DNA of 64,000 nucleotides, taken from positions 4,136-68,135 of the forward strand of contig NBNH01000013.1 in the NCBI GenBank assembly GCA_004379115.1. Direction: 5' to 3'. The notes beneath the pieces are model-generated. The model saw nothing but the letters and a program-made list of their open reading frames with translations, was not told the DNA's origin and searched no databases. The stretch is from Actinomycetales bacterium mxb001 (GTDB taxonomy: Bacteria; Actinomycetota; Actinomycetes; S36-B12). Positions 1-64,000 of the stretch are shown here, piece after piece. The translations under genes were made by a program, and so were the position numbers. Every line of letters begins with the position of its first letter. Position 1 is the stretch's first letter.

Positions 1-19
1 GGACGTTCGGCTCGCCACG

Positions 20-1036
20 TCAGCTCTTCGCCAGCACGGTGTCCTGGATGGCCGGGATGATGCGCTCTCCGTACTCGAGGAGGGTGCGGTCCTTGTCGTC
101 GTGCTGCAGGTAGATGGCGAACTGGTCCACCCCGAGCGCCTTGAGTTCCTCGAGTCGGCGAATGTGCTCCTCGACCGGTCCGATGATGCAGAAGCGGTCG
201 ACGATTTCGTCGGGCACGAAGTCGGCATGCGTATTGCCAGCTCGACCGTGCTGGTTGTAGTCGTAGCCCTCGCGACCCTTGATGTAGTCCGTGAGTGCCT
301 GGGGCACTCCGCCGCTGTCGCCGTAGCGCTCGACGATGTCGGCCACGTGGTTGCCCACCATGCCGCCGAACCAGCGCAACTGGTTGCGCGCGTGCTCGAC
401 GTTGTCGGTGACATAGGCGGGCGCCGCCACGCAGATGTAGATGTCGTCGGGATTGCGCCCGGCGCTCGCTGCGGCATTGCGCACGGCCTCGATCGTCCAG
501 GCGGCGATCTGGGGGTCGGCGAGCTGGAGGATGAAGCCGTCGCCCACCTCGCCGGTGAGGGCGAGCACCTTGGGACCGTAGGCGGCCACGAAGACCTCGG
601 TGCCGGCGTCCTTGGCCCACGGCAGACGAATCGAACTGCCCTTGTAGTCCACCGCACGGCCATTGGTCATGTCGCGAAGGAGCACGACGGCATCGCGGAG
701 TTCCGCCACGCTGACGGGCTTGCCATTGGTGACGCGCACGGCTGAGTCGCCGCGCCCGATGCCGATGACGGTGCGGTGGCCGTACATCTCATTGAGTGTC
801 GCGAAGACCGAGGCGGTGACCGTGAGATCGCGGGTAGCGGGGTTGGTCACCATCGGACCGACGATGACCTTGCGGGTCTCGTCGAGGATCCGGGAGTAGA
901 TGACGTAGGGCTCCTCCCACAGGATGTGGGAGTCGAACGTCCACACGTAGTCGATGCCGAAGGTCTCCGCCTTCTTGGCCAGATCGACCACCCGCGAAGC
1001 CGGGGGAGTGCACTGCAGGACGACGCCGATATCCAT
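20..1036 (-). CDS. LLM-class (luciferase-like) flavin/F420-dependent oxidoreductase
   Basis: 338 aa from the internal ATG at residue 86 of track ORF 20..1291. The upstream 85 aa are Arg/Ser/Pro-rich and overlap mmsA. LLM-like sequence: MDIGVVLQCTPP, GIGRGDSAVR, VDQFAIYLQHDD. Starts 13 nt after the mmsA stop on the same strand. Confidence 0.7.
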   Translation of the reverse strand: MDIGVVLQCTPPASRVVDLAKKAETFGIDYVWTFDSHILWEEPYVIYSRILDETRKVIVGPMVTNPATRDLTVTASVFATLNEMYGHRTVIGIGRGDSAVRVTNGKPVSVAELRDAVVLLRDMTNGRAVDYKGSSIRLPWAKDAGTEVFVAAYGPKVLALTGEVGDGFILQLADPQIAAWTIEAVRNAAASAGRNPDDIYICVAAPAYVTDNVEHARNQLRWFGGMVGNHVADIVERYGDSGGVPQALTDYIKGREGYDYNQHGRAGNTHADFVPDEIVDRFCIIGPVEEHIRRLEELKALGVDQFAIYLQHDDKDRTLLEYGERIIPAIQDTVLAKS

Positions 1037-1049
1037 GTCGAGCCTCTCG

Positions 1050-2537
<1,488 letters not shown>

Positions 2538-2567
2538 GTGACACTCCGCTTCGGTGGTGGTGGTGAG

Positions 2568-3980
2568 CTAGATGAGGTACTGCGATAGATCGCGCTTGAG
2601 GAACTGGCCGTGACCCTTGGTCCCGTGGAAGCCCTGCTCGTCGACGAGCACGGTGCCGCGCGACATCACGACATCGACATGACCGTCGATCTCGAAGCCC
2701 TCCCAGGCGCTGTGATCCATGTTCATGTGATGGGTCTTCTCGAGGCCGATGCTCGTGTGCCCGTTGGGGTCGTAGACCACGATGTCGGCGTCCGAGCCTG
2801 GGGCGATGGCGCCCTTGCGCGGGTAGAGGCCGAACATGCGAGCCGGCGTCGTCGAGCACAGTTCGACCCAGCGCTCGACGGAGAGCTTGCCATCGGCCAC
2901 GCCTTGGTAGATCAAGTCCATGCGGTGCTCGACGGAGCCGATCCCGTTGGGGATCTTCGAGAAGTCGTTGATGCCGAGTTCCTTCTGCTCCTTGAAGCAG
3001 AACGGGCAGTGGTCGGTGCTGATGATCGACAGGTCATTGGTGCGCAGGTAACGCCACAACTCGTCCTGGTGGCCCTCGGCGCGCGAGCGCAGGGGAGTGG
3101 AGCAGACCCACTTGGCTCCCTCGAAGCCCGGTGCCCCGAGATTCTCCTCGAGCGACAGGTAGAGGTACTGCGGACAGGTTTCGCCGAAGACGTTGAGGCC
3201 GAGATCACGGGCCTCCTGCAGGGTCTGCACGGCCTGCTTGGCCGACATGTGCACGATGTAGAGAGGTGCCCCCGTCATGCGCGCCAGCATGATCGCGCGG
3301 TGTGTCGCCTCCTCTTCGGTCTCCCAGGGGCGGGTGAGGCCGTGGTAGATCGGAGCGGTCTCACCGCGAGCGAGAGCCTGCGCGACCAGGACGTCGATGG
3401 CGATGCCGTTTTCGGCGTGCATCATGATCAGCGACCCGTTGTGGGTGGCCTGCTGCATGGCCCGCACGATCTGGCCGTCGTCGCTGTAGAACACTCCCGG
3501 ATACGCCATGAAGAGCTTGAAGCTCGTGATGCCCTCGTCGACCAGCTCGTCCATGGCCTTGAGGGAGTCGTCGTCGACGCCCCCGATGATCTGGTGGAAG
3601 GCGTAGTCGACGAAGCAGTTGCCGCCCGCCTTGGCGTGCCACGTGGCCAGTCCGTCCTGCACGCGCTCGCCGTAGCGCTGCACGGCGAAGTCGATGATCG
3701 TGGTGGTGCCGCCCCAGGCTGCCGCTCGCGTGCCAGTCTCGAAGGTGTCGGAGGCAAACGTGCCACCGAACGGCAGCTCCATGTGGGTGTGGGCGTCGAC
3801 GCCACCCGGGACGACGTACTTGCCCGCCGCGTCGATGACGCGATCGACCGAACCCGCGAGCGAATCCGAGGTGGCGCCGGGGGCGAGGAGTGCCGCGATC
3901 TTCTCGCCGTCGACGAGGACATCCATCGCCTGGATGCCCTGGGGCGTGACGACGGAGCCGTTACGGATGAGGGTCTTCAT
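2568..3980 (-). CDS. dihydropyrimidinase / D-hydantoinase
   Basis: 470 aa cyclic amidohydrolase. Motifs: metal site GGVDAHTHMELPFGG, SFKLFMAY, MMHAENG, ISTDHCPF. Confidence 0.85.
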   Translation of the reverse strand: MKTLIRNGSVVTPQGIQAMDVLVDGEKIAALLAPGATSDSLAGSVDRVIDAAGKYVVPGGVDAHTHMELPFGGTFASDTFETGTRAAAWGGTTTIIDFAVQRYGERVQDGLATWHAKAGGNCFVDYAFHQIIGGVDDDSLKAMDELVDEGITSFKLFMAYPGVFYSDDGQIVRAMQQATHNGSLIMMHAENGIAIDVLVAQALARGETAPIYHGLTRPWETEEEATHRAIMLARMTGAPLYIVHMSAKQAVQTLQEARDLGLNVFGETCPQYLYLSLEENLGAPGFEGAKWVCSTPLRSRAEGHQDELWRYLRTNDLSIISTDHCPFCFKEQKELGINDFSKIPNGIGSVEHRMDLIYQGVADGKLSVERWVELCSTTPARMFGLYPRKGAIAPGSDADIVVYDPNGHTSIGLEKTHHMNMDHSAWEGFEIDGHVDVVMSRGTVLVDEQGFHGTKGHGQFLKRDLSQYLI

Positions 3981-3992
3981 GTCAGCCTCCCG

Positions 3993-4844
3993 TCAGGGTC
4001 GGGTCAGGTCGCCGTAGGCATCGGGCCTGCGGTCGCGGTAGAAGGGCCAGCGATTGCGCACCGTGGTGATGAGGTCCATGTCGAGGTCGCGGACGACCAA
4101 TTCGGGCTGGTAGGCGTCGGCCGGCTCGCCGACGAACTTGCCTTCGGGGTCGACGAAGTAGCTGGTGCCGTAGAAGTCGTCATCGCCGAGGTCTTCGATG
4201 CCGACGCGGTTGATGGCTCCGATGAAGTATTCGTTGGCGACCGCTGACGCGGGCTGCTCGAGCTTCCAGAGGTAGCCGGAGAGCCCACGAGAGGTGGCGG
4301 ACGGGTTGAAGACGATCTGGGCGCCGTTGAGCCCGAGTGCGCGCCATCCCTCGGGGAAGTGACGGTCGAAACAGATGTAGACGCCGATCTTGCCGACCGC
4401 CGTGTCGAAGACCGGGTAGCCGAGGTTGCCGGGACGGAAGTAGAACTTCTCCCAGAAGCCGGGCACGTGGGGGATGTGCGTTTTGCGGTACTTGCCCAGG
4501 TACTTGCCGTCGGCGTCGACGACCGCCGCGGTGTTGTAGAGGACGCCCGGCTGCTCCTCCTCGTACATCGGGAGGATCAGCACCATCCCGAGCTCTTTGG
4601 CCAGTGCCTGGAAGCGCTCGGTGGTCGGGCCGGGGATCGACTCGGCGTACTCGTAGAACTTGGTGTCCTGCACCTGGCAGAAGTACGGGCCGTAGAACAG
4701 CTCCTGGAAGCACATGACCTTGGCCCCCTGAGCCGCCGCCTGCCGGGCGTAGTCCTCATGGGCAGCGATCATCGACTCCTTGTCGCCGGTCCAGTTGGTC
4801 TGCACGAGCGCCGCTCGCACCACACTCATTGTCGCCTCCTCCAC
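3993..4844 (-). CDS. beta-ureidopropionase (N-carbamoyl-beta-alanine amidohydrolase), nitrilase superfamily
   Basis: 283 aa. Glu-Lys-Cys triad contexts are CFQELF, YRKTHIPHV and VYICFDRHFPE. FNPSAT..LW..EQPASAVAN resembles eukaryote-type UPB1. Lies 12 nt upstream of the dihydropyrimidinase gene. The start may be 4844 (track) or the ATG at 4829. Confidence 0.8.
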   Translation of the reverse strand: MEEATMSVVRAALVQTNWTGDKESMIAAHEDYARQAAAQGAKVMCFQELFYGPYFCQVQDTKFYEYAESIPGPTTERFQALAKELGMVLILPMYEEEQPGVLYNTAAVVDADGKYLGKYRKTHIPHVPGFWEKFYFRPGNLGYPVFDTAVGKIGVYICFDRHFPEGWRALGLNGAQIVFNPSATSRGLSGYLWKLEQPASAVANEYFIGAINRVGIEDLGDDDFYGTSYFVDPEGKFVGEPADAYQPELVVRDLDMDLITTVRNRWPFYRDRRPDAYGDLTRP

Positions 4845-5013
4845 GGTGAACGCCTCTGCGTCCTCCGGTCACTCTATTGCGCTCATGCGCAGGGTTTGGG
4901 TCGGTCGGCGGAATGCCCCGGAAGCCTCGGATCACGGTTCTGTCGCGCCCCTGGGCCGACGCGCCACGAGGCGGCTAGGGTGAAGGGAGTCCCGCTGTCG
5001 TCTGGGAGGATTC

Positions 5014-6513
5014 GTGTCCGCAAGCCCGCGAGCAGGGTTCGTCGATGGAGCGGTGATCACCGCCCCCGGTGAGACTCTCGACGTCATCGATCCGGCTGAC
5101 GGGTCGGTCGTGGAGACCGTGGGCCTGGCCGGGCACGCCGAGGTCGATGCCGCCGTGGCGGCGGCCCAGCGCGCCTTCCCCGAGTGGGCGGGAGCCACCC
5201 CCGGTGAGCGGGGGGCGGCTCTGCTCCGCCTGGCGGCCCGCGTGGAGGCCCGTGCGGCCGAGTACGCCGAGGTGGAGTCTCGCCAGACGGGCAAGACGCT
5301 GCGCCTGGCCACCGAATTCGACGTCCCGGGCTCCATCGACAACGTGGTGTTCTTCGCCGGGGCCGCCCGTCAACTCGAGGGCCTGGCCTCGGGGGAGTTC
5401 GACGCCTCCCACACCTCGGTCATCCGCCGGGAGCCCGTGGGCGTCGTGGGCTCGGTCGCCCCCTGGAACTACCCCCTGCAGATGGCCATGTGGAAGGTGC
5501 TTCCGGCTATCGCGGCGGGCAACACGATCGTCCTCAAGCCCGCCGAGATCACCCCCCTGACCACCCTCATGCTCGCCGAGGATGCCGTCGCCGCCGGGAT
5601 CCCCGCGGGCGTCGTCAACGTCGTCGTCGGCCGCGGCCCCGTCGCGGGGGAAGCCCTGGTCAGCAACCCGGCCGTCGGCATGGTCTCCTTCACGGGCTCG
5701 ACCCCCGTCGGCCGACGGGTCATGGAGATCGCCGCGTCCCGGGCCGCTCGCGTGCACCTCGAGCTCGGCGGCAAGGCGCCCTTCCTCGTGTACGACGATG
5801 CCGATGTCGAGGCGGTCATTCACGGAGCAGTGGCGGGCGCTCTTATCAACGCTGGCCAAGACTGCACGGCCGCGACGAGGGTCTATGTGCAAAGGCCCAT
5901 CTACGACCGCGTGGTCGAGGGGATCGCCGATCTTCTCGCCTCGATCCGCCTCGGCGACCCGCGAGATCCCGACACCGACCTGGGTCCCCTCGTGACCTTC
6001 ACGCAGCGCGATCGGGTCGCCGGGTTCGTTGACCGGGCCCGCGGCGACGGGGCCACCGTGGCCGTCGGGGGAGAGGTGCCGGCCGGCGACCTGGCCAAGG
6101 GGGCCTACTACGCACCGACCCTCATCACGGGGGCGGCCCAGGACTCCGAGATCGTCCAGGAGGAGGTCTTCGGCCCGGTCCTCGTGGCCCTGCCGTTCGA
6201 CTCCGACGATGAGGGCCTCGCCCTGGCCAACGACACGCGCTACGGGCTGGCGGCCTCGGTGTGGTCCCGCGACGTCTACCGGACGATGCGGGCCCAGCGC
6301 GAGATCCGGTCGGGCTGCGTCTGGGTCAACGACCACATCCCGATCGTCAGCGAGATGCCCCACGGCGGGATGAAGCAGTCCGGCTTCGGGAAGGACATGT
6401 CCAAGTACTCCCTGGAGGAGTACACCGTGATCAAGCACGTCTCCTGGGACATTTCAGGCGACGCGCGCAAGGACTGGCACCGTACTATCTTCAAAGATCG
6501 AAACCGCCCGTAG
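5014..6513 (+). CDS. NAD(P)-dependent aminoaldehyde (gamma-aminobutyraldehyde-type) dehydrogenase
   Basis: 499 aa ALDH with VAPWNYPLQMAMWK, LKPAEITP, general base ELGGKAP and catalytic Cys GQDCTAATR. GTG start preceded by GGGAGGA. First gene of the pot-type transporter operon. Substrate assignment is by context only. Confidence 0.75.
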   Translation: MSASPRAGFVDGAVITAPGETLDVIDPADGSVVETVGLAGHAEVDAAVAAAQRAFPEWAGATPGERGAALLRLAARVEARAAEYAEVESRQTGKTLRLATEFDVPGSIDNVVFFAGAARQLEGLASGEFDASHTSVIRREPVGVVGSVAPWNYPLQMAMWKVLPAIAAGNTIVLKPAEITPLTTLMLAEDAVAAGIPAGVVNVVVGRGPVAGEALVSNPAVGMVSFTGSTPVGRRVMEIAASRAARVHLELGGKAPFLVYDDADVEAVIHGAVAGALINAGQDCTAATRVYVQRPIYDRVVEGIADLLASIRLGDPRDPDTDLGPLVTFTQRDRVAGFVDRARGDGATVAVGGEVPAGDLAKGAYYAPTLITGAAQDSEIVQEEVFGPVLVALPFDSDDEGLALANDTRYGLAASVWSRDVYRTMRAQREIRSGCVWVNDHIPIVSEMPHGGMKQSGFGKDMSKYSLEEYTVIKHVSWDISGDARKDWHRTIFKDRNRP

Positions 6514-6538
6514 GGCGCACGACAACACAGGAGAGATC

Positions 6539-7768
6539 ATGAGCAAGCGACCGCTGTCCCCGGAGGCCTCCGCCGTTGTGGCCATGGCCCGGTCCGGGCT
6601 CTCCCGCCGCCGCCTCCTTCAGGTTGCCGGCATCACCGGTGTCGCGGCAACCGCGGCCGCCTGTGGTGCGGGCGGTGGAGGCACGGCAAGCAGCAGCGGT
6701 GCCGCTCCGGGGCCGTCGCCTGCCCAGGATCTCTCCGACACCGAGAAGTTCGTCAACTGGGCCAACTGGCCCCTCTACATCGATGTCGATGATGCGACCG
6801 GCGCCTATCCCACGCTGGAGGCCTTCACGGCCGCGACTGGCATCACGGTCAACTACACCGAAGACATCAACGACAACAACGAGTTCTTCGCCAAGGTGCG
6901 CGCGCAGTTGGAGTCGGGCCAGTCCATCGACCGCGACATCGTGGTCCTCACCGACTGGATGGCGGCGCTGTGGATTCAAAGTGGCTTCGCCGTCAAGCTC
7001 GACAAGGCGGCCATGCCCAACTCGGCCAACCTGCTGCCCAACTACACCAACGTATCCTTCGATCCGGGCCGTGAGTACTCCCTGCCCTGGTTCTCCGGGT
7101 TCGGCTGCTTCGGGTGGAACAAGGCCCTCCTCCAGGAGGCCCTGGGCACCGACACGCTCACCTCGCTCAGCCAGCTGTGGGACCCCAAGCTCAAGGGCCG
7201 CATCACCCTGCTCTCGGAGATGCGCGACACGATGGGCATCATCATGGCCGCGCAGGGGGCAGATCCCTCCAACTTCACCGACGACCAGTTCCAGGCGGCG
7301 ATCGCCGAGCTCCAGGCTCAGATCGACAGTGGGCAGGTCCGCCAGGTCTCGGGCAACGACTACATCGCTGCTCTCGAGACCGGCGATGTCATTGCGGTCA
7401 TCGGCTGGTCGGGCGACATGTTCCAGTTGGGCGATGATTTCGGCGTGGGCCTGCCGGACACCGGAGGCATGCTCTGGACCGACAACATGCTCATCCCCAG
7501 CGTTGCCACGCACAAGAAGAACGCCGAGGCGGTCATGAACTACTACTACGACCCCAAGGTGGCCGCCGAGGTCGCGGCCTACGTGCAGTACGTCTCGCCT
7601 GTGGCCGGGGCCAAGGAGGCGATGGCGGCGATCGACCCGGCCTTGGCCGAGAACCAGTGGATCTTCCCCAGCGAGGAGAAGCTGGCCAATTCCTTCGTCT
7701 TCATGACACTCACGCCCGAGCAGGACGTCGCCTACCAGCGAGAGTTCCAGAAGGCCATCGGCTTCTAG
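6539..7768 (+). CDS. potD: spermidine/putrescine ABC transporter substrate-binding lipoprotein (PotD/PotF family)
   Basis: 409 aa. Signal with twin Arg and lipobox: SRRRLLQVAGITGVAATAAACG. PotD-like core motifs WANWPLYIDVD and IGWSGDMFQ. AGGAGA SD before the ATG. Confidence 0.8.
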   Translation: MSKRPLSPEASAVVAMARSGLSRRRLLQVAGITGVAATAAACGAGGGGTASSSGAAPGPSPAQDLSDTEKFVNWANWPLYIDVDDATGAYPTLEAFTAATGITVNYTEDINDNNEFFAKVRAQLESGQSIDRDIVVLTDWMAALWIQSGFAVKLDKAAMPNSANLLPNYTNVSFDPGREYSLPWFSGFGCFGWNKALLQEALGTDTLTSLSQLWDPKLKGRITLLSEMRDTMGIIMAAQGADPSNFTDDQFQAAIAELQAQIDSGQVRQVSGNDYIAALETGDVIAVIGWSGDMFQLGDDFGVGLPDTGGMLWTDNMLIPSVATHKKNAEAVMNYYYDPKVAAEVAAYVQYVSPVAGAKEAMAAIDPALAENQWIFPSEEKLANSFVFMTLTPEQDVAYQREFQKAIGF

Positions 7769-7819
7769 GTCTCGGCGCCTAGGCTGACCCCCTGACCCAC
7801 GACAGGGAGAGGTGACGCA

Positions 7820-8926
7820 GTGGCCGCTAGTGGGGAGGTCCAGGACCTTCGGCTGGTCAACCTGGTGAAGTCGTTTGGCGACTTCACCGCGGTCGACGAC
7901 CTCACGCTGACGATCCCGGGCGGGTCCTTCTTCGCCCTGCTGGGTCCGTCGGGCTGCGGCAAGACCACGACGCTGCGCATGGTCGCCGGGCTGGAGGCGC
8001 CGACGAGCGGCAACATCCTGCTAGGTGACACCGACATCACCAACGAGAAGCCCTACAAGCGCTACGTCAACACGGTGTTCCAGTCCTACGCGCTGTTCCC
8101 GCACCTCGACATCTTCGAAAACGTCGCCTTCGGCCTGCGCCGCCGCGGCATCAAGGATGTGTCGGGCCCCGTCAACGAGATGCTCGATCTCGTGCAGTTG
8201 GGCCCGATGGCGAGGCGCAAGCCCGCGCAGTTGTCCGGCGGTCAGCAGCAGCGAGTGGCGGTGGCACGAGCTCTCATCAACGAGCCCGGCGTCCTGCTCC
8301 TCGACGAGCCGCTGGGCGCCCTCGACCTGAAGTTGCGCCGACAGATGCAGATCGAGCTCAAGCGCATCCAGACCGAGGTCGGCACCACCTTCGTCCACGT
8401 CACGCACGACCAGGAGGAGGCCATGACCATGGCCGACACCGTCGCCGTCATGAACAAGGGCCGCATCGAGCAGATGGGTGCCCCGGTCGATATCTACGAC
8501 CTGCCGAAGACCGCCTTCGTGGCCAACTTCCTCGGGCAGTCCAACTCGGTGGCGGGCACCGTGCAGGGGCGCTCGGGCGACGACCTCATCGTCGGGGCGC
8601 CGGGGGGCTCTTACAACGTGCCAGCCGCGCGCTCGACGCGTCAGGAGGGCGCCATCCTGCTGGGGGTCCGTCCGGAGAAGCTCTCGATCGCGACTGCCGG
8701 ATCCTCAGCGGCTGTTCCCGACCGACACAACCGGGCAACCGGCAAGGTCACCGACGCCTCGTTCACGGGCGTCTCGACGCAATACCTCGTCATGACGACC
8801 TGGGGTGACGAGTGGACCGTCTTCGAGCAAAACCGCTCCGTCGATCTCCTGCAGCCAGGCGACGAGGTCGTCATTCACTGGGCTCCCGAATACACATTCG
8901 GACTCGACGTTCCCTCGGGGGAGTGA
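7820..8926 (+). CDS. potA: polyamine ABC transporter ATP-binding protein
   Basis: 368 aa. Walker A GPSGCGKTT, signature LSGGQQQRVAVARAL, Walker B LLLDEPLGALD, plus a C-terminal TOBE-like region. Confidence 0.9.
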   Translation: MAASGEVQDLRLVNLVKSFGDFTAVDDLTLTIPGGSFFALLGPSGCGKTTTLRMVAGLEAPTSGNILLGDTDITNEKPYKRYVNTVFQSYALFPHLDIFENVAFGLRRRGIKDVSGPVNEMLDLVQLGPMARRKPAQLSGGQQQRVAVARALINEPGVLLLDEPLGALDLKLRRQMQIELKRIQTEVGTTFVHVTHDQEEAMTMADTVAVMNKGRIEQMGAPVDIYDLPKTAFVANFLGQSNSVAGTVQGRSGDDLIVGAPGGSYNVPAARSTRQEGAILLGVRPEKLSIATAGSSAAVPDRHNRATGKVTDASFTGVSTQYLVMTTWGDEWTVFEQNRSVDLLQPGDEVVIHWAPEYTFGLDVPSGE

Positions 8927-8927
8927 C

Positions 8928-9824
8928 ATGCCGGCACTCGCGCCCGTCGCCGGTGGCACCAAGGTCCCGTCTGGGGCTGGCGTTCAGCGCCGCGCCCGCA
9001 CCGCTTACCTGCTACTGATCCCCGGCATCGCCTGGCTCGGGCTGTTCTTCGTCGTCCCGCTGGTCTCGCTGTTCTTCACAAGCCTGCAGGCTCCGACCGG
9101 CACGCCGGGCGTCTATCAGCCTGGCTTCGAGGTCGCCAACTATGTGACCGCCATTTCCGACTACTGGCCGCAGTTCATCCGGTCATTTATCTACTCCGGC
9201 ATCGCGACCGTGCTGGCGCTCGTCATCGCCTACCCGCTCGCCTACTTCATCGCGTTTCGGGCGGGCAAGTGGCGAGCCCTGCTCCTCGTCCTCGTGGTCG
9301 CTCCGTTCTTCGCCTCATTCCTGCTGCGCACCTACGCGTGGCGCACGATCCTGGCCGACGAGGGCTTCATCACGACCACGCTCAACGCCCTGCACCTGCT
9401 GCCTGACAACCGGATCCTCAACACGCCGATCGCCGTCATCGCCGGACTCACGTACAACTTCCTGCCCTTCATGATCCTGCCGCTCTACGCGGCCCTGGAG
9501 CGCATCGATCCGCGTCTCATCGAGGCAGCAGGCGACCTCTACTCCTCGCCGTTCACGGGCTTTCGCAAGGTGGTCTGGCCGCTGAGCCTTCCCGGTGTCG
9601 TGGCCGGCACGCTGCTGACCTTCATTCCCGCATCCGGCGACTACATCAACGCGACACTTCTCGGATCCCCACAAGACCGCATGGTGGGCAATGCGATCCA
9701 GACCAACTTCCTGCAGTTCCGCGACTACCCGGTGGCGAGTGCGCTGTCCTTCATCATGATGGCGATCATCCTCACGCTGGTCTTCGTCTACATCCGTCGC
9801 GCCGGCACGGAGGACCTGGTCTGA
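8928..9824 (+). CDS. potB: polyamine ABC transporter permease
   Basis: ATG at residue 42 of track ORF 8805..9824, 1 nt after the potA stop. Multi-TM protein with EAA loop IEAAGDLYSSPFTGFRKVVWPL. Confidence 0.85.
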   Translation: MPALAPVAGGTKVPSGAGVQRRARTAYLLLIPGIAWLGLFFVVPLVSLFFTSLQAPTGTPGVYQPGFEVANYVTAISDYWPQFIRSFIYSGIATVLALVIAYPLAYFIAFRAGKWRALLLVLVVAPFFASFLLRTYAWRTILADEGFITTTLNALHLLPDNRILNTPIAVIAGLTYNFLPFMILPLYAALERIDPRLIEAAGDLYSSPFTGFRKVVWPLSLPGVVAGTLLTFIPASGDYINATLLGSPQDRMVGNAIQTNFLQFRDYPVASALSFIMMAIILTLVFVYIRRAGTEDLV

Positions 9825-10627
9825 TGAGGTGGCTGCGCAAGAACCTGATTCCCATCATCGGCATCCTGGTGCTCGTCTACCTCTTCGTGCCCATCGCGGT
9901 CGTCGCGATCCTGAGCTTCAACAAGCCTGACGGCAAGTTCAACGTCGCCTGGAATCAGTTCTCCCTGGAGGCCTGGCAAAACCTGTGTGGCGTGCCGGGC
10001 GTGTGCCAATCGTTCGTCATGAGCATCCAGATCGGCGTGATCGCCACGATCGGCGGCACGATTCTGGGCACGATGATCGCCTTCGCCCTGGTGCGTTACC
10101 GATTCCGCGGCCGGTCCACGACCAACCTGCTGATCTTCCTGCCGATGGCCACGCCCGAGGTCGTGCTCGGCTCGAGCTTGCTCGCGCTGTTCCTCAACCT
10201 GGCCTTCCCGCTCGGCTTCTGGACCGTCACGATCGCCCACATCATGTTCATCATCAGCTTCGTCGTCGTCACCGTGAAGGCGCGACTCCAGGGAATGGAC
10301 CCGCGCCTGGAGGAAGCGGCACGCGACCTCTACGCCGACCCCAAGTCGACATTCCGCTACGTCACCTTCCCACTGGTGCTGCCCGGCATCCTCGGAGCGG
10401 CACTGCTCGGCTTCAGCCTCTCCTTCGACGACTACATCATCAGCGCTTTCAACGCCGGCACGCTCGTGACCTTCCCCATCTACATCTGGGGTGCCGCACA
10501 GCGAGGAATCCCCGTCCAGGTCAACGCCCTGGCGACCCTCGTCTTCGTTCTCTCCCTCCTCGTGGTCCTCGGCGCGCAATTCGTCAACTCACGACGCCGC
10601 CGCAAGCTGGAGAGCTCCGCCGCCTGA
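9824..10627 (+). CDS. potC: polyamine ABC transporter permease
   Basis: 267 aa. The start overlaps the potB stop by 1 nt. EAA loop LEEAARDLYADPKSTFRYVTFPL. Confidence 0.85.
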   Translation: MRWLRKNLIPIIGILVLVYLFVPIAVVAILSFNKPDGKFNVAWNQFSLEAWQNLCGVPGVCQSFVMSIQIGVIATIGGTILGTMIAFALVRYRFRGRSTTNLLIFLPMATPEVVLGSSLLALFLNLAFPLGFWTVTIAHIMFIISFVVVTVKARLQGMDPRLEEAARDLYADPKSTFRYVTFPLVLPGILGAALLGFSLSFDDYIISAFNAGTLVTFPIYIWGAAQRGIPVQVNALATLVFVLSLLVVLGAQFVNSRRRRKLESSAA

Positions 10628-10632
10628 TACCG

Positions 10633-12045
10633 ATGCCGTTTCCCACCCACGTCACTCCGCAGGCACGGGCATCTCTTGCCGATGTGCAGTTCACTCCGTA
10701 TTGGCTCGACAACCCCGATCGCCCTGCGCCGCGCCCTGCGCTCACCAGCGACATCGAGGCGGACCTCGTCGTGATCGGGGGAGGCTTCAGCGGCCTGTGG
10801 ACTGCCTACCTCGCGACCGAGCGTTTCCCCGAGTGGCGCGTGGTGCTGCTCGAGGGCGACCGCATCGCCGCGGGTGCGACCGGCCGCAATGGGGGGTTCA
10901 TTGCCGCGTCGCTGACGCACGGCCTCGGCAATGGCATGGCGCGCTGGCCCACCGACATGGCGCGCCTGACGGCTCTGGGCATGGCCAACCTCGATGAGCT
11001 GGAGCGCACGATCGAGGCCGAAGGCATCGGCTGCGACTTCCTTCGGTCGGGCGAACTCGACGTTGCCGTGGCTCCCTATCAGGTCGAGGGACTGCGCGAG
11101 ATGCACGACCAGGCAGTCGCACTCGGACTCGATCACGAGTTCCTCGACCGCGACCAGGTGCGGGCGCTCGTCGACTCGCCGACGTATCAAGCGGGTGTCC
11201 TTGATCGCCGCGGGGTCGCCATGGCCGACCCCGCTCAACTCGCCTGGGGGCTCGCTGCGGCCTGTGAGCGCCGTGGCGTGACCATTCACGAGGCCACGGT
11301 CGTCAACGACCTGGCCGACGACGGTTCGACCATGCGCGTCGTCACTGACTTCGGCAGCGTGCGCGCGAAGCGCGTGGCCCTGGGCACGAGTGCCTATCCG
11401 CCGCTCCTTCGCCGTCTGGGCCATTACGTCGTGCCCGTCTATGACTCGGTGCTCATGACCGAGCCACTCACGGCCGAGCAGCGTGAGTCGATCGGATGGC
11501 GCGATCGGTTCGGTATCGGTGATGCGGGCAATCAGTTCCACTACTACCGCATCACCCATGACGGCCGGATTCTCTGGGGCGGCTACGACGCGTCGTTCTA
11601 TGGCAGTTTCAACCCCATGCATGAGCGGCAGAGCGCACCCTTCGCTCGATTGGCCGAACACTTCCGCTACACGTTCCCCCAACTCGACGGCCTGCGGTTC
11701 ACGCACGCATGGGCCGGAGCCATCGACACCTGCTCGCGCTTCAGCGCTTTCTGGGGAACCGCATACTCGGGCAAGGTCTCCTACAGCGTCGGGTTCACGG
11801 GCCTGGGCACGGGGGCGAGTCGCTTCGGCGCCCAGGTCATGCTCGATCTGCTGAGCGGCGAGCGCACCGAGCGCACGTCGTTGGAGATGGTGCGCACCAA
11901 GCCCATTCCCTTTCCCCCGGAACCGCTCCGGTCGCTGGGCATCGGCATCACGCGTCGGGCCATCGACAAGGCCGACCGCAATGAGGGCCGGCGCAATCTG
12001 TGGCTGCGCACGCTGGATCGCGTGGGCCTCGGATTCGACAGCTGA
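10633..12045 (+). CDS. FAD-dependent oxidoreductase (DAO family, PuuB/OrdL-like)
   Basis: 470 aa from the ATG at residue 217 of track ORF 9985..12045; the N-terminal part of that ORF is Arg/His junk overlapping potC. Dinucleotide fold DLVVIGGGFSGLWTAY. Confidence 0.7.
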   Translation: MPFPTHVTPQARASLADVQFTPYWLDNPDRPAPRPALTSDIEADLVVIGGGFSGLWTAYLATERFPEWRVVLLEGDRIAAGATGRNGGFIAASLTHGLGNGMARWPTDMARLTALGMANLDELERTIEAEGIGCDFLRSGELDVAVAPYQVEGLREMHDQAVALGLDHEFLDRDQVRALVDSPTYQAGVLDRRGVAMADPAQLAWGLAAACERRGVTIHEATVVNDLADDGSTMRVVTDFGSVRAKRVALGTSAYPPLLRRLGHYVVPVYDSVLMTEPLTAEQRESIGWRDRFGIGDAGNQFHYYRITHDGRILWGGYDASFYGSFNPMHERQSAPFARLAEHFRYTFPQLDGLRFTHAWAGAIDTCSRFSAFWGTAYSGKVSYSVGFTGLGTGASRFGAQVMLDLLSGERTERTSLEMVRTKPIPFPPEPLRSLGIGITRRAIDKADRNEGRRNLWLRTLDRVGLGFDS

Positions 12046-12074
12046 CCCTGACCTCTGCGCACTAAGGTGGAGGA

Positions 12075-13100
12075 ATGGTGCGATACGGCGGACAGTACGG
12101 CCCGGACCTGACCTTTCTCGGCGTTCCGAAGTGCGACCTCGACGACCCGGCCACCTACGCCGACGCTGACGTGGTCATCATCGGCGCGCCCTTCGATGGC
12201 GGTACGTCGTACCGCAGTGGGGCGCGCTTCGGCCCTCAGGCCATCCGCATGGGCTGCTATCTCGGCCACGATGGTTCGCGCCCATCGCTGGCCATGCGCA
12301 CGGATGGCCTCAAGGACCTGCGCGTCGTCGACGGCGGCGACGTTGAGATGTACAGCGGCGATGCTGCCCGATCCTGTGCCGATCTCGAGGTCGTGGTGCA
12401 GCGCGTCGCCGAGGCGGGTCCGATGCCGCTCATCCTGGGGGGCGATCACACGGTCACGTGGCCCGATGTCACCGGAGTCGCCCGTGCACGCGGTTGGGGG
12501 AGGGTCTCGGTCCTGCACTTCGATGCGCACGCCGACACGGGTGATATCGAGTTCGGCTCCCTGATCGGCCATGGCCAGCCCATGCGCCGCCTCATCGAGT
12601 CGGGGGCGGCGCGCGGTGATCGCTTCTTGCAGATCGGCCTTCGGGGCTATTGGCCCCCGCCGGATGTGCTCGACTGGATGGCCGAGCAGCGCATGCGGTC
12701 CTATGAGATGACTGAGATCGTCTCGCGAGGTCTCGATGACTGTCTCACGGAGGCTTTCGCCATTGCTGTCGATGAGTGCGACGGCGTCTTCCTGTCCGTC
12801 GACATCGACGTTGCCGATCCCGGTCACGCACCCGGCACAGGCACTCCCGAGCCCGGCGGCCTGTCCTCGCGGCAGCTGCTCGATGCCGTGCGTCGCATCT
12901 GTCTCGAACTTCCGGTCGTGGGCATGGATGTGGTGGAGGTCTCTCCGCCCTACGACCATGCCGACATCACGGCGCTGCTGGGCAGTCGCGTTGTCCTCGA
13001 GGCGCTGTCGGCGATGGCTCGTCGGCGCGCTGATGCCGCCGGCGGACCCGCATGGAACCCGCGCCAGCCGCTATTGGCGGATCGAGACGAGACACCATGA
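12075..13100 (+). CDS. speB: agmatinase (ureohydrolase family)
   Basis: 341 aa. Mn-binding ureohydrolase motifs GGDHTVTWP, HFDAHADTGD and SVDIDVADPGHAPGTGTPEPGG. GGTGGAGG SD. Confidence 0.85.
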   Translation: MVRYGGQYGPDLTFLGVPKCDLDDPATYADADVVIIGAPFDGGTSYRSGARFGPQAIRMGCYLGHDGSRPSLAMRTDGLKDLRVVDGGDVEMYSGDAARSCADLEVVVQRVAEAGPMPLILGGDHTVTWPDVTGVARARGWGRVSVLHFDAHADTGDIEFGSLIGHGQPMRRLIESGAARGDRFLQIGLRGYWPPPDVLDWMAEQRMRSYEMTEIVSRGLDDCLTEAFAIAVDECDGVFLSVDIDVADPGHAPGTGTPEPGGLSSRQLLDAVRRICLELPVVGMDVVEVSPPYDHADITALLGSRVVLEALSAMARRRADAAGGPAWNPRQPLLADRDETP

Positions 13101-14311
13101 GCATGCGCATCCTGGCCGTCGGTGCGGGCGGTGTCGGCACATCGGCCGCCTTGATCGCCCGGCGCCGCGACTTCTTCGAGCACTGGGTGGCGGCGGATTA
13201 CGACGCGGCGCGCGCCGATGCGATTGTCGCGCGCACCGGTGATCCTCGATTCGCGTCGGCGGCACTCGACGCCTCGGATCAGGCTGCCGTGACCGCGCTG
13301 TGCCAGCAGCACGGCATCACGCACGTGCTCAATGTCGTCGACCCGCGGTTCAACATGCCGATCTTCGACGGCGCATTCGCTGCCGGTGCCAACTATCTCG
13401 ATACCGCGATGAGCCTGTCTCGGCCGCATCCTCAACGTCCCCACAGCGACACATTCGTCAAGCTCGGCGACGAGCAGTTCGACAAGTCGCCGGAGTGGGA
13501 GGCGCGCGGCCTGCTGGCCCTGTGCGGCATCGGCGTGGAGCCCGGCCTGGCGGATGTCTTCGCTCGCTACGCATCCGACCACCTGTTCTCGGAGATCGAC
13601 GAGCTCGGGGTGCGTGACGGTGCCAACCTCGTCGTCAGCGGCTACGACTTCGCGCCGAGCTTCTCGATCTGGACCACGATCGAGGAATGCCTCAATCCGC
13701 CCGTCATCTGGGAGAAGGATCGCGGCTGGTTTACCACGGCACCCTTCTCGGGGGCTGAGGTCTTCGACTTCCCCGATGGCATCGGACCCGTGGAGTGCGT
13801 CAACGTCGAGCATGAGGAAGTCCTGCTCATGCCGCGCTGGATCGACTGCAAACGCGTCACCTTCAAGTACGGACTCGGCGACGAGTTCATCGAGGTGCTG
13901 AAGACTCTCCACAAGCTCGGCCTCGATCGCACTGAGCCGGTCACCGTACGCGGCCAGAAGGTGAGCCCGCGCGATGTGGTGGCCGCCTGCCTCCCAGATC
14001 CGGCTTCGCTCGGAGATGTGATGTCAGGCAAGACCTGTGCGGGCACATGGGTGACCGGCACCGGCAAGGACGGCAAGCCTCGTGAGGTCTACCTCTACCA
14101 CGTGGCCGACAACGAGTGGAGCATGCGCGAGTACGGCACCCAGGCGGTGGTCTGGCAGACGGCGATGAACCCGGTCATTGCGCTGGAACTCCTGGCATCG
14201 GGCGTGTGGTCGGGCGCGGGTGTGCTCGGCCCCGAGGCGTTCGATGCGGTGCCCTACCTCGATCTGATGAGCCAGGGCTACGGCCAGCAGTGGCACTGCC
14301 GCGAGCAGTGA
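13097..14311 (+). CDS. saccharopine dehydrogenase-fold NAD(P)-binding protein (function unassigned)
   Basis: 404 aa from the ATG at residue 16 of track ORF 13052..14311, overlapping the agmatinase stop (ATGA). Rossmann motif MRILAVGAGGVGTSAA. Confidence 0.6.
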   Translation: MSMRILAVGAGGVGTSAALIARRRDFFEHWVAADYDAARADAIVARTGDPRFASAALDASDQAAVTALCQQHGITHVLNVVDPRFNMPIFDGAFAAGANYLDTAMSLSRPHPQRPHSDTFVKLGDEQFDKSPEWEARGLLALCGIGVEPGLADVFARYASDHLFSEIDELGVRDGANLVVSGYDFAPSFSIWTTIEECLNPPVIWEKDRGWFTTAPFSGAEVFDFPDGIGPVECVNVEHEEVLLMPRWIDCKRVTFKYGLGDEFIEVLKTLHKLGLDRTEPVTVRGQKVSPRDVVAACLPDPASLGDVMSGKTCAGTWVTGTGKDGKPREVYLYHVADNEWSMREYGTQAVVWQTAMNPVIALELLASGVWSGAGVLGPEAFDAVPYLDLMSQGYGQQWHCREQ

Positions 14312-14317
14312 CTCGGC

Positions 14318-15730
14318 TCAGACTCCCTCGGTGACCGTGATCGCCCCTGAGCGAGCGGCTGCCTGCAGGGCCGCGTAGTCGGACTGGTTTTGCTCGGCGT
14401 AGACGCGAGCGAATGACTTCATGGCGTCGTCGAAGGCCTCGTCGTCGCCGATGTACGCGGAGATGGCGACGCGGTCACCGCTTCGTGCATGTCCCTTGGC
14501 GAGAGTAGCGCCGCAAAGCCGACCGTAGACGCCCATGGTGTCGGCGTCCATCGCATCGAGATCGGCCGATACCTTCCAGTCACGCAATTGGCGGACGTAG
14601 TAGTCGACCCCGAGCAGCGAGCTCCAGCCCAGGAAGATGTCGCTGGCGCTTTGGAGCAGTCGCTGCCCATTGACGACGCGCTCGCCATGCTGGACATGGG
14701 AACTCGACCGCGTGAAAGCTTCGAGTACGGAGGCTTGCGCCTCCTTGAGCTGCAGCAGGAGCAGGTCATCGGCGTCGCGCCCCTGGAGCAACAGGGCCCA
14801 CGCCTGCGTGCCGACGCTCCCTACGCCGACGACCTTGCGCGCCAGGTCGACGTAGTGGTACTCGGACAGCAGATGACGGCGGTCGGGCTGCAGGGTCTCG
14901 ACATATTGCTCCCAGGCACGGGGGAGTGACGAGATGGATGCCTCCATGCTCACGTCCTGCCGCCCGAGGAGCGATTCGGCGCGCTCGATCACGGGTGGGC
15001 TGTCGATGAAGCGGCGCTGGCCGTCGATCACCTCGGTGAGCTTGCGTGCCGCTTGGAGGGAATTGCGAGTGCGTGCCTTGCCCACGTTTCGATCGGAGGT
15101 CTTGCGCGCCTGCTTGCTCAGCTGCGGCTGGAGCTGACGCATCATCGCGTCGACGTCGATCGAGGCGTACCAGACGTCGAGATTGGCTTGCCCGGCAAGC
15201 GCTCGCATGGCTTCGCGGTAGCCCCGTGTCGTGGCGCGCAGGATCTGATTGCGGGCCTTCTTGTCGAATCCACGGTCGAGTCCGGCGACCTCCATGCTCG
15301 TGACCAGGCGCTTGACATCCCATTCGAAGGGGCCGGGGTTGGTCTCGTCGAAGTCGTTGATGTCGAACACGAGGCGGCGTTCGGGGCTGGCATAGGCACC
15401 GAAGTTGGACAGGTGAGCATCGCCGCACAGCTGAGCCTCGAGTCCCGAGCGCGGGCCAGTCGACAGATCGCTGGCCATGATCAAGGCAGCGCCCCGGTAG
15501 AAGGCGAACGGGGAGGCCAGCATGCGGCCGTAGCGGATGGGCACCAGGTCCTTGACGCGCGTAGCCCCCTGCTGTTGGAGCAGCCCCACCGGATCGGGCC
15601 GTGTCGGCGCCGCGGCGTACGAGCCAAGGGAATCGGGGGGCACGGCCTGGCGAGCGCGCAGGCCGACGGCGACGCGCTCGTCGACCGTCGGGCCGGACGA
15701 CCGCTCCGCTGCGTCGGGCCCGGCAGTCAT
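14318..15730 (-). CDS. DUF2252 family protein (kinase-like fold suspected)
   Basis: 470 aa. Typical DUF2252 N-terminal region LVPIRYGRMLASPFAFYRGAA. CGDAHLSNFG plus FDINDFDE resemble the catalytic and metal loops of APH/choline kinases. Starts 4 nt after the gabT stop. Confidence 0.75.
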   Translation of the reverse strand: MTAGPDAAERSSGPTVDERVAVGLRARQAVPPDSLGSYAAAPTRPDPVGLLQQQGATRVKDLVPIRYGRMLASPFAFYRGAALIMASDLSTGPRSGLEAQLCGDAHLSNFGAYASPERRLVFDINDFDETNPGPFEWDVKRLVTSMEVAGLDRGFDKKARNQILRATTRGYREAMRALAGQANLDVWYASIDVDAMMRQLQPQLSKQARKTSDRNVGKARTRNSLQAARKLTEVIDGQRRFIDSPPVIERAESLLGRQDVSMEASISSLPRAWEQYVETLQPDRRHLLSEYHYVDLARKVVGVGSVGTQAWALLLQGRDADDLLLLQLKEAQASVLEAFTRSSSHVQHGERVVNGQRLLQSASDIFLGWSSLLGVDYYVRQLRDWKVSADLDAMDADTMGVYGRLCGATLAKGHARSGDRVAISAYIGDDEAFDDAMKSFARVYAEQNQSDYAALQAAARSGAITVTEGV

Positions 15731-15734
15731 GGAC

Positions 15735-17081
15735 TCAGGCGGCGCTGAAGGCGGCCTCGACCACGTCGAGGCCCTCGAGCAGCAGCGAGTCCGGAATCGT
15801 CAGAGGCGGCAGGAAGCGCACCACGTTGCCGTAGGTGCCGCACGTCAGCACGATCACGCCCTCGGCATGGCAGGCCTTGGCCACGCGCTGGGTGAGGTCG
15901 GGATCGGGGGTGAGCGTGCCCGGCTTGACGATCTCGATGGCGATCATGGCTCCGCGGCCGCGGATGTCGCCAATAGCCGGAATGCGCGCGGCCATGTCGG
16001 TCAGCCTCGTCACGAGGATGTCGCCGATGGCTTGGGCGCGCGCGTTGAGGTCATCGACCTCCATGGACTCGATCGACCCCAGGGCGGCCGCGCAGGCGAT
16101 GGGATTTCCGCCGTAGGTTCCCCCCAGGCCTCCCACGTGGATGGAGTCCATGATGTCGGCGCGCCCGGTGACGGCGGCGAGCGGAAGCCCAGCAGCGATG
16201 CCCTTGGCCGTCGTGATGAGGTCGGGGACGATGCCCTCGTGCTCGCAGGCGAACCATTTGCCTGTGCGGCAGAAGCCCGACTGCACCTCATCGGCGATGA
16301 ACACGATGCCGTGCTGCGTGGCGTAGTCGCGCAGGGCCTGCAGGAAGCCGGGTGCCGGGACGATGAAGCCTCCCTCGCCCTGGATGGGCTCGATGAGGAT
16401 CGCGGCGATGCTGCTTCCGCCGATCTCCTTGTCCATCTTGGAGATCGCCCACGACGCCACCTCGGGGCCGCTGTGCGGGCCATCGTGATAGGGGTAGGAC
16501 ATCGGCATGCGGTAAACCTCGGGCGCAAACGGCCCGAAGTTGTGCTTGTAGGGCATCGACTTGGCCGTGAGAGCCATCGTGAGGTTTGTGCGGCCGTGGT
16601 AGCCATGGTCGAACACCACGACGGCCTGTCGCTTGGTAAAGGATCGCGCGATCTTGACGGCGTTTTCGACGGCCTCTGCGCCCGAGTTGAAGAGCGCCGA
16701 TCGCTTGTCGTGGTCACCGGGGGTCACGCGGTTGAGTGCCTCGCAGACCTCGACGTAGCCGGCATAGGGCGTGACCATGAAGCAGGTGTGCGTGAAGTCG
16801 GCCACCTGTCGTTGCACTCGCTCCACGACTCGGGGGTTGGCGTTGCCGACGGTGTTGACGGCAATGCCCGAGCCGAGGTCAATGAGGGAATTGCCGTCGA
16901 CGTCGACGATGACGCCGCCGCCAGCACGCTCGGCGAAGACCGGCATGGTGCCCCCGACGCCCGCGGAGACGGCTCCCACGCGACGCTGCATGAGCTCACG
17001 CGAGCGGGGCCCGGGGAGCTCGGTGACGAGGCGCCGCTCCTGGGGCAGTGTGGAGGCGGGGGGCAGCAGTGTGTCGGTCAT
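15735..17081 (-). CDS. gabT: 4-aminobutyrate--2-oxoglutarate transaminase (class III PLP aminotransferase)
   Basis: Motifs SGAEAVENAVKIAR and DEVQSGFCRTG, with the PLP Lys in TTAKGIAAG. I prefer the ATG at 17081 (MTDTLLPP...); the track start at 17099 appears to be a TTG. Confidence 0.85.
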   Translation of the reverse strand: MTDTLLPPASTLPQERRLVTELPGPRSRELMQRRVGAVSAGVGGTMPVFAERAGGGVIVDVDGNSLIDLGSGIAVNTVGNANPRVVERVQRQVADFTHTCFMVTPYAGYVEVCEALNRVTPGDHDKRSALFNSGAEAVENAVKIARSFTKRQAVVVFDHGYHGRTNLTMALTAKSMPYKHNFGPFAPEVYRMPMSYPYHDGPHSGPEVASWAISKMDKEIGGSSIAAILIEPIQGEGGFIVPAPGFLQALRDYATQHGIVFIADEVQSGFCRTGKWFACEHEGIVPDLITTAKGIAAGLPLAAVTGRADIMDSIHVGGLGGTYGGNPIACAAALGSIESMEVDDLNARAQAIGDILVTRLTDMAARIPAIGDIRGRGAMIAIEIVKPGTLTPDPDLTQRVAKACHAEGVIVLTCGTYGNVVRFLPPLTIPDSLLLEGLDVVEAAFSAA

Positions 17082-17106
17082 GGGATGAGCGTAGGACAAT
17101 CAGGGC

Positions 17107-18216
17107 GTGACCAGGCCCCGGGACGTCATCATCCTGGGCAGCACGGGGTCCATCGGAGTCCAGGCCCTCGACGTCATCAGGAGGAACCCGACGCGGTTCC
17201 GCGTCGTCGGCCTGGGGGGCGGGGGTGGTCAGCTCGACCTCCTCGCCGATCAGGCCCGCGAATTCGGGGTCGAGCGCGTGGCGGTCGGCCCGGTCGAGTC
17301 AGCGGCACTCGCGGCCGCGCCGGCCGATGTCGTTCTCAACGCGGTCGCCGGCGCTGCCGGCCTACTGCCGACCCTGGCGGCCCTTGAGGCGGGCACCGTC
17401 GTCGCCCTGGCCAATAAGGAGTCGCTCATCATCGGCGGTCCGCTGGTGAAGGAACGCGCAGCGCCCGGTCAGATACGCCCTGTCGACTCCGAGCACTCTG
17501 CTCTAGCGCAGTGCCTCATGGGCGGCCGCAGCGACGAGGTCGAACGACTCGTTCTCACCGCGAGCGGAGGTCCCTTCCGCGGCTGGGACGCGACTCGCCT
17601 TGTCCATGTGACGCCCGAGCAGGCGCTCGCACACCCGACCTGGTCCATGGGTCCGCTGGTCACCATCAACTCGGCCACACTCGTCAACAAGGGCCTTGAG
17701 ATCATCGAAGCGCATTTGCTGTTCGACGTTCCCTTCGAGCGCATCGATGTCGTCGTGCACCCGCAGTCGATCGTGCATTCCATGGTCGAGTTCATCGACG
17801 GGTCCACCTTGGCCCAGGCCAGTCCGCCCGACATGCGGCTGCCCATCGCCTGGGCACTCGGCTGGCCCGATCGCGTTCCCTCGGCGGCACCCGGGTGCGA
17901 CTGGACGCGGGCTGCCTCCTGGGAGTTCTGGCCCCTCGACGACGCGGCGTTCCCCGCCGTGGGCCTGGCTCGCACCGCCGGATCGGCCGGAGGCACCGCC
18001 CCGGCCGTCTTCAATGCGGCCGACGAGGTTGCTGTCGCCGCCTTCCTCGAGGGTCGACTTCCCTTCACCGGCATCGTGGCCACGATCTCCGAGGTGCTTC
18101 ACCGCCACCTGTCAGGCGACAATCAGGGGAACGCCGACTCCGTCGAGCGCGTCCTTGCTGCAGACGCCTGGGCACGCGCGGTCGCGGCCGAGGTCATCGA
18201 GGAGGTCACACGCTGA
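17107..18216 (+). CDS. dxr: 1-deoxy-D-xylulose-5-phosphate reductoisomerase
   Basis: 369 aa. Motifs [37 protein letters not shown] start. Confidence 0.9.
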
Positions 18217-19535
18217 TGTGGGAGATCGTGGGCATCATCGCGTTCTTCCTCGTCATCCTCGCCTCTATCGCCCTGCATGAAGTCGGACACCTAGTGCCGG
18301 CCAAGAAGTTCGGTGTCAAGGTCACCGAATACATGGTCGGATTCGGGCCCACCGTGTGGTCGAAGGTGCGCGGCGAGACCCGCTACGGGCTCAAAGCGGT
18401 CCCGGTTGGCGGCTACATCCGCATGGTGGGCATGATCCCGCCGCCCAAGGGAGCACCCGAGGGCACGGTCGGCCGCATGTCGACGGGACGCCTCGCGACG
18501 ATGGTCGAGGACGCGCGTCGGCAATCGCTCGAGGAGATAGCACCCGGCGACGAGAATCGCCTCTTCTACACGCTGCCGGTGCACAAGCGCGTCATCATCA
18601 TGCTCGGCGGCCCGTTCATGAACCTCGTGATCGCCTTCCTGCTGTTCGGTGCCGTCCTCGTCGGCATCGGGACACCGCAGACGACCCTCCAGGTCAACGC
18701 CGTCGTGCCCTGCGTGCCGTCAGTCAGCAATCCGACGGGCGCCGTCCAGCCCGACGGCACCTGCGCGCTGGGGGCATCGCCAGCAGCAGCCGCGGGACTG
18801 CAGGCTGGCGACACGATCGTGGCGGTGGACGGCCGCTCGCCGGGGTCGTGGGAAGACATGACCACGGCCGTGCGCGAAGGCGGCGCACGCATCGTCGAGG
18901 TCACCGTGCAGCGCCCCGATGGAACGACGGTCGTGCTCCCTGTCGAGGTCGTTGAGGTCACCCGGCCCGTCTACGACGAGGCCGGGGAGCCCACCGGGCA
19001 GACGCAGACCACCGGCTTTCTCGGGCTGCGCCCCGAGATCGACTACGTCCCGCAACCCTGGTCGAGTGTTCCCGCTGCCATGTGGGATCTCACGGTGCGT
19101 TCCGCGGTTGCGCTCGTCTCGCTGCCTATCCGCTTCTACGAGCTCGTCAGCGACACCCTCATCGGCGGCGGCGAGCGCCAAGTCGATAGCCCGGTGAGCG
19201 TGGTCGGCGTGAGCCGCCTCGGCGGGGAGATCGTGGCCTCGGAGGAATCGGGCGAGGCGAAACTCGCGATCTTCCTGGGGCTGGCGGCCTCGCTCAACCT
19301 GTTCCTCTTCCTGTTCAACCTCCTTCCGATCCTGCCCCTCGACGGCGGACATGTGGCGGGAGCCCTCTACGAGGGTTCTCGGCGCCAACTTGCTCGCCTA
19401 CGTGGGCGGCCGGACCCCGGCCCGGTCGACGTGGCGCGCATGATGCCGGTGGCCTATGTCGTTGCCGTCGTGCTCGTCGGCATCGGAGCGGTCGTCATCT
19501 TCGCCGACCTGGTCAAGCCGATCACCCTGGGCTGA
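18216..19535 (+). CDS. M50 family site-2 zinc metalloprotease (RseP/Rip1-like)
   Basis: 439 aa from the ATG at residue 108 of track ORF 17895..19535, overlapping the dxr stop. HEVGH zinc motif, a central PDZ-like region, and [12 protein letters not shown]. Confidence 0.85.
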
Positions 19536-19581
19536 CGCCTGCCGGGATGTGGGTCCGGCGCCCGTCGGGGATACTGATCCG

Positions 19582-20748
19582 GTGAGCATCGACCTCGGAC
19601 TTCCTGCGGCGCCCCCGCCCGTTCTGGCGCCCCGTCGCCCCACTCGAGCACTGCTCCTGCGGCACCCCACGCATCCGGTCACCGTCGGCGGTGACGCTCC
19701 CGTGAGCGTGCAGTCCATGACGACGACGCTGACCGCCGACGTCAACGCCACGCTTCAGCAGATCGCCGAGCTCACCGCCGCTGGCTGCCAGATCGTGCGC
19801 GTGGCTGTGCCCAGTCAGGATGACGCCGAGGCGCTGCCTCAGATCGCACGCAAGTCCGGCATCCCCGTCGTGGCCGACATCCACTTCCAGCCCAAGTACG
19901 TTTTCGCCGCTCTCGAGGCAGGGTGCGCGGGGGTGCGGGTCAACCCCGGCAACATCAAGCAATTCGACGACAAGGTCAAGGAGATCGCTCGCGCCGCGTC
20001 CGAGACCGGCACGCCGATCCGCATCGGAGTCAACGCGGGGTCGCTAGACCCGCGCCTGCTGCAGAAGTACGGCAAGGCCACGCCAGAGGCCCTGGTCGAG
20101 TCCGCCCTGTGGGAGGCATCGCTCTTCGAGGAGCACGGCTTCGGTGACATCGCGATCTCCGTCAAGCACCACGACCCCGTGACCATGGTCCAGGCCTATC
20201 GGCTGCTGTCCGAGCAGTGCGATTACCCGCTGCACCTGGGTGTCACGGAGGCCGGCCCGATGTTCCAGGGGACCATCAAGTCGGCGGTGGCCTTCGGGGC
20301 GCTGTTGTCGCAGGGCATCGGCGACACGATTCGCGTGTCCCTGTCGGCACCTCCGGTCGAGGAGGTCAAGGTCGGCATCGCGATCCTTGAATCCCTCAAC
20401 CTCCGCCAGCGCGGGCTGGAGATCGTCTCGTGCCCGTCGTGCGGACGCGCCCAGGTCGACGTCTACACGCTCGCCGAGCAGGTCACGGCCGGGCTCGAGG
20501 GCCTCGAGGTTCCCCTTCGCGTCGCCGTGATGGGGTGCGTGGTCAACGGGCCCGGTGAAGCGCGCGAGGCTGATCTCGGCGTGGCATCGGGCAATGGCAA
20601 GGGGCAGATCTTCGTCAAGGGCGAGGTCATCAAGACCGTGCCGGAGCACCAGATCGTCGAGACGCTGATCGAGGAGGCGATGAAACTCGCCGAGGAGATG
20701 AGCGCCGCGTCCGACGAGGCGGGCTCCCCGGTCGTCTCGGTGAGCTAG
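19582..20748 (+). CDS. ispG: 4-hydroxy-3-methylbut-2-en-1-yl diphosphate synthase
   Basis: 388 aa from the GTG at residue 43 of track ORF 19456..20748. Motifs [30 protein letters not shown] (Fe-S Cys ligands). Confidence 0.9.
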
Positions 20749-21576
20749 GTGCGGGGCGACGTCCGCCCCCTCGCGGCCGGCGATCTTCCCTGGCTTCGCG
20801 GTGTCCTGGCCGCCGATCCCCTCACCCATTGTTTCGTCGCCTCGCGCCTGGAGACCGTGGGTGCGCGCCTGGTGTCGGACGTGGTCGTCTATGCCATCGA
20901 CGGGCGCCCGCAGTCGGCTCTCTACCTCGGAGCAAATGTCATTCCCATCGAGACCGATGAGGAATCACGAGAGGCCTTCTCGGTGCATCTGCGTCGCACC
21001 GGGCGACGCGGTTCGTCGATGGTGGGTCCCGCTCGCGAGGTCCTCGAACTGTGGGACGGCGTGCGCGCTGCCTGGGGATCCGCCCGCGATGAACGACGGC
21101 ATCAGCCGTTGCTGTCGATGGCAACGGACTCGGCAGTCGTCCCTGACCCGCAGGTGCGCGTCGTGCGTATCGACGAACTCGACCTACTTCTCCCCGCGTG
21201 CGTAGCGATGTTCACCGAGGAGGTGGGCATCTCGCCACTGAGCGGGGGAGCGGGAACGGCGTACCGCGCGCGCGTGGCCGAACTCATTCGAGAAGGCCGC
21301 GCCTATGCGCGCATCGATAACGGCACCGTGGTGTTCAAGGCCGAGGTGGGTGCTGCTTCCACGGACGCATGCCAGGTCCAGGGCGTGTGGGTGGCGCCCG
21401 AGTGGCGAGGACGCGGCCTGTCGGTGCCGGGGATGGCCGCGGTGGTCCACGCGGCCCGCCGCGACTGCGCGCCGCTCGTGAGCCTGTATGTCAACGACTA
21501 CAACACGGCCGCTCGACGGTGCTATCGAGCCGTGGGCTTCGACGAGGTGGGGGAGTTCGCCACCATCCTGTTCTGA
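20749..21576 (+). CDS. GNAT-family N-acetyltransferase-like protein
   Basis: 275 aa. GTG start immediately after the ispG stop. C-terminal acetyltransferase-like core VWVAPEWRGRGLS...NTAARRCYRAVGF. Confidence 0.6.
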   Translation: MRGDVRPLAAGDLPWLRGVLAADPLTHCFVASRLETVGARLVSDVVVYAIDGRPQSALYLGANVIPIETDEESREAFSVHLRRTGRRGSSMVGPAREVLELWDGVRAAWGSARDERRHQPLLSMATDSAVVPDPQVRVVRIDELDLLLPACVAMFTEEVGISPLSGGAGTAYRARVAELIREGRAYARIDNGTVVFKAEVGAASTDACQVQGVWVAPEWRGRGLSVPGMAAVVHAARRDCAPLVSLYVNDYNTAARRCYRAVGFDEVGEFATILF

Positions 21577-21624
21577 CCGAGGTCACCGCTATCCTCAGAG
21601 CCTCCGCGACAAGATGGGCTGCCC

Positions 21625-23397
21625 GTGATCCTGCGCATGTCGACCCTCTTCCTGCGAACCTTGCGGGAGGACCCCGCCGATGCCGAGGTGCCGAGTCACC
21701 GGCTGCTGGTGCGAGCCGGCTATGTCCGGCGCGTCGCGCCGGGTGTCTTCTCATGGCTCCCGTTGGGTTACCTCACGTATCGCAACGTCGAGAGCATCAT
21801 CCGACAGGAGATGGACGGCGCGGGCTTCCAGGAGGTCCACTTCCCGGCGCTGCTACCGCGTGAGCCCTACGAGCGCACGCATCGCTGGGACGACTACGGC
21901 GACACGCTCTTCCGGCTTCAGGACCGCAAGGGCACCGACATGCTTCTCGGTCCGACGCACGAGGAGATGTTCACCCTGATGGTCAAGGGGGAGTACTCGT
22001 CCTACAAGGACCTGCCCCTGTGCATCTACCAGATCCAGACGAAGTACCGCGACGAAGCGCGACCCCGCGCTGGCATCCTGCGCGGTCGCGAGTTCGTCAT
22101 GAAGGACTCCTATTCCTTTGACGTCGACGATGCCGGGCTCGAGCGCTCCTACCTGCGCCATCGCGATGCCTACATCTCCACGTTCGATCGGCTCGAACTC
22201 GACTACGTCATCGTCTCGGCGCAGTCCGGAGCCATGGGCGGATCCCAGAGCGAGGAGTTCTTGGCGCCGACTGAGTCGGGTGAAGACACCTTCATCCGCT
22301 GTACGTCGTGCGACTACGCCGCCAACGTCGAAGCCGTCGTCACTCCGCCCCAGCCGGCGCGGTCGATCGACGGCCTTGCTCCGGCCGTCGTCCATGACAC
22401 TCCCAATACCCCCACGATCGCGACGCTGGTCGATGTGTCGAACTCCCGCGACGAGACACGTCGTGCCGATCGCCCATGGGAGGCCTCCGACACCTTGAAG
22501 AACGTCGTCCTCATGGCGACCTACCCCGATGGTCGCGAGGAGCCGCTTGCCATCGGAGTGCCTGGAGATCGAGAAGTCGATCTCAAGCGCGTCGAAGCAG
22601 CGGCCCATCCCGCCACCCTCCGACCCTTCGAGGAGAGCGACTTCCCGCGCTACCCCCAGCTGGTCAAGGGCTACATCGGTCCCGGCGTGCTCGGTCTCGC
22701 GGGCGGCGGCAGCATTCGATTCCTCGTCGATCCCCGCGTCGCGGTCGGCACCGCGTGGATCACCGGCGCCAACGAGCCTGGGCGCCACGTCTACGACCTC
22801 GTGCGCGGTCGCGACTTCGAGGTCGACGGAGAGATCGAGGCGGTCGAGATCCTGGAGGGTGATCCCTGCCCGCGATGCGGCAGCACCGTCGAGATTGCAC
22901 GCGGCATCGAGATCGGCCACATCTTCCAATTGGGTCGCAAGTACGCCGAAGCCCTTGGCCTGACGGTCCTCGACGAGCAGGGCAAGCAGGTCACGGTGAC
23001 CATGGGGTCCTACGGGATCGGCGTCTCGCGGGCAGTCGCAGCCGTGGCTGAACAGCATCATGACGACAAGGGGCTCATCTGGCCCCGCGAGGTCTCGCCG
23101 GCCGACGTGCACATCGTGGCCACCGGCAAGGAGGACGCGCCGTTCGAGGCCGCCGACACGATCGCCGCGAGCCTCGATGCCGCGGGAGTTCGCGTGCTGC
23201 TCGACGACCGCCGTGGCGTCTCGCCCGGGGTGAAGTTCAATGACGCAGAACTCATCGGCGTGCCCACCATCGTCGTGGTCGGCAAGCGCCTAGCCGACGG
23301 GCAGGTTGAGTTGCGCGATCGGGCGAGCGGGGAGAGTGTCGACGTGGCCGTGGGCGACATCGTCGACCGCATCATCGCCCTCTGCCGTCAGCGCTGA
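21625..23397 (+). CDS. proS: proline--tRNA ligase
   Basis: 590 aa bacterial-type ProRS with an insertion (editing) domain. N-terminus [43 protein letters not shown] aligns with E. coli ProS. Start is GTG 21625 or ATG 21637. Confidence 0.9.
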
Positions 23398-23400
23398 GCG

Positions 23401-24117
23401 ATGCCTGTCGAGGCAGTCATCTTCGACTGGGGTGGCACCCTCACCCCCTGGCATGACATCGACCTCGTTGACATGTGGCGCGCCTACGCCGTCGCCTACG
23501 ACGTGGCTGACCCGCAGTCACTTGCCGAGCAACTGGCGCGCGAGGAGGTCGCGCGGTGGCAGCGTCAGCAATCCACGAGCGGTGCCGAGGGCACCGGTGC
23601 GCTCGACCACCTCTTCGCCGCGGTGGGCATCGATGTCTCTACAGCTCGCCATGGCCGCGCGCTCGCGGCGTACCTGGCCCACTGGGATCCGCACACCCTG
23701 GCCGATCCCGATGCGATCGACCTCATGGCCGCCCTTCGCCGGCACGGCATTCGGGTGGGCGTTCTGTCCAACACCATGTGGCCGAGGTGGCATCACGAAG
23801 CGGTCTTCTCCCGTGACGGCCTTCTGCCGCTGATTGACGCGGCGGTCTACTCCAGCGAGATCCCTGTCGCCAAGCCGCATGCCAGTGCCTTCGTGGCGGC
23901 GCTGTCGGCGCTCGATGCTCGCCCGGAGGCCACGGTGTTCGTCGGCGATCGGCCATGGGATGACGTTCATGGCTCCCAGCAGGTCGGCATGCGGGCGATC
24001 CTCATCCCGCACTCTCGTCTAGGCGACCAGGCCGTCGATATCGACGTCACGCCCGATGCGGTCGTGTCTCGGCTGGGAGAGGTTCTCGCCATCGTCGAGT
24101 CATGGCGTGACGCGTGA
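23401..24117 (+). CDS. HAD-superfamily hydrolase
   Basis: 238 aa. Motif I is VIFDWGGTL, where the Asp+2 position is Gly, as in dehalogenase/phosphonatase-like subfamilies. Motif II is GVLSNT, motif III Lys is in VAKPH, and motif IV is VGDRPWDDVHG. Confidence 0.7.
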   Translation: MPVEAVIFDWGGTLTPWHDIDLVDMWRAYAVAYDVADPQSLAEQLAREEVARWQRQQSTSGAEGTGALDHLFAAVGIDVSTARHGRALAAYLAHWDPHTLADPDAIDLMAALRRHGIRVGVLSNTMWPRWHHEAVFSRDGLLPLIDAAVYSSEIPVAKPHASAFVAALSALDARPEATVFVGDRPWDDVHGSQQVGMRAILIPHSRLGDQAVDIDVTPDAVVSRLGEVLAIVESWRDA

Positions 24118-24884
24118 CCCCCGACTGGTACGTCATCGTCGCGCTGTGCGTGGTCGCGGCGGCGGCCGGCTGGGTCGACGCCGTGAGCGGGGGCGGTGGC
24201 CTTCTGCAACTGCCCGCCTTGCTCATTGCCTTGCCCGGACAGTCGCCCTCCGTCTCGCTAGGGACCAACAAGATGTCGTCGATCCTGGGCACGTCGGCGG
24301 CGGCGCTGACCTACGGCCGAGTCGAGCGTCCGCGACTGGCAACAGCACTGCCTATGGCACTCGCGGCCTTCGGCGGCGCCGCGATCGGATCCCTGGTGGC
24401 CGTGCACTTACCTCCGGTGGTCTTCCGTCCGATCATCCTGGTGGCGCTCATCGTCGTCTGGTGCTTCATCGCGTTCCGCCGCGACCTGGGCCTGGTCGCA
24501 CGCGAGACGTCGCGGCGACGCCACCTGACCACGGCCATCCTCGGCGGGCTGGGGATCGGCTTCTATGACGGAGCCGTCGGTCCGGGCACCGGTTCTTTCC
24601 TTGTCGTGCTCCTCGTGGCCGCGCTGGGCTACACGTTCCTGCAAGCCTCAGCCACCGCCAAGATCGTCAACGTCGGCACCAACCTCGCGTCACTCATCGT
24701 CTTCGGGCTGGCCGGGTCGGTGCTCTGGATTCTCGGCCTGCTGATGGGGGTGTGCAATGTGGCCGGCGCCATCGTCGGTGCACGCATGGCGATGGCGAAG
24801 GGAAGCGGCTTCGTGCGCGTGGTGCTCCTTGCGGTGACCGCCGTGCTCATCGTCGTCCTGGCCGTGCAGATCGTGCGCGGCTGA
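24114..24884 (+). CDS. TSUP (TauE/SafE) family anion exporter
   Basis: 256 aa, about 8 hydrophobic helices in a Gly-rich 4+4 repeat layout. GTG start overlaps the HAD gene stop (GTGA). Confidence 0.75.
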   Translation: MTPDWYVIVALCVVAAAAGWVDAVSGGGGLLQLPALLIALPGQSPSVSLGTNKMSSILGTSAAALTYGRVERPRLATALPMALAAFGGAAIGSLVAVHLPPVVFRPIILVALIVVWCFIAFRRDLGLVARETSRRRHLTTAILGGLGIGFYDGAVGPGTGSFLVVLLVAALGYTFLQASATAKIVNVGTNLASLIVFGLAGSVLWILGLLMGVCNVAGAIVGARMAMAKGSGFVRVVLLAVTAVLIVVLAVQIVRG

Positions 24885-24886
24885 CC

Positions 24887-25273
24887 TCACCGGCCGGGAA
24901 AGGCCTCCGGTTCGCCACCCCAGCCGATCGCGCGAACCTCGCATTCGCACGCGGCGAGGGCCGCGTTGACCCGCTCGTCGCCCGACGTGGCCGCCGCCAG
25001 GTCGGCATAGGTGGCGGCAAGGCGCGATTCGACGTCCGCGAGAAGGGCCCGCGCCTGCGGCTCATCGGCCGGCGGGGCGACGTCGTATCCACCCGGCGCG
25101 CCGGGCAGTGCGGAGGTCCCTGCGAGTTCGCGCAGTTGCAGCAGTCGCGCGCGATGGGCCGCGAGTCCCCCCAGGGCGCGGTCACGGTCGGTGCTGGCGA
25201 GCCGGGCCCCGGCCAGGCCGTAGGCGTAGATCGCCGCTTCCTCACCGGCGATCGCATGGGCAAGCGCGCTCAT
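24887..25273 (-). CDS. ferritin-like DUF4439 protein (no signal peptide)
   Basis: 128 aa. AIAGEEAAIYAYGLAGARL is typical of DUF4439. The start overlaps the stop of the upstream partner gene by 4 nt. Confidence 0.6.
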   Translation of the reverse strand: MSALAHAIAGEEAAIYAYGLAGARLASTDRDRALGGLAAHRARLLQLRELAGTSALPGAPGGYDVAPPADEPQARALLADVESRLAATYADLAAATSGDERVNAALAACECEVRAIGWGGEPEAFPGR

Positions 25274-25749
25274 GGCGCCCCGTCCTTCAAGAAGGCGGCA
25301 TGGCCGGCCTCGGAGGCACCGATGAGCGCGAGCAGCCGCGCGAGGTCGGGCTGGGCAGCGCGCGAACAGGCTGTGACGCGGTCGCGACTGGCCTGAAGCT
25401 CGGCAGCGACCAACTGCGCACGATCCGGGGCGGCGCTGACAGGGGATGCTGAGCCGCCGGGAGCGGCCGACCCGAGTGCCTGGGCGTGCTCGATGTGTTG
25501 GTCACGAAGTGAGGTGAGTTCGTCGACCTTGGACGGCTGCGCGGCGATCGCCGCGTCGTACATCGCCACCAGCATCCATTCCTGGGCTGCGACATCGCTG
25601 CGGGTCAGTGCATCGGTATCGCTCGTCGAGGACGCGTCCGGGCTCGGCTCGCCTGCGGGGGTGCAGGCGGCCACTCCGGCGCCAACGATGATCGCGAGCG
25701 CGGCCCGGCGGGAGATCGAGGAGGGGGAGTCGGGCGCCGGGTTTCCCAC
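25270..25749 (-). CDS. Tat-signal lipoprotein, ferritin-like DUF4439-type
   Basis: Signal SISRRAALAIIVGAGVAAC (twin Arg plus lipobox). I prefer the GTG at residue 22 of track ORF 25270..25812; the track start at 25812 would abut rimP. Confidence 0.55.
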   Translation of the reverse strand: MGNPAPDSPSSISRRAALAIIVGAGVAACTPAGEPSPDASSTSDTDALTRSDVAAQEWMLVAMYDAAIAAQPSKVDELTSLRDQHIEHAQALGSAAPGGSASPVSAAPDRAQLVAAELQASRDRVTACSRAAQPDLARLLALIGASEAGHAAFLKDGAP

Positions 25750-25832
25750 GCGGTCAGCATGCCACGACAGCAGGTACCCTCGGGGTAGCGAACGACGGCC
25801 GAGAGGCCGCACAGGTGAATACGGGAGGTGCC

Positions 25833-26297
25833 ATGGTCGAGACGACCCTTCGCGCCCTCCTGGAGCCCGTGGTCGCCGACCTGGGCCTCGACCTGGAGGG
25901 CGTCGACGTGACCGCGGCGGGCCGCCGCCGTCGCGTCTGCATCGTGGTGGATCGCGATGGCGGAATCGACCTCGACGCCGTCGCCGACGTGAGCAAGTCG
26001 GTGTCCGACGTGCTCGACGCGAGCAATGTCCTGGGTGACGCGCCCTATGTCCTCGAGGTCACCTCACCGGGAGTGGATCGCCCGCTCACGGAGCCGCGAC
26101 ATTGGCGCCGGGCGCGGCAGCGCCTGGTCGCTTGCCAGATGACAGACGGGCGCACGATCGAGGGCCGCGTCATCGAGTCCGACGACCACACCGTCACCGT
26201 TGACACCACCGATGGACGTGTCACGTTTCCGATGTCCGAGGTGTCGCAGGCGCGGGTTCAGATCGAGTTCCGCCGCCAGGAAGACGAGGGTGAGTGA
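25833..26297 (+). CDS. rimP: ribosome maturation factor RimP
   Basis: 154 aa from the ATG preceded by GGGAGG; the track start at 25815 is an upstream GTG. LEPVVADLGLDLEGVDV is a typical RimP N-terminus. Immediately upstream of nusA. Confidence 0.8.
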   Translation: MVETTLRALLEPVVADLGLDLEGVDVTAAGRRRRVCIVVDRDGGIDLDAVADVSKSVSDVLDASNVLGDAPYVLEVTSPGVDRPLTEPRHWRRARQRLVACQMTDGRTIEGRVIESDDHTVTVDTTDGRVTFPMSEVSQARVQIEFRRQEDEGE

Positions 26298-26300
26298 GCT

Positions 26301-27338
26301 ATGGACATCGACGTCAACGCTCTCAAGGCGCTCGTCCGCGAGAAGGAACTCTCGTGGGATCTGGTCATCGATTCGATCGAGCAGGCACTTCTTGTGGCCT
26401 ATCAGCGCACCGAGGGCGCTGCTACCCATGCCCGTGTCGAGGTCGATCGTGCGACCGGCCATGTCACGGTCTGGGCACGCGAGGAACTGTTGGACGAGGA
26501 CCAGGTGGCTGGCACGGCGCCTCCCACGCCGCGTGAATACGACGACACGCCATCGGGGTTCGGCCGCGTAGCCGCCACGACCGCTCGCCAGGTTCTCCTT
26601 CAGCGCCTGCGCGAAGCCGAAGAGGACCGCACCTTCGGTGAGTTCAGCGGCACCGAGGGTGATCTTGTGTCCGGCGTCATCCAGCAGGGGTCCGACCCCC
26701 GTGTGGTGCGCGTCGATCTCGGCAAGGTCGAAGCCATTCTTCCCCCGGCCGAGCAGGTCCCCGGAGAGTCCTACCCGCACGGCACGCGCATCAAGTGCGT
26801 CGTCACGCAGGTGCGCCGCGGACCTCGTGGCCCCCAGGTGACCGTGTCGCGCTCCCATCCGGGGTTGGTGCGCGGCCTCTTCGCGCTCGAGGTTCCCGAG
26901 ATCGCTGATGGAAGCGTGGAGATCGCCGGCCTGGCGCGCGAAGCGGGCCATCGCACCAAGATCGCGGTGCGCTCGACCGCCCCGGGCGTCAATGCCAAGG
27001 GGGCGTGCATCGGACCCATGGGCCAGCGGGTGCGTCAGGTCATGTCCGAACTGGGGGGCGAGAAGATCGACATCGTCGACTACAGCGAAGACCCGGCCGA
27101 GCTCATCGCCCACGCGCTGTCACCGGCCCGGGTGAGCCACGTCGAGATCGTCGACCCCGAGGCTCGGGCGGCCCGGGTGACCGTTCCGGACTACCAACTC
27201 TCACTGGCGATCGGACGCGAGGGACAAAATGCCCGGCTGGCGGCCCGACTCACGGGCTGGCGCATCGACATCCGTTCGGACACGGCCCCGGGGTCCGGCC
27301 CGGCCGAGGCGCCCGATCCGGGCGCAGGGCCATCCTGA
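26301..27338 (+). CDS. nusA: transcription termination/antitermination factor NusA
   Basis: 345 aa with NTD, S1 and two KH regions ([28 protein letters not shown]). Conserved rimP-nusA-ylxR-infB order. Confidence 0.9.
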
Positions 27339-27388
27339 GTCAGGGGCTACACTCCTTACCGTCTGAGTGGCCCACCCCTGGGAACGAT

Positions 27389-27715
27389 GTGACGACTGGT
27401 CGCGCGCGGAGCGTGCGCACGTGCATCGGCTGCCGGGAGCGGTCCGCTCCGGCCGGCCTCCTGCGGGTCGTGCTTCGAGACGGGGACGTCGTCCCCGACC
27501 CCGACGCCGCCCTGCCGGGTCGAGGTGCCTGGTTGCACCCCGCCTGCCTGGAGACCGCCGAGCGTCGCAAGGCGTTCACCCGCGCGCTGCGCACCACGCA
27601 GGCGCCGAGCACATCGGCCCTGCGCGCGTACACGGCACGCATGTCCATATCCGTCGCCATGGACGCGCAAGGCCCGACAGCCACACCGCGTCCGAGATCG
27701 GGGCAAACAGGATGA
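27389..27715 (+). CDS. ylxR: YlxR/DUF448 family RNA-binding protein
   Basis: 108 aa from the GTG at residue 129 of track ORF 27005..27715. Motifs RTCIGCRERS and GRGAWLHP. Sits between nusA and infB. Confidence 0.75.
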   Translation: MTTGRARSVRTCIGCRERSAPAGLLRVVLRDGDVVPDPDAALPGRGAWLHPACLETAERRKAFTRALRTTQAPSTSALRAYTARMSISVAMDAQGPTATPRPRSGQTG

Positions 27716-27761
27716 GCCACCGATGAGCTCCCAGCCATGAGCAGGGTCGCCCAGCACTGAC

Positions 27762-27799
27762 GGTCCGGACCCGCATGCCCCGCGCATGCCGCCCGGACC
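27762..27799 (+). promoter_or_regulatory. interrupted GC-rich hairpin in the ylxR-infB spacer, just 5' of the infB SD
   Basis: GGTCCGG (27762-68) pairs with CCGGACC (27793-99). An inner GCATGC (27773-78) pairs with GCATGC (27784-89) around a 5-nt loop. It ends 15 nt before the GTG at 27815. Confidence 0.4.
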
Positions 27800-27814
27800 G
27801 AAGACAGGAGAGTC

Positions 27815-30523
27815 GTGTCGAAAGTCCGGGTCTACGAGCTCGCTAAAGAGCTCGGAGTCGAGAGCAAGGTCGTGCTCGCCAAGTTGGCGGAGCTCGGCGA
27901 GTTCGTGCGCTCGGCCTCATCCACGGTCGAAGCCCCCGTGGTGCGCAAGCTGAAGGACGCCATGCCGGCGCCCGCGGAGGGCGCCGCCCCCGCAAAGAAG
28001 GCCCCCGCGAAGAAGGCGGCGGCCAAGAAGGCCGCGGCCCCCGCTCCAGCCGAGCCCGAGACGCCTGTGGCCGAGCCGGAGCTTGCGGCCAGCGCACCTC
28101 CCGCACCTGCGGCCGCCCCCGAGGCCCCCGCAGCAGACTCCGCGGAGGCCCCTCGTCCGGCTCCGCGCCCGTCGGCGCCGCGTCCGGGCAACAATCCCTT
28201 CACCGGCAATGTCGCGGCTCGCGAGGCCCCGCGCCCCCCAGCGCCCCGTCCCGGCAACAATCCCTTTACGGGCAACACCGGCATGGGTCGTCCTGCCTCG
28301 GGTGTGCCCGGTATTCCCCGCCCGACTCCGGGCATGATGCCTCCGCGCGTTCCCGGCGTTCCGCGTCCCGGTTCGCCGGCTCCACGCCCCGGTGGCGCTC
28401 CGGGCCGTGCTCCGGGCGGTCGTCCCGGCGGCGCTCCCGGTGGTCGTCCCGGCGGCGCTCCCGGTGGTCGTCCCGGCGGCGGTCCTGGTGGAGGTCGCGG
28501 TGGTTTCGGCGCTCCCAGCACCGGCGGTCCTGGCGGCCCGCCCGGACGCGGTGGATTCGGTCCGCCCGGACGCGGTGGACCCGGTGGTCGCGGCGGCACG
28601 GCGGGTGCGTTCGGCAAGCCCGGTGGTCGGCCCTCTCGTGGACGCAAGTCGAAGCGCGCCAAGCGCCAGGAATTCGACAACATGCAGGCACCGACCATCG
28701 GAGGCGTTCGCCTGCCGCGCGGCAACGGTGCGGTTGTGCGGCTGCCGCGAGGTGCGAGCCTCACCGACTTCGCCGAGAAGATCGACGCCAGTCCTGCTGA
28801 CCTGGTGACGGTGTTGTTCAAGCTCGGCGAGATGGTCACGGCCACGCAATCGGTCGATGACGACACCCTGCGACTCCTGGGCAGCGAGCTCGATTTCGAT
28901 GTGCAGGTCGTCTCCCCCGAAGACGAGGATCGCGAACTCCTCGAGTCCTTCGACCTCGACTTCGGTGAGGACGAGGGTGAGGAGGCCGACCTGGCTCCCC
29001 GTCCTCCGGTCGTCACCGTCATGGGTCACGTCGACCATGGCAAGACCAAGCTGTTGGACGCGATCCGCCAGACCAACGTCGTGGCGGGAGAGGCCGGCGG
29101 CATCACCCAGCACATCGGCGCCTACCAGATCGTTGCCCATCCGGGCGAGGGCGAGCGGCCGATCACCTTCATCGACACCCCGGGCCACGAGGCGTTCACC
29201 GCCATGCGCGCGCGTGGTGCCCAGGTCACCGACATCGCCGTGCTGGTGGTGGCGGCCGACGACGGCGTGAAGCCGCAGACCATCGAGGCGCTCAATCACG
29301 CTCAGGCTGCCCAGGTCCCCATCGTCGTTGCTGTCAACAAGGTCGACAAGGAAGGCGCCGATCCCTCGAAGGTGCGCGGCCAACTCACCGAGTTCGGTCT
29401 CGTTGCTGAGGAGTACGGCGGCGAGACGATGTTCGTCGACGTCTCCGCTGTGCAGCGCACAGGTCTGGATGACCTGCTCGAGGCCATCTTGCTGACGGCC
29501 GATGCCGCCCTCGACCTGCGCGCCAACCCGGTGCAGGACGCCCAGGGCGTGGCCATCGAGGCACATCTGGACCGCGGTCGCGGTCCGGTGGCGACGGTGC
29601 TCGTTCAGCGCGGCACCCTGCGCCCGGGCGACTCGATCGTCGCTGGCGATGCCTATGGTCGCGTGCGCGCCATGCTCGACGAAGACGGCGAGCCGGTGGA
29701 CGAGGCACTGCCGTCGCGTCCCGTCCAGGTCCTGGGCCTGACATCGGTCCCCAGTGCTGGCGACACGTTCCTCGTCGTGAGTGAAGACCGGATCGCCCGT
29801 CAGATCGCGCAGACTCGCCAGGCACGTGAGCGCAATGCGCAGCTGGCCAAGTCGCGTGCCCGCCGCACTCTCGAGGACTTCCTCAAGAGCATCGAGGAAG
29901 GCGAGCAGCGCGAACTCAACCTCATCCTCAAGGGTGACGTGTCGGGTTCGGTCGAGGCCCTCGAGGACGCACTACTGAAGATCGAGGTGGGCGACGAGGT
30001 TTCCCTGCGCGTCATCCACCGCGGCGTTGGCGCGATCACCAAGAGCGACGTGACGCTGGCGAGTGCTTCCGACGCGGTCGTGGTGGGCTTCAATGTCCGA
30101 CCCGAGGGCAAGGTGGCCGAATATGCCAGCCAAGAAGGTGTCGACGTGCGGTTCTACTCGGTCATCTACCAGGCGATCGAGGAGATCGAGGCGGCACTGC
30201 GCGGCATGCTCAAGCCGGAGTTCGAGGAGGCCCAGCTCGGCACCGCCGAGGTTCGCGAGGTCTTCAAGTCGTCCAAGTTCGGCACCATCGCAGGTTGCCT
30301 CGTCCGCTCAGGCGAGATCAAGCGCAACACGAAGGCGCGCCTGATCCGCGACGGTGCCGTCGTGGCCAACGACCTCACCATCTCGGGCCTTCGCCGGTTC
30401 AAGGACGACGTCACCGAGGTGCGCGAAGGATTCGAATGCGGCATCAACCTGGGCACCTACCAAGACGTCAAGGTCGATGACGTGATCGAGACATACGAGA
30501 TGCGAGAGAAGGCCCGCGCGTAG
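27815..30523 (+). CDS. infB: translation initiation factor IF-2
   Basis: 902 aa. GTPase motifs [17 protein letters not shown]. Long Pro/Gly/Ala-rich N-terminal region. GTG start with AGGAG SD. Confidence 0.95.
28412..28487 (+). repeat. in-frame 24-nt tandem repeat (about 3 copies) encoding GGRPGGAP within infB
   Basis: Peptide [26 protein letters not shown] at IF-2 residues about 200-225. The nucleotide units ggtcgtcccggcggcgctcccggt are nearly identical. A second duplication, [10 protein letters not shown] x2, lies at about 28178-28276. Confidence 0.7.
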
Positions 30524-30539
30524 TCCAACGGAGGTCGGC

Positions 30540-30842
30540 GTGTTCGTGGCCACGTGCGAGGCCGATGTTCTTCTGGGCGACGTTCATTCGCTCAAGGAGA
30601 AGAGGGCGATCATTCGCCCGCTGGTGAAGGAGGTGCGTCGGGAGTTCGACGTGGCGGTCGCTGAGACCGGCTTCCAGGACCTGCACCGGCGAGCGCTCGT
30701 GAGCGTCGCCGCCGTCTCCGGCTCGGCGTCCCATGCACGTGAAGTCGTGGACGCCTGCGAGGCCTGGCTGGCGAGGCGACCTGAGATCGAGATTCTGGCG
30801 GTCCGCCGAAGGGTCTTCGGCGGAGAGGACGAGGGGATATAG
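30540..30842 (+). CDS. DUF503 family protein
   Basis: 100 aa. CEADVLLGDVHSLKEKRAI is typical of DUF503. Conserved position between infB and rbfA. GGAGG SD with GTG start. Confidence 0.7.
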   Translation: MFVATCEADVLLGDVHSLKEKRAIIRPLVKEVRREFDVAVAETGFQDLHRRALVSVAAVSGSASHAREVVDACEAWLARRPEIEILAVRRRVFGGEDEGI

Positions 30843-30844
30843 CG

Positions 30845-31321
30845 ATGGCTTCACAGGCCCGGGCCAACAAATTGGCCGATCGTGTGCGCGAGATCGTGGC
30901 GGAGGCGCTGGAAATGCGCGTCAAGGACCCGCGTCTTGGTTTCATCACCGTGACCGACGCGCGAGTGACCCCCGATCTTCGCGAGGCAACCGTCTTCTAC
31001 ACCGTCTACGGTGACGACGAGGCGCGCGCGGCCACGGCTGCCGCGCTGGAGTCCGCCAAGGGTGTCCTGCGCACCGAAGTTGGTCGCCAGACCGGCATCA
31101 AGCACACCCCGTCCCTCAGCTTCGTCCCCGATGCCCTACCCGACACCGCGCGGCACATCGACGATCTGCTGCGCGTCGCCGCCGAGTCCGACGCCGAAGT
31201 GCACGCCCGGGCGACCGGTGCCGCCTACGCCGGGGAGCCCGATCCCTATCGCCAGCCCCGACCCGAGGCCCTCGACGACGTCGATGACGCGACGCGAGCG
31301 CCACGGTCGGACGACGACTAG
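30845..31321 (+). CDS. rbfA: ribosome-binding factor A
   Basis: 158 aa. RANKLADRVREIVAEAL...DPRLGFITVTDARVTPDLREATVFY, followed by an acidic C-terminal tail. Confidence 0.85.
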   Translation: MASQARANKLADRVREIVAEALEMRVKDPRLGFITVTDARVTPDLREATVFYTVYGDDEARAATAAALESAKGVLRTEVGRQTGIKHTPSLSFVPDALPDTARHIDDLLRVAAESDAEVHARATGAAYAGEPDPYRQPRPEALDDVDDATRAPRSDDD

Positions 31322-31332
31322 TCGGCGACGCG

Positions 31333-32217
31333 GTGAGCGAGCCCGTCGGCGTTCTCATCATCGACAAGCCGGTCGGAATCACCTCGCATGGCGTCGTTGC
31401 GCGCGTCCGCAAGGCGCTCGGAATCCGCAAGGTTGGCCACGCGGGAACGCTCGACCCGGATGCGACCGGGGTCCTTGTCGTAGGAGTGGGACCGGCAACG
31501 CGACTGCTCGGCTATCTCGCTGCCTCCGATAAGGAGTACACCAGCACCTTCGTGCTCGGTCAGTCCACGCTCACCGATGACGCGGCGGGCGACACCATCG
31601 CCTGGGCAGATGCCCACGAACTCACTCGAGATGAGATCGAGCACGCCATGCTCGCGTTGACGGGTGCGATCGAGCAGCGCCCGAGTTCGGTGAGCGCGAT
31701 CAAGGTCTCCGGCAAGCGTGCCTATGACCTCGTCCGGTCCGGTGAGGATGTCGAATTGGCGACCCGACCGGTCACGGTGTCCGCGTTCGATCTCCTCGAC
31801 GTGTGCGCCGAGGAGCGCCAGGGTCATCGCGTGATGGTCGCGAAGGTGCGGGTGGACTGCTCGGCGGGCACCTACGTGCGAGCACTTGCCCGCGATCTCG
31901 GCCAGGCACTGGGAGTCGGCGGTCATGTGGCGACCCTTCGTCGCACGCGCTCGGGAGCCTTCACCCTCGACGACGCCGTCGCCCTCGACGACGTGTCGAC
32001 GTCGAGTCGCCTCCTGCGTCCCGCCGAAGCTGCGCGGCGGACGCTACCCACCGTCGCCATCTCCAGCGATGCCGGCAGGCTGGCGCGCCACGGCGTCCAG
32101 CTGCCCTGGCCCGCTGATGCGGGAGCCGGACCGGTGGCCTTCCTCGACGGTGACGATCTTGTCGGCGTGGCGCAGGAGCGCTCGGGACGAACCGCTTGGT
32201 CGGTGGTCTTCGCCTAG
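31333..32217 (+). CDS. truB: tRNA pseudouridine(55) synthase
   Basis: 294 aa. Motifs IIDKPVGITSHGVV and catalytic Asp motif GHAGTLDPDATGVL. Confidence 0.9.
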   Translation: MSEPVGVLIIDKPVGITSHGVVARVRKALGIRKVGHAGTLDPDATGVLVVGVGPATRLLGYLAASDKEYTSTFVLGQSTLTDDAAGDTIAWADAHELTRDEIEHAMLALTGAIEQRPSSVSAIKVSGKRAYDLVRSGEDVELATRPVTVSAFDLLDVCAEERQGHRVMVAKVRVDCSAGTYVRALARDLGQALGVGGHVATLRRTRSGAFTLDDAVALDDVSTSSRLLRPAEAARRTLPTVAISSDAGRLARHGVQLPWPADAGAGPVAFLDGDDLVGVAQERSGRTAWSVVFA

Positions 32218-34427
32218 CGGGCGAGCGTGCCGCGCGCCGTCTCGGGTGACAGGTTGTCGACGAGGACGCGTACCCACTCGTCGCAGACCGCGTCGAGCGG
32301 AAATGATGCTGCGACCTGCCGCTGGGCCTCGCGAGCAGTTGCGTCCCATGCGCCAGACGCCACGGTGTCATGGATCGCTGCGGCCATCGTGGTGGGGTCG
32401 GCATGGATCCAACGTGTGTCGTAGATGGTGTCGGCACCGGGCCACGGCAGGAGTGCCGGGACGGCACCGGATGCCATCCCCTCGGCGGGTGCCAGGTGAA
32501 AGCTCTCGTCGTCGGACGTGGAGAGAACCCAACCCACGCGCCGCAGCCAGGCGGGTACGTCGCCACCGAATCCGTCGAACGACACTGCGCCACGCACGGA
32601 GGGATCATCGTGCAGGCGGGCGAAGAGCGCCTCGGTGTCTGCGCGCTCCTCGGGCTTGCGCCAGATCCACCAGTAATCCCAGGGCAGTTTGGACTTCACG
32701 GCCAGGCGGTATCGCCGATCACGACGTCGCAGGAGCGACAGCACCTCGAGGCCCAGATCGGGCCGCTTGCGCATGGGGGAGATGCCGATCATGCCGAGGG
32801 TGAACTCGACGCCGGGGAGCTTGGGCCGCGCGAACTGCGCTACGTCGACCCAATTGGGAATGACGACGATGCGGTCGACCGGCCAGCCGGTGCGCTCGGC
32901 GGTCAACTGCGCGTAGAAGGGGCTCACGCAGACGACCTGGTCGACGGCGTCGATGCGTACGTCGGAGAGCCAGCCTGCATCGAGCTCAAAGCGGTGCAAT
33001 CGAACGATCAAGCGCTGTCCGGGTCTCTTGTGGCGGCTGTACCAGACGATGTTGGGCCCGGCCCACTCGCAGATGATGACGTCCGCCCACTCGGCGAGGT
33101 CCTTGCTCACCTCTTCGTCGTGCGTCGTCAGGCTGCTCCACGGGTCGAGGCGCACCTCGACTCCGGGCACCGAGCGCAGGTGGTCGAGGAGTCGGCTGAA
33201 GAACTTCAGGTCGTGGCTCGCGACACCCACGCGCAAGGGGCGGTCGCGGTCGGCCAGAGCGGCAGGCTCGGAAGGGAAGGCGCGGGCCAGGAGCCCGGCA
33301 AGGCGATCGGCGGAGGCCACCATGCTGAAGGCCTCGGCGCTGGCCGTTGCCGCCGTAAGAGCGGCGGCGTAGACCGAAGGCTGGGTCATGACCTGGACGA
33401 TGGCGGCGACGACGTCGTTCTCGTCGGCGACGAAGAGCGGATAGTCCTCGCCGAGGAGGTGCTCGTGCATCGGCGTGCGGTTGAGTAGAGCGGGTACGCC
33501 AAGCGCACCGAATTCCAAGACCTTCGTCGACAGTTCGAGACTGGCGTCCATCTGCGGGGCGCGCCAGGAGAGGCCGAGATCGGCCGCTGCGGTGAGCTCC
33601 ATCGCCGCCTGCCGCGGCATGCCGCCGTGCCACACCACTCCCGGGCTAGCCTCCAGCGCCTCGCGCATCCGTCGCGACCAGTCAGGGTCATCGGGGACGT
33701 CATGGATCTTGTCGCCGATCATGTGGAGTTGAGCGTCGATTCCCTGCTCGGCCAGCAACGCCGGCAGGCGGGTCATGGGCAGGGTGTTCCACAAGGGTGC
33801 GAACTTGCCGGTGTAGACGAGTTGGATCGGGGTTGTTCGCCCTTCGAGTGCTGGGCGCGTGGGCAGGGCGAATGTCGGTTCGGGAACGACCGGGCTCCAC
33901 AGCACGGACCGGCCGCAGGCGGCGGGCACCATGGCCTCGAGCAGGTCGCGCAGTTCCTCGGTCTGGCAGAGCATGAAGCGGCTGGCCTCGGCTATGGCTT
34001 CGAGTTGCTCGAGGGCCTCGGGAGTGAACTCGAGCGGGGACTGCGGGATGTCGGTGAGGTAGGTCCACAAGCGGCCCGCCAGTGAACTGCTCGAAGCGGC
34101 CGTTACGAGGCGCAGCCCACGGACGACGACGAGATCAGCGGGCTCGGACGCATCGAGAGACTCGAGGATCCGCACTGCCTCGGGTGCGGACAGTGGGCTT
34201 CGTCCCACGGCCAAGGATTCGGTGAAGGGATCGACGACGCGAACACCGGTCAGTGATCGGAGTGGATCGACCAGGCGGGGAGTCTCGATCGGGGCCTTGA
34301 GAAGGACACGCACCGACACTCCGCACCGAGACAGCGCCTCGGTCATGGACTGCACCCAGATAGCGGACCCGTCGAGGATGTTGAGGTTGACGTCGCCGTA
34401 GACCAAAGCGGTGAGTGGGCGCGTCAC
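32214..34427 (-). CDS. tandem double GT-B (GT4-like) glycosyltransferase, candidate polymerising enzyme
   Basis: 737 aa in two halves, about 1-370 and about 400-737, each of GT-B length. The C-terminal half has the GT4 EX7E-type motif SDDESFHLAPAEGMASGAVP. GTG start overlaps the upstream gene's stop (GTGA). Confidence 0.6.
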   Translation of the reverse strand: MTRPLTALVYGDVNLNILDGSAIWVQSMTEALSRCGVSVRVLLKAPIETPRLVDPLRSLTGVRVVDPFTESLAVGRSPLSAPEAVRILESLDASEPADLVVVRGLRLVTAASSSSLAGRLWTYLTDIPQSPLEFTPEALEQLEAIAEASRFMLCQTEELRDLLEAMVPAACGRSVLWSPVVPEPTFALPTRPALEGRTTPIQLVYTGKFAPLWNTLPMTRLPALLAEQGIDAQLHMIGDKIHDVPDDPDWSRRMREALEASPGVVWHGGMPRQAAMELTAAADLGLSWRAPQMDASLELSTKVLEFGALGVPALLNRTPMHEHLLGEDYPLFVADENDVVAAIVQVMTQPSVYAAALTAATASAEAFSMVASADRLAGLLARAFPSEPAALADRDRPLRVGVASHDLKFFSRLLDHLRSVPGVEVRLDPWSSLTTHDEEVSKDLAEWADVIICEWAGPNIVWYSRHKRPGQRLIVRLHRFELDAGWLSDVRIDAVDQVVCVSPFYAQLTAERTGWPVDRIVVIPNWVDVAQFARPKLPGVEFTLGMIGISPMRKRPDLGLEVLSLLRRRDRRYRLAVKSKLPWDYWWIWRKPEERADTEALFARLHDDPSVRGAVSFDGFGGDVPAWLRRVGWVLSTSDDESFHLAPAEGMASGAVPALLPWPGADTIYDTRWIHADPTTMAAAIHDTVASGAWDATAREAQRQVAASFPLDAVCDEWVRVLVDNLSPETARGTLAR

Positions 34428-36022
34428 GATGCGCTCCAGAGCGCGGCGTCGCTGGGGCGCGCGCGAGCGGACATGCCCGCGATCCGTTCGACGAGCAGGT
34501 CCGCGATGGCGTGTGGATCGGTGATCTCGACCTGGGCGGCGACGAGCGGGCAGCTGGCCGCGAGCGAGAGGTCGTCACGGGTCCCCGCGCCATGGGTCAC
34601 CACCACGCCGATGCCGTGCTCGGCCAGGACGGCGTGAGCGCGTCCGGCAAGAGGTGCGCTCACGAGGACCTCTCGTGGTCGCCAGGACTGGAGCAGGATG
34701 GCGTCGACATCGGGGTCGGTGAGCACGAGCGAGACGTCCCAGCACGCCTTGGGGTGGGCCCGGAGCCCGAGACGGTGGGACAGGTCGTCGAGCGCGACGG
34801 GAACCGATGCGTTGAGCAGGATCTCGCGCAGGACGAGACGACGTTCGTCGTCGCCGAGCGGAACCCGTGCTGCGGCGATGGCGGCGACGAGGTCGGTGTC
34901 AGCATCGACCGTGACGCGAGCCCATGAGGAGCGCGGGAGCAGGCGGTCGAGATCGACGTCGGTGGATCCCAGCAGTCGACGTCCCGACGCCAGTGTGCCG
35001 AGGCTTCCGGCCGATCCGCCGACCATGGTGGGGGCGACGCGCAGCGGCGATGCGATCCCGAAGGCCGAACTCGCGAGCGCAGCGCGCCGGGCCGGCACGA
35101 CGGGATAGCGCGGGTCCGGGGTGATCGTGTGGATGCCCGCACCGTGGAGAGCGTGGGCCAGGGCCTGGATGAGTGATCGATCGGCGAGCGGCACGCGGGA
35201 ATGGGTGAGGGGATCGGTGCCGACGATGACGGCGCGGTCGCCGACTCCTGCACCGGCCATCGGCCAGGCGGCGGGGTCGATGCCCGGATTCCACGGCGTA
35301 CCGCGCGATGACCCGGGGCCATCGAGGATGAGGTCGCACTGAGACGCCAGGGGTTCGAGGAAGGCCGTGTGGGCGGGCGATGTCGTGCGCAGGAGCACCA
35401 CGGGGATGCCGCGCTCGCGTGCTGCGTCGACGAGGCGCTGCGCCGCGATCTGGCGATCAGCGGCCGCGGGATCTCCGAGGAAGGACCACGGTTGGCCCGG
35501 CAACGCGGCTGCCGAGTCGATGACGACGACGTCGGCGCCGACGGCGCTGACGATCTCGGCGGCCTCGTGGGGCAGCGCCGAGGTCACGGCCGCGTAGGGA
35601 GACCACGCAGTCGCCAGTTCTTCGTTCAGCGCGCCGACGATGGTGAACGCCGCATCCGGGCGCGCAGACGCACGCGGTAGCAGGAGGCGAGCGGCATCCA
35701 GATCGAGTACTTCGTCGCGGCGCGTGCGCGTGACCGGGGTCGATGCCCCGGATCCGCGTCGAGACTTGCGCAGGCGCCAGACGCGCCACAGGTCGCGGGG
35801 GAGGAGGACCAGGCGTCGAGGACTGCGTGCCGCCTCGACGAAGAGCGAGCCCACCGTGTACTTCGCGCTGCGCTCCATGCGCTCCAGGGCGCGTTCGGCG
35901 CGTTCGGCGCGGGCCTCGGCCTGACGCAACTGCGACCGCAATCGAGCGCTATCCGTCGAAGGACGTCCCTCGGCGTCGTCGGGAGCGTCGCCCGGGGCAG
36001 TGTCGGCGAGCGGCTCGCTCAT
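34424..36022 (-). CDS. hypothetical polysaccharide-locus protein: N-terminal coiled coil plus CgeB/DUF3880-like region (tentative)
   Basis: 532 aa. LRSQLRQAEARAERAERALERMERS is followed by YTVGSLFVEAARSPRRLVLLPRDLWRVWRLRK. Translationally coupled on both sides (ATGA and GTGA overlaps). GC3-rich frame. No catalytic motif recognised. Confidence 0.4.
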   Translation of the reverse strand: MSEPLADTAPGDAPDDAEGRPSTDSARLRSQLRQAEARAERAERALERMERSAKYTVGSLFVEAARSPRRLVLLPRDLWRVWRLRKSRRGSGASTPVTRTRRDEVLDLDAARLLLPRASARPDAAFTIVGALNEELATAWSPYAAVTSALPHEAAEIVSAVGADVVVIDSAAALPGQPWSFLGDPAAADRQIAAQRLVDAARERGIPVVLLRTTSPAHTAFLEPLASQCDLILDGPGSSRGTPWNPGIDPAAWPMAGAGVGDRAVIVGTDPLTHSRVPLADRSLIQALAHALHGAGIHTITPDPRYPVVPARRAALASSAFGIASPLRVAPTMVGGSAGSLGTLASGRRLLGSTDVDLDRLLPRSSWARVTVDADTDLVAAIAAARVPLGDDERRLVLREILLNASVPVALDDLSHRLGLRAHPKACWDVSLVLTDPDVDAILLQSWRPREVLVSAPLAGRAHAVLAEHGIGVVVTHGAGTRDDLSLAASCPLVAAQVEITDPHAIADLLVERIAGMSARARPSDAALWSAS

Positions 36023-37104
36023 GCGGTCTCTCGGGCATCAAGCCAGTCGAGGATCACATGAGCAATTCGCTCACCGGAGCGGCCATCCCACAGGGGCGGT
36101 GTCATGCGCGACTCGATGCCATCGTCGAGGACGGCGTCGAGAAGGGCAAGAAGGTTGTCGGCCGAGGCGAGTCGATTGGTCCCGTGGGTGATCGTGATCG
36201 GCCGCTCCGTGTTGGGGCGCAGCGTCAGGCACGGCACCCCCAGCATGGTGGTCTCCTCTTGAACGCCGCCCGAGTCGGTGATGACCGCGGCACTGCCGCG
36301 GACGAGCGAGATGAAGTCGAGGTAGCCGAGAGGTTCCACCACGTGAATGCGCGGGTGATCGGCGATGCCAAGTGCTTCGAGGACGGCGCGGCCGCGTGGG
36401 TGAAGAGGCAGGACGATGTCGGCGCGGGAGGCAGCCGACTGCATGAGGGCAACGAGGGCACCGGCGGATTCGGGATCGTCGACATTGCCCGGTCGGTGCA
36501 GCGTGGCCACGAGGTATCGCTCCGGGAGTCCGAGGGACTCGCGTGCTCGCTGGGCGTCGAGGCGATCGAGGTTGGCGAGCAGGGTGTCGATCATGGGATT
36601 GCCGACGAGGTGAATGCGGTCGGGATCCACCCCCTCACGAGCGAGGTGGGCAATGGCGTCGGGACTGGTGCAGAAGAGCAGGTCCGACAGGCGGTCCGTG
36701 ACGATGCGATTGATCTCCTCAGGCATGGACATGTCGAAACTGCGCAGCCCAGCCTCGACGTGTGCCACGGGAAAGCCCAGCTTGGCGGCGGTGACGGCTG
36801 CCGCCAGGGTGGAGTTGACGTCGCCGTACACGATGACGAGTTCGGGACGTGTCTGGAGGAACTCCTCCTCGAGTCCGACCATGAGAGCTGCCGTCTGCTG
36901 TGCGTGGGTGCCTGAGCCCACCCCGAGATTGATGTCAGGTCGGGGCAGGTCGAGTTCGCGGAAGAAGATCTCGGACATGCGGTCGTCGTAGTGCTGTCCT
37001 GTGTGCACCAGGCGCTGACGTACCCCGGCCGCAGCCAAGGCGGCGATGACGGGAGCGGCCTTCGGGAAATTGGGGCGCGCTCCGGTCACGTGGAGCAGGG
37101 TCAT
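36019..37104 (-). CDS. wecB: UDP-N-acetylglucosamine 2-epimerase (non-hydrolysing)
   Basis: 361 aa. Motifs VHTGQHYDDRMS, VYGDVNSTLA, DSGGVQEETT. Confidence 0.85.
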   Translation of the reverse strand: MTLLHVTGARPNFPKAAPVIAALAAAGVRQRLVHTGQHYDDRMSEIFFRELDLPRPDINLGVGSGTHAQQTAALMVGLEEEFLQTRPELVIVYGDVNSTLAAAVTAAKLGFPVAHVEAGLRSFDMSMPEEINRIVTDRLSDLLFCTSPDAIAHLAREGVDPDRIHLVGNPMIDTLLANLDRLDAQRARESLGLPERYLVATLHRPGNVDDPESAGALVALMQSAASRADIVLPLHPRGRAVLEALGIADHPRIHVVEPLGYLDFISLVRGSAAVITDSGGVQEETTMLGVPCLTLRPNTERPITITHGTNRLASADNLLALLDAVLDDGIESRMTPPLWDGRSGERIAHVILDWLDARETA

Positions 37105-37154
37105 CGCTGCCTTCCTGTGGGCGTCGCGAGCCGGTCGGGGTGGTGGGCGACCTC

Positions 37155-37160
37155 TACTAT
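37155..37160 (+). promoter_or_regulatory. candidate -10 hexamer TACTAT in the divergent wecB / GT4 spacer
   Basis: This is the only AT-rich hexamer in the 75-nt spacer. It fits the actinobacterial TANNNT form and ends about 20 nt before the ATG at 37180, ahead of the GAGGAGG SD. No -35 element recognised. Confidence 0.25.
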
Positions 37161-37179
37161 CCCAGACGAGGAGGTGCCC

Positions 37180-38847
37180 ATGGCACGGCTGCGCGCCCTG
37201 CGGCGGGGCGCTGATGCGGCCCGTCGGCTACCCCTCGCGCTGACGGGAGCGGCTCGGCGGTTCGCGGAGGATCCGGCCCGAGGACGGGCCGCCCTCGAGC
37301 GCGCCTGGCCGGCCGTGGCCCGTGGGCCACGCGGCACCGATCCGGCCGCGCTCGTTGATCGAGCCGTGGCCGAGGACCGCCTGGTTGACGCCGAGGTCGC
37401 CCTGGCCCTTGTCGCCATGGACGATCCCCAGCGCGCATCGTGCGAGTTGGCCGTACGCCGGCTGCGTGGCGACATCATCGACGTCCTCGCCCAGCCCGTG
37501 GATGATGCGCGCGGACGTCGCGTGCAGCGACTCGCGCGCCGCCAGGCCGACGTCCTCACGTCACCCCTGCCCACCTGGGCCCGTCAGCCGCTGTCAACGG
37601 CGCCGCCCGCATCGCACACCCCGCCTGCGCGCATCCTGCACGTCGTCACCAACTCGCTTCCCCTCACCCAAGCCGGTTCGACGATCCGCACGCATCGGCT
37701 CGTGCAGGCGCAGCGTTCGCGTGGCTGGGATGCGCGCGCTGTTACCCGACCCGGCTATCCGGTGACTCATGGGGATCTCGATGCGACCTCAATCGAGTGG
37801 GTCGAGGACGTGCCCTATCTGCGCCTTCTTCCGGCGGTGATGCCGTCCGAGACCTCCATGGCGCAGGCCTATCGCGAGCTCCTTGCCCGGGTCGTCGACG
37901 ACGTGCGCCCGCATCTGCTCCACGCGGCCTCCGACCACGCGAATGCGCGGGCGGCCCTCGAGGTCGGTCGACGCGCCGGCATTCCCGTGGCCTATGAGGT
38001 GCGTGCCTTCCATGAGGACACGTGGTTGTCGCGCCACGGTGGCGAGGCGGCGCGCGAGCGCGATGTCTACCGATGGACCCGAGAGCGCCACACCGAGGTG
38101 ATGCTCGCCGCCGACCTGGTAACGACGCTCGGCGAGGCCATGCGCGCGGACATCATCGAGCGGGGCGTGGAGCCTGATCGGGTGATCGTCGTGCCGAACG
38201 GCGTCCCGCTGACATACCTCGACGACGTGTGCGAGTCGGCGGATGCTCGCGCCGCGCTCGGACTGGACCGTGAGGGCTTCTGGGTCGGCAGCGTCGCCAC
38301 CTTGCACGATGCTGAAGGACTCGACGTCATGCTCGATGCGCTGGCGATCCTGCGTGCCGAGGGGATCGATGCGCGTGCCTTGCTCGTCGGCGACGGCCCG
38401 GCTCTCCCGCGACTGCGCGATCGCGCACGCGAACTCGGAGTTCCGCTGGTGGCGCCCGGTCGCGTCCCGGTGTCGGAGGTGCGCGGGTGGTTCGACGCCC
38501 TCGACGTCTTCGCCTACCCGCGGCTCGACACCCCGCTCAATCGCGATGTCACCGGTCTGAAGCCGCTGGAGGCACAGGCGCGGAGACGACCGGTCGTCGG
38601 CACCGACCTGCCGGCTGTCGTCGAGGTGCTGGCCCCCGGCGCCCCGCTCGTCCCCGCGGGTGACGCGGACGCCCTCGCCCGTGCCCTGGGCGGCCTCGTC
38701 GACCCCGCCTCTCGGCGTCGGGTGGGTGAGGAGGGTCACGCATGGGTGGCGGCGCATCGCACGTGGCCTTCCGTGACTGCCCGCTACAGCACCGCGTACG
38801 CTGCTCTCGGCGTTCCCACCGAGGGAAATCCACCGTCGGGAGCATGA
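37180..38847 (+). CDS. GT4-family glycosyltransferase with an about 190-aa N-terminal extension
   Basis: 555 aa from the ATG at residue 64 of track ORF 36991..38847, with a GAGGAGG SD. The GT-B core starts at ILHVVTNSLPLTQAGSTIRTH. C-terminal motif GLKPLEAQARRRPVVGTD. Confidence 0.65.
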   Translation: MARLRALRRGADAARRLPLALTGAARRFAEDPARGRAALERAWPAVARGPRGTDPAALVDRAVAEDRLVDAEVALALVAMDDPQRASCELAVRRLRGDIIDVLAQPVDDARGRRVQRLARRQADVLTSPLPTWARQPLSTAPPASHTPPARILHVVTNSLPLTQAGSTIRTHRLVQAQRSRGWDARAVTRPGYPVTHGDLDATSIEWVEDVPYLRLLPAVMPSETSMAQAYRELLARVVDDVRPHLLHAASDHANARAALEVGRRAGIPVAYEVRAFHEDTWLSRHGGEAARERDVYRWTRERHTEVMLAADLVTTLGEAMRADIIERGVEPDRVIVVPNGVPLTYLDDVCESADARAALGLDREGFWVGSVATLHDAEGLDVMLDALAILRAEGIDARALLVGDGPALPRLRDRARELGVPLVAPGRVPVSEVRGWFDALDVFAYPRLDTPLNRDVTGLKPLEAQARRRPVVGTDLPAVVEVLAPGAPLVPAGDADALARALGGLVDPASRRRVGEEGHAWVAAHRTWPSVTARYSTAYAALGVPTEGNPPSGA

Positions 38848-38880
38848 CCCGACGCCTGCGTCCGTAATCCGAGGACGCAC

Positions 38881-40161
38881 GTGATGAAGGATGACGTGAC
38901 TATGGCCCGCGACCTCGTGGTGATCGGCCTGGGATACGTGGGCCTGCCCCTCGCCCAGGAGGCGACTCGCTCCGGTCTGTCCGTCACGGGATTCGATGTC
39001 TCGCAGCGCGTGGTCGAGGGCCTGCGTGCTGGGCGCTCGCACGTCGACGACCTGTCTGACGACGACATCGCCGACATGCTCGCCCGCGGCTTCGAGGCAA
39101 CGTCCGACCCGTCGGTCATCGCCGACGCCGATGCCGTGGTGATCTGCGTGCCCACGCCGCTTACTCCCGAGGGCGGCCCCGATCTCGGTCCCGTCCTGGG
39201 AGCGACTCGCGCGATCGCTGCGCACCTGCGCCCCGGTCACCTGGTCGTCCTCGAGTCCACGACCTACCCGGGCACCACCGACGATGAGGTGCGTCCCCTG
39301 CTGGAGGCCGGGGGATTGGTTGCCGGGTCCGACTTCCACCTGGCCTTCAGTCCTGAGCGCATCGATCCGGGCAATCCGACCTTCGGTATGCGCAACACGC
39401 CCAAGGTCGTCGGTGGCCACACGCCCGCGTGCACGGATGCCGCTGCCGAGTTCTACGGACGCTTCGTCGATACCGTCGTGCGCGCACGTGGCACCCGCGA
39501 GGCCGAGATGGCCAAGCTCCTCGAAAACACGTACCGTCACATCAACATCGCATTGGTCAACGAAATGGCCCGTTTCTGCCACGAGCTCGGGATCGACCTG
39601 TGGGATGTCATCGCCGCTGCGCGCAGCAAGCCGTTCGGCTTCCAGGCGTTCTACCCGGGCCCGGGGGTCGGTGGTCACTGCATCCCGATCGACCCCAACT
39701 ACCTGTCCTACCAGGTGCAGGCGAAGCTCGGCTATCCCTTCCGCTTCGTTGAGTTGGCTCAGGAGATCAACGCCGGCATGCCTGCCTACGTCGTGCGTCG
39801 CATACAGGACATCCTCAACGAGGACGGCAAGGCGTTGAGGGGATCGCGTGTGCTGCTCCTGGGTGTCACCTACAAGCCCGATATCGCCGACCAGCGCGAG
39901 TCGCCAGCCAAGCCCATCGCTCAACAGCTCATCGACAAGGGCGCTCACGTGACCTTCCACGACCCCCACGTGCAGGCCTGGCACCTCGGCGCGACGACAC
40001 TCGAGGTCGTGCCCGACCTCGATATCGCCCTTGAAGGAGCGGATGTCTGCGTCCTGCTGCAGAACCACGCGGCCTACGACGTCGATGCCCTCGCGCGCCG
40101 TGCATCGCAGTTCTTCGATACGCGCGGCGTCACCACCGACGACAAGGCGGTGCGGCTCTGA
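38881..40161 (+). CDS. NAD-dependent nucleotide-sugar 6-dehydrogenase (UDP-ManNAc/UDP-GlcNAc dehydrogenase type)
   Basis: 426 aa. Rossmann motif VVIGLGYVGLPLA and catalytic Cys in GVGGHCIPIDP. The start could be 38881, 38884 or 38902. Confidence 0.8.
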   Translation: MMKDDVTMARDLVVIGLGYVGLPLAQEATRSGLSVTGFDVSQRVVEGLRAGRSHVDDLSDDDIADMLARGFEATSDPSVIADADAVVICVPTPLTPEGGPDLGPVLGATRAIAAHLRPGHLVVLESTTYPGTTDDEVRPLLEAGGLVAGSDFHLAFSPERIDPGNPTFGMRNTPKVVGGHTPACTDAAAEFYGRFVDTVVRARGTREAEMAKLLENTYRHINIALVNEMARFCHELGIDLWDVIAAARSKPFGFQAFYPGPGVGGHCIPIDPNYLSYQVQAKLGYPFRFVELAQEINAGMPAYVVRRIQDILNEDGKALRGSRVLLLGVTYKPDIADQRESPAKPIAQQLIDKGAHVTFHDPHVQAWHLGATTLEVVPDLDIALEGADVCVLLQNHAAYDVDALARRASQFFDTRGVTTDDKAVRL

Positions 40162-40163
40162 TC

Positions 40164-41045
40164 CTGGTCGAGGGGCAAGAGCGAGACGCCCGGCAGGTAG
40201 CGGCGGAGTACGGCCTCCGGCCCGTCAATAGCAGGCCGGGCTTCTTCTCCTATCTGCGCAGCCTCTGGCAGCGCAGAACCTTCATCCGGGCCTTCGCCAA
40301 GGCGAGCGTCGACAAGCAGAACACCAAGAGTCGACTCGGCCAGTTCTGGCAGGTCATGGACCCCGTCCTCACCATGGCCCTGTACTGGTTCCTCTTCGGC
40401 TTCCTCATGGGCGGACGCGGAAGCGTCGAGAACTACACGGGATTCCTCGCCGCCGGCGTGTTCACGTTCGCGCTGATCCGTCAGTCGGTGACGGCGGGAT
40501 CCCGGTCGATCTCCGGCAACGAGGGGCTTGTGCGCTCGATTCACTTCCCTCGCGCGGTCCTGCCGATCGCTGTCGTGATGAAGCAACTGCGTGTCTTCTA
40601 CTACGCCCTGCCCATCATGATCGTCATCCTGCTCATCACCGGTGAGCCCATCACCTGGCAGTGGCTGCTGGCCCCCGTCGCACTGCTGCTCATCGTGATG
40701 TTCAGCATGGGCATGGCGCTGGTCATGGCGCGCATCGTGGCGACCGTGCAGGACATCTCGGAGATCCTGCCCTACCTGCTGCGCATCTGGGGCTACATGT
40801 CGGGGGTGATGATCCCGATCGCGGACCGACTCGATCGTCTGGGTGTTCCTCCGTGGGCGACGTTCATCATCGAGGTCAATCCGGGCACGGTCTTCTTGAA
40901 CTGCATGCGCGATGCGCTCATGGACTCGTACTTCTCGCCCGGCGGGTGGATCAACTGGGCTCTCGCCGTCGGCTGGGCGCTGGTGATGTTGCCCTTCGGC
41001 CTGTGGTTCTTCTGGCGCGCGGAGGACCAGTATGGCCGAGGCTGA
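40164..41045 (+). CDS. ABC-2 type polysaccharide/teichoic-acid exporter permease (TagG/Wzm-like)
   Basis: The track ORF starts at the ATG at 40356. However, the conserved N-terminus (FFSYLRSLWQRRTFIRAFAKASVDKQNTKSRLGQFWQV) is encoded in-frame upstream, where there is no ATG, GTG or TTG. Provisional CTG start at 40164, 3 nt after the dehydrogenase stop. The start coordinate is uncertain. Confidence 0.65.
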   Translation: MVEGQERDARQVAAEYGLRPVNSRPGFFSYLRSLWQRRTFIRAFAKASVDKQNTKSRLGQFWQVMDPVLTMALYWFLFGFLMGGRGSVENYTGFLAAGVFTFALIRQSVTAGSRSISGNEGLVRSIHFPRAVLPIAVVMKQLRVFYYALPIMIVILLITGEPITWQWLLAPVALLLIVMFSMGMALVMARIVATVQDISEILPYLLRIWGYMSGVMIPIADRLDRLGVPPWATFIIEVNPGTVFLNCMRDALMDSYFSPGGWINWALAVGWALVMLPFGLWFFWRAEDQYGRG

Positions 41046-41967
41046 TGACGACTTCGACGGCGTCGACTTTTCGGATGACATCGAGCTCGAGGGCGTCGAG
41101 CCACCAAAGCCCGGCGATCCCAACGCGCCGATCAAGGTCGTGGTCGACGACCTGCACATCCTGTATCGGGTCTGGACACCGCCGGAGGGTCCACCGCCGG
41201 AGGATGCCCGGTGGTGGCTGCGGCTGAGGGCGCGGCGTCCCATCTCGGTCAAACGCGAGGTCCACGCGCTTCGAGGGGTGTCCTTCATCGCGCGCCAAGG
41301 TGATGCCATCGGCGTCATCGGCAAGAACGGGGCGGGCAAGTCGACCCTCATGCGCGCCATCGCCGGCCTCCTTCCCGCCAACGAGGGGGCGGTCTACGCC
41401 GACGGTCAGCCGACCATGCTCGGGGTGAGCTCGGCCTTGATGCAGGCACTCCCCGGGTCGCGCAATGTCGAGCTCGGGCTCCTTGCCCTAGGACTCACCC
41501 CCGCCGAGGTCAAGGAGCGCTATCAGAGCGTGGTCGACTTCAGTGGTATCGGCAATGCCATTCACATGCCGATGAACACCTACTCGTCGGGCATGTCGGC
41601 GCGACTCAAGTTCGCCATCGCGTCAGCGGTGACGCACGAGATCTTGCTCATCGACGAGGCGCTCTCGACCGGCGACGGAGAGTTCGTCAAGCGCAGCAGT
41701 CAACGCATCCAGCAACTGCGCGATGATGCCGACACCATTTTCCTGGTGAGCCACTCCATGGGGGCCATCCGCTCGGCGTGCAACCGAGTGATCTGGCTCG
41801 ACCAGGGCAAGATCGTCGCTGACGGCGATCCCGAGGAGGTTGTCCGCGCCTACGAGCAGCGCTTCGGACTGCAGACCAAGAAAGCCCTGCGCGAACGGCG
41901 CAAGAAGCGCAAGGAGGCCAACGAGCAGGCTGCTATCGAACTGGCCTCGGAGCCGGGCAGCGACTGA
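41032..41967 (+). CDS. polysaccharide/teichoic-acid ABC exporter ATP-binding protein (TagH/Wzt-like)
   Basis: 311 aa. Walker A GKNGAGKST, signature YSSGMSARLKFA, Walker B LLIDEALSTGD. Overlaps the permease gene by 14 nt. No C-terminal carbohydrate-binding domain, only a short Lys/Arg/Glu tail. Confidence 0.85.
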   Translation: MAEADDDFDGVDFSDDIELEGVEPPKPGDPNAPIKVVVDDLHILYRVWTPPEGPPPEDARWWLRLRARRPISVKREVHALRGVSFIARQGDAIGVIGKNGAGKSTLMRAIAGLLPANEGAVYADGQPTMLGVSSALMQALPGSRNVELGLLALGLTPAEVKERYQSVVDFSGIGNAIHMPMNTYSSGMSARLKFAIASAVTHEILLIDEALSTGDGEFVKRSSQRIQQLRDDADTIFLVSHSMGAIRSACNRVIWLDQGKIVADGDPEEVVRAYEQRFGLQTKKALRERRKKRKEANEQAAIELASEPGSD

Positions 41968-41968
41968 C

Positions 41969-43045
41969 GTGCGCGTCCTGGTCGTGGCCACGGTCCAACA
42001 TCCGTTGGATGCGCGGGTCGTCGAGCGCGAGATCGGCGCGCTCCTGGAGGCCGGTCACTCGGTCACCCTGGTAGCGGCTTTCGCCGACGTCGGTGTGCCT
42101 CCGCCGCCCGGTGTTCTCCCCGTCGACGTCCCTCGTTCCTCAGGTCGGCGCCGGTGGGCTTCCTTAGCGATGGCGCGTCGCATCCTTCGACGCGAGGCAC
42201 CCCGTCACGATGTCGTCCTCCTGCATGACCCCGAGCTTGTTCCGGCCATGATCGGTATCCGGCACCCCTGCGTCGTCTGGGACATCCACGAAGACACAGC
42301 CGCCGCCATCGGCATGAAGTCATGGATCCCGAGACCCCTGAAGCAGCCGGCGATGGCCGTCGCTCGGAGCATCGAGCGCTATGCGGAAGGCCACATGCAC
42401 CTAATCCTCGCGGAGACGGCGTACGCCGACCGGTTCGCGCACCCCCACCCCGTCGTCCTCAATACGACGTCGGTACCTGATCAGGTAGCCGTCAGCGGTC
42501 GTGGTCGTGCTGTCTACGTGGGCACGCTCACGCGCGAGCGTGGGGGCGATGACCTCATCGCCGTCGGAGTGCTGCTCCGCCCCGACATCTCCATGGAAGT
42601 GATCGGCAATGCGCACGGCGACCTCGCACAGCGGCTGCGTGACGCCGACCATCGCCGAGAGGTGGCGTGGCGCGGCTTCGTCCCCAACGCCGAAGCGCTT
42701 CGATCAATCGAAGGTGCCACGGTGGGCCTGTCGCTCTTGCATGACCAGGCGAACTATCGCCACTCGATGCCCACGAAGCTCCTGGAGTACCTCGCCCGGG
42801 GCGTTCCCTTCGTCTCCACCCCGCTGCCGCTGGCACGTGACCTGGCCGAAGCGTCGGGAGCCGGAGTGATCGTGCCCTTCGGCGATCCAGGTGCCGCGGC
42901 GGAGGCGGTGCGCGCGCTCAACGAGGACGATGAGCGACGTCACGCGATGGCGGAGTCAGGTCGTCGCTGGGTGCGAGATAACGCCGACTGGCGGCGCGAT
43001 GGCGCTGCGTTTGTCGCTCAACTCGAGGCTTGGGCGCGCGCCTAG
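41969..43045 (+). CDS. GT4-family glycosyltransferase
   Basis: 358 aa from the GTG at residue 44 of track ORF 41840..43045, 1 nt after the ATPase stop. C-terminal motif HSMPTKLLEYLARGVPFVST. Confidence 0.7.
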   Translation: MRVLVVATVQHPLDARVVEREIGALLEAGHSVTLVAAFADVGVPPPPGVLPVDVPRSSGRRRWASLAMARRILRREAPRHDVVLLHDPELVPAMIGIRHPCVVWDIHEDTAAAIGMKSWIPRPLKQPAMAVARSIERYAEGHMHLILAETAYADRFAHPHPVVLNTTSVPDQVAVSGRGRAVYVGTLTRERGGDDLIAVGVLLRPDISMEVIGNAHGDLAQRLRDADHRREVAWRGFVPNAEALRSIEGATVGLSLLHDQANYRHSMPTKLLEYLARGVPFVSTPLPLARDLAEASGAGVIVPFGDPGAAAEAVRALNEDDERRHAMAESGRRWVRDNADWRRDGAAFVAQLEAWARA

Positions 43046-44115
43046 TCCTCGTTGGAAGCGGCAGAGTCGGAGTCCAGCAGCCGGGTGAGGGCTGCGCCGG
43101 CGGCGGCGGCGACCGCGTCAGGCGACGGAACTCCAGGATCCGCCGCGTCGGCCGCGCACTCCAGGTCGTCCATGTCGCCGTGCACCGCGACACTGCAGGT
43201 GCGCAGGTCGGCGAGATCCTCGGTGGACCACGCATGGACGCTCGAGCGGATGCCGGCCGGAAGTCCGAGGCGGGGTCCGCGATCGGCACGATCGGTCCAG
43301 CCGTCGCGGATGAGGGCGCGGTGCCAGGCGCGGATCTCGCGCCGACCGTGCCCAGCCGCGCGCGCGACGAGATTCAGCCCGTAGATGGCGTAGGTCTCCG
43401 CCCCCGTGAGCGAGACATTGGCGCGGTCATCGGGGATGGCCGGCGGCTCGACCGGAAGCGCGTCGATGCCCGCGGCAGCGCGGAACCGGCGCCAGGTCTC
43501 GGCGGGGTCGGCGGAGCCGGTGGGAACGGTGACCAGCGACACCGACCGTGCGACGTCCTGCCAGCGACGGACGAGATCGGGGTAGCGGTAGGCCCGCCAG
43601 AAGGCCCGGGCGAGTTCGGTCTCGTAGATCCGGCTCTGGCGTTCCTCGTCGCGCAACGCCAGGTAGGCGTCGTACGCCTCGAAGTTGCCATTGCGCATGT
43701 GCTGCTGCCAGGAGCTCGGCAGCACCCGGTCGAGCGCACGTGCGGTGATGACGACATCGACCGGCGCTGGCGCGAGCGCATCCACGACCGCACGCACGCC
43801 CGACGGTCGGAGCACCGACATCGCCTCGGCGGACAAGATCACGTCTCCGGGGGCATCGGCGACCGCACGCAGGAGCGAGGCGGCATCGGAGCCGTCCTGC
43901 TGAGTCCAGGCGTCGTCTTGGAGTCCGATCTCTCCGGCCGATCGAACAAGATCGATCAGGCCCGGTACGTGGTTGTGGTCGACTCGGCCTCGGGTGCGAA
44001 TCGGATACATGCCTGCAGGAATGTCACCCGACCGGACGAGCGACTGGAGCACGCGCTGGAGGTAGGTCGTCGCCGTCTTGCGCGGACCGATGTGCAGGAC
44101 GACGCGTTGCGCCAT
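43042..44115 (-). CDS. sulfotransferase-fold protein (paralogue 1; degenerate PAPS loop)
   Basis: 357 aa. N-terminal loop LHIGPRKTATTYLQRVL resembles the HIPKTGGTS-type 5'-PSB but has Ala for Gly. VVITARALDRVLPSSWQQHMRNG. Paralogue of 45111..46199. Confidence 0.45.
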   Translation of the reverse strand: MAQRVVLHIGPRKTATTYLQRVLQSLVRSGDIPAGMYPIRTRGRVDHNHVPGLIDLVRSAGEIGLQDDAWTQQDGSDAASLLRAVADAPGDVILSAEAMSVLRPSGVRAVVDALAPAPVDVVITARALDRVLPSSWQQHMRNGNFEAYDAYLALRDEERQSRIYETELARAFWRAYRYPDLVRRWQDVARSVSLVTVPTGSADPAETWRRFRAAAGIDALPVEPPAIPDDRANVSLTGAETYAIYGLNLVARAAGHGRREIRAWHRALIRDGWTDRADRGPRLGLPAGIRSSVHAWSTEDLADLRTCSVAVHGDMDDLECAADAADPGVPSPDAVAAAAGAALTRLLDSDSAASNED

Positions 44116-44117
44116 GT

Positions 44118-45101
44118 CTAGCCCCGGCGTACGCGCGAGAGCAGGGAACGCGCAAGCTCGCGAGGGTGCGTTCCGTCGCGTCCAGCGCGGTAGGCCGCCG
44201 CTCCACCCGCCGCGGCCGCAGCGGCACTCATGACCAGGGCGCCCCCGGGAAGCCGACGGTGCACCATCACGGCCACGCTGGCGAAGACTGCGGCGCCGAT
44301 GAGTGGCGCCAGCACGGCCGTCGACACCTCGGGGCCCTTCGTCGCGATGGGGGAGGGCGTGACTGAAGCGGACGGTGGGCCGGCGAGCCCGGCCTTACGT
44401 CGACCGATGGGCGTGTCGACGTCGTAGCCGTGCTGCACGAGCCACGGCGCGCACTCGGCCTCGACGGCGGCGACCTCCTCGGGCGTGAGGGTGTCGCGCC
44501 AGGCTCCCTCGCGTCCGTCAGTGATGTGGTTGGCGGTGACGCGAAGGTCGGGGTCGACGCCCGAGGCGCGGGACTCCCAGACACGCTCCTGCTGCTGCTC
44601 CAGACTGACGAGGGCATCGATCTCCGCCACGCGCTCGGGTGTGACCGGAACATCGAGGAACGCCGCCAGGTCGCGGATGAGGTTGGGGACGTCATCGCGG
44701 AAATCCTCGTAGCGCCCGACCCACAGATTCTTGCGTGCACGCCAGAACGTGTCGCCCTTGAGCTCGCGGCGGACGATCAGTTTGCTGTTCTGCGGCCCGC
44801 GCTTGGGGTTGCCCGGCTTGAAGCGACCCTTGCGGAAGAGTGATGCGACGACGTCGCGAGGATCGCGGTAGGTGTAGAGGTAGCGCACGCCGGTGTCGGG
44901 GAAGTCTGACTCCTTGAGCGATCCGCGGTAGTGGATCTTGGCCAGGAGCAAGTCGTGGGGATCTGCTGCGGCGGCCGGGAACGCATCGGGCTCGACCCCC
45001 CGCGGGTTGCGCAGCCCGGGCTGGCCGTCGACGAGTTGGCGGGTGATCTGCCACACGAGGGTGGACCCGGAACGATGCATTCCGCACACCAGCAGCAGCA
45101 C
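44118..45101 (-). CDS. PAPS-dependent sulfotransferase with C-terminal hydrophobic anchor
   Basis: 327 aa. 5'-PSB loop VCGMHRSGSTLVWQ and 3'-PB motif YTYRDPRDVVASLF. C-terminal hydrophobic stretches AVLAPLIGAAVFASVAVMV and ALVMSAAAAAAGGAAA. Confidence 0.75.
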   Translation of the reverse strand: MLLLVCGMHRSGSTLVWQITRQLVDGQPGLRNPRGVEPDAFPAAAADPHDLLLAKIHYRGSLKESDFPDTGVRYLYTYRDPRDVVASLFRKGRFKPGNPKRGPQNSKLIVRRELKGDTFWRARKNLWVGRYEDFRDDVPNLIRDLAAFLDVPVTPERVAEIDALVSLEQQQERVWESRASGVDPDLRVTANHITDGREGAWRDTLTPEEVAAVEAECAPWLVQHGYDVDTPIGRRKAGLAGPPSASVTPSPIATKGPEVSTAVLAPLIGAAVFASVAVMVHRRLPGGALVMSAAAAAAGGAAAYRAGRDGTHPRELARSLLSRVRRG

Positions 45102-45110
45102 CCGAGCAGT

Positions 45111-46199
45111 CTAGGCGCCTCGCGTCGGGACATTCGCGAGGTAGGCCATGGCGGCCCCGGCGGCCCGCGCCACTTCGTCGGCGTCAGGGCCGTCGCCCAC
45201 CGGTGCCTCGGGATCGACGAGCAGATCGGATTCGGGCCCGACGAGCAGGGCGTGGCTGGAGCGCAGAACCTCGGCATCGTCGTCGGCCCAGGCGCGGATG
45301 CGAGGGAGCCAGGTGCGCGGGATGCGCACGGGCGAACCGCGATCGGCCCGCGAGACGAAGGCGTCGCGAACGATGCGGCCGCGGAGCTTGCGGATCTCAG
45401 CGTCATCGGCCTTGACGCCGTCGACCTGCCGATTGAGGCCGGCCAGAACCAGGACCTCGGGTTCGGTCAGTCCCACGTTGGCCTCGAGATCGTCGATCTG
45501 CGGGGGTGTGTCGGGTAGCACGGTGCCGAGGTCGAGGGCGCGGCTGAATCGGTGCCAGAGTTCGTGGGGAGCCGCTCCGCGCCGCGGCACGGTGACGACG
45601 GTGACGGTGCGCGCGAAGGGCGCCCAGCGCTCGACCAGCGTGCCGATGGCGTAGGCGCGCCAGAACGTCTGCTCAGGATCGGCATCCCATCGGGCCGCGC
45701 GTTCGCGGGCATCGCCCTCGCCGCGCCGATCGGCTTGCTGGGCGAGGTAGCGAGCGAAGGGAGTGGAGCGACCATTGCGGATGTGCTGCTGCCACGAACT
45801 CGGCAGCACCCGGCCGAGGTCGCGGGCCGTGATGATCACGTGCGTGTTGGGAACGCCGAGGGACGACACAAGTCGCTCGGCGGCGGCGGAATTGATGACC
45901 GAGATGGCCTCACCAGACACGATGGCGGTGCCATCCCATTCGCGAACCTTGCGGGTGAGTCCCTCCCAGGCGCCCTCCTGGGCGCGGGCCTTGGCCTCGG
46001 GAACCCACGGAAACGACGACGTGCCGAGGAGACCGTAGGCGGCGGCCTCGTGGTTGTAGACCTCGCGTCGGCCGTGCAGCCGCAGGGGGTAGAGCACGCC
46101 TTCGCGCTTGAGGTTGCCGGACAGGCGCGACAGCACACGCTGCAGGTACGTCGTACCCGACTTCTGCGTGCCGATGTGCAGCAGCAGGCGCTCCGCCAC
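45111..46199 (-). CDS. sulfotransferase-fold protein (paralogue 2)
   Basis: 362 aa. LHIGTQKSGTTYLQRVL (K-S-G-T-T PAPS-loop-like) and VIITARDLGRVLPSSWQQHIRNG. Shares FWRAY, VTVP and ANVGLT blocks with 43042..44115. Confidence 0.5.
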   Translation of the reverse strand: MAERLLLHIGTQKSGTTYLQRVLSRLSGNLKREGVLYPLRLHGRREVYNHEAAAYGLLGTSSFPWVPEAKARAQEGAWEGLTRKVREWDGTAIVSGEAISVINSAAAERLVSSLGVPNTHVIITARDLGRVLPSSWQQHIRNGRSTPFARYLAQQADRRGEGDARERAARWDADPEQTFWRAYAIGTLVERWAPFARTVTVVTVPRRGAAPHELWHRFSRALDLGTVLPDTPPQIDDLEANVGLTEPEVLVLAGLNRQVDGVKADDAEIRKLRGRIVRDAFVSRADRGSPVRIPRTWLPRIRAWADDDAEVLRSSHALLVGPESDLLVDPEAPVGDGPDADEVARAAGAAMAYLANVPTRGA

Positions 46200-46285
46200 G
46201 TCGTCTCCCGGTGCCCGGGGGTGCGGGGATCGCGGACCCGGGAGGCCTCATCCTTCCACGCGGGGGGCCGTGGCAGGCTTCGCAC

Positions 46286-47188
46286 GTGCGCGTCGCGACT
46301 ATCGGCAACTTCGACGGCGTCCACCGCGGACATCAGGGGCTCGTCGGCCGTGCGGTCAGGCGGGCGGGTGAGGGCGGCAGCGCGGTGGTGGTCACCTTCG
46401 ATCCCCACCCCGCCGAGGTGCTGCGGCCCGATCGGGCGCCGGCGCGGTTGACCTCCCTCGATCGGCGTATCGCGCTGCTCGAACGTGCGGGGGCCAGCGA
46501 GGTGATCGTCCTTCCCTTCACGCGAGAACTGTCCGAGCAATCGCCGGAGGACTTCGCCCGCATGCTGCGTGACCCGGCCGGCATCGATGCCGATGTCGTC
46601 ATCGTCGGCCGCAACTTCCGCTTCGGCAAGGGCGCGACGGGGGACGTGGACTCGTTGATCTCCCTGGGCAACCAACTCGGATTCGAGGTCGATGTCGTCG
46701 ACCTTGCCGCCGAGGACATCCCGGGTCATGGGTCGGTCACCCTGGCCTCGACATACGTGCGTACCTGCATCGCCGAGGGTGACATGCGCGGTGCCAAGGC
46801 CGTGCTCGGTCGCCCCCACCGCCTCGAGGGCGTCGTCGTCGAGGGCGATCGCCGGGGTCGCGAGCTCGGCTACCCGACCGCCAACGTCGACATCGATCCG
46901 AAGGCGGCGATTCCCCCCGAGGGCGTGTACGCCGGCTACCTCGTCGTCGACGGGGGGCAGCGGCTGCCAGCGGCGATCTCGATCGGAACCAATCCGCAGT
47001 TCGACGGCCGGGAGATGCGCGTGGAGGCCTACGCCATCGGCCGCGACGATCTCGAGCTGTATGGGTCGTCGGTGGGGGTGGAGTTCATCGAGCGGCTCCG
47101 CGGCCAGGAGGTCTTTCCCTCCATCGAGGCCCTACAAGGGCAGATGGCCCGAGACGTCGCCGCGGCCAAGGCCCTCCTCGAGGGCTGA
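46286..47188 (+). CDS. ribF: bifunctional riboflavin kinase / FAD synthetase
   Basis: 300 aa from the GTG at residue 26 of track ORF 46211..47188. Motifs [12 protein letters not shown] and the C-terminal kinase region PTANV...GVY. Confidence 0.9.
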
Positions 47189-47236
47189 TACCCTGGGGCT
47201 CGACGGTTCTGGGGCGGGCGCCCCGGAACTCGTGTC

Positions 47237-47254
47237 GGCCCGGGACCCCGGGCC
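47237..47254 (+). terminator. GC-rich hairpin downstream of ribF (possible terminator or rpsO leader element)
   Basis: GGCCCGGG (47237-44) and CCCGGGCC (47247-54) are perfectly complementary. It is preceded by GGGGCG/CGCCCC at 47211-24. No U-tract follows. Confidence 0.3.
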
Positions 47255-47294
47255 ACCGGTCTTCGGGCCGGCCGACGCGCCCGAGAGGAAGACC

Positions 47295-47564
47295 ATGTCG
47301 CTCGACTCTGCCACCAAGCAGCAGATCATCGCCGAATACGGCACATCTCCCCAGGACACCGGCAGCCCCGAGGTCCAGGTGGCGATGCTCACCCGGCGGA
47401 TCAGCGATCTCACCGAGCACCTCAAGGCCCACAAGCACGATCATCACTCGCGCCGTGGCCTGCTCATCCTGGTCGGTCAGCGCCGTCGCCTCCTGCAGTA
47501 CCTGCAGAAGACCGACATCACGCGCTACCGCACCCTGGTCGAGCGACTGGGCATTCGCCGCTAG
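47295..47564 (+). CDS. rpsO: 30S ribosomal protein S15
   Basis: 89 aa, the last part of track ORF 46692..47564. Sequence [16 protein letters not shown]...[12 protein letters not shown]...[22 protein letters not shown]. Confidence 0.95.
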
Positions 47565-47806
47565 GGCGGATGCTCGACAACTGAACAGTCCACCCCACCG
47601 ACGCTGACTCACCGACGCGCCGTCGGTCCTCGGTAGTGGCTTCCGGGTCGTGCACCCGTGGGCCTCGATCGAAGACCGGCGCGGTCCGACGGGGACGGCT
47701 TGCCGTACCGCCGGACCTCTACGGGTATCAGACCCGCAGCCGGCGAGGGCGTCACGGCCACCCGCGAAACGCGCGGGCGCGCCGACGCATCTTGAAGGAG
47801 TAACCC
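47565..47806 (+). promoter_or_regulatory. structured rpsO-pnp intergenic leader
   Basis: 242 nt, the longest non-coding stretch in the window. Hairpins: ACCGACG/CGTCGGT (47611-27), a long imperfect GGTCCG...CGGACC hairpin (47683-47717), and CCCGCG/CGCGGG (47761-77). GAAGGAG SD precedes the GTG at 47807. Confidence 0.5.
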
Positions 47807-50023
47807 GTGGAGGGTTCCATCACCACGACCGAAGCCGTCATCGATAACGGCAGCTTCGGCACCCGCACCATTCGATTCGAGACCGGTCGCTTCGCGCGCC
47901 AGGCCGCCGGCAGCGTGTCGGCCTACCTTGACGACGACACGATGGTCCTCAGCGCCACCACCGCGGGCAAGCAGCCCAAGGACCAGTTCGACTTCTTCCC
48001 CCTGACGGTCGATGTCGAGGAGCGCATGTACGCCGCGGGCCGCATCCCCGGCTCGTTCTTCCGCCGCGAGGGGCGTCCGTCCGAGGACGCGATCCTCACG
48101 TGCCGCCTCATCGACCGGCCTCTGCGCCCGTCCTTCGTCAAGGGCCTGCGCAACGAGGTCCAGATCGTCGAGACGGTCATGGCTCTCAACCCCGATGACC
48201 TCTACGACGTGCTCGCGATCAACGCGGCGTCAGCGTCGACGCAGCTTGCTGGACTGCCCTTCTCCGGACCCATCGGCGGCGTGCGCGTGGCGCTCATCGA
48301 TGGCCAGTGGGTGGCGTTCCCCAAGCACTCACAGCTCGAGCGCGCTGTCTTCGACATGGTCGTTGCTGGCCGCGTCGTCGAAGACGACGTCGCCATCATG
48401 ATGGTCGAGGCCGAGGCCACGACGTCCACCATCGAGCTCATCGCCGGTGGCGCGACCGCGCCGACCGAGCAGGTCGTCGCCCAGGGTCTCGAGGCAGCCA
48501 AGCCCTTCATTCGGGTGCTGTGCGAGGCCCAGCAGGCCCTGGCCGCTGAGGCAGCCAAGCCGGTTGCCGAGTTCCCCGTGTTCCTCGACTACGGCGATGA
48601 CGTCTACGCGGCGGTCGAGGCTGCTGCGGGCAACCGTGTCGCCGAGGCGCTCACCATCGTGGGCAAGGCCGAGCGCGAGGCCGCGCTCGACGGCATCAAG
48701 GTCGACGTCGTCGCTGCCGTTGGACCCCAGTTCGAGGGCCGCGAGAAGGAGATCTCGGCAGCGCTGCGCAGCGTCACCAAGAAGAACGTCCGCGAGCGCG
48801 TCCTGCGCGAGAAGGTGCGCATCGACGGCCGCGGGCCACGCGACATTCGCGTGCTCTCGGCGGAGGTCGACGTGATCCCGCGCGTGCACGGCTCGGCTCT
48901 CTTCGAGCGAGGCGAGACCCAGATCCTGGGCATCACCACGCTCAACATGCTCCGCATGGAGCAGCAGGTCGACACGCTCAACCCCGAGACCCGCAAGCGC
49001 TACATGCACAACTACAACTTCCCGCCCTACTCCACGGGCGAGACGGGTCGCGTCGGTTCCCCGAAGCGTCGCGAGATCGGCCACGGTGCGCTCGCTGAGC
49101 GCGCGCTCGTGCCGGTCCTCCCGACCCGCGAGGAGTTCCCCTACGCGATCCGCCAGGTGTCCGAGGCCCTCGGCTCCAACGGCTCGACGTCCATGGGATC
49201 GGTGTGCGCCTCGACCATGTCGCTCATGTCGGCCGGTGTGCCCCTCAAGGCACCCGTCGCCGGCATCGCGATGGGCCTGATCAGCGGCGACATCGACGGC
49301 AAGACCGAATACGTCGCGATCACCGACATCCTCGGCGCTGAAGACGCCTATGGCGACATGGACTTCAAGGTCGCCGGCACCAAGGACTTCGTCACGGCCC
49401 TGCAGCTCGACACGAAGCTCGACGGCATCCCTGCTTCGGTTCTGGCGGGAGCACTCGACCAGGCACGCGAGGCGCGCCTGACGATCCTCGAGGTCATGGC
49501 CGAGGCGATCGATCACCCCGGTGAGATGTCGCAGTTCGCGCCACGCATCATCTCGGTGAAGATCCCGGTCGACAAGATCGGCGAGGTGATCGGGCCGAAG
49601 GGCAAGATCATCAACCAGATCCAGGAAGACACCGGCGCCGACATCACCATCGAGGACGACGGCACCATCTACATCGGTGCGTCCGATGGCATCGCCGCGG
49701 AGGCGGCGCGGGCCAAGATCAACGCGATCGCCAATCCGACGATGCCCGAGATCGGCGAGCGCTACCTCGGCACGGTGGTCAAGACGACGACGTTCGGCGC
49801 CTTCGTCTCGCTCGTGCCCGGCCGCGACGGACTCTTGCACATCTCGGAGGTCAAGAAGCTCGCCCCGGGCAAGAAGCGCCTCGAAAACGTCGAAGAGGTG
49901 CTCAAGGTCGGCGACAAGGTGCAGGTCGAGATCAAGGAGATCGACCCGCGCGGCAAGCTGTCGCTGATCCCCGTGGTCGACGAAGCGGCGGCCGACAAGG
50001 AACCCGCCACCGCCGACGCCTGA
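47807..50023 (+). CDS. pnp: polyribonucleotide nucleotidyltransferase (PNPase)
   Basis: 738 aa with two RNase PH-like halves, a KH region ([17 protein letters not shown]) and an S1 region ([18 protein letters not shown]). Follows rpsO. Confidence 0.95.
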
Positions 50024-50031
50024 TTACTGAC

Positions 50032-51345
50032 GTGAGCGCACGCAGGGCCTCGACCCGCACCCTCCTGGAGGGGGCGGACGGGGCCCTCGTGCGTCGCACG
50101 GTCCTTCCCAACGGCCTTCGCATCGTCACCGAGTCGGTGCCGGGCGTGCGCTCGGTGTCGTTCGGAGTGTGGGTGAGCGTGGGCTCACGCGATGAATCCC
50201 CCCGCCAGATGGGGTCGGCGCACTTCCTCGAGCACCTGCTGTTCAAGGGCACCCAGCGCCGCTCGGCCTGGGAGATCTCGTCGGCGATCGAGGCGGTCGG
50301 TGGCGAGATGAACGCCTTCACCACGAAGGAATACACCTGCTACTACGCGCGCGTACTCGATACCGACGCGGCGCTCGCGGTCGACGTCGTCTGCGATGTC
50401 GTCACTCGAGGCCTCCTCGACTCCGGCGACATCGAGAGCGAGCGCGGGGTGATCCTCGAGGAGATCGCCATGAACGAGGACGATCCGGGCGACATCGTCC
50501 ACGACCTCTTCATGGAGACCTACTACGGCGCATCGCCACTCGGCCGCTCGATCCTCGGCAGCCAGGAGACGATTGCCGAGCTATCGCCGCGGGGCATCCG
50601 CGCGTTCTACCGACGCAATTACGTACCCTCGCGAATCGTGGTCTCGGCCGCCGGCTCGGTCGATCACGACGAGATCGTCCGGCTCGTCACCGAGGCATTC
50701 GACCATGAGTACGCCGATGCCGAGCCCGAACGCCGGGTGGTGCGCGCGCGGGCGGCTGCTGCGCGCGGTCGCGGAACCACGGCCATCCAGGCACGGCCCA
50801 TCGAGCAGGCCAATCTCGTCATGGGATACGGCGGCCTGCGGCGCACCGACGATCGTCGCTACGCCCTCGGTGTCCTCAACGCTGCCCTGGGTGCGGGAAT
50901 GTCGAGTCGGCTCTTTCAGCGGGTGCGCGAGGAGCGCGGCTTGGCCTACTCCGTCTACTCATTCACCTCCAACTTCAGCGACTCGGGCTACACGGGCATC
51001 TATGCCGGCTGCTTGCCGAGCAAGGTCGGCGAGGTCGTCCAGGTGTGTCGCGAGACGGTCGCGGAAGTCAGCCGGTCCGGACTGACCGACGAGGAATTGC
51101 AGCGCGGCAAGGGCCAGGTCAAGGGCGGTGTCGTGCTGGGGCAAGAGGACACCGGGGCGCGCATGAGCCGCATCGCGAAGGGCGAGTTGCTCTACGACGA
51201 GATTCCCTCGATCGACGAGGTGCTCGAGCGCATCGACGCGGTCGACCACGACGACGTGCGCGACCTTGCTGGCACGTTGCTCAGCGACGAGCCGACGTAC
51301 GCGTTGATCGGACCCTTCGACGAGGGCATCGATCTGGCCCGATAG
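50032..51345 (+). CDS. M16 family zinc peptidase (pitrilysin-like)
   Basis: 437 aa. Inverted zinc motif HFLEHLLFKGT. Conserved position after pnp. Confidence 0.85.
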   Translation: MSARRASTRTLLEGADGALVRRTVLPNGLRIVTESVPGVRSVSFGVWVSVGSRDESPRQMGSAHFLEHLLFKGTQRRSAWEISSAIEAVGGEMNAFTTKEYTCYYARVLDTDAALAVDVVCDVVTRGLLDSGDIESERGVILEEIAMNEDDPGDIVHDLFMETYYGASPLGRSILGSQETIAELSPRGIRAFYRRNYVPSRIVVSAAGSVDHDEIVRLVTEAFDHEYADAEPERRVVRARAAAARGRGTTAIQARPIEQANLVMGYGGLRRTDDRRYALGVLNAALGAGMSSRLFQRVREERGLAYSVYSFTSNFSDSGYTGIYAGCLPSKVGEVVQVCRETVAEVSRSGLTDEELQRGKGQVKGGVVLGQEDTGARMSRIAKGELLYDEIPSIDEVLERIDAVDHDDVRDLAGTLLSDEPTYALIGPFDEGIDLAR

Positions 51346-51371
51346 GGACGGCTAAGCGGCCCCTATCGGGC
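51337..51371. terminator. bidirectional hairpin between convergent genes
   Basis: An 11-bp perfect stem, GCCCGATAGGG (51337-47) with CCCTATCGGGC (51361-71), around a 13-nt loop. It spans the M16 stop (51343-45) and ends 7 nt before the stop of the minus-strand gene (51378). Confidence 0.55.
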
Positions 51372-51377
51372 TTCCCG

Positions 51378-54165
<2,788 letters not shown>

Positions 54166-54166
54166 C

Positions 54167-54715
54167 TCAGCCGCGGGTTTCACGCCACCACAGGGTGAGT
54201 CGATCGCCTGACGCGTCCCACGCCTGCGACCGAAGCCACAGGTCGGGATCGACGTTCGTGATGGTCGTCGATACCGACTCCTCCGGCGTGTCGAGCGCGA
54301 GCGACTGTGCGCGGACGGGAATCGGAGTGCCAAGCCATCCGTGCGTCGCGGCGTCGATGCGTACCCGCGTTACGTCATCCCACGGAATGAACGTCGTCGT
54401 CAGCACCCGAGAGACCTTCACTCCTCGATCGCTCACGTAGGTCCCCGCAGCCCAGCCCCGCAGCAGGAGCGCACCGCACGGCAGCAGCACGGCGACGATG
54501 AGGGCGACGGCGTAGAACGACGGAGCGACGAAGAGCGAGATGAGAGATGCCGGCAGGAGGCTGAGCCATGCCAGTGACGAGACGATGAGGAAGGCGAGCC
54601 GCCAGGGGCCGCGCGGGGGAATGCGGATCCAGCGTTCTTGTCCGGCCTGGTGATCGACCGGCCCCGGCTCGGAGCGCGGCCACAGGAATCCCAGTAGCGG
54701 GCGACGCTCGATCAC
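54167..54715 (-). CDS. membrane protein with bacterial PH-like domain
   Basis: 182 aa from an internal GTG of track ORF 54167..55363, overlapping the azlD stop (GTGA). Two TM helices are followed by TYVSDRGVKVSRVLTTTFIPWDDVTRVRID, a bPH-like pattern. Confidence 0.5.
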   Translation of the reverse strand: MIERRPLLGFLWPRSEPGPVDHQAGQERWIRIPPRGPWRLAFLIVSSLAWLSLLPASLISLFVAPSFYAVALIVAVLLPCGALLLRGWAAGTYVSDRGVKVSRVLTTTFIPWDDVTRVRIDAATHGWLGTPIPVRAQSLALDTPEESVSTTITNVDPDLWLRSQAWDASGDRLTLWWRETRG

Positions 54716-55023
54716 GGGAGCCAACCCAGGGCGCGCACACCGGCTGTGATGAACGCGGCGCCCAGGATGACGACCAGGAAGGGAGCGCGCACGAGCAGCA
54801 GGATGACCGCGGTGGCCAGTCCGACGACGCGTGCGTCGACCTCCACGGTCTGGCCACTGGTAAACGTCCAGAGCCCGACCAGTGCCGAGAGCAGCGCCAC
54901 GGGGATGAGCACCGTGATGCGTTGCGTCACTGGCTGATCGAGCCAGCGTTGCGGGACCGAGTAGCCCGCGAGCTTGATCCCGTAGCACACGATGGATGCC
55001 GCAATCACCGTCGTCCAGATCAC
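54712..55023 (-). CDS. azlD: branched-chain amino acid exporter small subunit AzlD
   Basis: 103 aa with 3-4 TM helices. MIWTTVIAASIVCYGIKLAGYSVP is typical of AzlD. Overlaps the azlC stop by 4 nt. Confidence 0.75.
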   Translation of the reverse strand: MIWTTVIAASIVCYGIKLAGYSVPQRWLDQPVTQRITVLIPVALLSALVGLWTFTSGQTVEVDARVVGLATAVILLLVRAPFLVVILGAAFITAGVRALGWLP

Positions 55024-55736
55024 GCTGCATCACCGCCCGTGCCTCGACGGAGTTCGGGAAGGGCGAGAAGCAGGCCGATGGCCACGCCGGCGGCCCCGGC
55101 GATGAGCACGGGAATGCCCGGAGGCAGGAAGGGCGTGAACGCCACCGCGGTGACCAGCGACACGACGAAGACAGCGCGCATCGGCCACGAGGTGAGCCGC
55201 GGCCAGATGAGTGCCAGGAAGGCCGCGGGACCGGCAGCATCGAGTCCGAGGACGGCCGGATCGTCGAGCAGGCCCGCTCCGACGGCGCCGATGAGGGTTC
55301 CGATGTTCCAGCAGATGAAGATCGCCACCCCGGTCGACCAGAAGGCCAGCCGTGCACCCGCATTCGTCTCGTCGTGCCCCACGGCCATGCCGGTGGACTC
55401 GTCGATGGTGAGTTGAGCAGCTGCCAGGCGGCGCCATCCGCGGGGGCGTAGCACGCTTGCCATGGTCACGGAGTAGAACGCATTGCGGCTTCCGATGAGC
55501 GCGGCAGTGGCAATGGCCACGACAGCCCCACCACCCGCGCCCAGGATCGCGATGAGCGCGAATTGGGACGCACCGGTGAACATCAGCAGTGACAGTGCCT
55601 GCGTCTGCCAGATGGACAGTCCCGCTGATACCGAGAGCGCACCGAACGACAGGGCGTAGGCGCCCGTGCCGATGCCCAGGCCGATGGCATCACGACGGAT
55701 GGACCGGCGCTGGACCTCGTTGAGCTCGTCGCTCAC
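55020..55736 (-). CDS. azlC: AzlC family branched-chain amino acid exporter subunit
   Basis: 238 aa from an internal GTG of track ORF 55020..56072. GAYALSFGALSVSAGLSIWQTQALSLLMFTGASQFA is an AzlC hallmark. The start overlaps the glpD stop (GTGA). Confidence 0.8.
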   Translation of the reverse strand: MSDELNEVQRRSIRRDAIGLGIGTGAYALSFGALSVSAGLSIWQTQALSLLMFTGASQFALIAILGAGGGAVVAIATAALIGSRNAFYSVTMASVLRPRGWRRLAAAQLTIDESTGMAVGHDETNAGARLAFWSTGVAIFICWNIGTLIGAVGAGLLDDPAVLGLDAAGPAAFLALIWPRLTSWPMRAVFVVSLVTAVAFTPFLPPGIPVLIAGAAGVAIGLLLALPELRRGTGGDAA

Positions 55737-57292
55737 GCGATCTCCATGTCGGGATCGATGGCCCGGGCGATCTCCGTCACTCGGTCTCGCGCTCGTTCGA
55801 GTGCGGCGGGGGTGACCGACAGGCGGGTACGTCGCTCCAGGATGTCGGCGACGGCCAGGGCCCCCTCGGCGCGCACCGCGTGCACCACCTCGACGCCGAG
55901 TACGGGCACTCCGGGAGCCACCGGTGCCAGCAGCGAGGGGTCGTCCGATGCCCAGTTCGCGACTCGACCGGCTTCCGCTCCGTAGTGCCGCACCAACCGC
56001 GCGGGGACGCCGACTGGGCCCGCCGCGCGGTAGGGCTGCGCACCGACGAGGGGAGTGGTGGCCGTGATGCATTGTTCGTCGAGGCGTAGTGCGTCAACTG
56101 CGTCCTGGGCCATGCGGCGATAGGTGGTGAGCTTGCCTCCGGTGACAACCACGTAGCCATCGTTCGTGACTCGAACGAGGTGTCGGCGCGAGATGTCCGC
56201 GGTGCCGTCGCTGTCATTGCCATCCGCGGGCGCTACCAGGGGACGTAGACCGGCATACGTGCCGATGACGTCATCGTCGCTCAACGGCCGACTCAGTGCG
56301 GAGGACAGCTGCTCGAGGATCCAGGTGACGTCGTTGAGCGGTGCGACGGGAACGTCGGGAATCGGGCCCGGCTCTGGCTCGTCGGTGATCCCTGCGATGA
56401 CCGGACCATCCGTGGTCGGCAGCGCGAAGACGAAACGCCCCCGCTCATTCGGGACCGGCACCGTCAGGGCCGCTCGCGGAAAGCCGAGGGCGGCTGGGTC
56501 CAGCACCGCATGCGTTCCGCGCGAGGCCAGGATGCGAGTCGCAGGATCCAGTGACTGCGTCCACACGCCGGTGGCAACGATCACATGGCGAGCATGAATG
56601 TCATAGGCCTGTCCGCTGACGGTGTCGCGGACGCGAGCGCCCTCGCCAGACACCGACTCCGCGCGCGTGCGCGTGAGGATGCGCGCGCCATAGGCGGCGG
56701 CCGTGCGCGTGACCGCGACGACCAGTCGCGCATCGTCGACCACCTGGCCGTCCCAGTGCACGGTCGCTCCGCGCAGCCGTTGGGAATCGATGCCGGGCAC
56801 CAGCGTGATCACCTGCTCGGGACCGATATGACGCGGTCGTGCCAGCGCTCCCCGGGGCGTACGCGCGGCCACGCGCAGTAGATCGGCGGCGTTCAGGCCG
56901 GCACGCACCAGCGCACGATCACGCAGTGCGGTGTCGTCGAAAGCCGGCATCACGTGCGGAAGTGGTCGGATGAGGTGAGGGGCGATCGCGCCCATCAGGT
57001 GACTGCGCTCGACGGCGCTTTCCCAGGCCACGGCCACGTCTCCGTGGGCGAGGTAGCGCAGGCCGCCGTGAATGAGCTTGCTCGACCAGCGCGACGTGCC
57101 AAAGGCGAGATCCTCGGCCTCCACCAATGCGGTGGACAGGCCTCGGGTCGCGGCGTCGAGGGCGACGCCGGCGCCCGTGATGCCACCGCCGATGACGAGG
57201 ACGTCCACCGGAGCACCGGCGGCCAAAGTATCCCGGTCGCGCGCCCGGCGCGCGCGCGTCAGGTCGCTCGGAGCGGCGGTCGCAGCGGGCAC
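55733..57292 (-). CDS. glpD: FAD-dependent glycerol-3-phosphate dehydrogenase
   Basis: 519 aa from the GTG at residue 80 of track ORF 55733..57529. Motifs DVLVIGGGITGAGVALDAATRG and IHGGLRYL. The start is uncertain. Confidence 0.85.
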   Translation of the reverse strand: MPAATAAPSDLTRARRARDRDTLAAGAPVDVLVIGGGITGAGVALDAATRGLSTALVEAEDLAFGTSRWSSKLIHGGLRYLAHGDVAVAWESAVERSHLMGAIAPHLIRPLPHVMPAFDDTALRDRALVRAGLNAADLLRVAARTPRGALARPRHIGPEQVITLVPGIDSQRLRGATVHWDGQVVDDARLVVAVTRTAAAYGARILTRTRAESVSGEGARVRDTVSGQAYDIHARHVIVATGVWTQSLDPATRILASRGTHAVLDPAALGFPRAALTVPVPNERGRFVFALPTTDGPVIAGITDEPEPGPIPDVPVAPLNDVTWILEQLSSALSRPLSDDDVIGTYAGLRPLVAPADGNDSDGTADISRRHLVRVTNDGYVVVTGGKLTTYRRMAQDAVDALRLDEQCITATTPLVGAQPYRAAGPVGVPARLVRHYGAEAGRVANWASDDPSLLAPVAPGVPVLGVEVVHAVRAEGALAVADILERRTRLSVTPAALERARDRVTEIARAIDPDMEIA

Positions 57293-57348
57293 GACGGCAG
57301 CGTGCCATGCGGCGCAACGACGCGCCGAGGCGGTGTCAGACTGTGGCC

Positions 57349-58974
57349 ATGTCCGAAGCTGGCGCACTGTCCTTTCGGTGGGGAATCCCGAAGGAGCCGG
57401 TGTCCCTCGATCCCGACATGCGCTCCTTCCTGGCCGAGCACGTCGGTTCCGCCACCCCGTGGCCGGCCGAGTCGCCCGCGGGATGGGTCCTGGCGGCCCC
57501 CCGGTTGAGCGACGACGATCTCGCGACACTGCGCACCATCGTGGGAGACGAGCACGTCCGGATCGACCGTGAGGCGCGCCTGGCTCACCTGGGGGGCGCC
57601 TCCTTCAGCGACTACGCCCGTCGACGGGTCGGCGATGTGGCCGATGCCCCGGACGCCGTGGTGGCGCCCGAGACTCACGACGAGGTTGAAGGGATCCTGC
57701 GCGCGTGTGCCGAGCGATCCGTGGCCGTCGTCCCGCTCGGGGGAGGAACGTCTGTCGTCGGTGGCCTGCGCCTCGACCGACCGCACATCGCCCTGTCGCT
57801 TCGTCGGATGAACGCCCTGGTTGACCTGGACTCGACATCGGCGATCGTCACGGTCGGGCCCGGCATCACCGGTCCGCGGCTCGAAGCTCTGCTCGCGCCG
57901 CGGGGTTTCACCCTGGGTCATCTGCCGCAGTCGTGGCAGCGCGCGACCATCGGTGGCTACGTCGCCACGAGATCGGCTGGACAGGCCTCGACGGGCTACG
58001 GCCGCAGCGACGACATGGTCGAGTCGCTCGTCGTCGCCACTCCGCGTGGCACCCTCGAACTCGGCCGCGGTCCGTCGTCGGCGGCAGGCCCGGATCTGCG
58101 CGGGCTCTTCGTCGGGAGCGAGGGCGCCTTCGGTGTCATCACGCGCGTGGCGCTACGAGTGCGGCGCCTGCCCACGGAACGCATCTACGAGGGCGTGCTC
58201 TTCCCGGACTTCGCGGCAGGGCGCGAGGCATTTCGCGAGGCCGCTCAATCGCGGACCACTGCTGATGTCATGCGCCTATCGGATGGAGACGAGACGCGCA
58301 CCACCCTGCTGATGTCGGCGCCGGGAGGAGTCGCGGGTGCCGCGCTCGACCGTTACCTGCGCCTGCGCGGTGTCGAGGCGTCCCGCTCCTCGCTGGCGAT
58401 CATCGGCTGGGAAGGGGTCGACCGCGACGCCGTGCGCGCGCGTCGGTCGGCGACCTGGCGCGTCCTGAAGCGCCATGGTGCGGTCAGCCTCGGCAGGAGA
58501 GCAGGGGAGTCCTGGCGACGTCACCGCTTCGAAGGACCATTCCTCCGTGACGCTCTGCTCGATGCGGGTTACCTAGTCGAGACAGTTGAGTCAGCCACCT
58601 CGTGGACGCAGTTGCCAGCGCTGCATGACGCGGTGCACGCGGCCCTGGCCCACAGCCTGGGACCGCGACCCGGTCCCTACGTCATGTCGCACATCTCGCA
58701 CGTCTACGAAACCGGTGCGTCGCTCTACACGACCGTCATCGCGGTAGCTGACCGGGCCGATCCGGTGGGGCAGTGGTCGCGGGCCAAGCGCGCGGTGACC
58801 GATGCCATCTCCGATCAGGGCGCCACGATCACCCACCATCACGCCGTCGGACGCGATCACGCCCCGTGGCTGATCCAGGAGATCGGTCCACTCGGCGTCG
58901 AGGTCCTGGAGTCGGTCAAGTCCGGGATCGACCCGGGCAATGTCATGAATCCGGGGGCGCTGCTTCCGGACTAA
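57349..58974 (+). CDS. FAD-linked oxidase (PCMH-type; alkyl-DHAP synthase / GlcD-like)
   Basis: 541 aa from the ATG at residue 15 of track ORF 57307..58974. FAD-binding motif VVPLGGGTSVVGG. C-terminal HHHAVGRDH. Confidence 0.75.
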   Translation: MSEAGALSFRWGIPKEPVSLDPDMRSFLAEHVGSATPWPAESPAGWVLAAPRLSDDDLATLRTIVGDEHVRIDREARLAHLGGASFSDYARRRVGDVADAPDAVVAPETHDEVEGILRACAERSVAVVPLGGGTSVVGGLRLDRPHIALSLRRMNALVDLDSTSAIVTVGPGITGPRLEALLAPRGFTLGHLPQSWQRATIGGYVATRSAGQASTGYGRSDDMVESLVVATPRGTLELGRGPSSAAGPDLRGLFVGSEGAFGVITRVALRVRRLPTERIYEGVLFPDFAAGREAFREAAQSRTTADVMRLSDGDETRTTLLMSAPGGVAGAALDRYLRLRGVEASRSSLAIIGWEGVDRDAVRARRSATWRVLKRHGAVSLGRRAGESWRRHRFEGPFLRDALLDAGYLVETVESATSWTQLPALHDAVHAALAHSLGPRPGPYVMSHISHVYETGASLYTTVIAVADRADPVGQWSRAKRAVTDAISDQGATITHHHAVGRDHAPWLIQEIGPLGVEVLESVKSGIDPGNVMNPGALLPD

Positions 58975-59503
58975 CGTCATCGACGATGCGGGTGCCCAGC
59001 CGCACTTCGCGGATCACCTCATCGTCGAACACCGACAGGTCGCGGTAGGCCCCATCGGGACCCCACCCCGCCGAGAGCATGAACGCGCGGCGCGGTTCAT
59101 CGGCGAGCGGAATCCAGGTCAGCGCATCGACATGGCCGGACTGGGCGAGGAGGTCGACACAGGCGTTGAGCAGGCGCGAGCCGTGCCCCTGGCCGCGGTG
59201 GTCCGGATCGACGACGAAGAGTTCGATCTCGCCGGCACCGCGCGCATCGGGATCGGCCGAGGGCCCGACGCTGGCCGCTCCTACGACACGACCCGAGTCG
59301 TCGGTGGCGACGAGCAGGCGGTGGGCACCGGGCATGAGCAGGGCGCGCCCCCACTCGAGTGCGATGTCGGAGGGATCCAGCATGTCGGCAACCTGGGCGG
59401 GCAGTAGATCGCCGTAGGCGGCGCGCCATGCGCGGATCTGCACATCCGCCACGTCATCGACGTCCGACGTGCGGGCAAGGCGTACTCCGGCGGGGCCCGA
59501 CAT
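58943..59503 (-). CDS. GNAT family N-acetyltransferase
   Basis: 186 aa. Acetyl-CoA loop VVDPDHRGQGHGSRLL. The 3' end overlaps the convergent oxidase gene by 32 nt. Confidence 0.7.
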   Translation of the reverse strand: MSGPAGVRLARTSDVDDVADVQIRAWRAAYGDLLPAQVADMLDPSDIALEWGRALLMPGAHRLLVATDDSGRVVGAASVGPSADPDARGAGEIELFVVDPDHRGQGHGSRLLNACVDLLAQSGHVDALTWIPLADEPRRAFMLSAGWGPDGAYRDLSVFDDEVIREVRLGTRIVDDVSPEAAPPDS

Positions 59504-59569
59504 GACCCCTGCCTATCACCGGTCCCGGTGTCGGCCGCGGGTAGGGTCGTCACGACTCAAGGAGGACGC

Positions 59570-60295
59570 GTGTCGGAGGCCGAGGCCATCCAGTTCCGCA
59601 ACGACATGACCGTGGAGCTCGTCAAGGCCACCGCGAGCGACTCCGACGTCATCTGGGCAGCTCGAGTCTCGACCAAGGGGGAGGCGTCACTCGACGACGT
59701 CGACGCCGATCCCGAGAAGGCGCGCGGCCTCATCAACTACCTCATGCGCGACCGTCATGGGACGCCGTTCGAGCACACGTCACTGACCTACTTCATCTCC
59801 GCGCCCATCTTCGTCTTCCGCGAGTTCATGCGGCATCGCATCGCTTCCTACAACGAGGAGAGCGGTCGATACCGCGAACTGCGACCGGTGTTCTACGTGC
59901 CCGGCCCTGACCGCAATCTCATTCAGCAGGGCAAGCCGGGCGCCTACGAGTTCGTGCCGGGCACACCTGAGCAGCATCGGATCGTCGTCGAGCAGACCGA
60001 GGCGTCCTGTCGACAGGCCTACGGCGCTTACCAGGACATGCTGGCTGCGGGCGTGGCCCGCGAGGTCGCCCGCATCGTCCTGCCGGTCACCACCTACTCG
60101 TCGATGTACGTCACGATGAACGCTCGGGCGCTGATGAACTTCCTGTCCCTGCGTACCAAGCACCCCGATAGCCACTTCCCATCCTTCCCGCAACGCGAGA
60201 TCGAGATGGTGGCCGATCTCATGGAGGCGGAGTGGGCAGCGCTCATGCCGATCACGCACCAGGCTTTCGCGGCCAACGGCCGCGTCGCGCCGTAG
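59570..60295 (+). CDS. thyX: FAD-dependent thymidylate synthase
   Basis: 241 aa from the GTG at residue 15 of track ORF 59528..60295, preceded by AAGGAGGA. ThyX motif RHRIASYNEESGRY. Confidence 0.9.
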   Translation: MSEAEAIQFRNDMTVELVKATASDSDVIWAARVSTKGEASLDDVDADPEKARGLINYLMRDRHGTPFEHTSLTYFISAPIFVFREFMRHRIASYNEESGRYRELRPVFYVPGPDRNLIQQGKPGAYEFVPGTPEQHRIVVEQTEASCRQAYGAYQDMLAAGVAREVARIVLPVTTYSSMYVTMNARALMNFLSLRTKHPDSHFPSFPQREIEMVADLMEAEWAALMPITHQAFAANGRVAP

Positions 60296-60327
60296 GCCCG
60301 TCTCGGTCGAAGGGATAACCTGCCGTC

Positions 60328-61233
60328 ATGCCGGTGCCACCCGTGGGACCCGTCGGGGCCGTGCTCACCGCGATGGTGACGCCGTTCGCCGCCGACGGCT
60401 CGCTCGACCTCGCGGGCGCGCAACGCCTGGCGGCCTATCTCGTCGACGATCTCGGCAATGACGGTCTCCTCGTCAACGGCACGACAGGTGAGGCCCCGAC
60501 GACGACCGATGACGAGAAGGCCCAGGTGATTCGGGCCGTCAAGGAGGCCGTCGGCGATCGGGCGAGTGTTATGGCGGGCGTCGGCACCTATGACACGGCT
60601 CACTCGGTGCACCTGGCCCGCGAGGCGGCGAATGCCGGGGCCGACAGCTTGCTCGTCGTCTCGCCCTACTACAGCAGGCCACCCCAGGAGGGCTTGCTCC
60701 ACCACTTCCGCGCGGTGGCTGACGCGACCGACCTGCCCGTGACCCTCTACGACATCCCCAAGCGCACAGGCGTCGCGATCGAGGTCGAGACGCTCGTCCG
60801 TCTCTCCGAGCACCCGCGCATCGTGGCCAACAAGGACGCCAAGGGCGACCTCGAGGCCGCCCAGTGGGCCATGGCTCGATGCGACCTGGGCTGGTATTCC
60901 GGCGACGACATGCTCAACCTGCCGCTCCTATCCGTGGGGGCCAATGGCTTCATCTCCGTCGTCGGCCACCTCGTCGCCGACCGGCTGCGCCAGCTCATCA
61001 CGGCGTTCTACTCCGGCGATGTGTGCGAGGCGGTCGGCATCAATCGCTCGCTGCTGCCCGTCTACACCGGGATCTTCCGCACGCAGGGGGCGATCCTCAC
61101 CAAGGCCGCGCTCAACCTGCAGGGCCTGCCTGCCGGCCCGATGCGCTCGCCGCTCATCGATGCCACGGCTGATCAGATCGAGCAGTTGGAACGCGATCTG
61201 CGTGCCGGTGGCGTCCGCCTGGATCGCCCGTGA
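60328..61233 (+). CDS. dapA: 4-hydroxy-tetrahydrodipicolinate synthase
   Basis: 301 aa. Motifs VNGTTGEAPT and YYSRP, with the Schiff-base Lys in VANKDAKGD. Confidence 0.9.
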   Translation: MPVPPVGPVGAVLTAMVTPFAADGSLDLAGAQRLAAYLVDDLGNDGLLVNGTTGEAPTTTDDEKAQVIRAVKEAVGDRASVMAGVGTYDTAHSVHLAREAANAGADSLLVVSPYYSRPPQEGLLHHFRAVADATDLPVTLYDIPKRTGVAIEVETLVRLSEHPRIVANKDAKGDLEAAQWAMARCDLGWYSGDDMLNLPLLSVGANGFISVVGHLVADRLRQLITAFYSGDVCEAVGINRSLLPVYTGIFRTQGAILTKAALNLQGLPAGPMRSPLIDATADQIEQLERDLRAGGVRLDRP

Positions 61234-62915
61234 GCCACCCGCACCCCGAACTCCCCGCGCCGCCACCGCTCGCCCCGGGGGCCCTGCGCGTCTTTGCGCT
61301 CGGCGGCCTGGGGGAGATCGGCCGCAACATGACGGTCTTCGAGTACGACGGCCGCCTGCTCATCGTCGATTGCGGGGTGCTCTTCCCCGAGGACTCGCAG
61401 CCGGGAGTCGACCTGATCCTCCCGGACTTCGGGCCGATCATGGATCGCCTGGGTGACATCGAGGCCGTCGTACTCACTCATGGCCATGAGGATCACATCG
61501 GCGCCCTGCCGTTCCTGCTGCGCGAACGCGCCGACATTCCGCTGATCGGATCGCGGCTGACCCTGGCGCTTGTCGAGGCCAAGCTCCGCGAGTCGCGGAT
61601 CACGCCCTACACGCTCGAAGTGCGCGAGGGCCAGCGCGAGCGCGTGGGTCCGTTCGACCTGGAGTTCCTCGCCGTCAACCACTCGATTCCCGACGCCTTG
61701 GCGTTGGCCGTGCGCACACCGGCGGGCCTGGTGCTGCACACGGGTGACTTCAAGGTCGATCAGCTGCCCCTCGATGGCCGCATCACCGACCTCAATGGCT
61801 TCGCCCGACTCGGAGACGAAGGAGTCGACCTCTTCTTAGTCGACTCCACCAACGCCGAGGTGCCCGGCTTCATCCCGAGCGAGCGCGACATCCTGCCGGT
61901 GCTCGACTCGGTGTTCTCACGGGCCCGCGGCCGCATCATCGTCGCGTCCTTCGCCTCGCATATCCATCGCGTGCAGCAGGTCATCGACACGGCAGCAGCG
62001 CACGGTCGCAAAGTGGCCTTCGTCGGGCGGTCGATGGTGCGCAATATGAACGTCGCGCGGGACCTGGGCTACCTCACCATTCCGGCGGGCGTGGTCGTCT
62101 CGACTGACGAGCTCGCTGAACTTCCCGATGACGAGGCGGTGATGGTCTGCACCGGCTCCCAGGGGGAGCCCATGGCCGTGCTGTCGCGAATCTCCAACAA
62201 CGACCACAACATCAAGATCGGCCCCGACGACACGGTGATCCTCGCGTCGTCGCTGATCCCGGGCAATGAAAACGCGGTCAACCGAGTCATCAACGGCCTC
62301 ACTCGGTCGGGGGCCACCGTTATCCATCGTGGCAACGCCCTCGTCCACGTGTCGGGGCACGCGTCCGCCGGCGAGCTCCTCTGGGTCTACAACATCGTCA
62401 AGCCGCGCAATGTCATGCCCGTGCACGGTGAGTGGCGGCATATGCGTGCCAACGCCGCACTCGCCGCTCGCACCGGTGTGCCGACCGAGCGCATCGTCCT
62501 GGCCGAAGACGGCGTCGTCGTCGATCTGGCCGACGGGGTGGCCTCCATCGTGGGGGCAGTGCCGGTGGGCTACGTCTTCGTCGACGGGGCGAGCGTCGGT
62601 GACATCACCGAGGCCGCGCTCACTGATCGTCGCGTGCTCGGCGAGGAAGGCTTCATCTCGATCTTCGCGGCCGTCGACATCATCGAGGGCAAGGTCGTCG
62701 CCGGCCCCGAGATCGAAGCGCGGGGCTTCCACGAGGACCCCGAGGTCCTCAAGCCGGTCCGCGACGAGGTGCGTCGCGAGCTCGAGCAGGCCCTGGCCGA
62801 TGGGGTGGTCGATGCCCGCCAACTCCAGCAGCGGGTTCGCCGGGTTGTTGGCCGCTGGGTCTCCCAGACCCACCGGCGCCGGCCCATGATCATCCCCGTG
62901 GTGGTGGAGGCCTAG
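61230..62915 (+). CDS. rnj: ribonuclease J
   Basis: 561 aa. Metallo-beta-lactamase/beta-CASP protein with VLTHGHEDHIGALPF. GTG start overlaps the dapA stop (GTGA). Confidence 0.9.
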   Translation: MSHPHPELPAPPPLAPGALRVFALGGLGEIGRNMTVFEYDGRLLIVDCGVLFPEDSQPGVDLILPDFGPIMDRLGDIEAVVLTHGHEDHIGALPFLLRERADIPLIGSRLTLALVEAKLRESRITPYTLEVREGQRERVGPFDLEFLAVNHSIPDALALAVRTPAGLVLHTGDFKVDQLPLDGRITDLNGFARLGDEGVDLFLVDSTNAEVPGFIPSERDILPVLDSVFSRARGRIIVASFASHIHRVQQVIDTAAAHGRKVAFVGRSMVRNMNVARDLGYLTIPAGVVVSTDELAELPDDEAVMVCTGSQGEPMAVLSRISNNDHNIKIGPDDTVILASSLIPGNENAVNRVINGLTRSGATVIHRGNALVHVSGHASAGELLWVYNIVKPRNVMPVHGEWRHMRANAALAARTGVPTERIVLAEDGVVVDLADGVASIVGAVPVGYVFVDGASVGDITEAALTDRRVLGEEGFISIFAAVDIIEGKVVAGPEIEARGFHEDPEVLKPVRDEVRRELEQALADGVVDARQLQQRVRRVVGRWVSQTHRRRPMIIPVVVEA

Positions 62916-62978
62916 GAAGCGACACGCGTGCCGCGTGTGACCCACGGTGAACGTGTTACTGGAGGGTACCCTCGGGAC

Positions 62979-64000
62979 ATGGCGAGTCGTTCCAGCGCGC
63001 CCACGCGCAGCAGCAGTCGTAGCGCCGCTCGTCCCGCCCCCAAGGCCAAGCCCAAGGCCAAGCCGGCCGCCCGGTCGGGTTCCAAGCCCCCCGCCCGCAG
63101 CGCCAGCTCCCGCCGCCCGGCCCCCCGCTCCGGCCCGGGACCCCTGGCCCGGTTCATCGCCGCCGTCGGTCGCGGCCTTCGCGCCCTGTGGCTCGGCATT
63201 GCCGGCGCGATCGGGGGAGCGGCCCGGCGGGTCGGCACCGATGCTCGCGAACTTGACGATGTCCATCGCCGCGACGGACTCGGACTCCTCTTCGTGGCCC
63301 TGGCCGTCATCGTCGCGGCCGCCGTCTGGTTCGGCGTCGACGGCTGGTTCACCGTCGGCCTGGGCACGGTCTCGTCGTACCTCGTGGGGGCATTCGACCT
63401 TCTCGTCCCGATCATCTTGCTCGTCATGGCCTGGCGAACGCTGCGAGCACCCGAAGACCACGTGACCAACGGACGCCTTCTCGTCGGTGGTCTCGCCCTG
63501 CTCATCGCCGCCGCCGGTATTTGGCACCTCGTCCAGGGACTGCCCACTCCCAGTGACGGGCTCGACGCCCTGTCGTCGGGTGCGGGCATCGTCGGCTGGG
63601 TGGCAACCGCGCCCATCGCCGCTGCGCTCGGGCCGATTGTCGCGGGTGTCCTGCTTGGCTTGCTTGCCATCTTCGGACTGCTCGTCATCACCGGCACCCC
63701 GCTCATCGCAGTTCCCCGCGCACTGAAGACCGGCCTTGCACACGTCATGCGCAGTGGTTCGGGGCGACCGGTCGACGAGCACCTCGATGAGCTCGATGCC
63801 TACGAGGCCGATCTACCCGACGGCTTCGTCGTCGACCCCGTGGCCGAGGAGGAGTTCCTCGTCTCTGCGAGCGAGCCCGATCCCGAACCACTGCCCACGG
63901 CAGCCGCGGCGCGCGAGATCCTCGCCGTAGCGCGCTTTGACGATCCGGTGCCCGCAGCCGCCGCCGAACCCGAGCGCGATGCAACCCAGGAGATCCCCAT
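62979..64000 (+). CDS. ftsK: DNA translocase FtsK, N-terminal part (runs off the window)
   Basis: The frame is open from the ATG at 62979 to the window end, so it is absent from the ORF track. Basic Ser/Ala/Pro/Lys N-tail, four hydrophobic helices (LGLLFVALAVIVAAAVW, LLVPIILLVMAW, LLVGGLALLIAAAGIW, VLLGLLAIFGLLVITG), then an acidic linker. Conserved position after rnj. The motor domain is not in the window. Confidence 0.65.
   Translation, partial: MASRSSAPTRSSSRSAARPAPKAKPKAKPAARSGSKPPARSASSRRPAPRSGPGPLARFIAAVGRGLRALWLGIAGAIGGAARRVGTDARELDDVHRRDGLGLLFVALAVIVAAAVWFGVDGWFTVGLGTVSSYLVGAFDLLVPIILLVMAWRTLRAPEDHVTNGRLLVGGLALLIAAAGIWHLVQGLPTPSDGLDALSSGAGIVGWVATAPIAAALGPIVAGVLLGLLAIFGLLVITGTPLIAVPRALKTGLAHVMRSGSGRPVDEHLDELDAYEADLPDGFVVDPVAEEEFLVSASEPDPEPLPTAAAAREILAVARFDDPVPAAAAEPERDATQEIP

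Follow-up and report, generated by a model that had tools for sequence, protein, structure and literature searches.

A three-gene operon with a predicted PAPS-dependent sulfotransferase beside an envelope glycopolymer island in freshwater Actinomycetota

Surface polysaccharides that carry sulfate have been established for cyanobacteria, rhizobia and some marine Gram-negative bacteria. In Actinomycetota they are a recent and unverified prediction (PMC13390465). The window analysed here, a 64-kb stretch of actinobacterial DNA, contains three consecutive genes with sulfotransferase-like motifs next to genes for building and exporting a polysaccharide, which raises the question of whether the exported polymer is sulfated. 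The features concerned are listed below.

32214..34427, minus strand: 737-aa protein matching two glycosyltransferase domain families (Glyco_trans_1_4 at residues 220-348, Glyco_transf_4 at 446-530)
34424..36022, minus strand: conserved 532-aa protein, part of the island, with an N-terminal coiled-coil-like stretch
36019..37104, minus strand: WecB/MnaA, non-hydrolysing UDP-GlcNAc 2-epimerase (TIGR00236, 297.5 bits against 210; Epimerase_2, E 1e-101)
37180..38847, plus strand: GT4-family glycosyltransferase, 555 aa (Pfam Glyco_trans_4_4 and Glycos_transf_1; 555 aa on L001)
38881..40161, plus strand: nucleotide-sugar dehydrogenase (TIGR03026, E 1e-128, above cut-off)
40356..41045, plus strand: ABC-2 permease, Wzm/TagG-like (ABC2_membrane; Wzm/KpsM models)
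41032..41967, plus strand: ABC exporter ATPase of the TagH/Wzt type, 311 aa (ABC_tran; TagH models at residues 73-299)
41969..43045, plus strand: GT1-family glycosyltransferase, 358 aa (Pfam Glycos_transf_1; 358 aa on L002 and L003)
43042..44115, minus strand: paralogue B, 357 aa, with a K-T-A-T-T loop (36% identity to paralogue A)
44118..45101, minus strand: central predicted SULT-like PAPS-dependent sulfotransferase, 327 aa (PF00685)
45111..46199, minus strand: paralogue A, 362 aa, first open reading frame of the three-gene operon

The open reading frames confirm the three minus-strand genes and the motifs quoted in the sequence-only reading, with spacers of 9 nt between the 362-aa and central genes and 2 nt between the central and 357-aa genes. 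The central protein carries MHRSGST and YTYRDPRDVVASL. The flanking proteins are indeed paralogues (identity over 345 aa, E 3e-56) and share LHIG..K(S/T)(G/A)TTYLQRVL and ITAR.L.RVLPSSWQQH.RNG; the exact form VIITAR, which had been given for both, occurs only in the 362-aa copy, the 357-aa copy having VVITAR. GC3 is 0.83-0.84 in all three frames, a codon-position pattern that marks genuine genes at the 68% GC of this genome, and the locus is identical on three independent ENA metagenome contigs. The trio forms its own transcription unit, convergent with the exporter operon, and the stop of the GT1 gene overlaps that of paralogue B.

By sequence and predicted fold, the central protein is a bona fide PAPS-type sulfotransferase, as had been proposed. 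It matches PF00685 (Sulfotransfer_1) with 51.1 bits (cut-off 22, E 1.6e-13) over profile positions 5-250 of 255, and its best 50 Foldseek matches in the PDB are all sulfotransferases or retinol dehydratase (probability 1.00, query-normalised TM 0.38-0.51). PDB sequence matches are likewise to retinol dehydratase and SULTs. A PAPS site was judged by two criteria, a strand-loop-helix containing Lys or Arg and a strand-turn-helix containing RxxxDxxxS (PMC11625862). In the AF2 model the former comprises strand 2-7, the loop H9-R10-S11-G12-S13-T14 and helix 10-24, and the latter comprises strand 72-78 followed by R79, D83 and S87 within helix 81-93. These three residues, R10, S11, G12, S13 and T14 of the loop, and K55 and H57 of a K55-x-H57 motif are invariant among 18 homologues. 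The protein thereby shares the fold, phosphosulfate loop, RxxxDxxxS, K-x-H catalytic pair and late G-x-x-G-x-W-R/K motif of PF00685 SULTs (SULT1/SULT2, retinol dehydratase, Teg12), but it differs from them in being a bacterial enzyme in a glycan locus, with only 13-19% identity to solved structures, an Arg instead of Lys in the loop (H-R-S-G-S-T) and a C-terminal membrane hairpin. Mycobacterial Stf0 (PDB 1TEX) is a PAPS sulfotransferase from an actinobacterium; its phosphosulfate loop contains both Arg and Ala, a precedent for this Arg and for the Ala of paralogue B. It differs in its trehalose acceptor and its association with sulfolipid-1 (PMC11625862), and has no detectable sequence match to the trio. 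A Pro/Ser linker connects the catalytic domain (about 1-235) to a conserved hydrophobic hairpin at the C-terminus, and there is no signal peptide. The Kyte-Doolittle peak at 258-282 and AF2 helices 261-280 and 285-309 agree with the hydrophobic anchor read earlier from the sequence, and the hairpin is the predicted membrane tether of the enzyme.

The two flanking proteins are members of a very large family, recognised by the signature HIGxxK[ST]GTT, that comprises 12,494 representative clusters at 50% identity and lacks a Pfam model. Its members include a third gene in the same MAG species, located between glnA and glnE, many solitary homologues outside glycan loci in other actinomycetes (Streptomonospora, Actinomadura and other MAGs), a homologue in Haloactinopolyspora alba located after an 875-aa glycosyltransferase, with a Sulfotransfer_2 gene nearby, and a Cereibacter homologue annotated by PGAP as having a sulfotransferase domain. 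Neither paralogue rises above the cut-off of any curated sulfotransferase model in Pfam or NCBIfam. The best Pfam match of the family is Sulfotransfer_3 (PF13469), which paralogue A matches with 17.6 bits against a cut-off of 27 (E 0.0049) over residues 9-153, spanning both PAPS-site motifs; its score for Sulfotransfer_1 is 12.3 against 22. Paralogue B has no Pfam match and neither protein has an NCBIfam match. Pfam thus points, below its cut-offs, to Sulfotransfer_3 and Sulfotransfer_1 and not to the Sulfotransfer_2 enzymes to which the flanking genes had been likened. Scans of 30 close and 93 distant relatives gave only Sulfotransfer_3 (18 and 18) and Sulfotransfer_1 (4 and 4), with the best Sulfotransfer_3 E value, 2.9e-9, from distant members, and no kinase or NTPase family among the 123. 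By sequence, sulfotransferases appear to be the only detectable known-family relatives of the flanking genes, though weak ones.

The motifs of the paralogues are consistent with this relationship. In the AF2 model of paralogue A (pLDDT 92.9), strand 4-10, a K13-S-G15-T-T loop and helix 16-32 are followed by strand 119-125, R126 and helix 128-141 with S134 (R-x7-S). A strand-loop-helix and a strand-turn-helix are the structural definition of a PAPS site (PMC11625862), and both paralogues have the first with Lys and the second with Arg and a helix Ser, Ala replacing Gly15 in paralogue B. R126 is invariant across 150 family sequences; the helix Ser is less than 90% conserved in broader alignments and, among the tandem-fusion members examined, often replaced by Ala. 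NodH, the characterised Sulfotransfer_3 member, has an R-x-G loop (PMC11625862), whereas the loop here is K-[ST]-G-T-T, and the family further departs from Sulfotransfer_3 by having a long stretch inserted after helix 1 and before strand 2 and an additional helical domain at the C-terminus (about 246-354). The loop reads KSGTT in 36 of 36 paralogue A orthologues and KTATT in all 20 of paralogue B. Because KTATT is conserved and paralogue B keeps every invariant residue (all 26 invariant columns of family alignment A1), the suggestion that this copy is non-catalytic is not favoured; the loop of Stf0, an active enzyme, likewise contains Ala (PMC11625862).

Flanked by truB and ribF, the 14-kb island carries genes for WecB, a sugar dehydrogenase, glycosyltransferases and an exporter of the TagGH/Wzm-Wzt type. 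An ABC-2 permease and a TagH/Wzt-like ATPase together with glycosyltransferase and nucleotide-sugar genes constitute the set for an ABC-transporter-dependent envelope glycopolymer, and matches to Pfam and named models substantiate the exporter noted previously and the glycosyltransferases. The permease frame is open upstream of 40356, with no canonical start codon there; from the sequence, the gene probably begins earlier, at around 40158. The best named matches of the dehydrogenase are UDP-ManNAc dehydrogenase models, below their own cut-offs. WecB next to an enzyme resembling UDP-ManNAc dehydrogenase makes N-acetylmannosaminuronic acid a probable constituent of the polymer, which would hence be teichuronic-acid-like. 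The 737-aa protein is a candidate polymerase by its sequence, while the 532-aa protein has no Pfam, NCBIfam or PDB match and is kept in syntenic loci at 37-71% identity. The island has WecB, sugar dehydrogenase, GT4 and GT1 enzymes and a TagH-like ATPase in common with teichuronic acid and wall teichoic acid export (TagGH), and TuaC and TuaD models match it weakly. It differs from those systems in that their priming enzyme and ligase are not found in it. Those systems are not known to include a sulfation step. A priming phosphoglycosyl transferase (TagO/WecA) and an LCP ligase are also absent among the other scanned genes of the window and could be encoded elsewhere in the genome. Because neither was found in the island or window, we can only infer that the polymer is linked to the wall.

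The island, including the sulfotransferase operon, is conserved in 36 species, with the operon joined to the island in all 36. The carriers are uncultured freshwater Actinomycetota/Nanopelagicales MAGs of at least 36 species. Paralogue A and the central gene always co-occur and are adjacent in 33 of the 33 species loci where the contig continues. Paralogue B is optional: of 30 informative species loci, 19 have it and 11 lack it, so it is dispensable on this distribution. The window contains no PAPS-synthesis gene, and the 10 kb around each of the 36 ribF-linked loci has none either; in the lineage, cysD-cysNC occurs commonly. L105 is compositionally near the window (GC 0.683, tetranucleotide r 0.974), and no tie between it and a trio-carrying genome was found. 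The strongest functional clue is that a member of the paralogue family stands beside cysD-cysNC in similar glycan/ABC-exporter loci of two related lineages. In one of them, L082 (UBA959), the family member belongs to a syntenic GT737-wecB-GT4-dehydrogenase-permease-ATPase-GT1 locus and is followed after about 2.2 kb by cysD (PAPS_reduct) and cysNC (GTP_EFTU plus APS_kinase). In the other, L063, it is divergently adjacent to cysD-cysNC, and a GT1-ATPase-permease set follows downstream. The association of the family with PAPS synthesis was seen in these two relatives, not in the window or the 36 ribF-linked loci.

As a sulfotransferase and two sulfotransferase-like genes stand beside genes that build and export a polysaccharide, the acidic envelope polysaccharide of the island is probably sulfated. 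The explanation that we prefer, and consider rather likely, is that trio and island together produce a sulfated, acidic, exported cell-envelope glycopolymer, with sulfate added from PAPS before export. The GT1 and GT4 enzymes would build the polymer on a lipid carrier on the cytoplasmic side of the membrane, the products of the three-gene operon would transfer sulfate to it, and the TagGH/Wzm-Wzt-type ABC transporter would export it when finished. The central SULT-like enzyme would work at the membrane, held by the hairpin at its C-terminus; paralogue A and, in species that have it, paralogue B would be divergent sulfotransferases of an unmodelled family, each enzyme most likely targeting a different hydroxyl or a different sugar. 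Cytoplasmic sulfation before export, as the sequence-only reading had it, is the natural reading for genes in an ABC-transporter-dependent glycopolymer locus, and it is supported by cysD-cysNC beside the family members of the relatives. Speaking against the preferred explanation are the lack of PAPS-synthesis genes in the window and near the 36 ribF-linked loci, the many solitary homologues, the operon being a transcription unit of its own, and the failure to find a priming transferase or LCP ligase in the island.

The part of this explanation that concerns the paralogues has a competitor, in which the central enzyme is the sole sulfotransferase and the paralogues are P-loop-fold proteins with some other role, such as that of a kinase or nucleotide-binding enzyme, of a scaffold, or of a factor in the chain length or assembly of the polymer. 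The predicted fold of paralogue A resembles P-loop NTPases about as well as sulfotransferases: its best Foldseek matches are GPN-loop GTPases and small kinases (E 1e-3, all TM ≤0.31), and 4gbm is the only sulfotransferase among the best 50 listed (rank 19, probability 0.96, TM 0.31). Even with profiles there is no significant PDB sequence match for the paralogues, the 'Sulfotransferase' 3rnl reaching only E 0.39, and hhalign of the paralogue family against the central family aligned only a 22-column loop region, with a probability of 1%. The sub-threshold Pfam matches, the helix Ser that is not conserved family-wide and the extra C-terminal domain point the same way. Against this, the loop resembles that of SULT enzymes, with Lys three residues before T-T, and not Walker A (G-x4-G-K-[ST]), the Pfam matches among the 123 relatives are confined to sulfotransferase families, and relatives adjoin cysD-cysNC in two lineages. 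Non-sulfotransferase paralogues are considered unlikely.

Less probable still are two alternatives about the acceptor. Sulfate might be a non-reducing-end cap that ends chains and licenses export, as with WbdD and Wzt in E. coli O9a, instead of a decoration of the repeat unit. Terminal modifications are described as frequent in ABC-transporter-dependent pathways (PMC9445017), the coiled-coil-like N-terminus of the 532-aa protein could suit a ruler, and an ABC-2 O-antigen cluster of Aeromonas salmonicida has an orphan sulfotransferase-domain ORF adjoining wzt, with no sulfate seen in the repeat unit (PMC4483657). The WbdD-like cap, raised earlier from the sequence, is nevertheless disfavoured because the 311-aa ATPase lacks a C-terminal carbohydrate-binding extension with which to read it (nucleotide-binding domain models reach residue 299); two or three different sulfotransferases also exceed the need of a single cap, and paralogue B comes and goes between species as a decoration would. 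It is about equally improbable that the trio sulfates a glycolipid, quinone or small metabolite, like mycobacterial Stf enzymes, and is merely a neighbour of the glycan genes. The solitary homologues, the member between glnA and glnE and the separate transcription unit of the operon would suit such a role, but the operon stays with the island in every one of the 36 species, L082 and L063 have a family member and cysD-cysNC beside or among glycan and exporter genes, and the central membrane tether suits a lipid-linked acceptor, which could also be a glycolipid.

Two described clusters come close to the preferred sulfated-polymer explanation. The sulfated capsule cluster of Vibrio sp. KMM 8419 is likewise ABC-transporter-dependent with several sulfotransferases, and the authors who describe it regard PAPS genes and sulfotransferases in one cluster as the hallmark of sulfated polysaccharide synthesis (PMC11641403). 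That combination is seen in L082 and L063, while the locus in the window is without cysDNC. The Vibrio polymer is a Gram-negative capsule whose sulfate is chemically proven, whereas the present case concerns an actinobacterium and other sulfotransferase families. In the wps-1 cluster of Actinoplanes missouriensis, also an actinomycete, two sulfotransferases are predicted among the genes for a polysaccharide, and sulfation is likewise a prediction; the cluster differs in its Wzx/Wzy pathway, its Gal/GlcNAc-type and heparan-sulfate-type sulfotransferases and its product, a sporangium matrix polysaccharide (PMC13390465).

The locus suggests that a very abundant group of lake bacteria makes an acidic, sulfated envelope polymer. 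A more tentative proposal, to which we give somewhat less than an even chance, is that HIGxxK[ST]GTT proteins are a vast family of polysaccharide sulfotransferases, beyond the reach of curated model libraries, which, with the tethered SULT-like enzyme, give the abundant planktonic Actinomycetota of fresh water a multiply sulfated teichuronic-acid-like wall polymer. If this is true, no earlier sulfated envelope glycopolymer from an actinobacterium having come up in the literature search, that polymer would be the first to be shown, with possible effects on cation binding, on interactions with phages and grazers and on organic sulfur in lakes. The family may also account for the poor detection of sulfotransferases in bacterial polysaccharide clusters that a review remarks on (PMC11625862). 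The locus also offers a testable function for a huge family that is mostly annotated as hypothetical.

Three consecutive minus-strand ORFs, separated by spacers of 9 and 2 nt, close the glycopolymer island of the window, and their coordinates, sizes and spacers are exactly those of the sequence-only reading:

45111-46199, minus strand, ORF, paralogue A gene (362 aa)
44118-45101, minus strand, ORF, central sulfotransferase gene (327 aa)
43042-44115, minus strand, ORF, paralogue B gene (357 aa)

Their GC3 of 0.83-0.84, in a sequence of 68% GC overall, indicates that these are real genes, and an assembly artefact is excluded because the trio is also found on three separate ENA metagenome contigs with 99-100% identity. 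The flanking proteins had been correctly described as paralogues with two common blocks: A and B are 36% identical over 345 residues (E 3e-56) and share LHIG..K..TTYLQRVL and ITAR.L.RVLPSSWQQH.RNG.

The central protein, with the N-terminus MLLLVCGMHRSGST and the internal segment YTYRDPRDVVASL, matches Pfam Sulfotransfer_1 with 51.1 bits (cut-off 22) over nearly the full profile, and its sequence matches in the PDB are retinol dehydratase and mammalian SULTs. The best 50 Foldseek matches of its AlphaFold2 model (pLDDT 85) are exclusively PAPS sulfotransferases, each with a probability of 1.00. The H-R-S-G-S-T loop, K55-x-H57 and R79-x3-D83-x3-S87 are invariant among 18 homologues and, judged from the sequence, correspond to a predicted PAPS loop, catalytic Lys/His pair and RxxxDxxxS 3'-phosphate motif, the features used to define these enzymes (PMC11625862). 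Hydrophobicity near the C-terminus reaches its Kyte-Doolittle maximum at residues 258-282; in the model a Pro/Ser linker of low confidence is followed by hydrophobic helices 261-280 and 285-309, and the hydrophobic character of both is kept across the family. The earlier assignment as a sulfotransferase with a C-terminal hydrophobic anchor is thereby confirmed. Since no signal peptide was found in this protein, its catalytic domain should face the cytoplasm, tethered to the membrane.

The window is core chromosome, with dxr, ispG, proS, infB, rbfA and truB on one side of the island and ribF, rpsO, pnp, dapB, thyX, dapA and RNase J on the other. The 14-kb island (32214-46199) occupies the truB-ribF interval, inserted in the otherwise conserved infB-rbfA-truB / ribF-rpsO-pnp array, and comprises three transcription units:

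Unit 1, minus strand, wecB (TIGR00236 above cut-off)
Unit 1, 34424-36022, minus strand, 532-aa protein without known function
Unit 1, minus strand, 737-aa protein with matches to two glycosyltransferase domain families
Unit 2, plus strand, GT4 enzyme
Unit 2, plus strand, nucleotide-sugar dehydrogenase (closest named model UDP-ManNAc dehydrogenase)
Unit 2, plus strand, ABC-2 permease
Unit 2, plus strand, TagH/Wzt-like ATPase (311 aa)
Unit 2, plus strand, GT1 enzyme
Unit 3, minus strand, the three sulfotransferase-type genes

The presence of WecB and of a UDP-ManNAc-dehydrogenase-like enzyme suggests a polymer that would contain ManNAcA. The TagH models extend to residue 299 of the 311-aa exporter ATPase, which therefore lacks a C-terminal carbohydrate-binding domain. 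Recent horizontal acquisition of the island is not supported: it looks old in this lineage, since its GC equals that of the flanks and ribF adjoins the paralogue A gene in nearly all of 36 related species loci, a position conserved across species. The 532-aa protein, which has no Pfam, NCBIfam or PDB match, is 37-71% identical across species, has an Arg/Glu-rich, coiled-coil-like N-terminal stretch and might act in chain-length control or assembly. Upstream of the listed permease start, the frame is open for ~65 codons (40158-40355, plus strand) and resembles the usual permease N-terminus; it holds no ATG, GTG or TTG, and a CTG at 40158 shares bases with the TGA that ends the dehydrogenase gene, so that a non-canonical permease start appears likely. 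Downstream of proS, a membrane protein of the TauE/SafE ('sulfite exporter') family (24114-24884, plus strand; Pfam E 3e-39) is probably a generic anion exporter.

Paralogue A gave a high-confidence AlphaFold2 model (pLDDT 92.9, pTM 0.90), in which K13 lies in the loop joining strand 4-10 to helix 16-32, and R126 and S134 belong to a strand-turn-helix (strand 119-125, helix 128-141). As modelled, this arrangement is the architecture that defines a PAPS site. The loop K-S-G-T-T resembles that of SULT enzymes and differs from a Walker A motif (G-x4-G-K-[ST]). In a 30-sequence alignment of the family of paralogues A and B, K13, T16, T17, S95, E97, T124, R126, S134, W136, Q137 and Q138 are invariant, and R126 remains so across 150 family sequences. 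E97, which closes strand 91-96, may be a candidate catalytic base. Among the orthologues, the loop motifs are strictly kept, as K-S-G-T-T in paralogue A (36/36), K-T-A-T-T in paralogue B (20/20) and H-R-S-G-S-T in the central protein (34/34). The suggestion that the K-T-A-T-T copy is non-catalytic is therefore not favoured and was rejected as the default reading, as paralogue B preserves its motif and all residues that are invariant in the family alignment, and active Stf0 carries alanine and arginine in this loop (PMC11625862).

All three proteins had been placed in the sulfotransferase fold; Pfam bears this out for the central protein (Sulfotransfer_1), and in the Pfam and NCBIfam scan paralogues A and B fall below every cut-off, with a weak Sulfotransfer_3 match for A (17.6 bits, cut-off 27, residues 9-153) and no Pfam match at all for B. 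The family is very large: among 1.84 billion representatives searched with a profile, 12,494 clusters match at E <= 1e-3, and 1,470 at E <= 1e-30. Members go by 'Sulfotransferase family protein' in UniRef and otherwise by 'hypothetical protein', and the annotation of a homologue on a Cereibacter plasmid gives it a sulfotransferase domain. When 30 close and 93 distant members were scanned individually, Sulfotransfer_3 was matched by 18 of the close and 18 of the distant ones (best E 2.9e-9) and Sulfotransfer_1 by four of each, and no other Pfam family was matched. Single-sequence search of the PDB returned nothing for paralogue A; designed armadillo repeats, the sole matches of paralogue B, were taken as spurious. 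Searches with two family profiles (A1, A4) likewise gave nothing significant, returning designed helical repeats and a 'Sulfotransferase' entry (3rnl) at a non-significant E of 0.39. Foldseek gave the paralogue A model weak matches (TM <= 0.31): GPN-loop GTPases and small kinases head the list, the CurM sulfotransferase domain (4gbm) is 19th, and a sulfotransferase and a generic P-loop fold are left undiscriminated. As hhalign aligned the flanking and central families in the loop alone, the two cannot be called homologous. In the tandem-fusion members that were examined, alanine often replaces the helix serine, which is less than 90% conserved in broader alignments. Thus the assignment of paralogues A and B as predicted sulfotransferases is well supported but not established, since Foldseek, hhalign, the PDB profiles and the helix serine tell against it.

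The tandem fusions are family members of 750-850 aa with two domains (P0248, P0261, P0266, P0272, P0274, P0292, P0306), most of which have an intact K-T-G-T-T loop in both halves. They hint that family members work in pairs, like paralogues A and B.

Among GTDB contigs, with one genome per species, 430 loci encode a family member. A paralogue A orthologue (53-87% identity) adjoins ribF in 36 species, all of them uncultured freshwater Actinomycetota or 'Candidatus Nanopelagicales' MAGs. The central gene follows in 33 of the 33 ribF-linked loci whose contig continues; paralogue B is present in 19 of the 36 and absent from 11, where GT1 comes directly after the central gene. Paralogue A and the central enzyme are therefore the conserved core, and B is facultative. 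MAGs with the trio include VGBL01, JAURFD01 and GCA_049276975.1. In the same MAG species, a third family member, ~40% identical to both paralogues and with a K-T-G-T-T loop, is conserved between glnA and glnE (L007 10001-11173, and 17 loci besides L007/L008 within L047-L087), with no obvious glycan link. The homologues in Streptomonospora and Actinomadura are solitary genes. In Haloactinopolyspora alba (L010 6118-13369), the family member directly follows an 875-aa GT2/GT1-fusion glycosyltransferase and is near a Sulfotransfer_2 protein and three FkbM-type methyltransferases. The genes look like a further glycan-modification cluster, and their host, a halophilic actinomycete in culture, could serve for chemistry.

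Within the 64-kb window, genes for ATP sulfurylase, for APS kinase or with any other PAPS-related role were not found. The most informative loci for a link to PAPS are two more distant ones. In Actinobacteria bacterium UBA959 (L082, 43.7% GC), the syntenic run GT737-wecB-GT4-dehydrogenase-permease-ATPase-GT1 is followed by GT2, a family member (37% identity, loop K-S-G-T-T, TARDLGRVLPSSWQQ), a methyltransferase, a UDP-glucose-type dehydrogenase, cysD (PAPS_reduct, E 3e-48) and a cysNC fusion (GTP_EFTU and APS_kinase, E 1e-64). In L063 (54.5% GC), a family member and the cysNC and cysD genes are direct neighbours in divergent orientation, and genes for GT1, ATPase and permease lie downstream. 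The Vibrio KMM 8419 study regards PAPS genes and sulfotransferases within one polysaccharide cluster as the hallmark of sulfated polysaccharide synthesis (PMC11641403). In the lineage, cysD-cysNC is common, usually between a SpoU-type methylase gene and pheS; the conserved core order in L094 and L095-L105 is rplT, SpoU-type methylase, a ~270-aa unknown protein, cysD, cysNC, pheS, pheT. One such contig (L105) is compositionally near the window (GC 0.683, tetranucleotide r 0.974). None of five CysNC-homologue contigs checked comes from an assembly among the listed genomes that carry the trio or, without paralogue B, the duo, and a CysNC from the ENA sample of the window's protein (ERZ27275609) belongs to another organism, because its contig has 60.8% GC.

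The best reading, and a reasonably probable one, is that sulfate would be added in the cytoplasm to two or three positions of the lipid-linked polymer, which the ABC transporter would then export. Weak fold and profile evidence for the paralogues as sulfotransferases leaves some room for the flanking proteins to be P-loop proteins of another kind, but this is unlikely in view of the K-S-G-T-T loop pattern, of Pfam matches that are all to sulfotransferase families and of the cysDNC neighbours of family members. Still less credit is given to sulfate as a chain cap in the WbdD sense, which the sequence-only reading had raised: the ATPase lacks a carbohydrate-binding domain, there are more enzymes than one cap would require, and paralogue B is facultative. 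The solitary homologues and the third paralogue between glnA and glnE would suit an acceptor other than the polymer, an improbable one against the strict synteny in 36 species.

Both Gram-negative bacteria and cyanobacteria provide known cases of sulfotransferases within polysaccharide clusters. For an Actinoplanes Wzx/Wzy cluster, sulfation has been raised as a possibility whose verification its authors call pending (PMC13390465, 2026), and the literature search gave nothing relevant linking sulfotransferases to Nanopelagicales or on sulfated teichuronic acid. A possible parallel is the ABC-2 O-antigen cluster of Aeromonas salmonicida, in which an orphan sulfotransferase-domain ORF adjoins wzt and no sulfate is reported in the repeat (PMC4483657); any sulfate there might be terminal or sub-stoichiometric. 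The present locus combines the genes of an ABC-transporter-dependent envelope polymer, which probably contains ManNAcA, with a SULT-like enzyme tethered to the membrane and with one or two proteins from a family that has no Pfam model.
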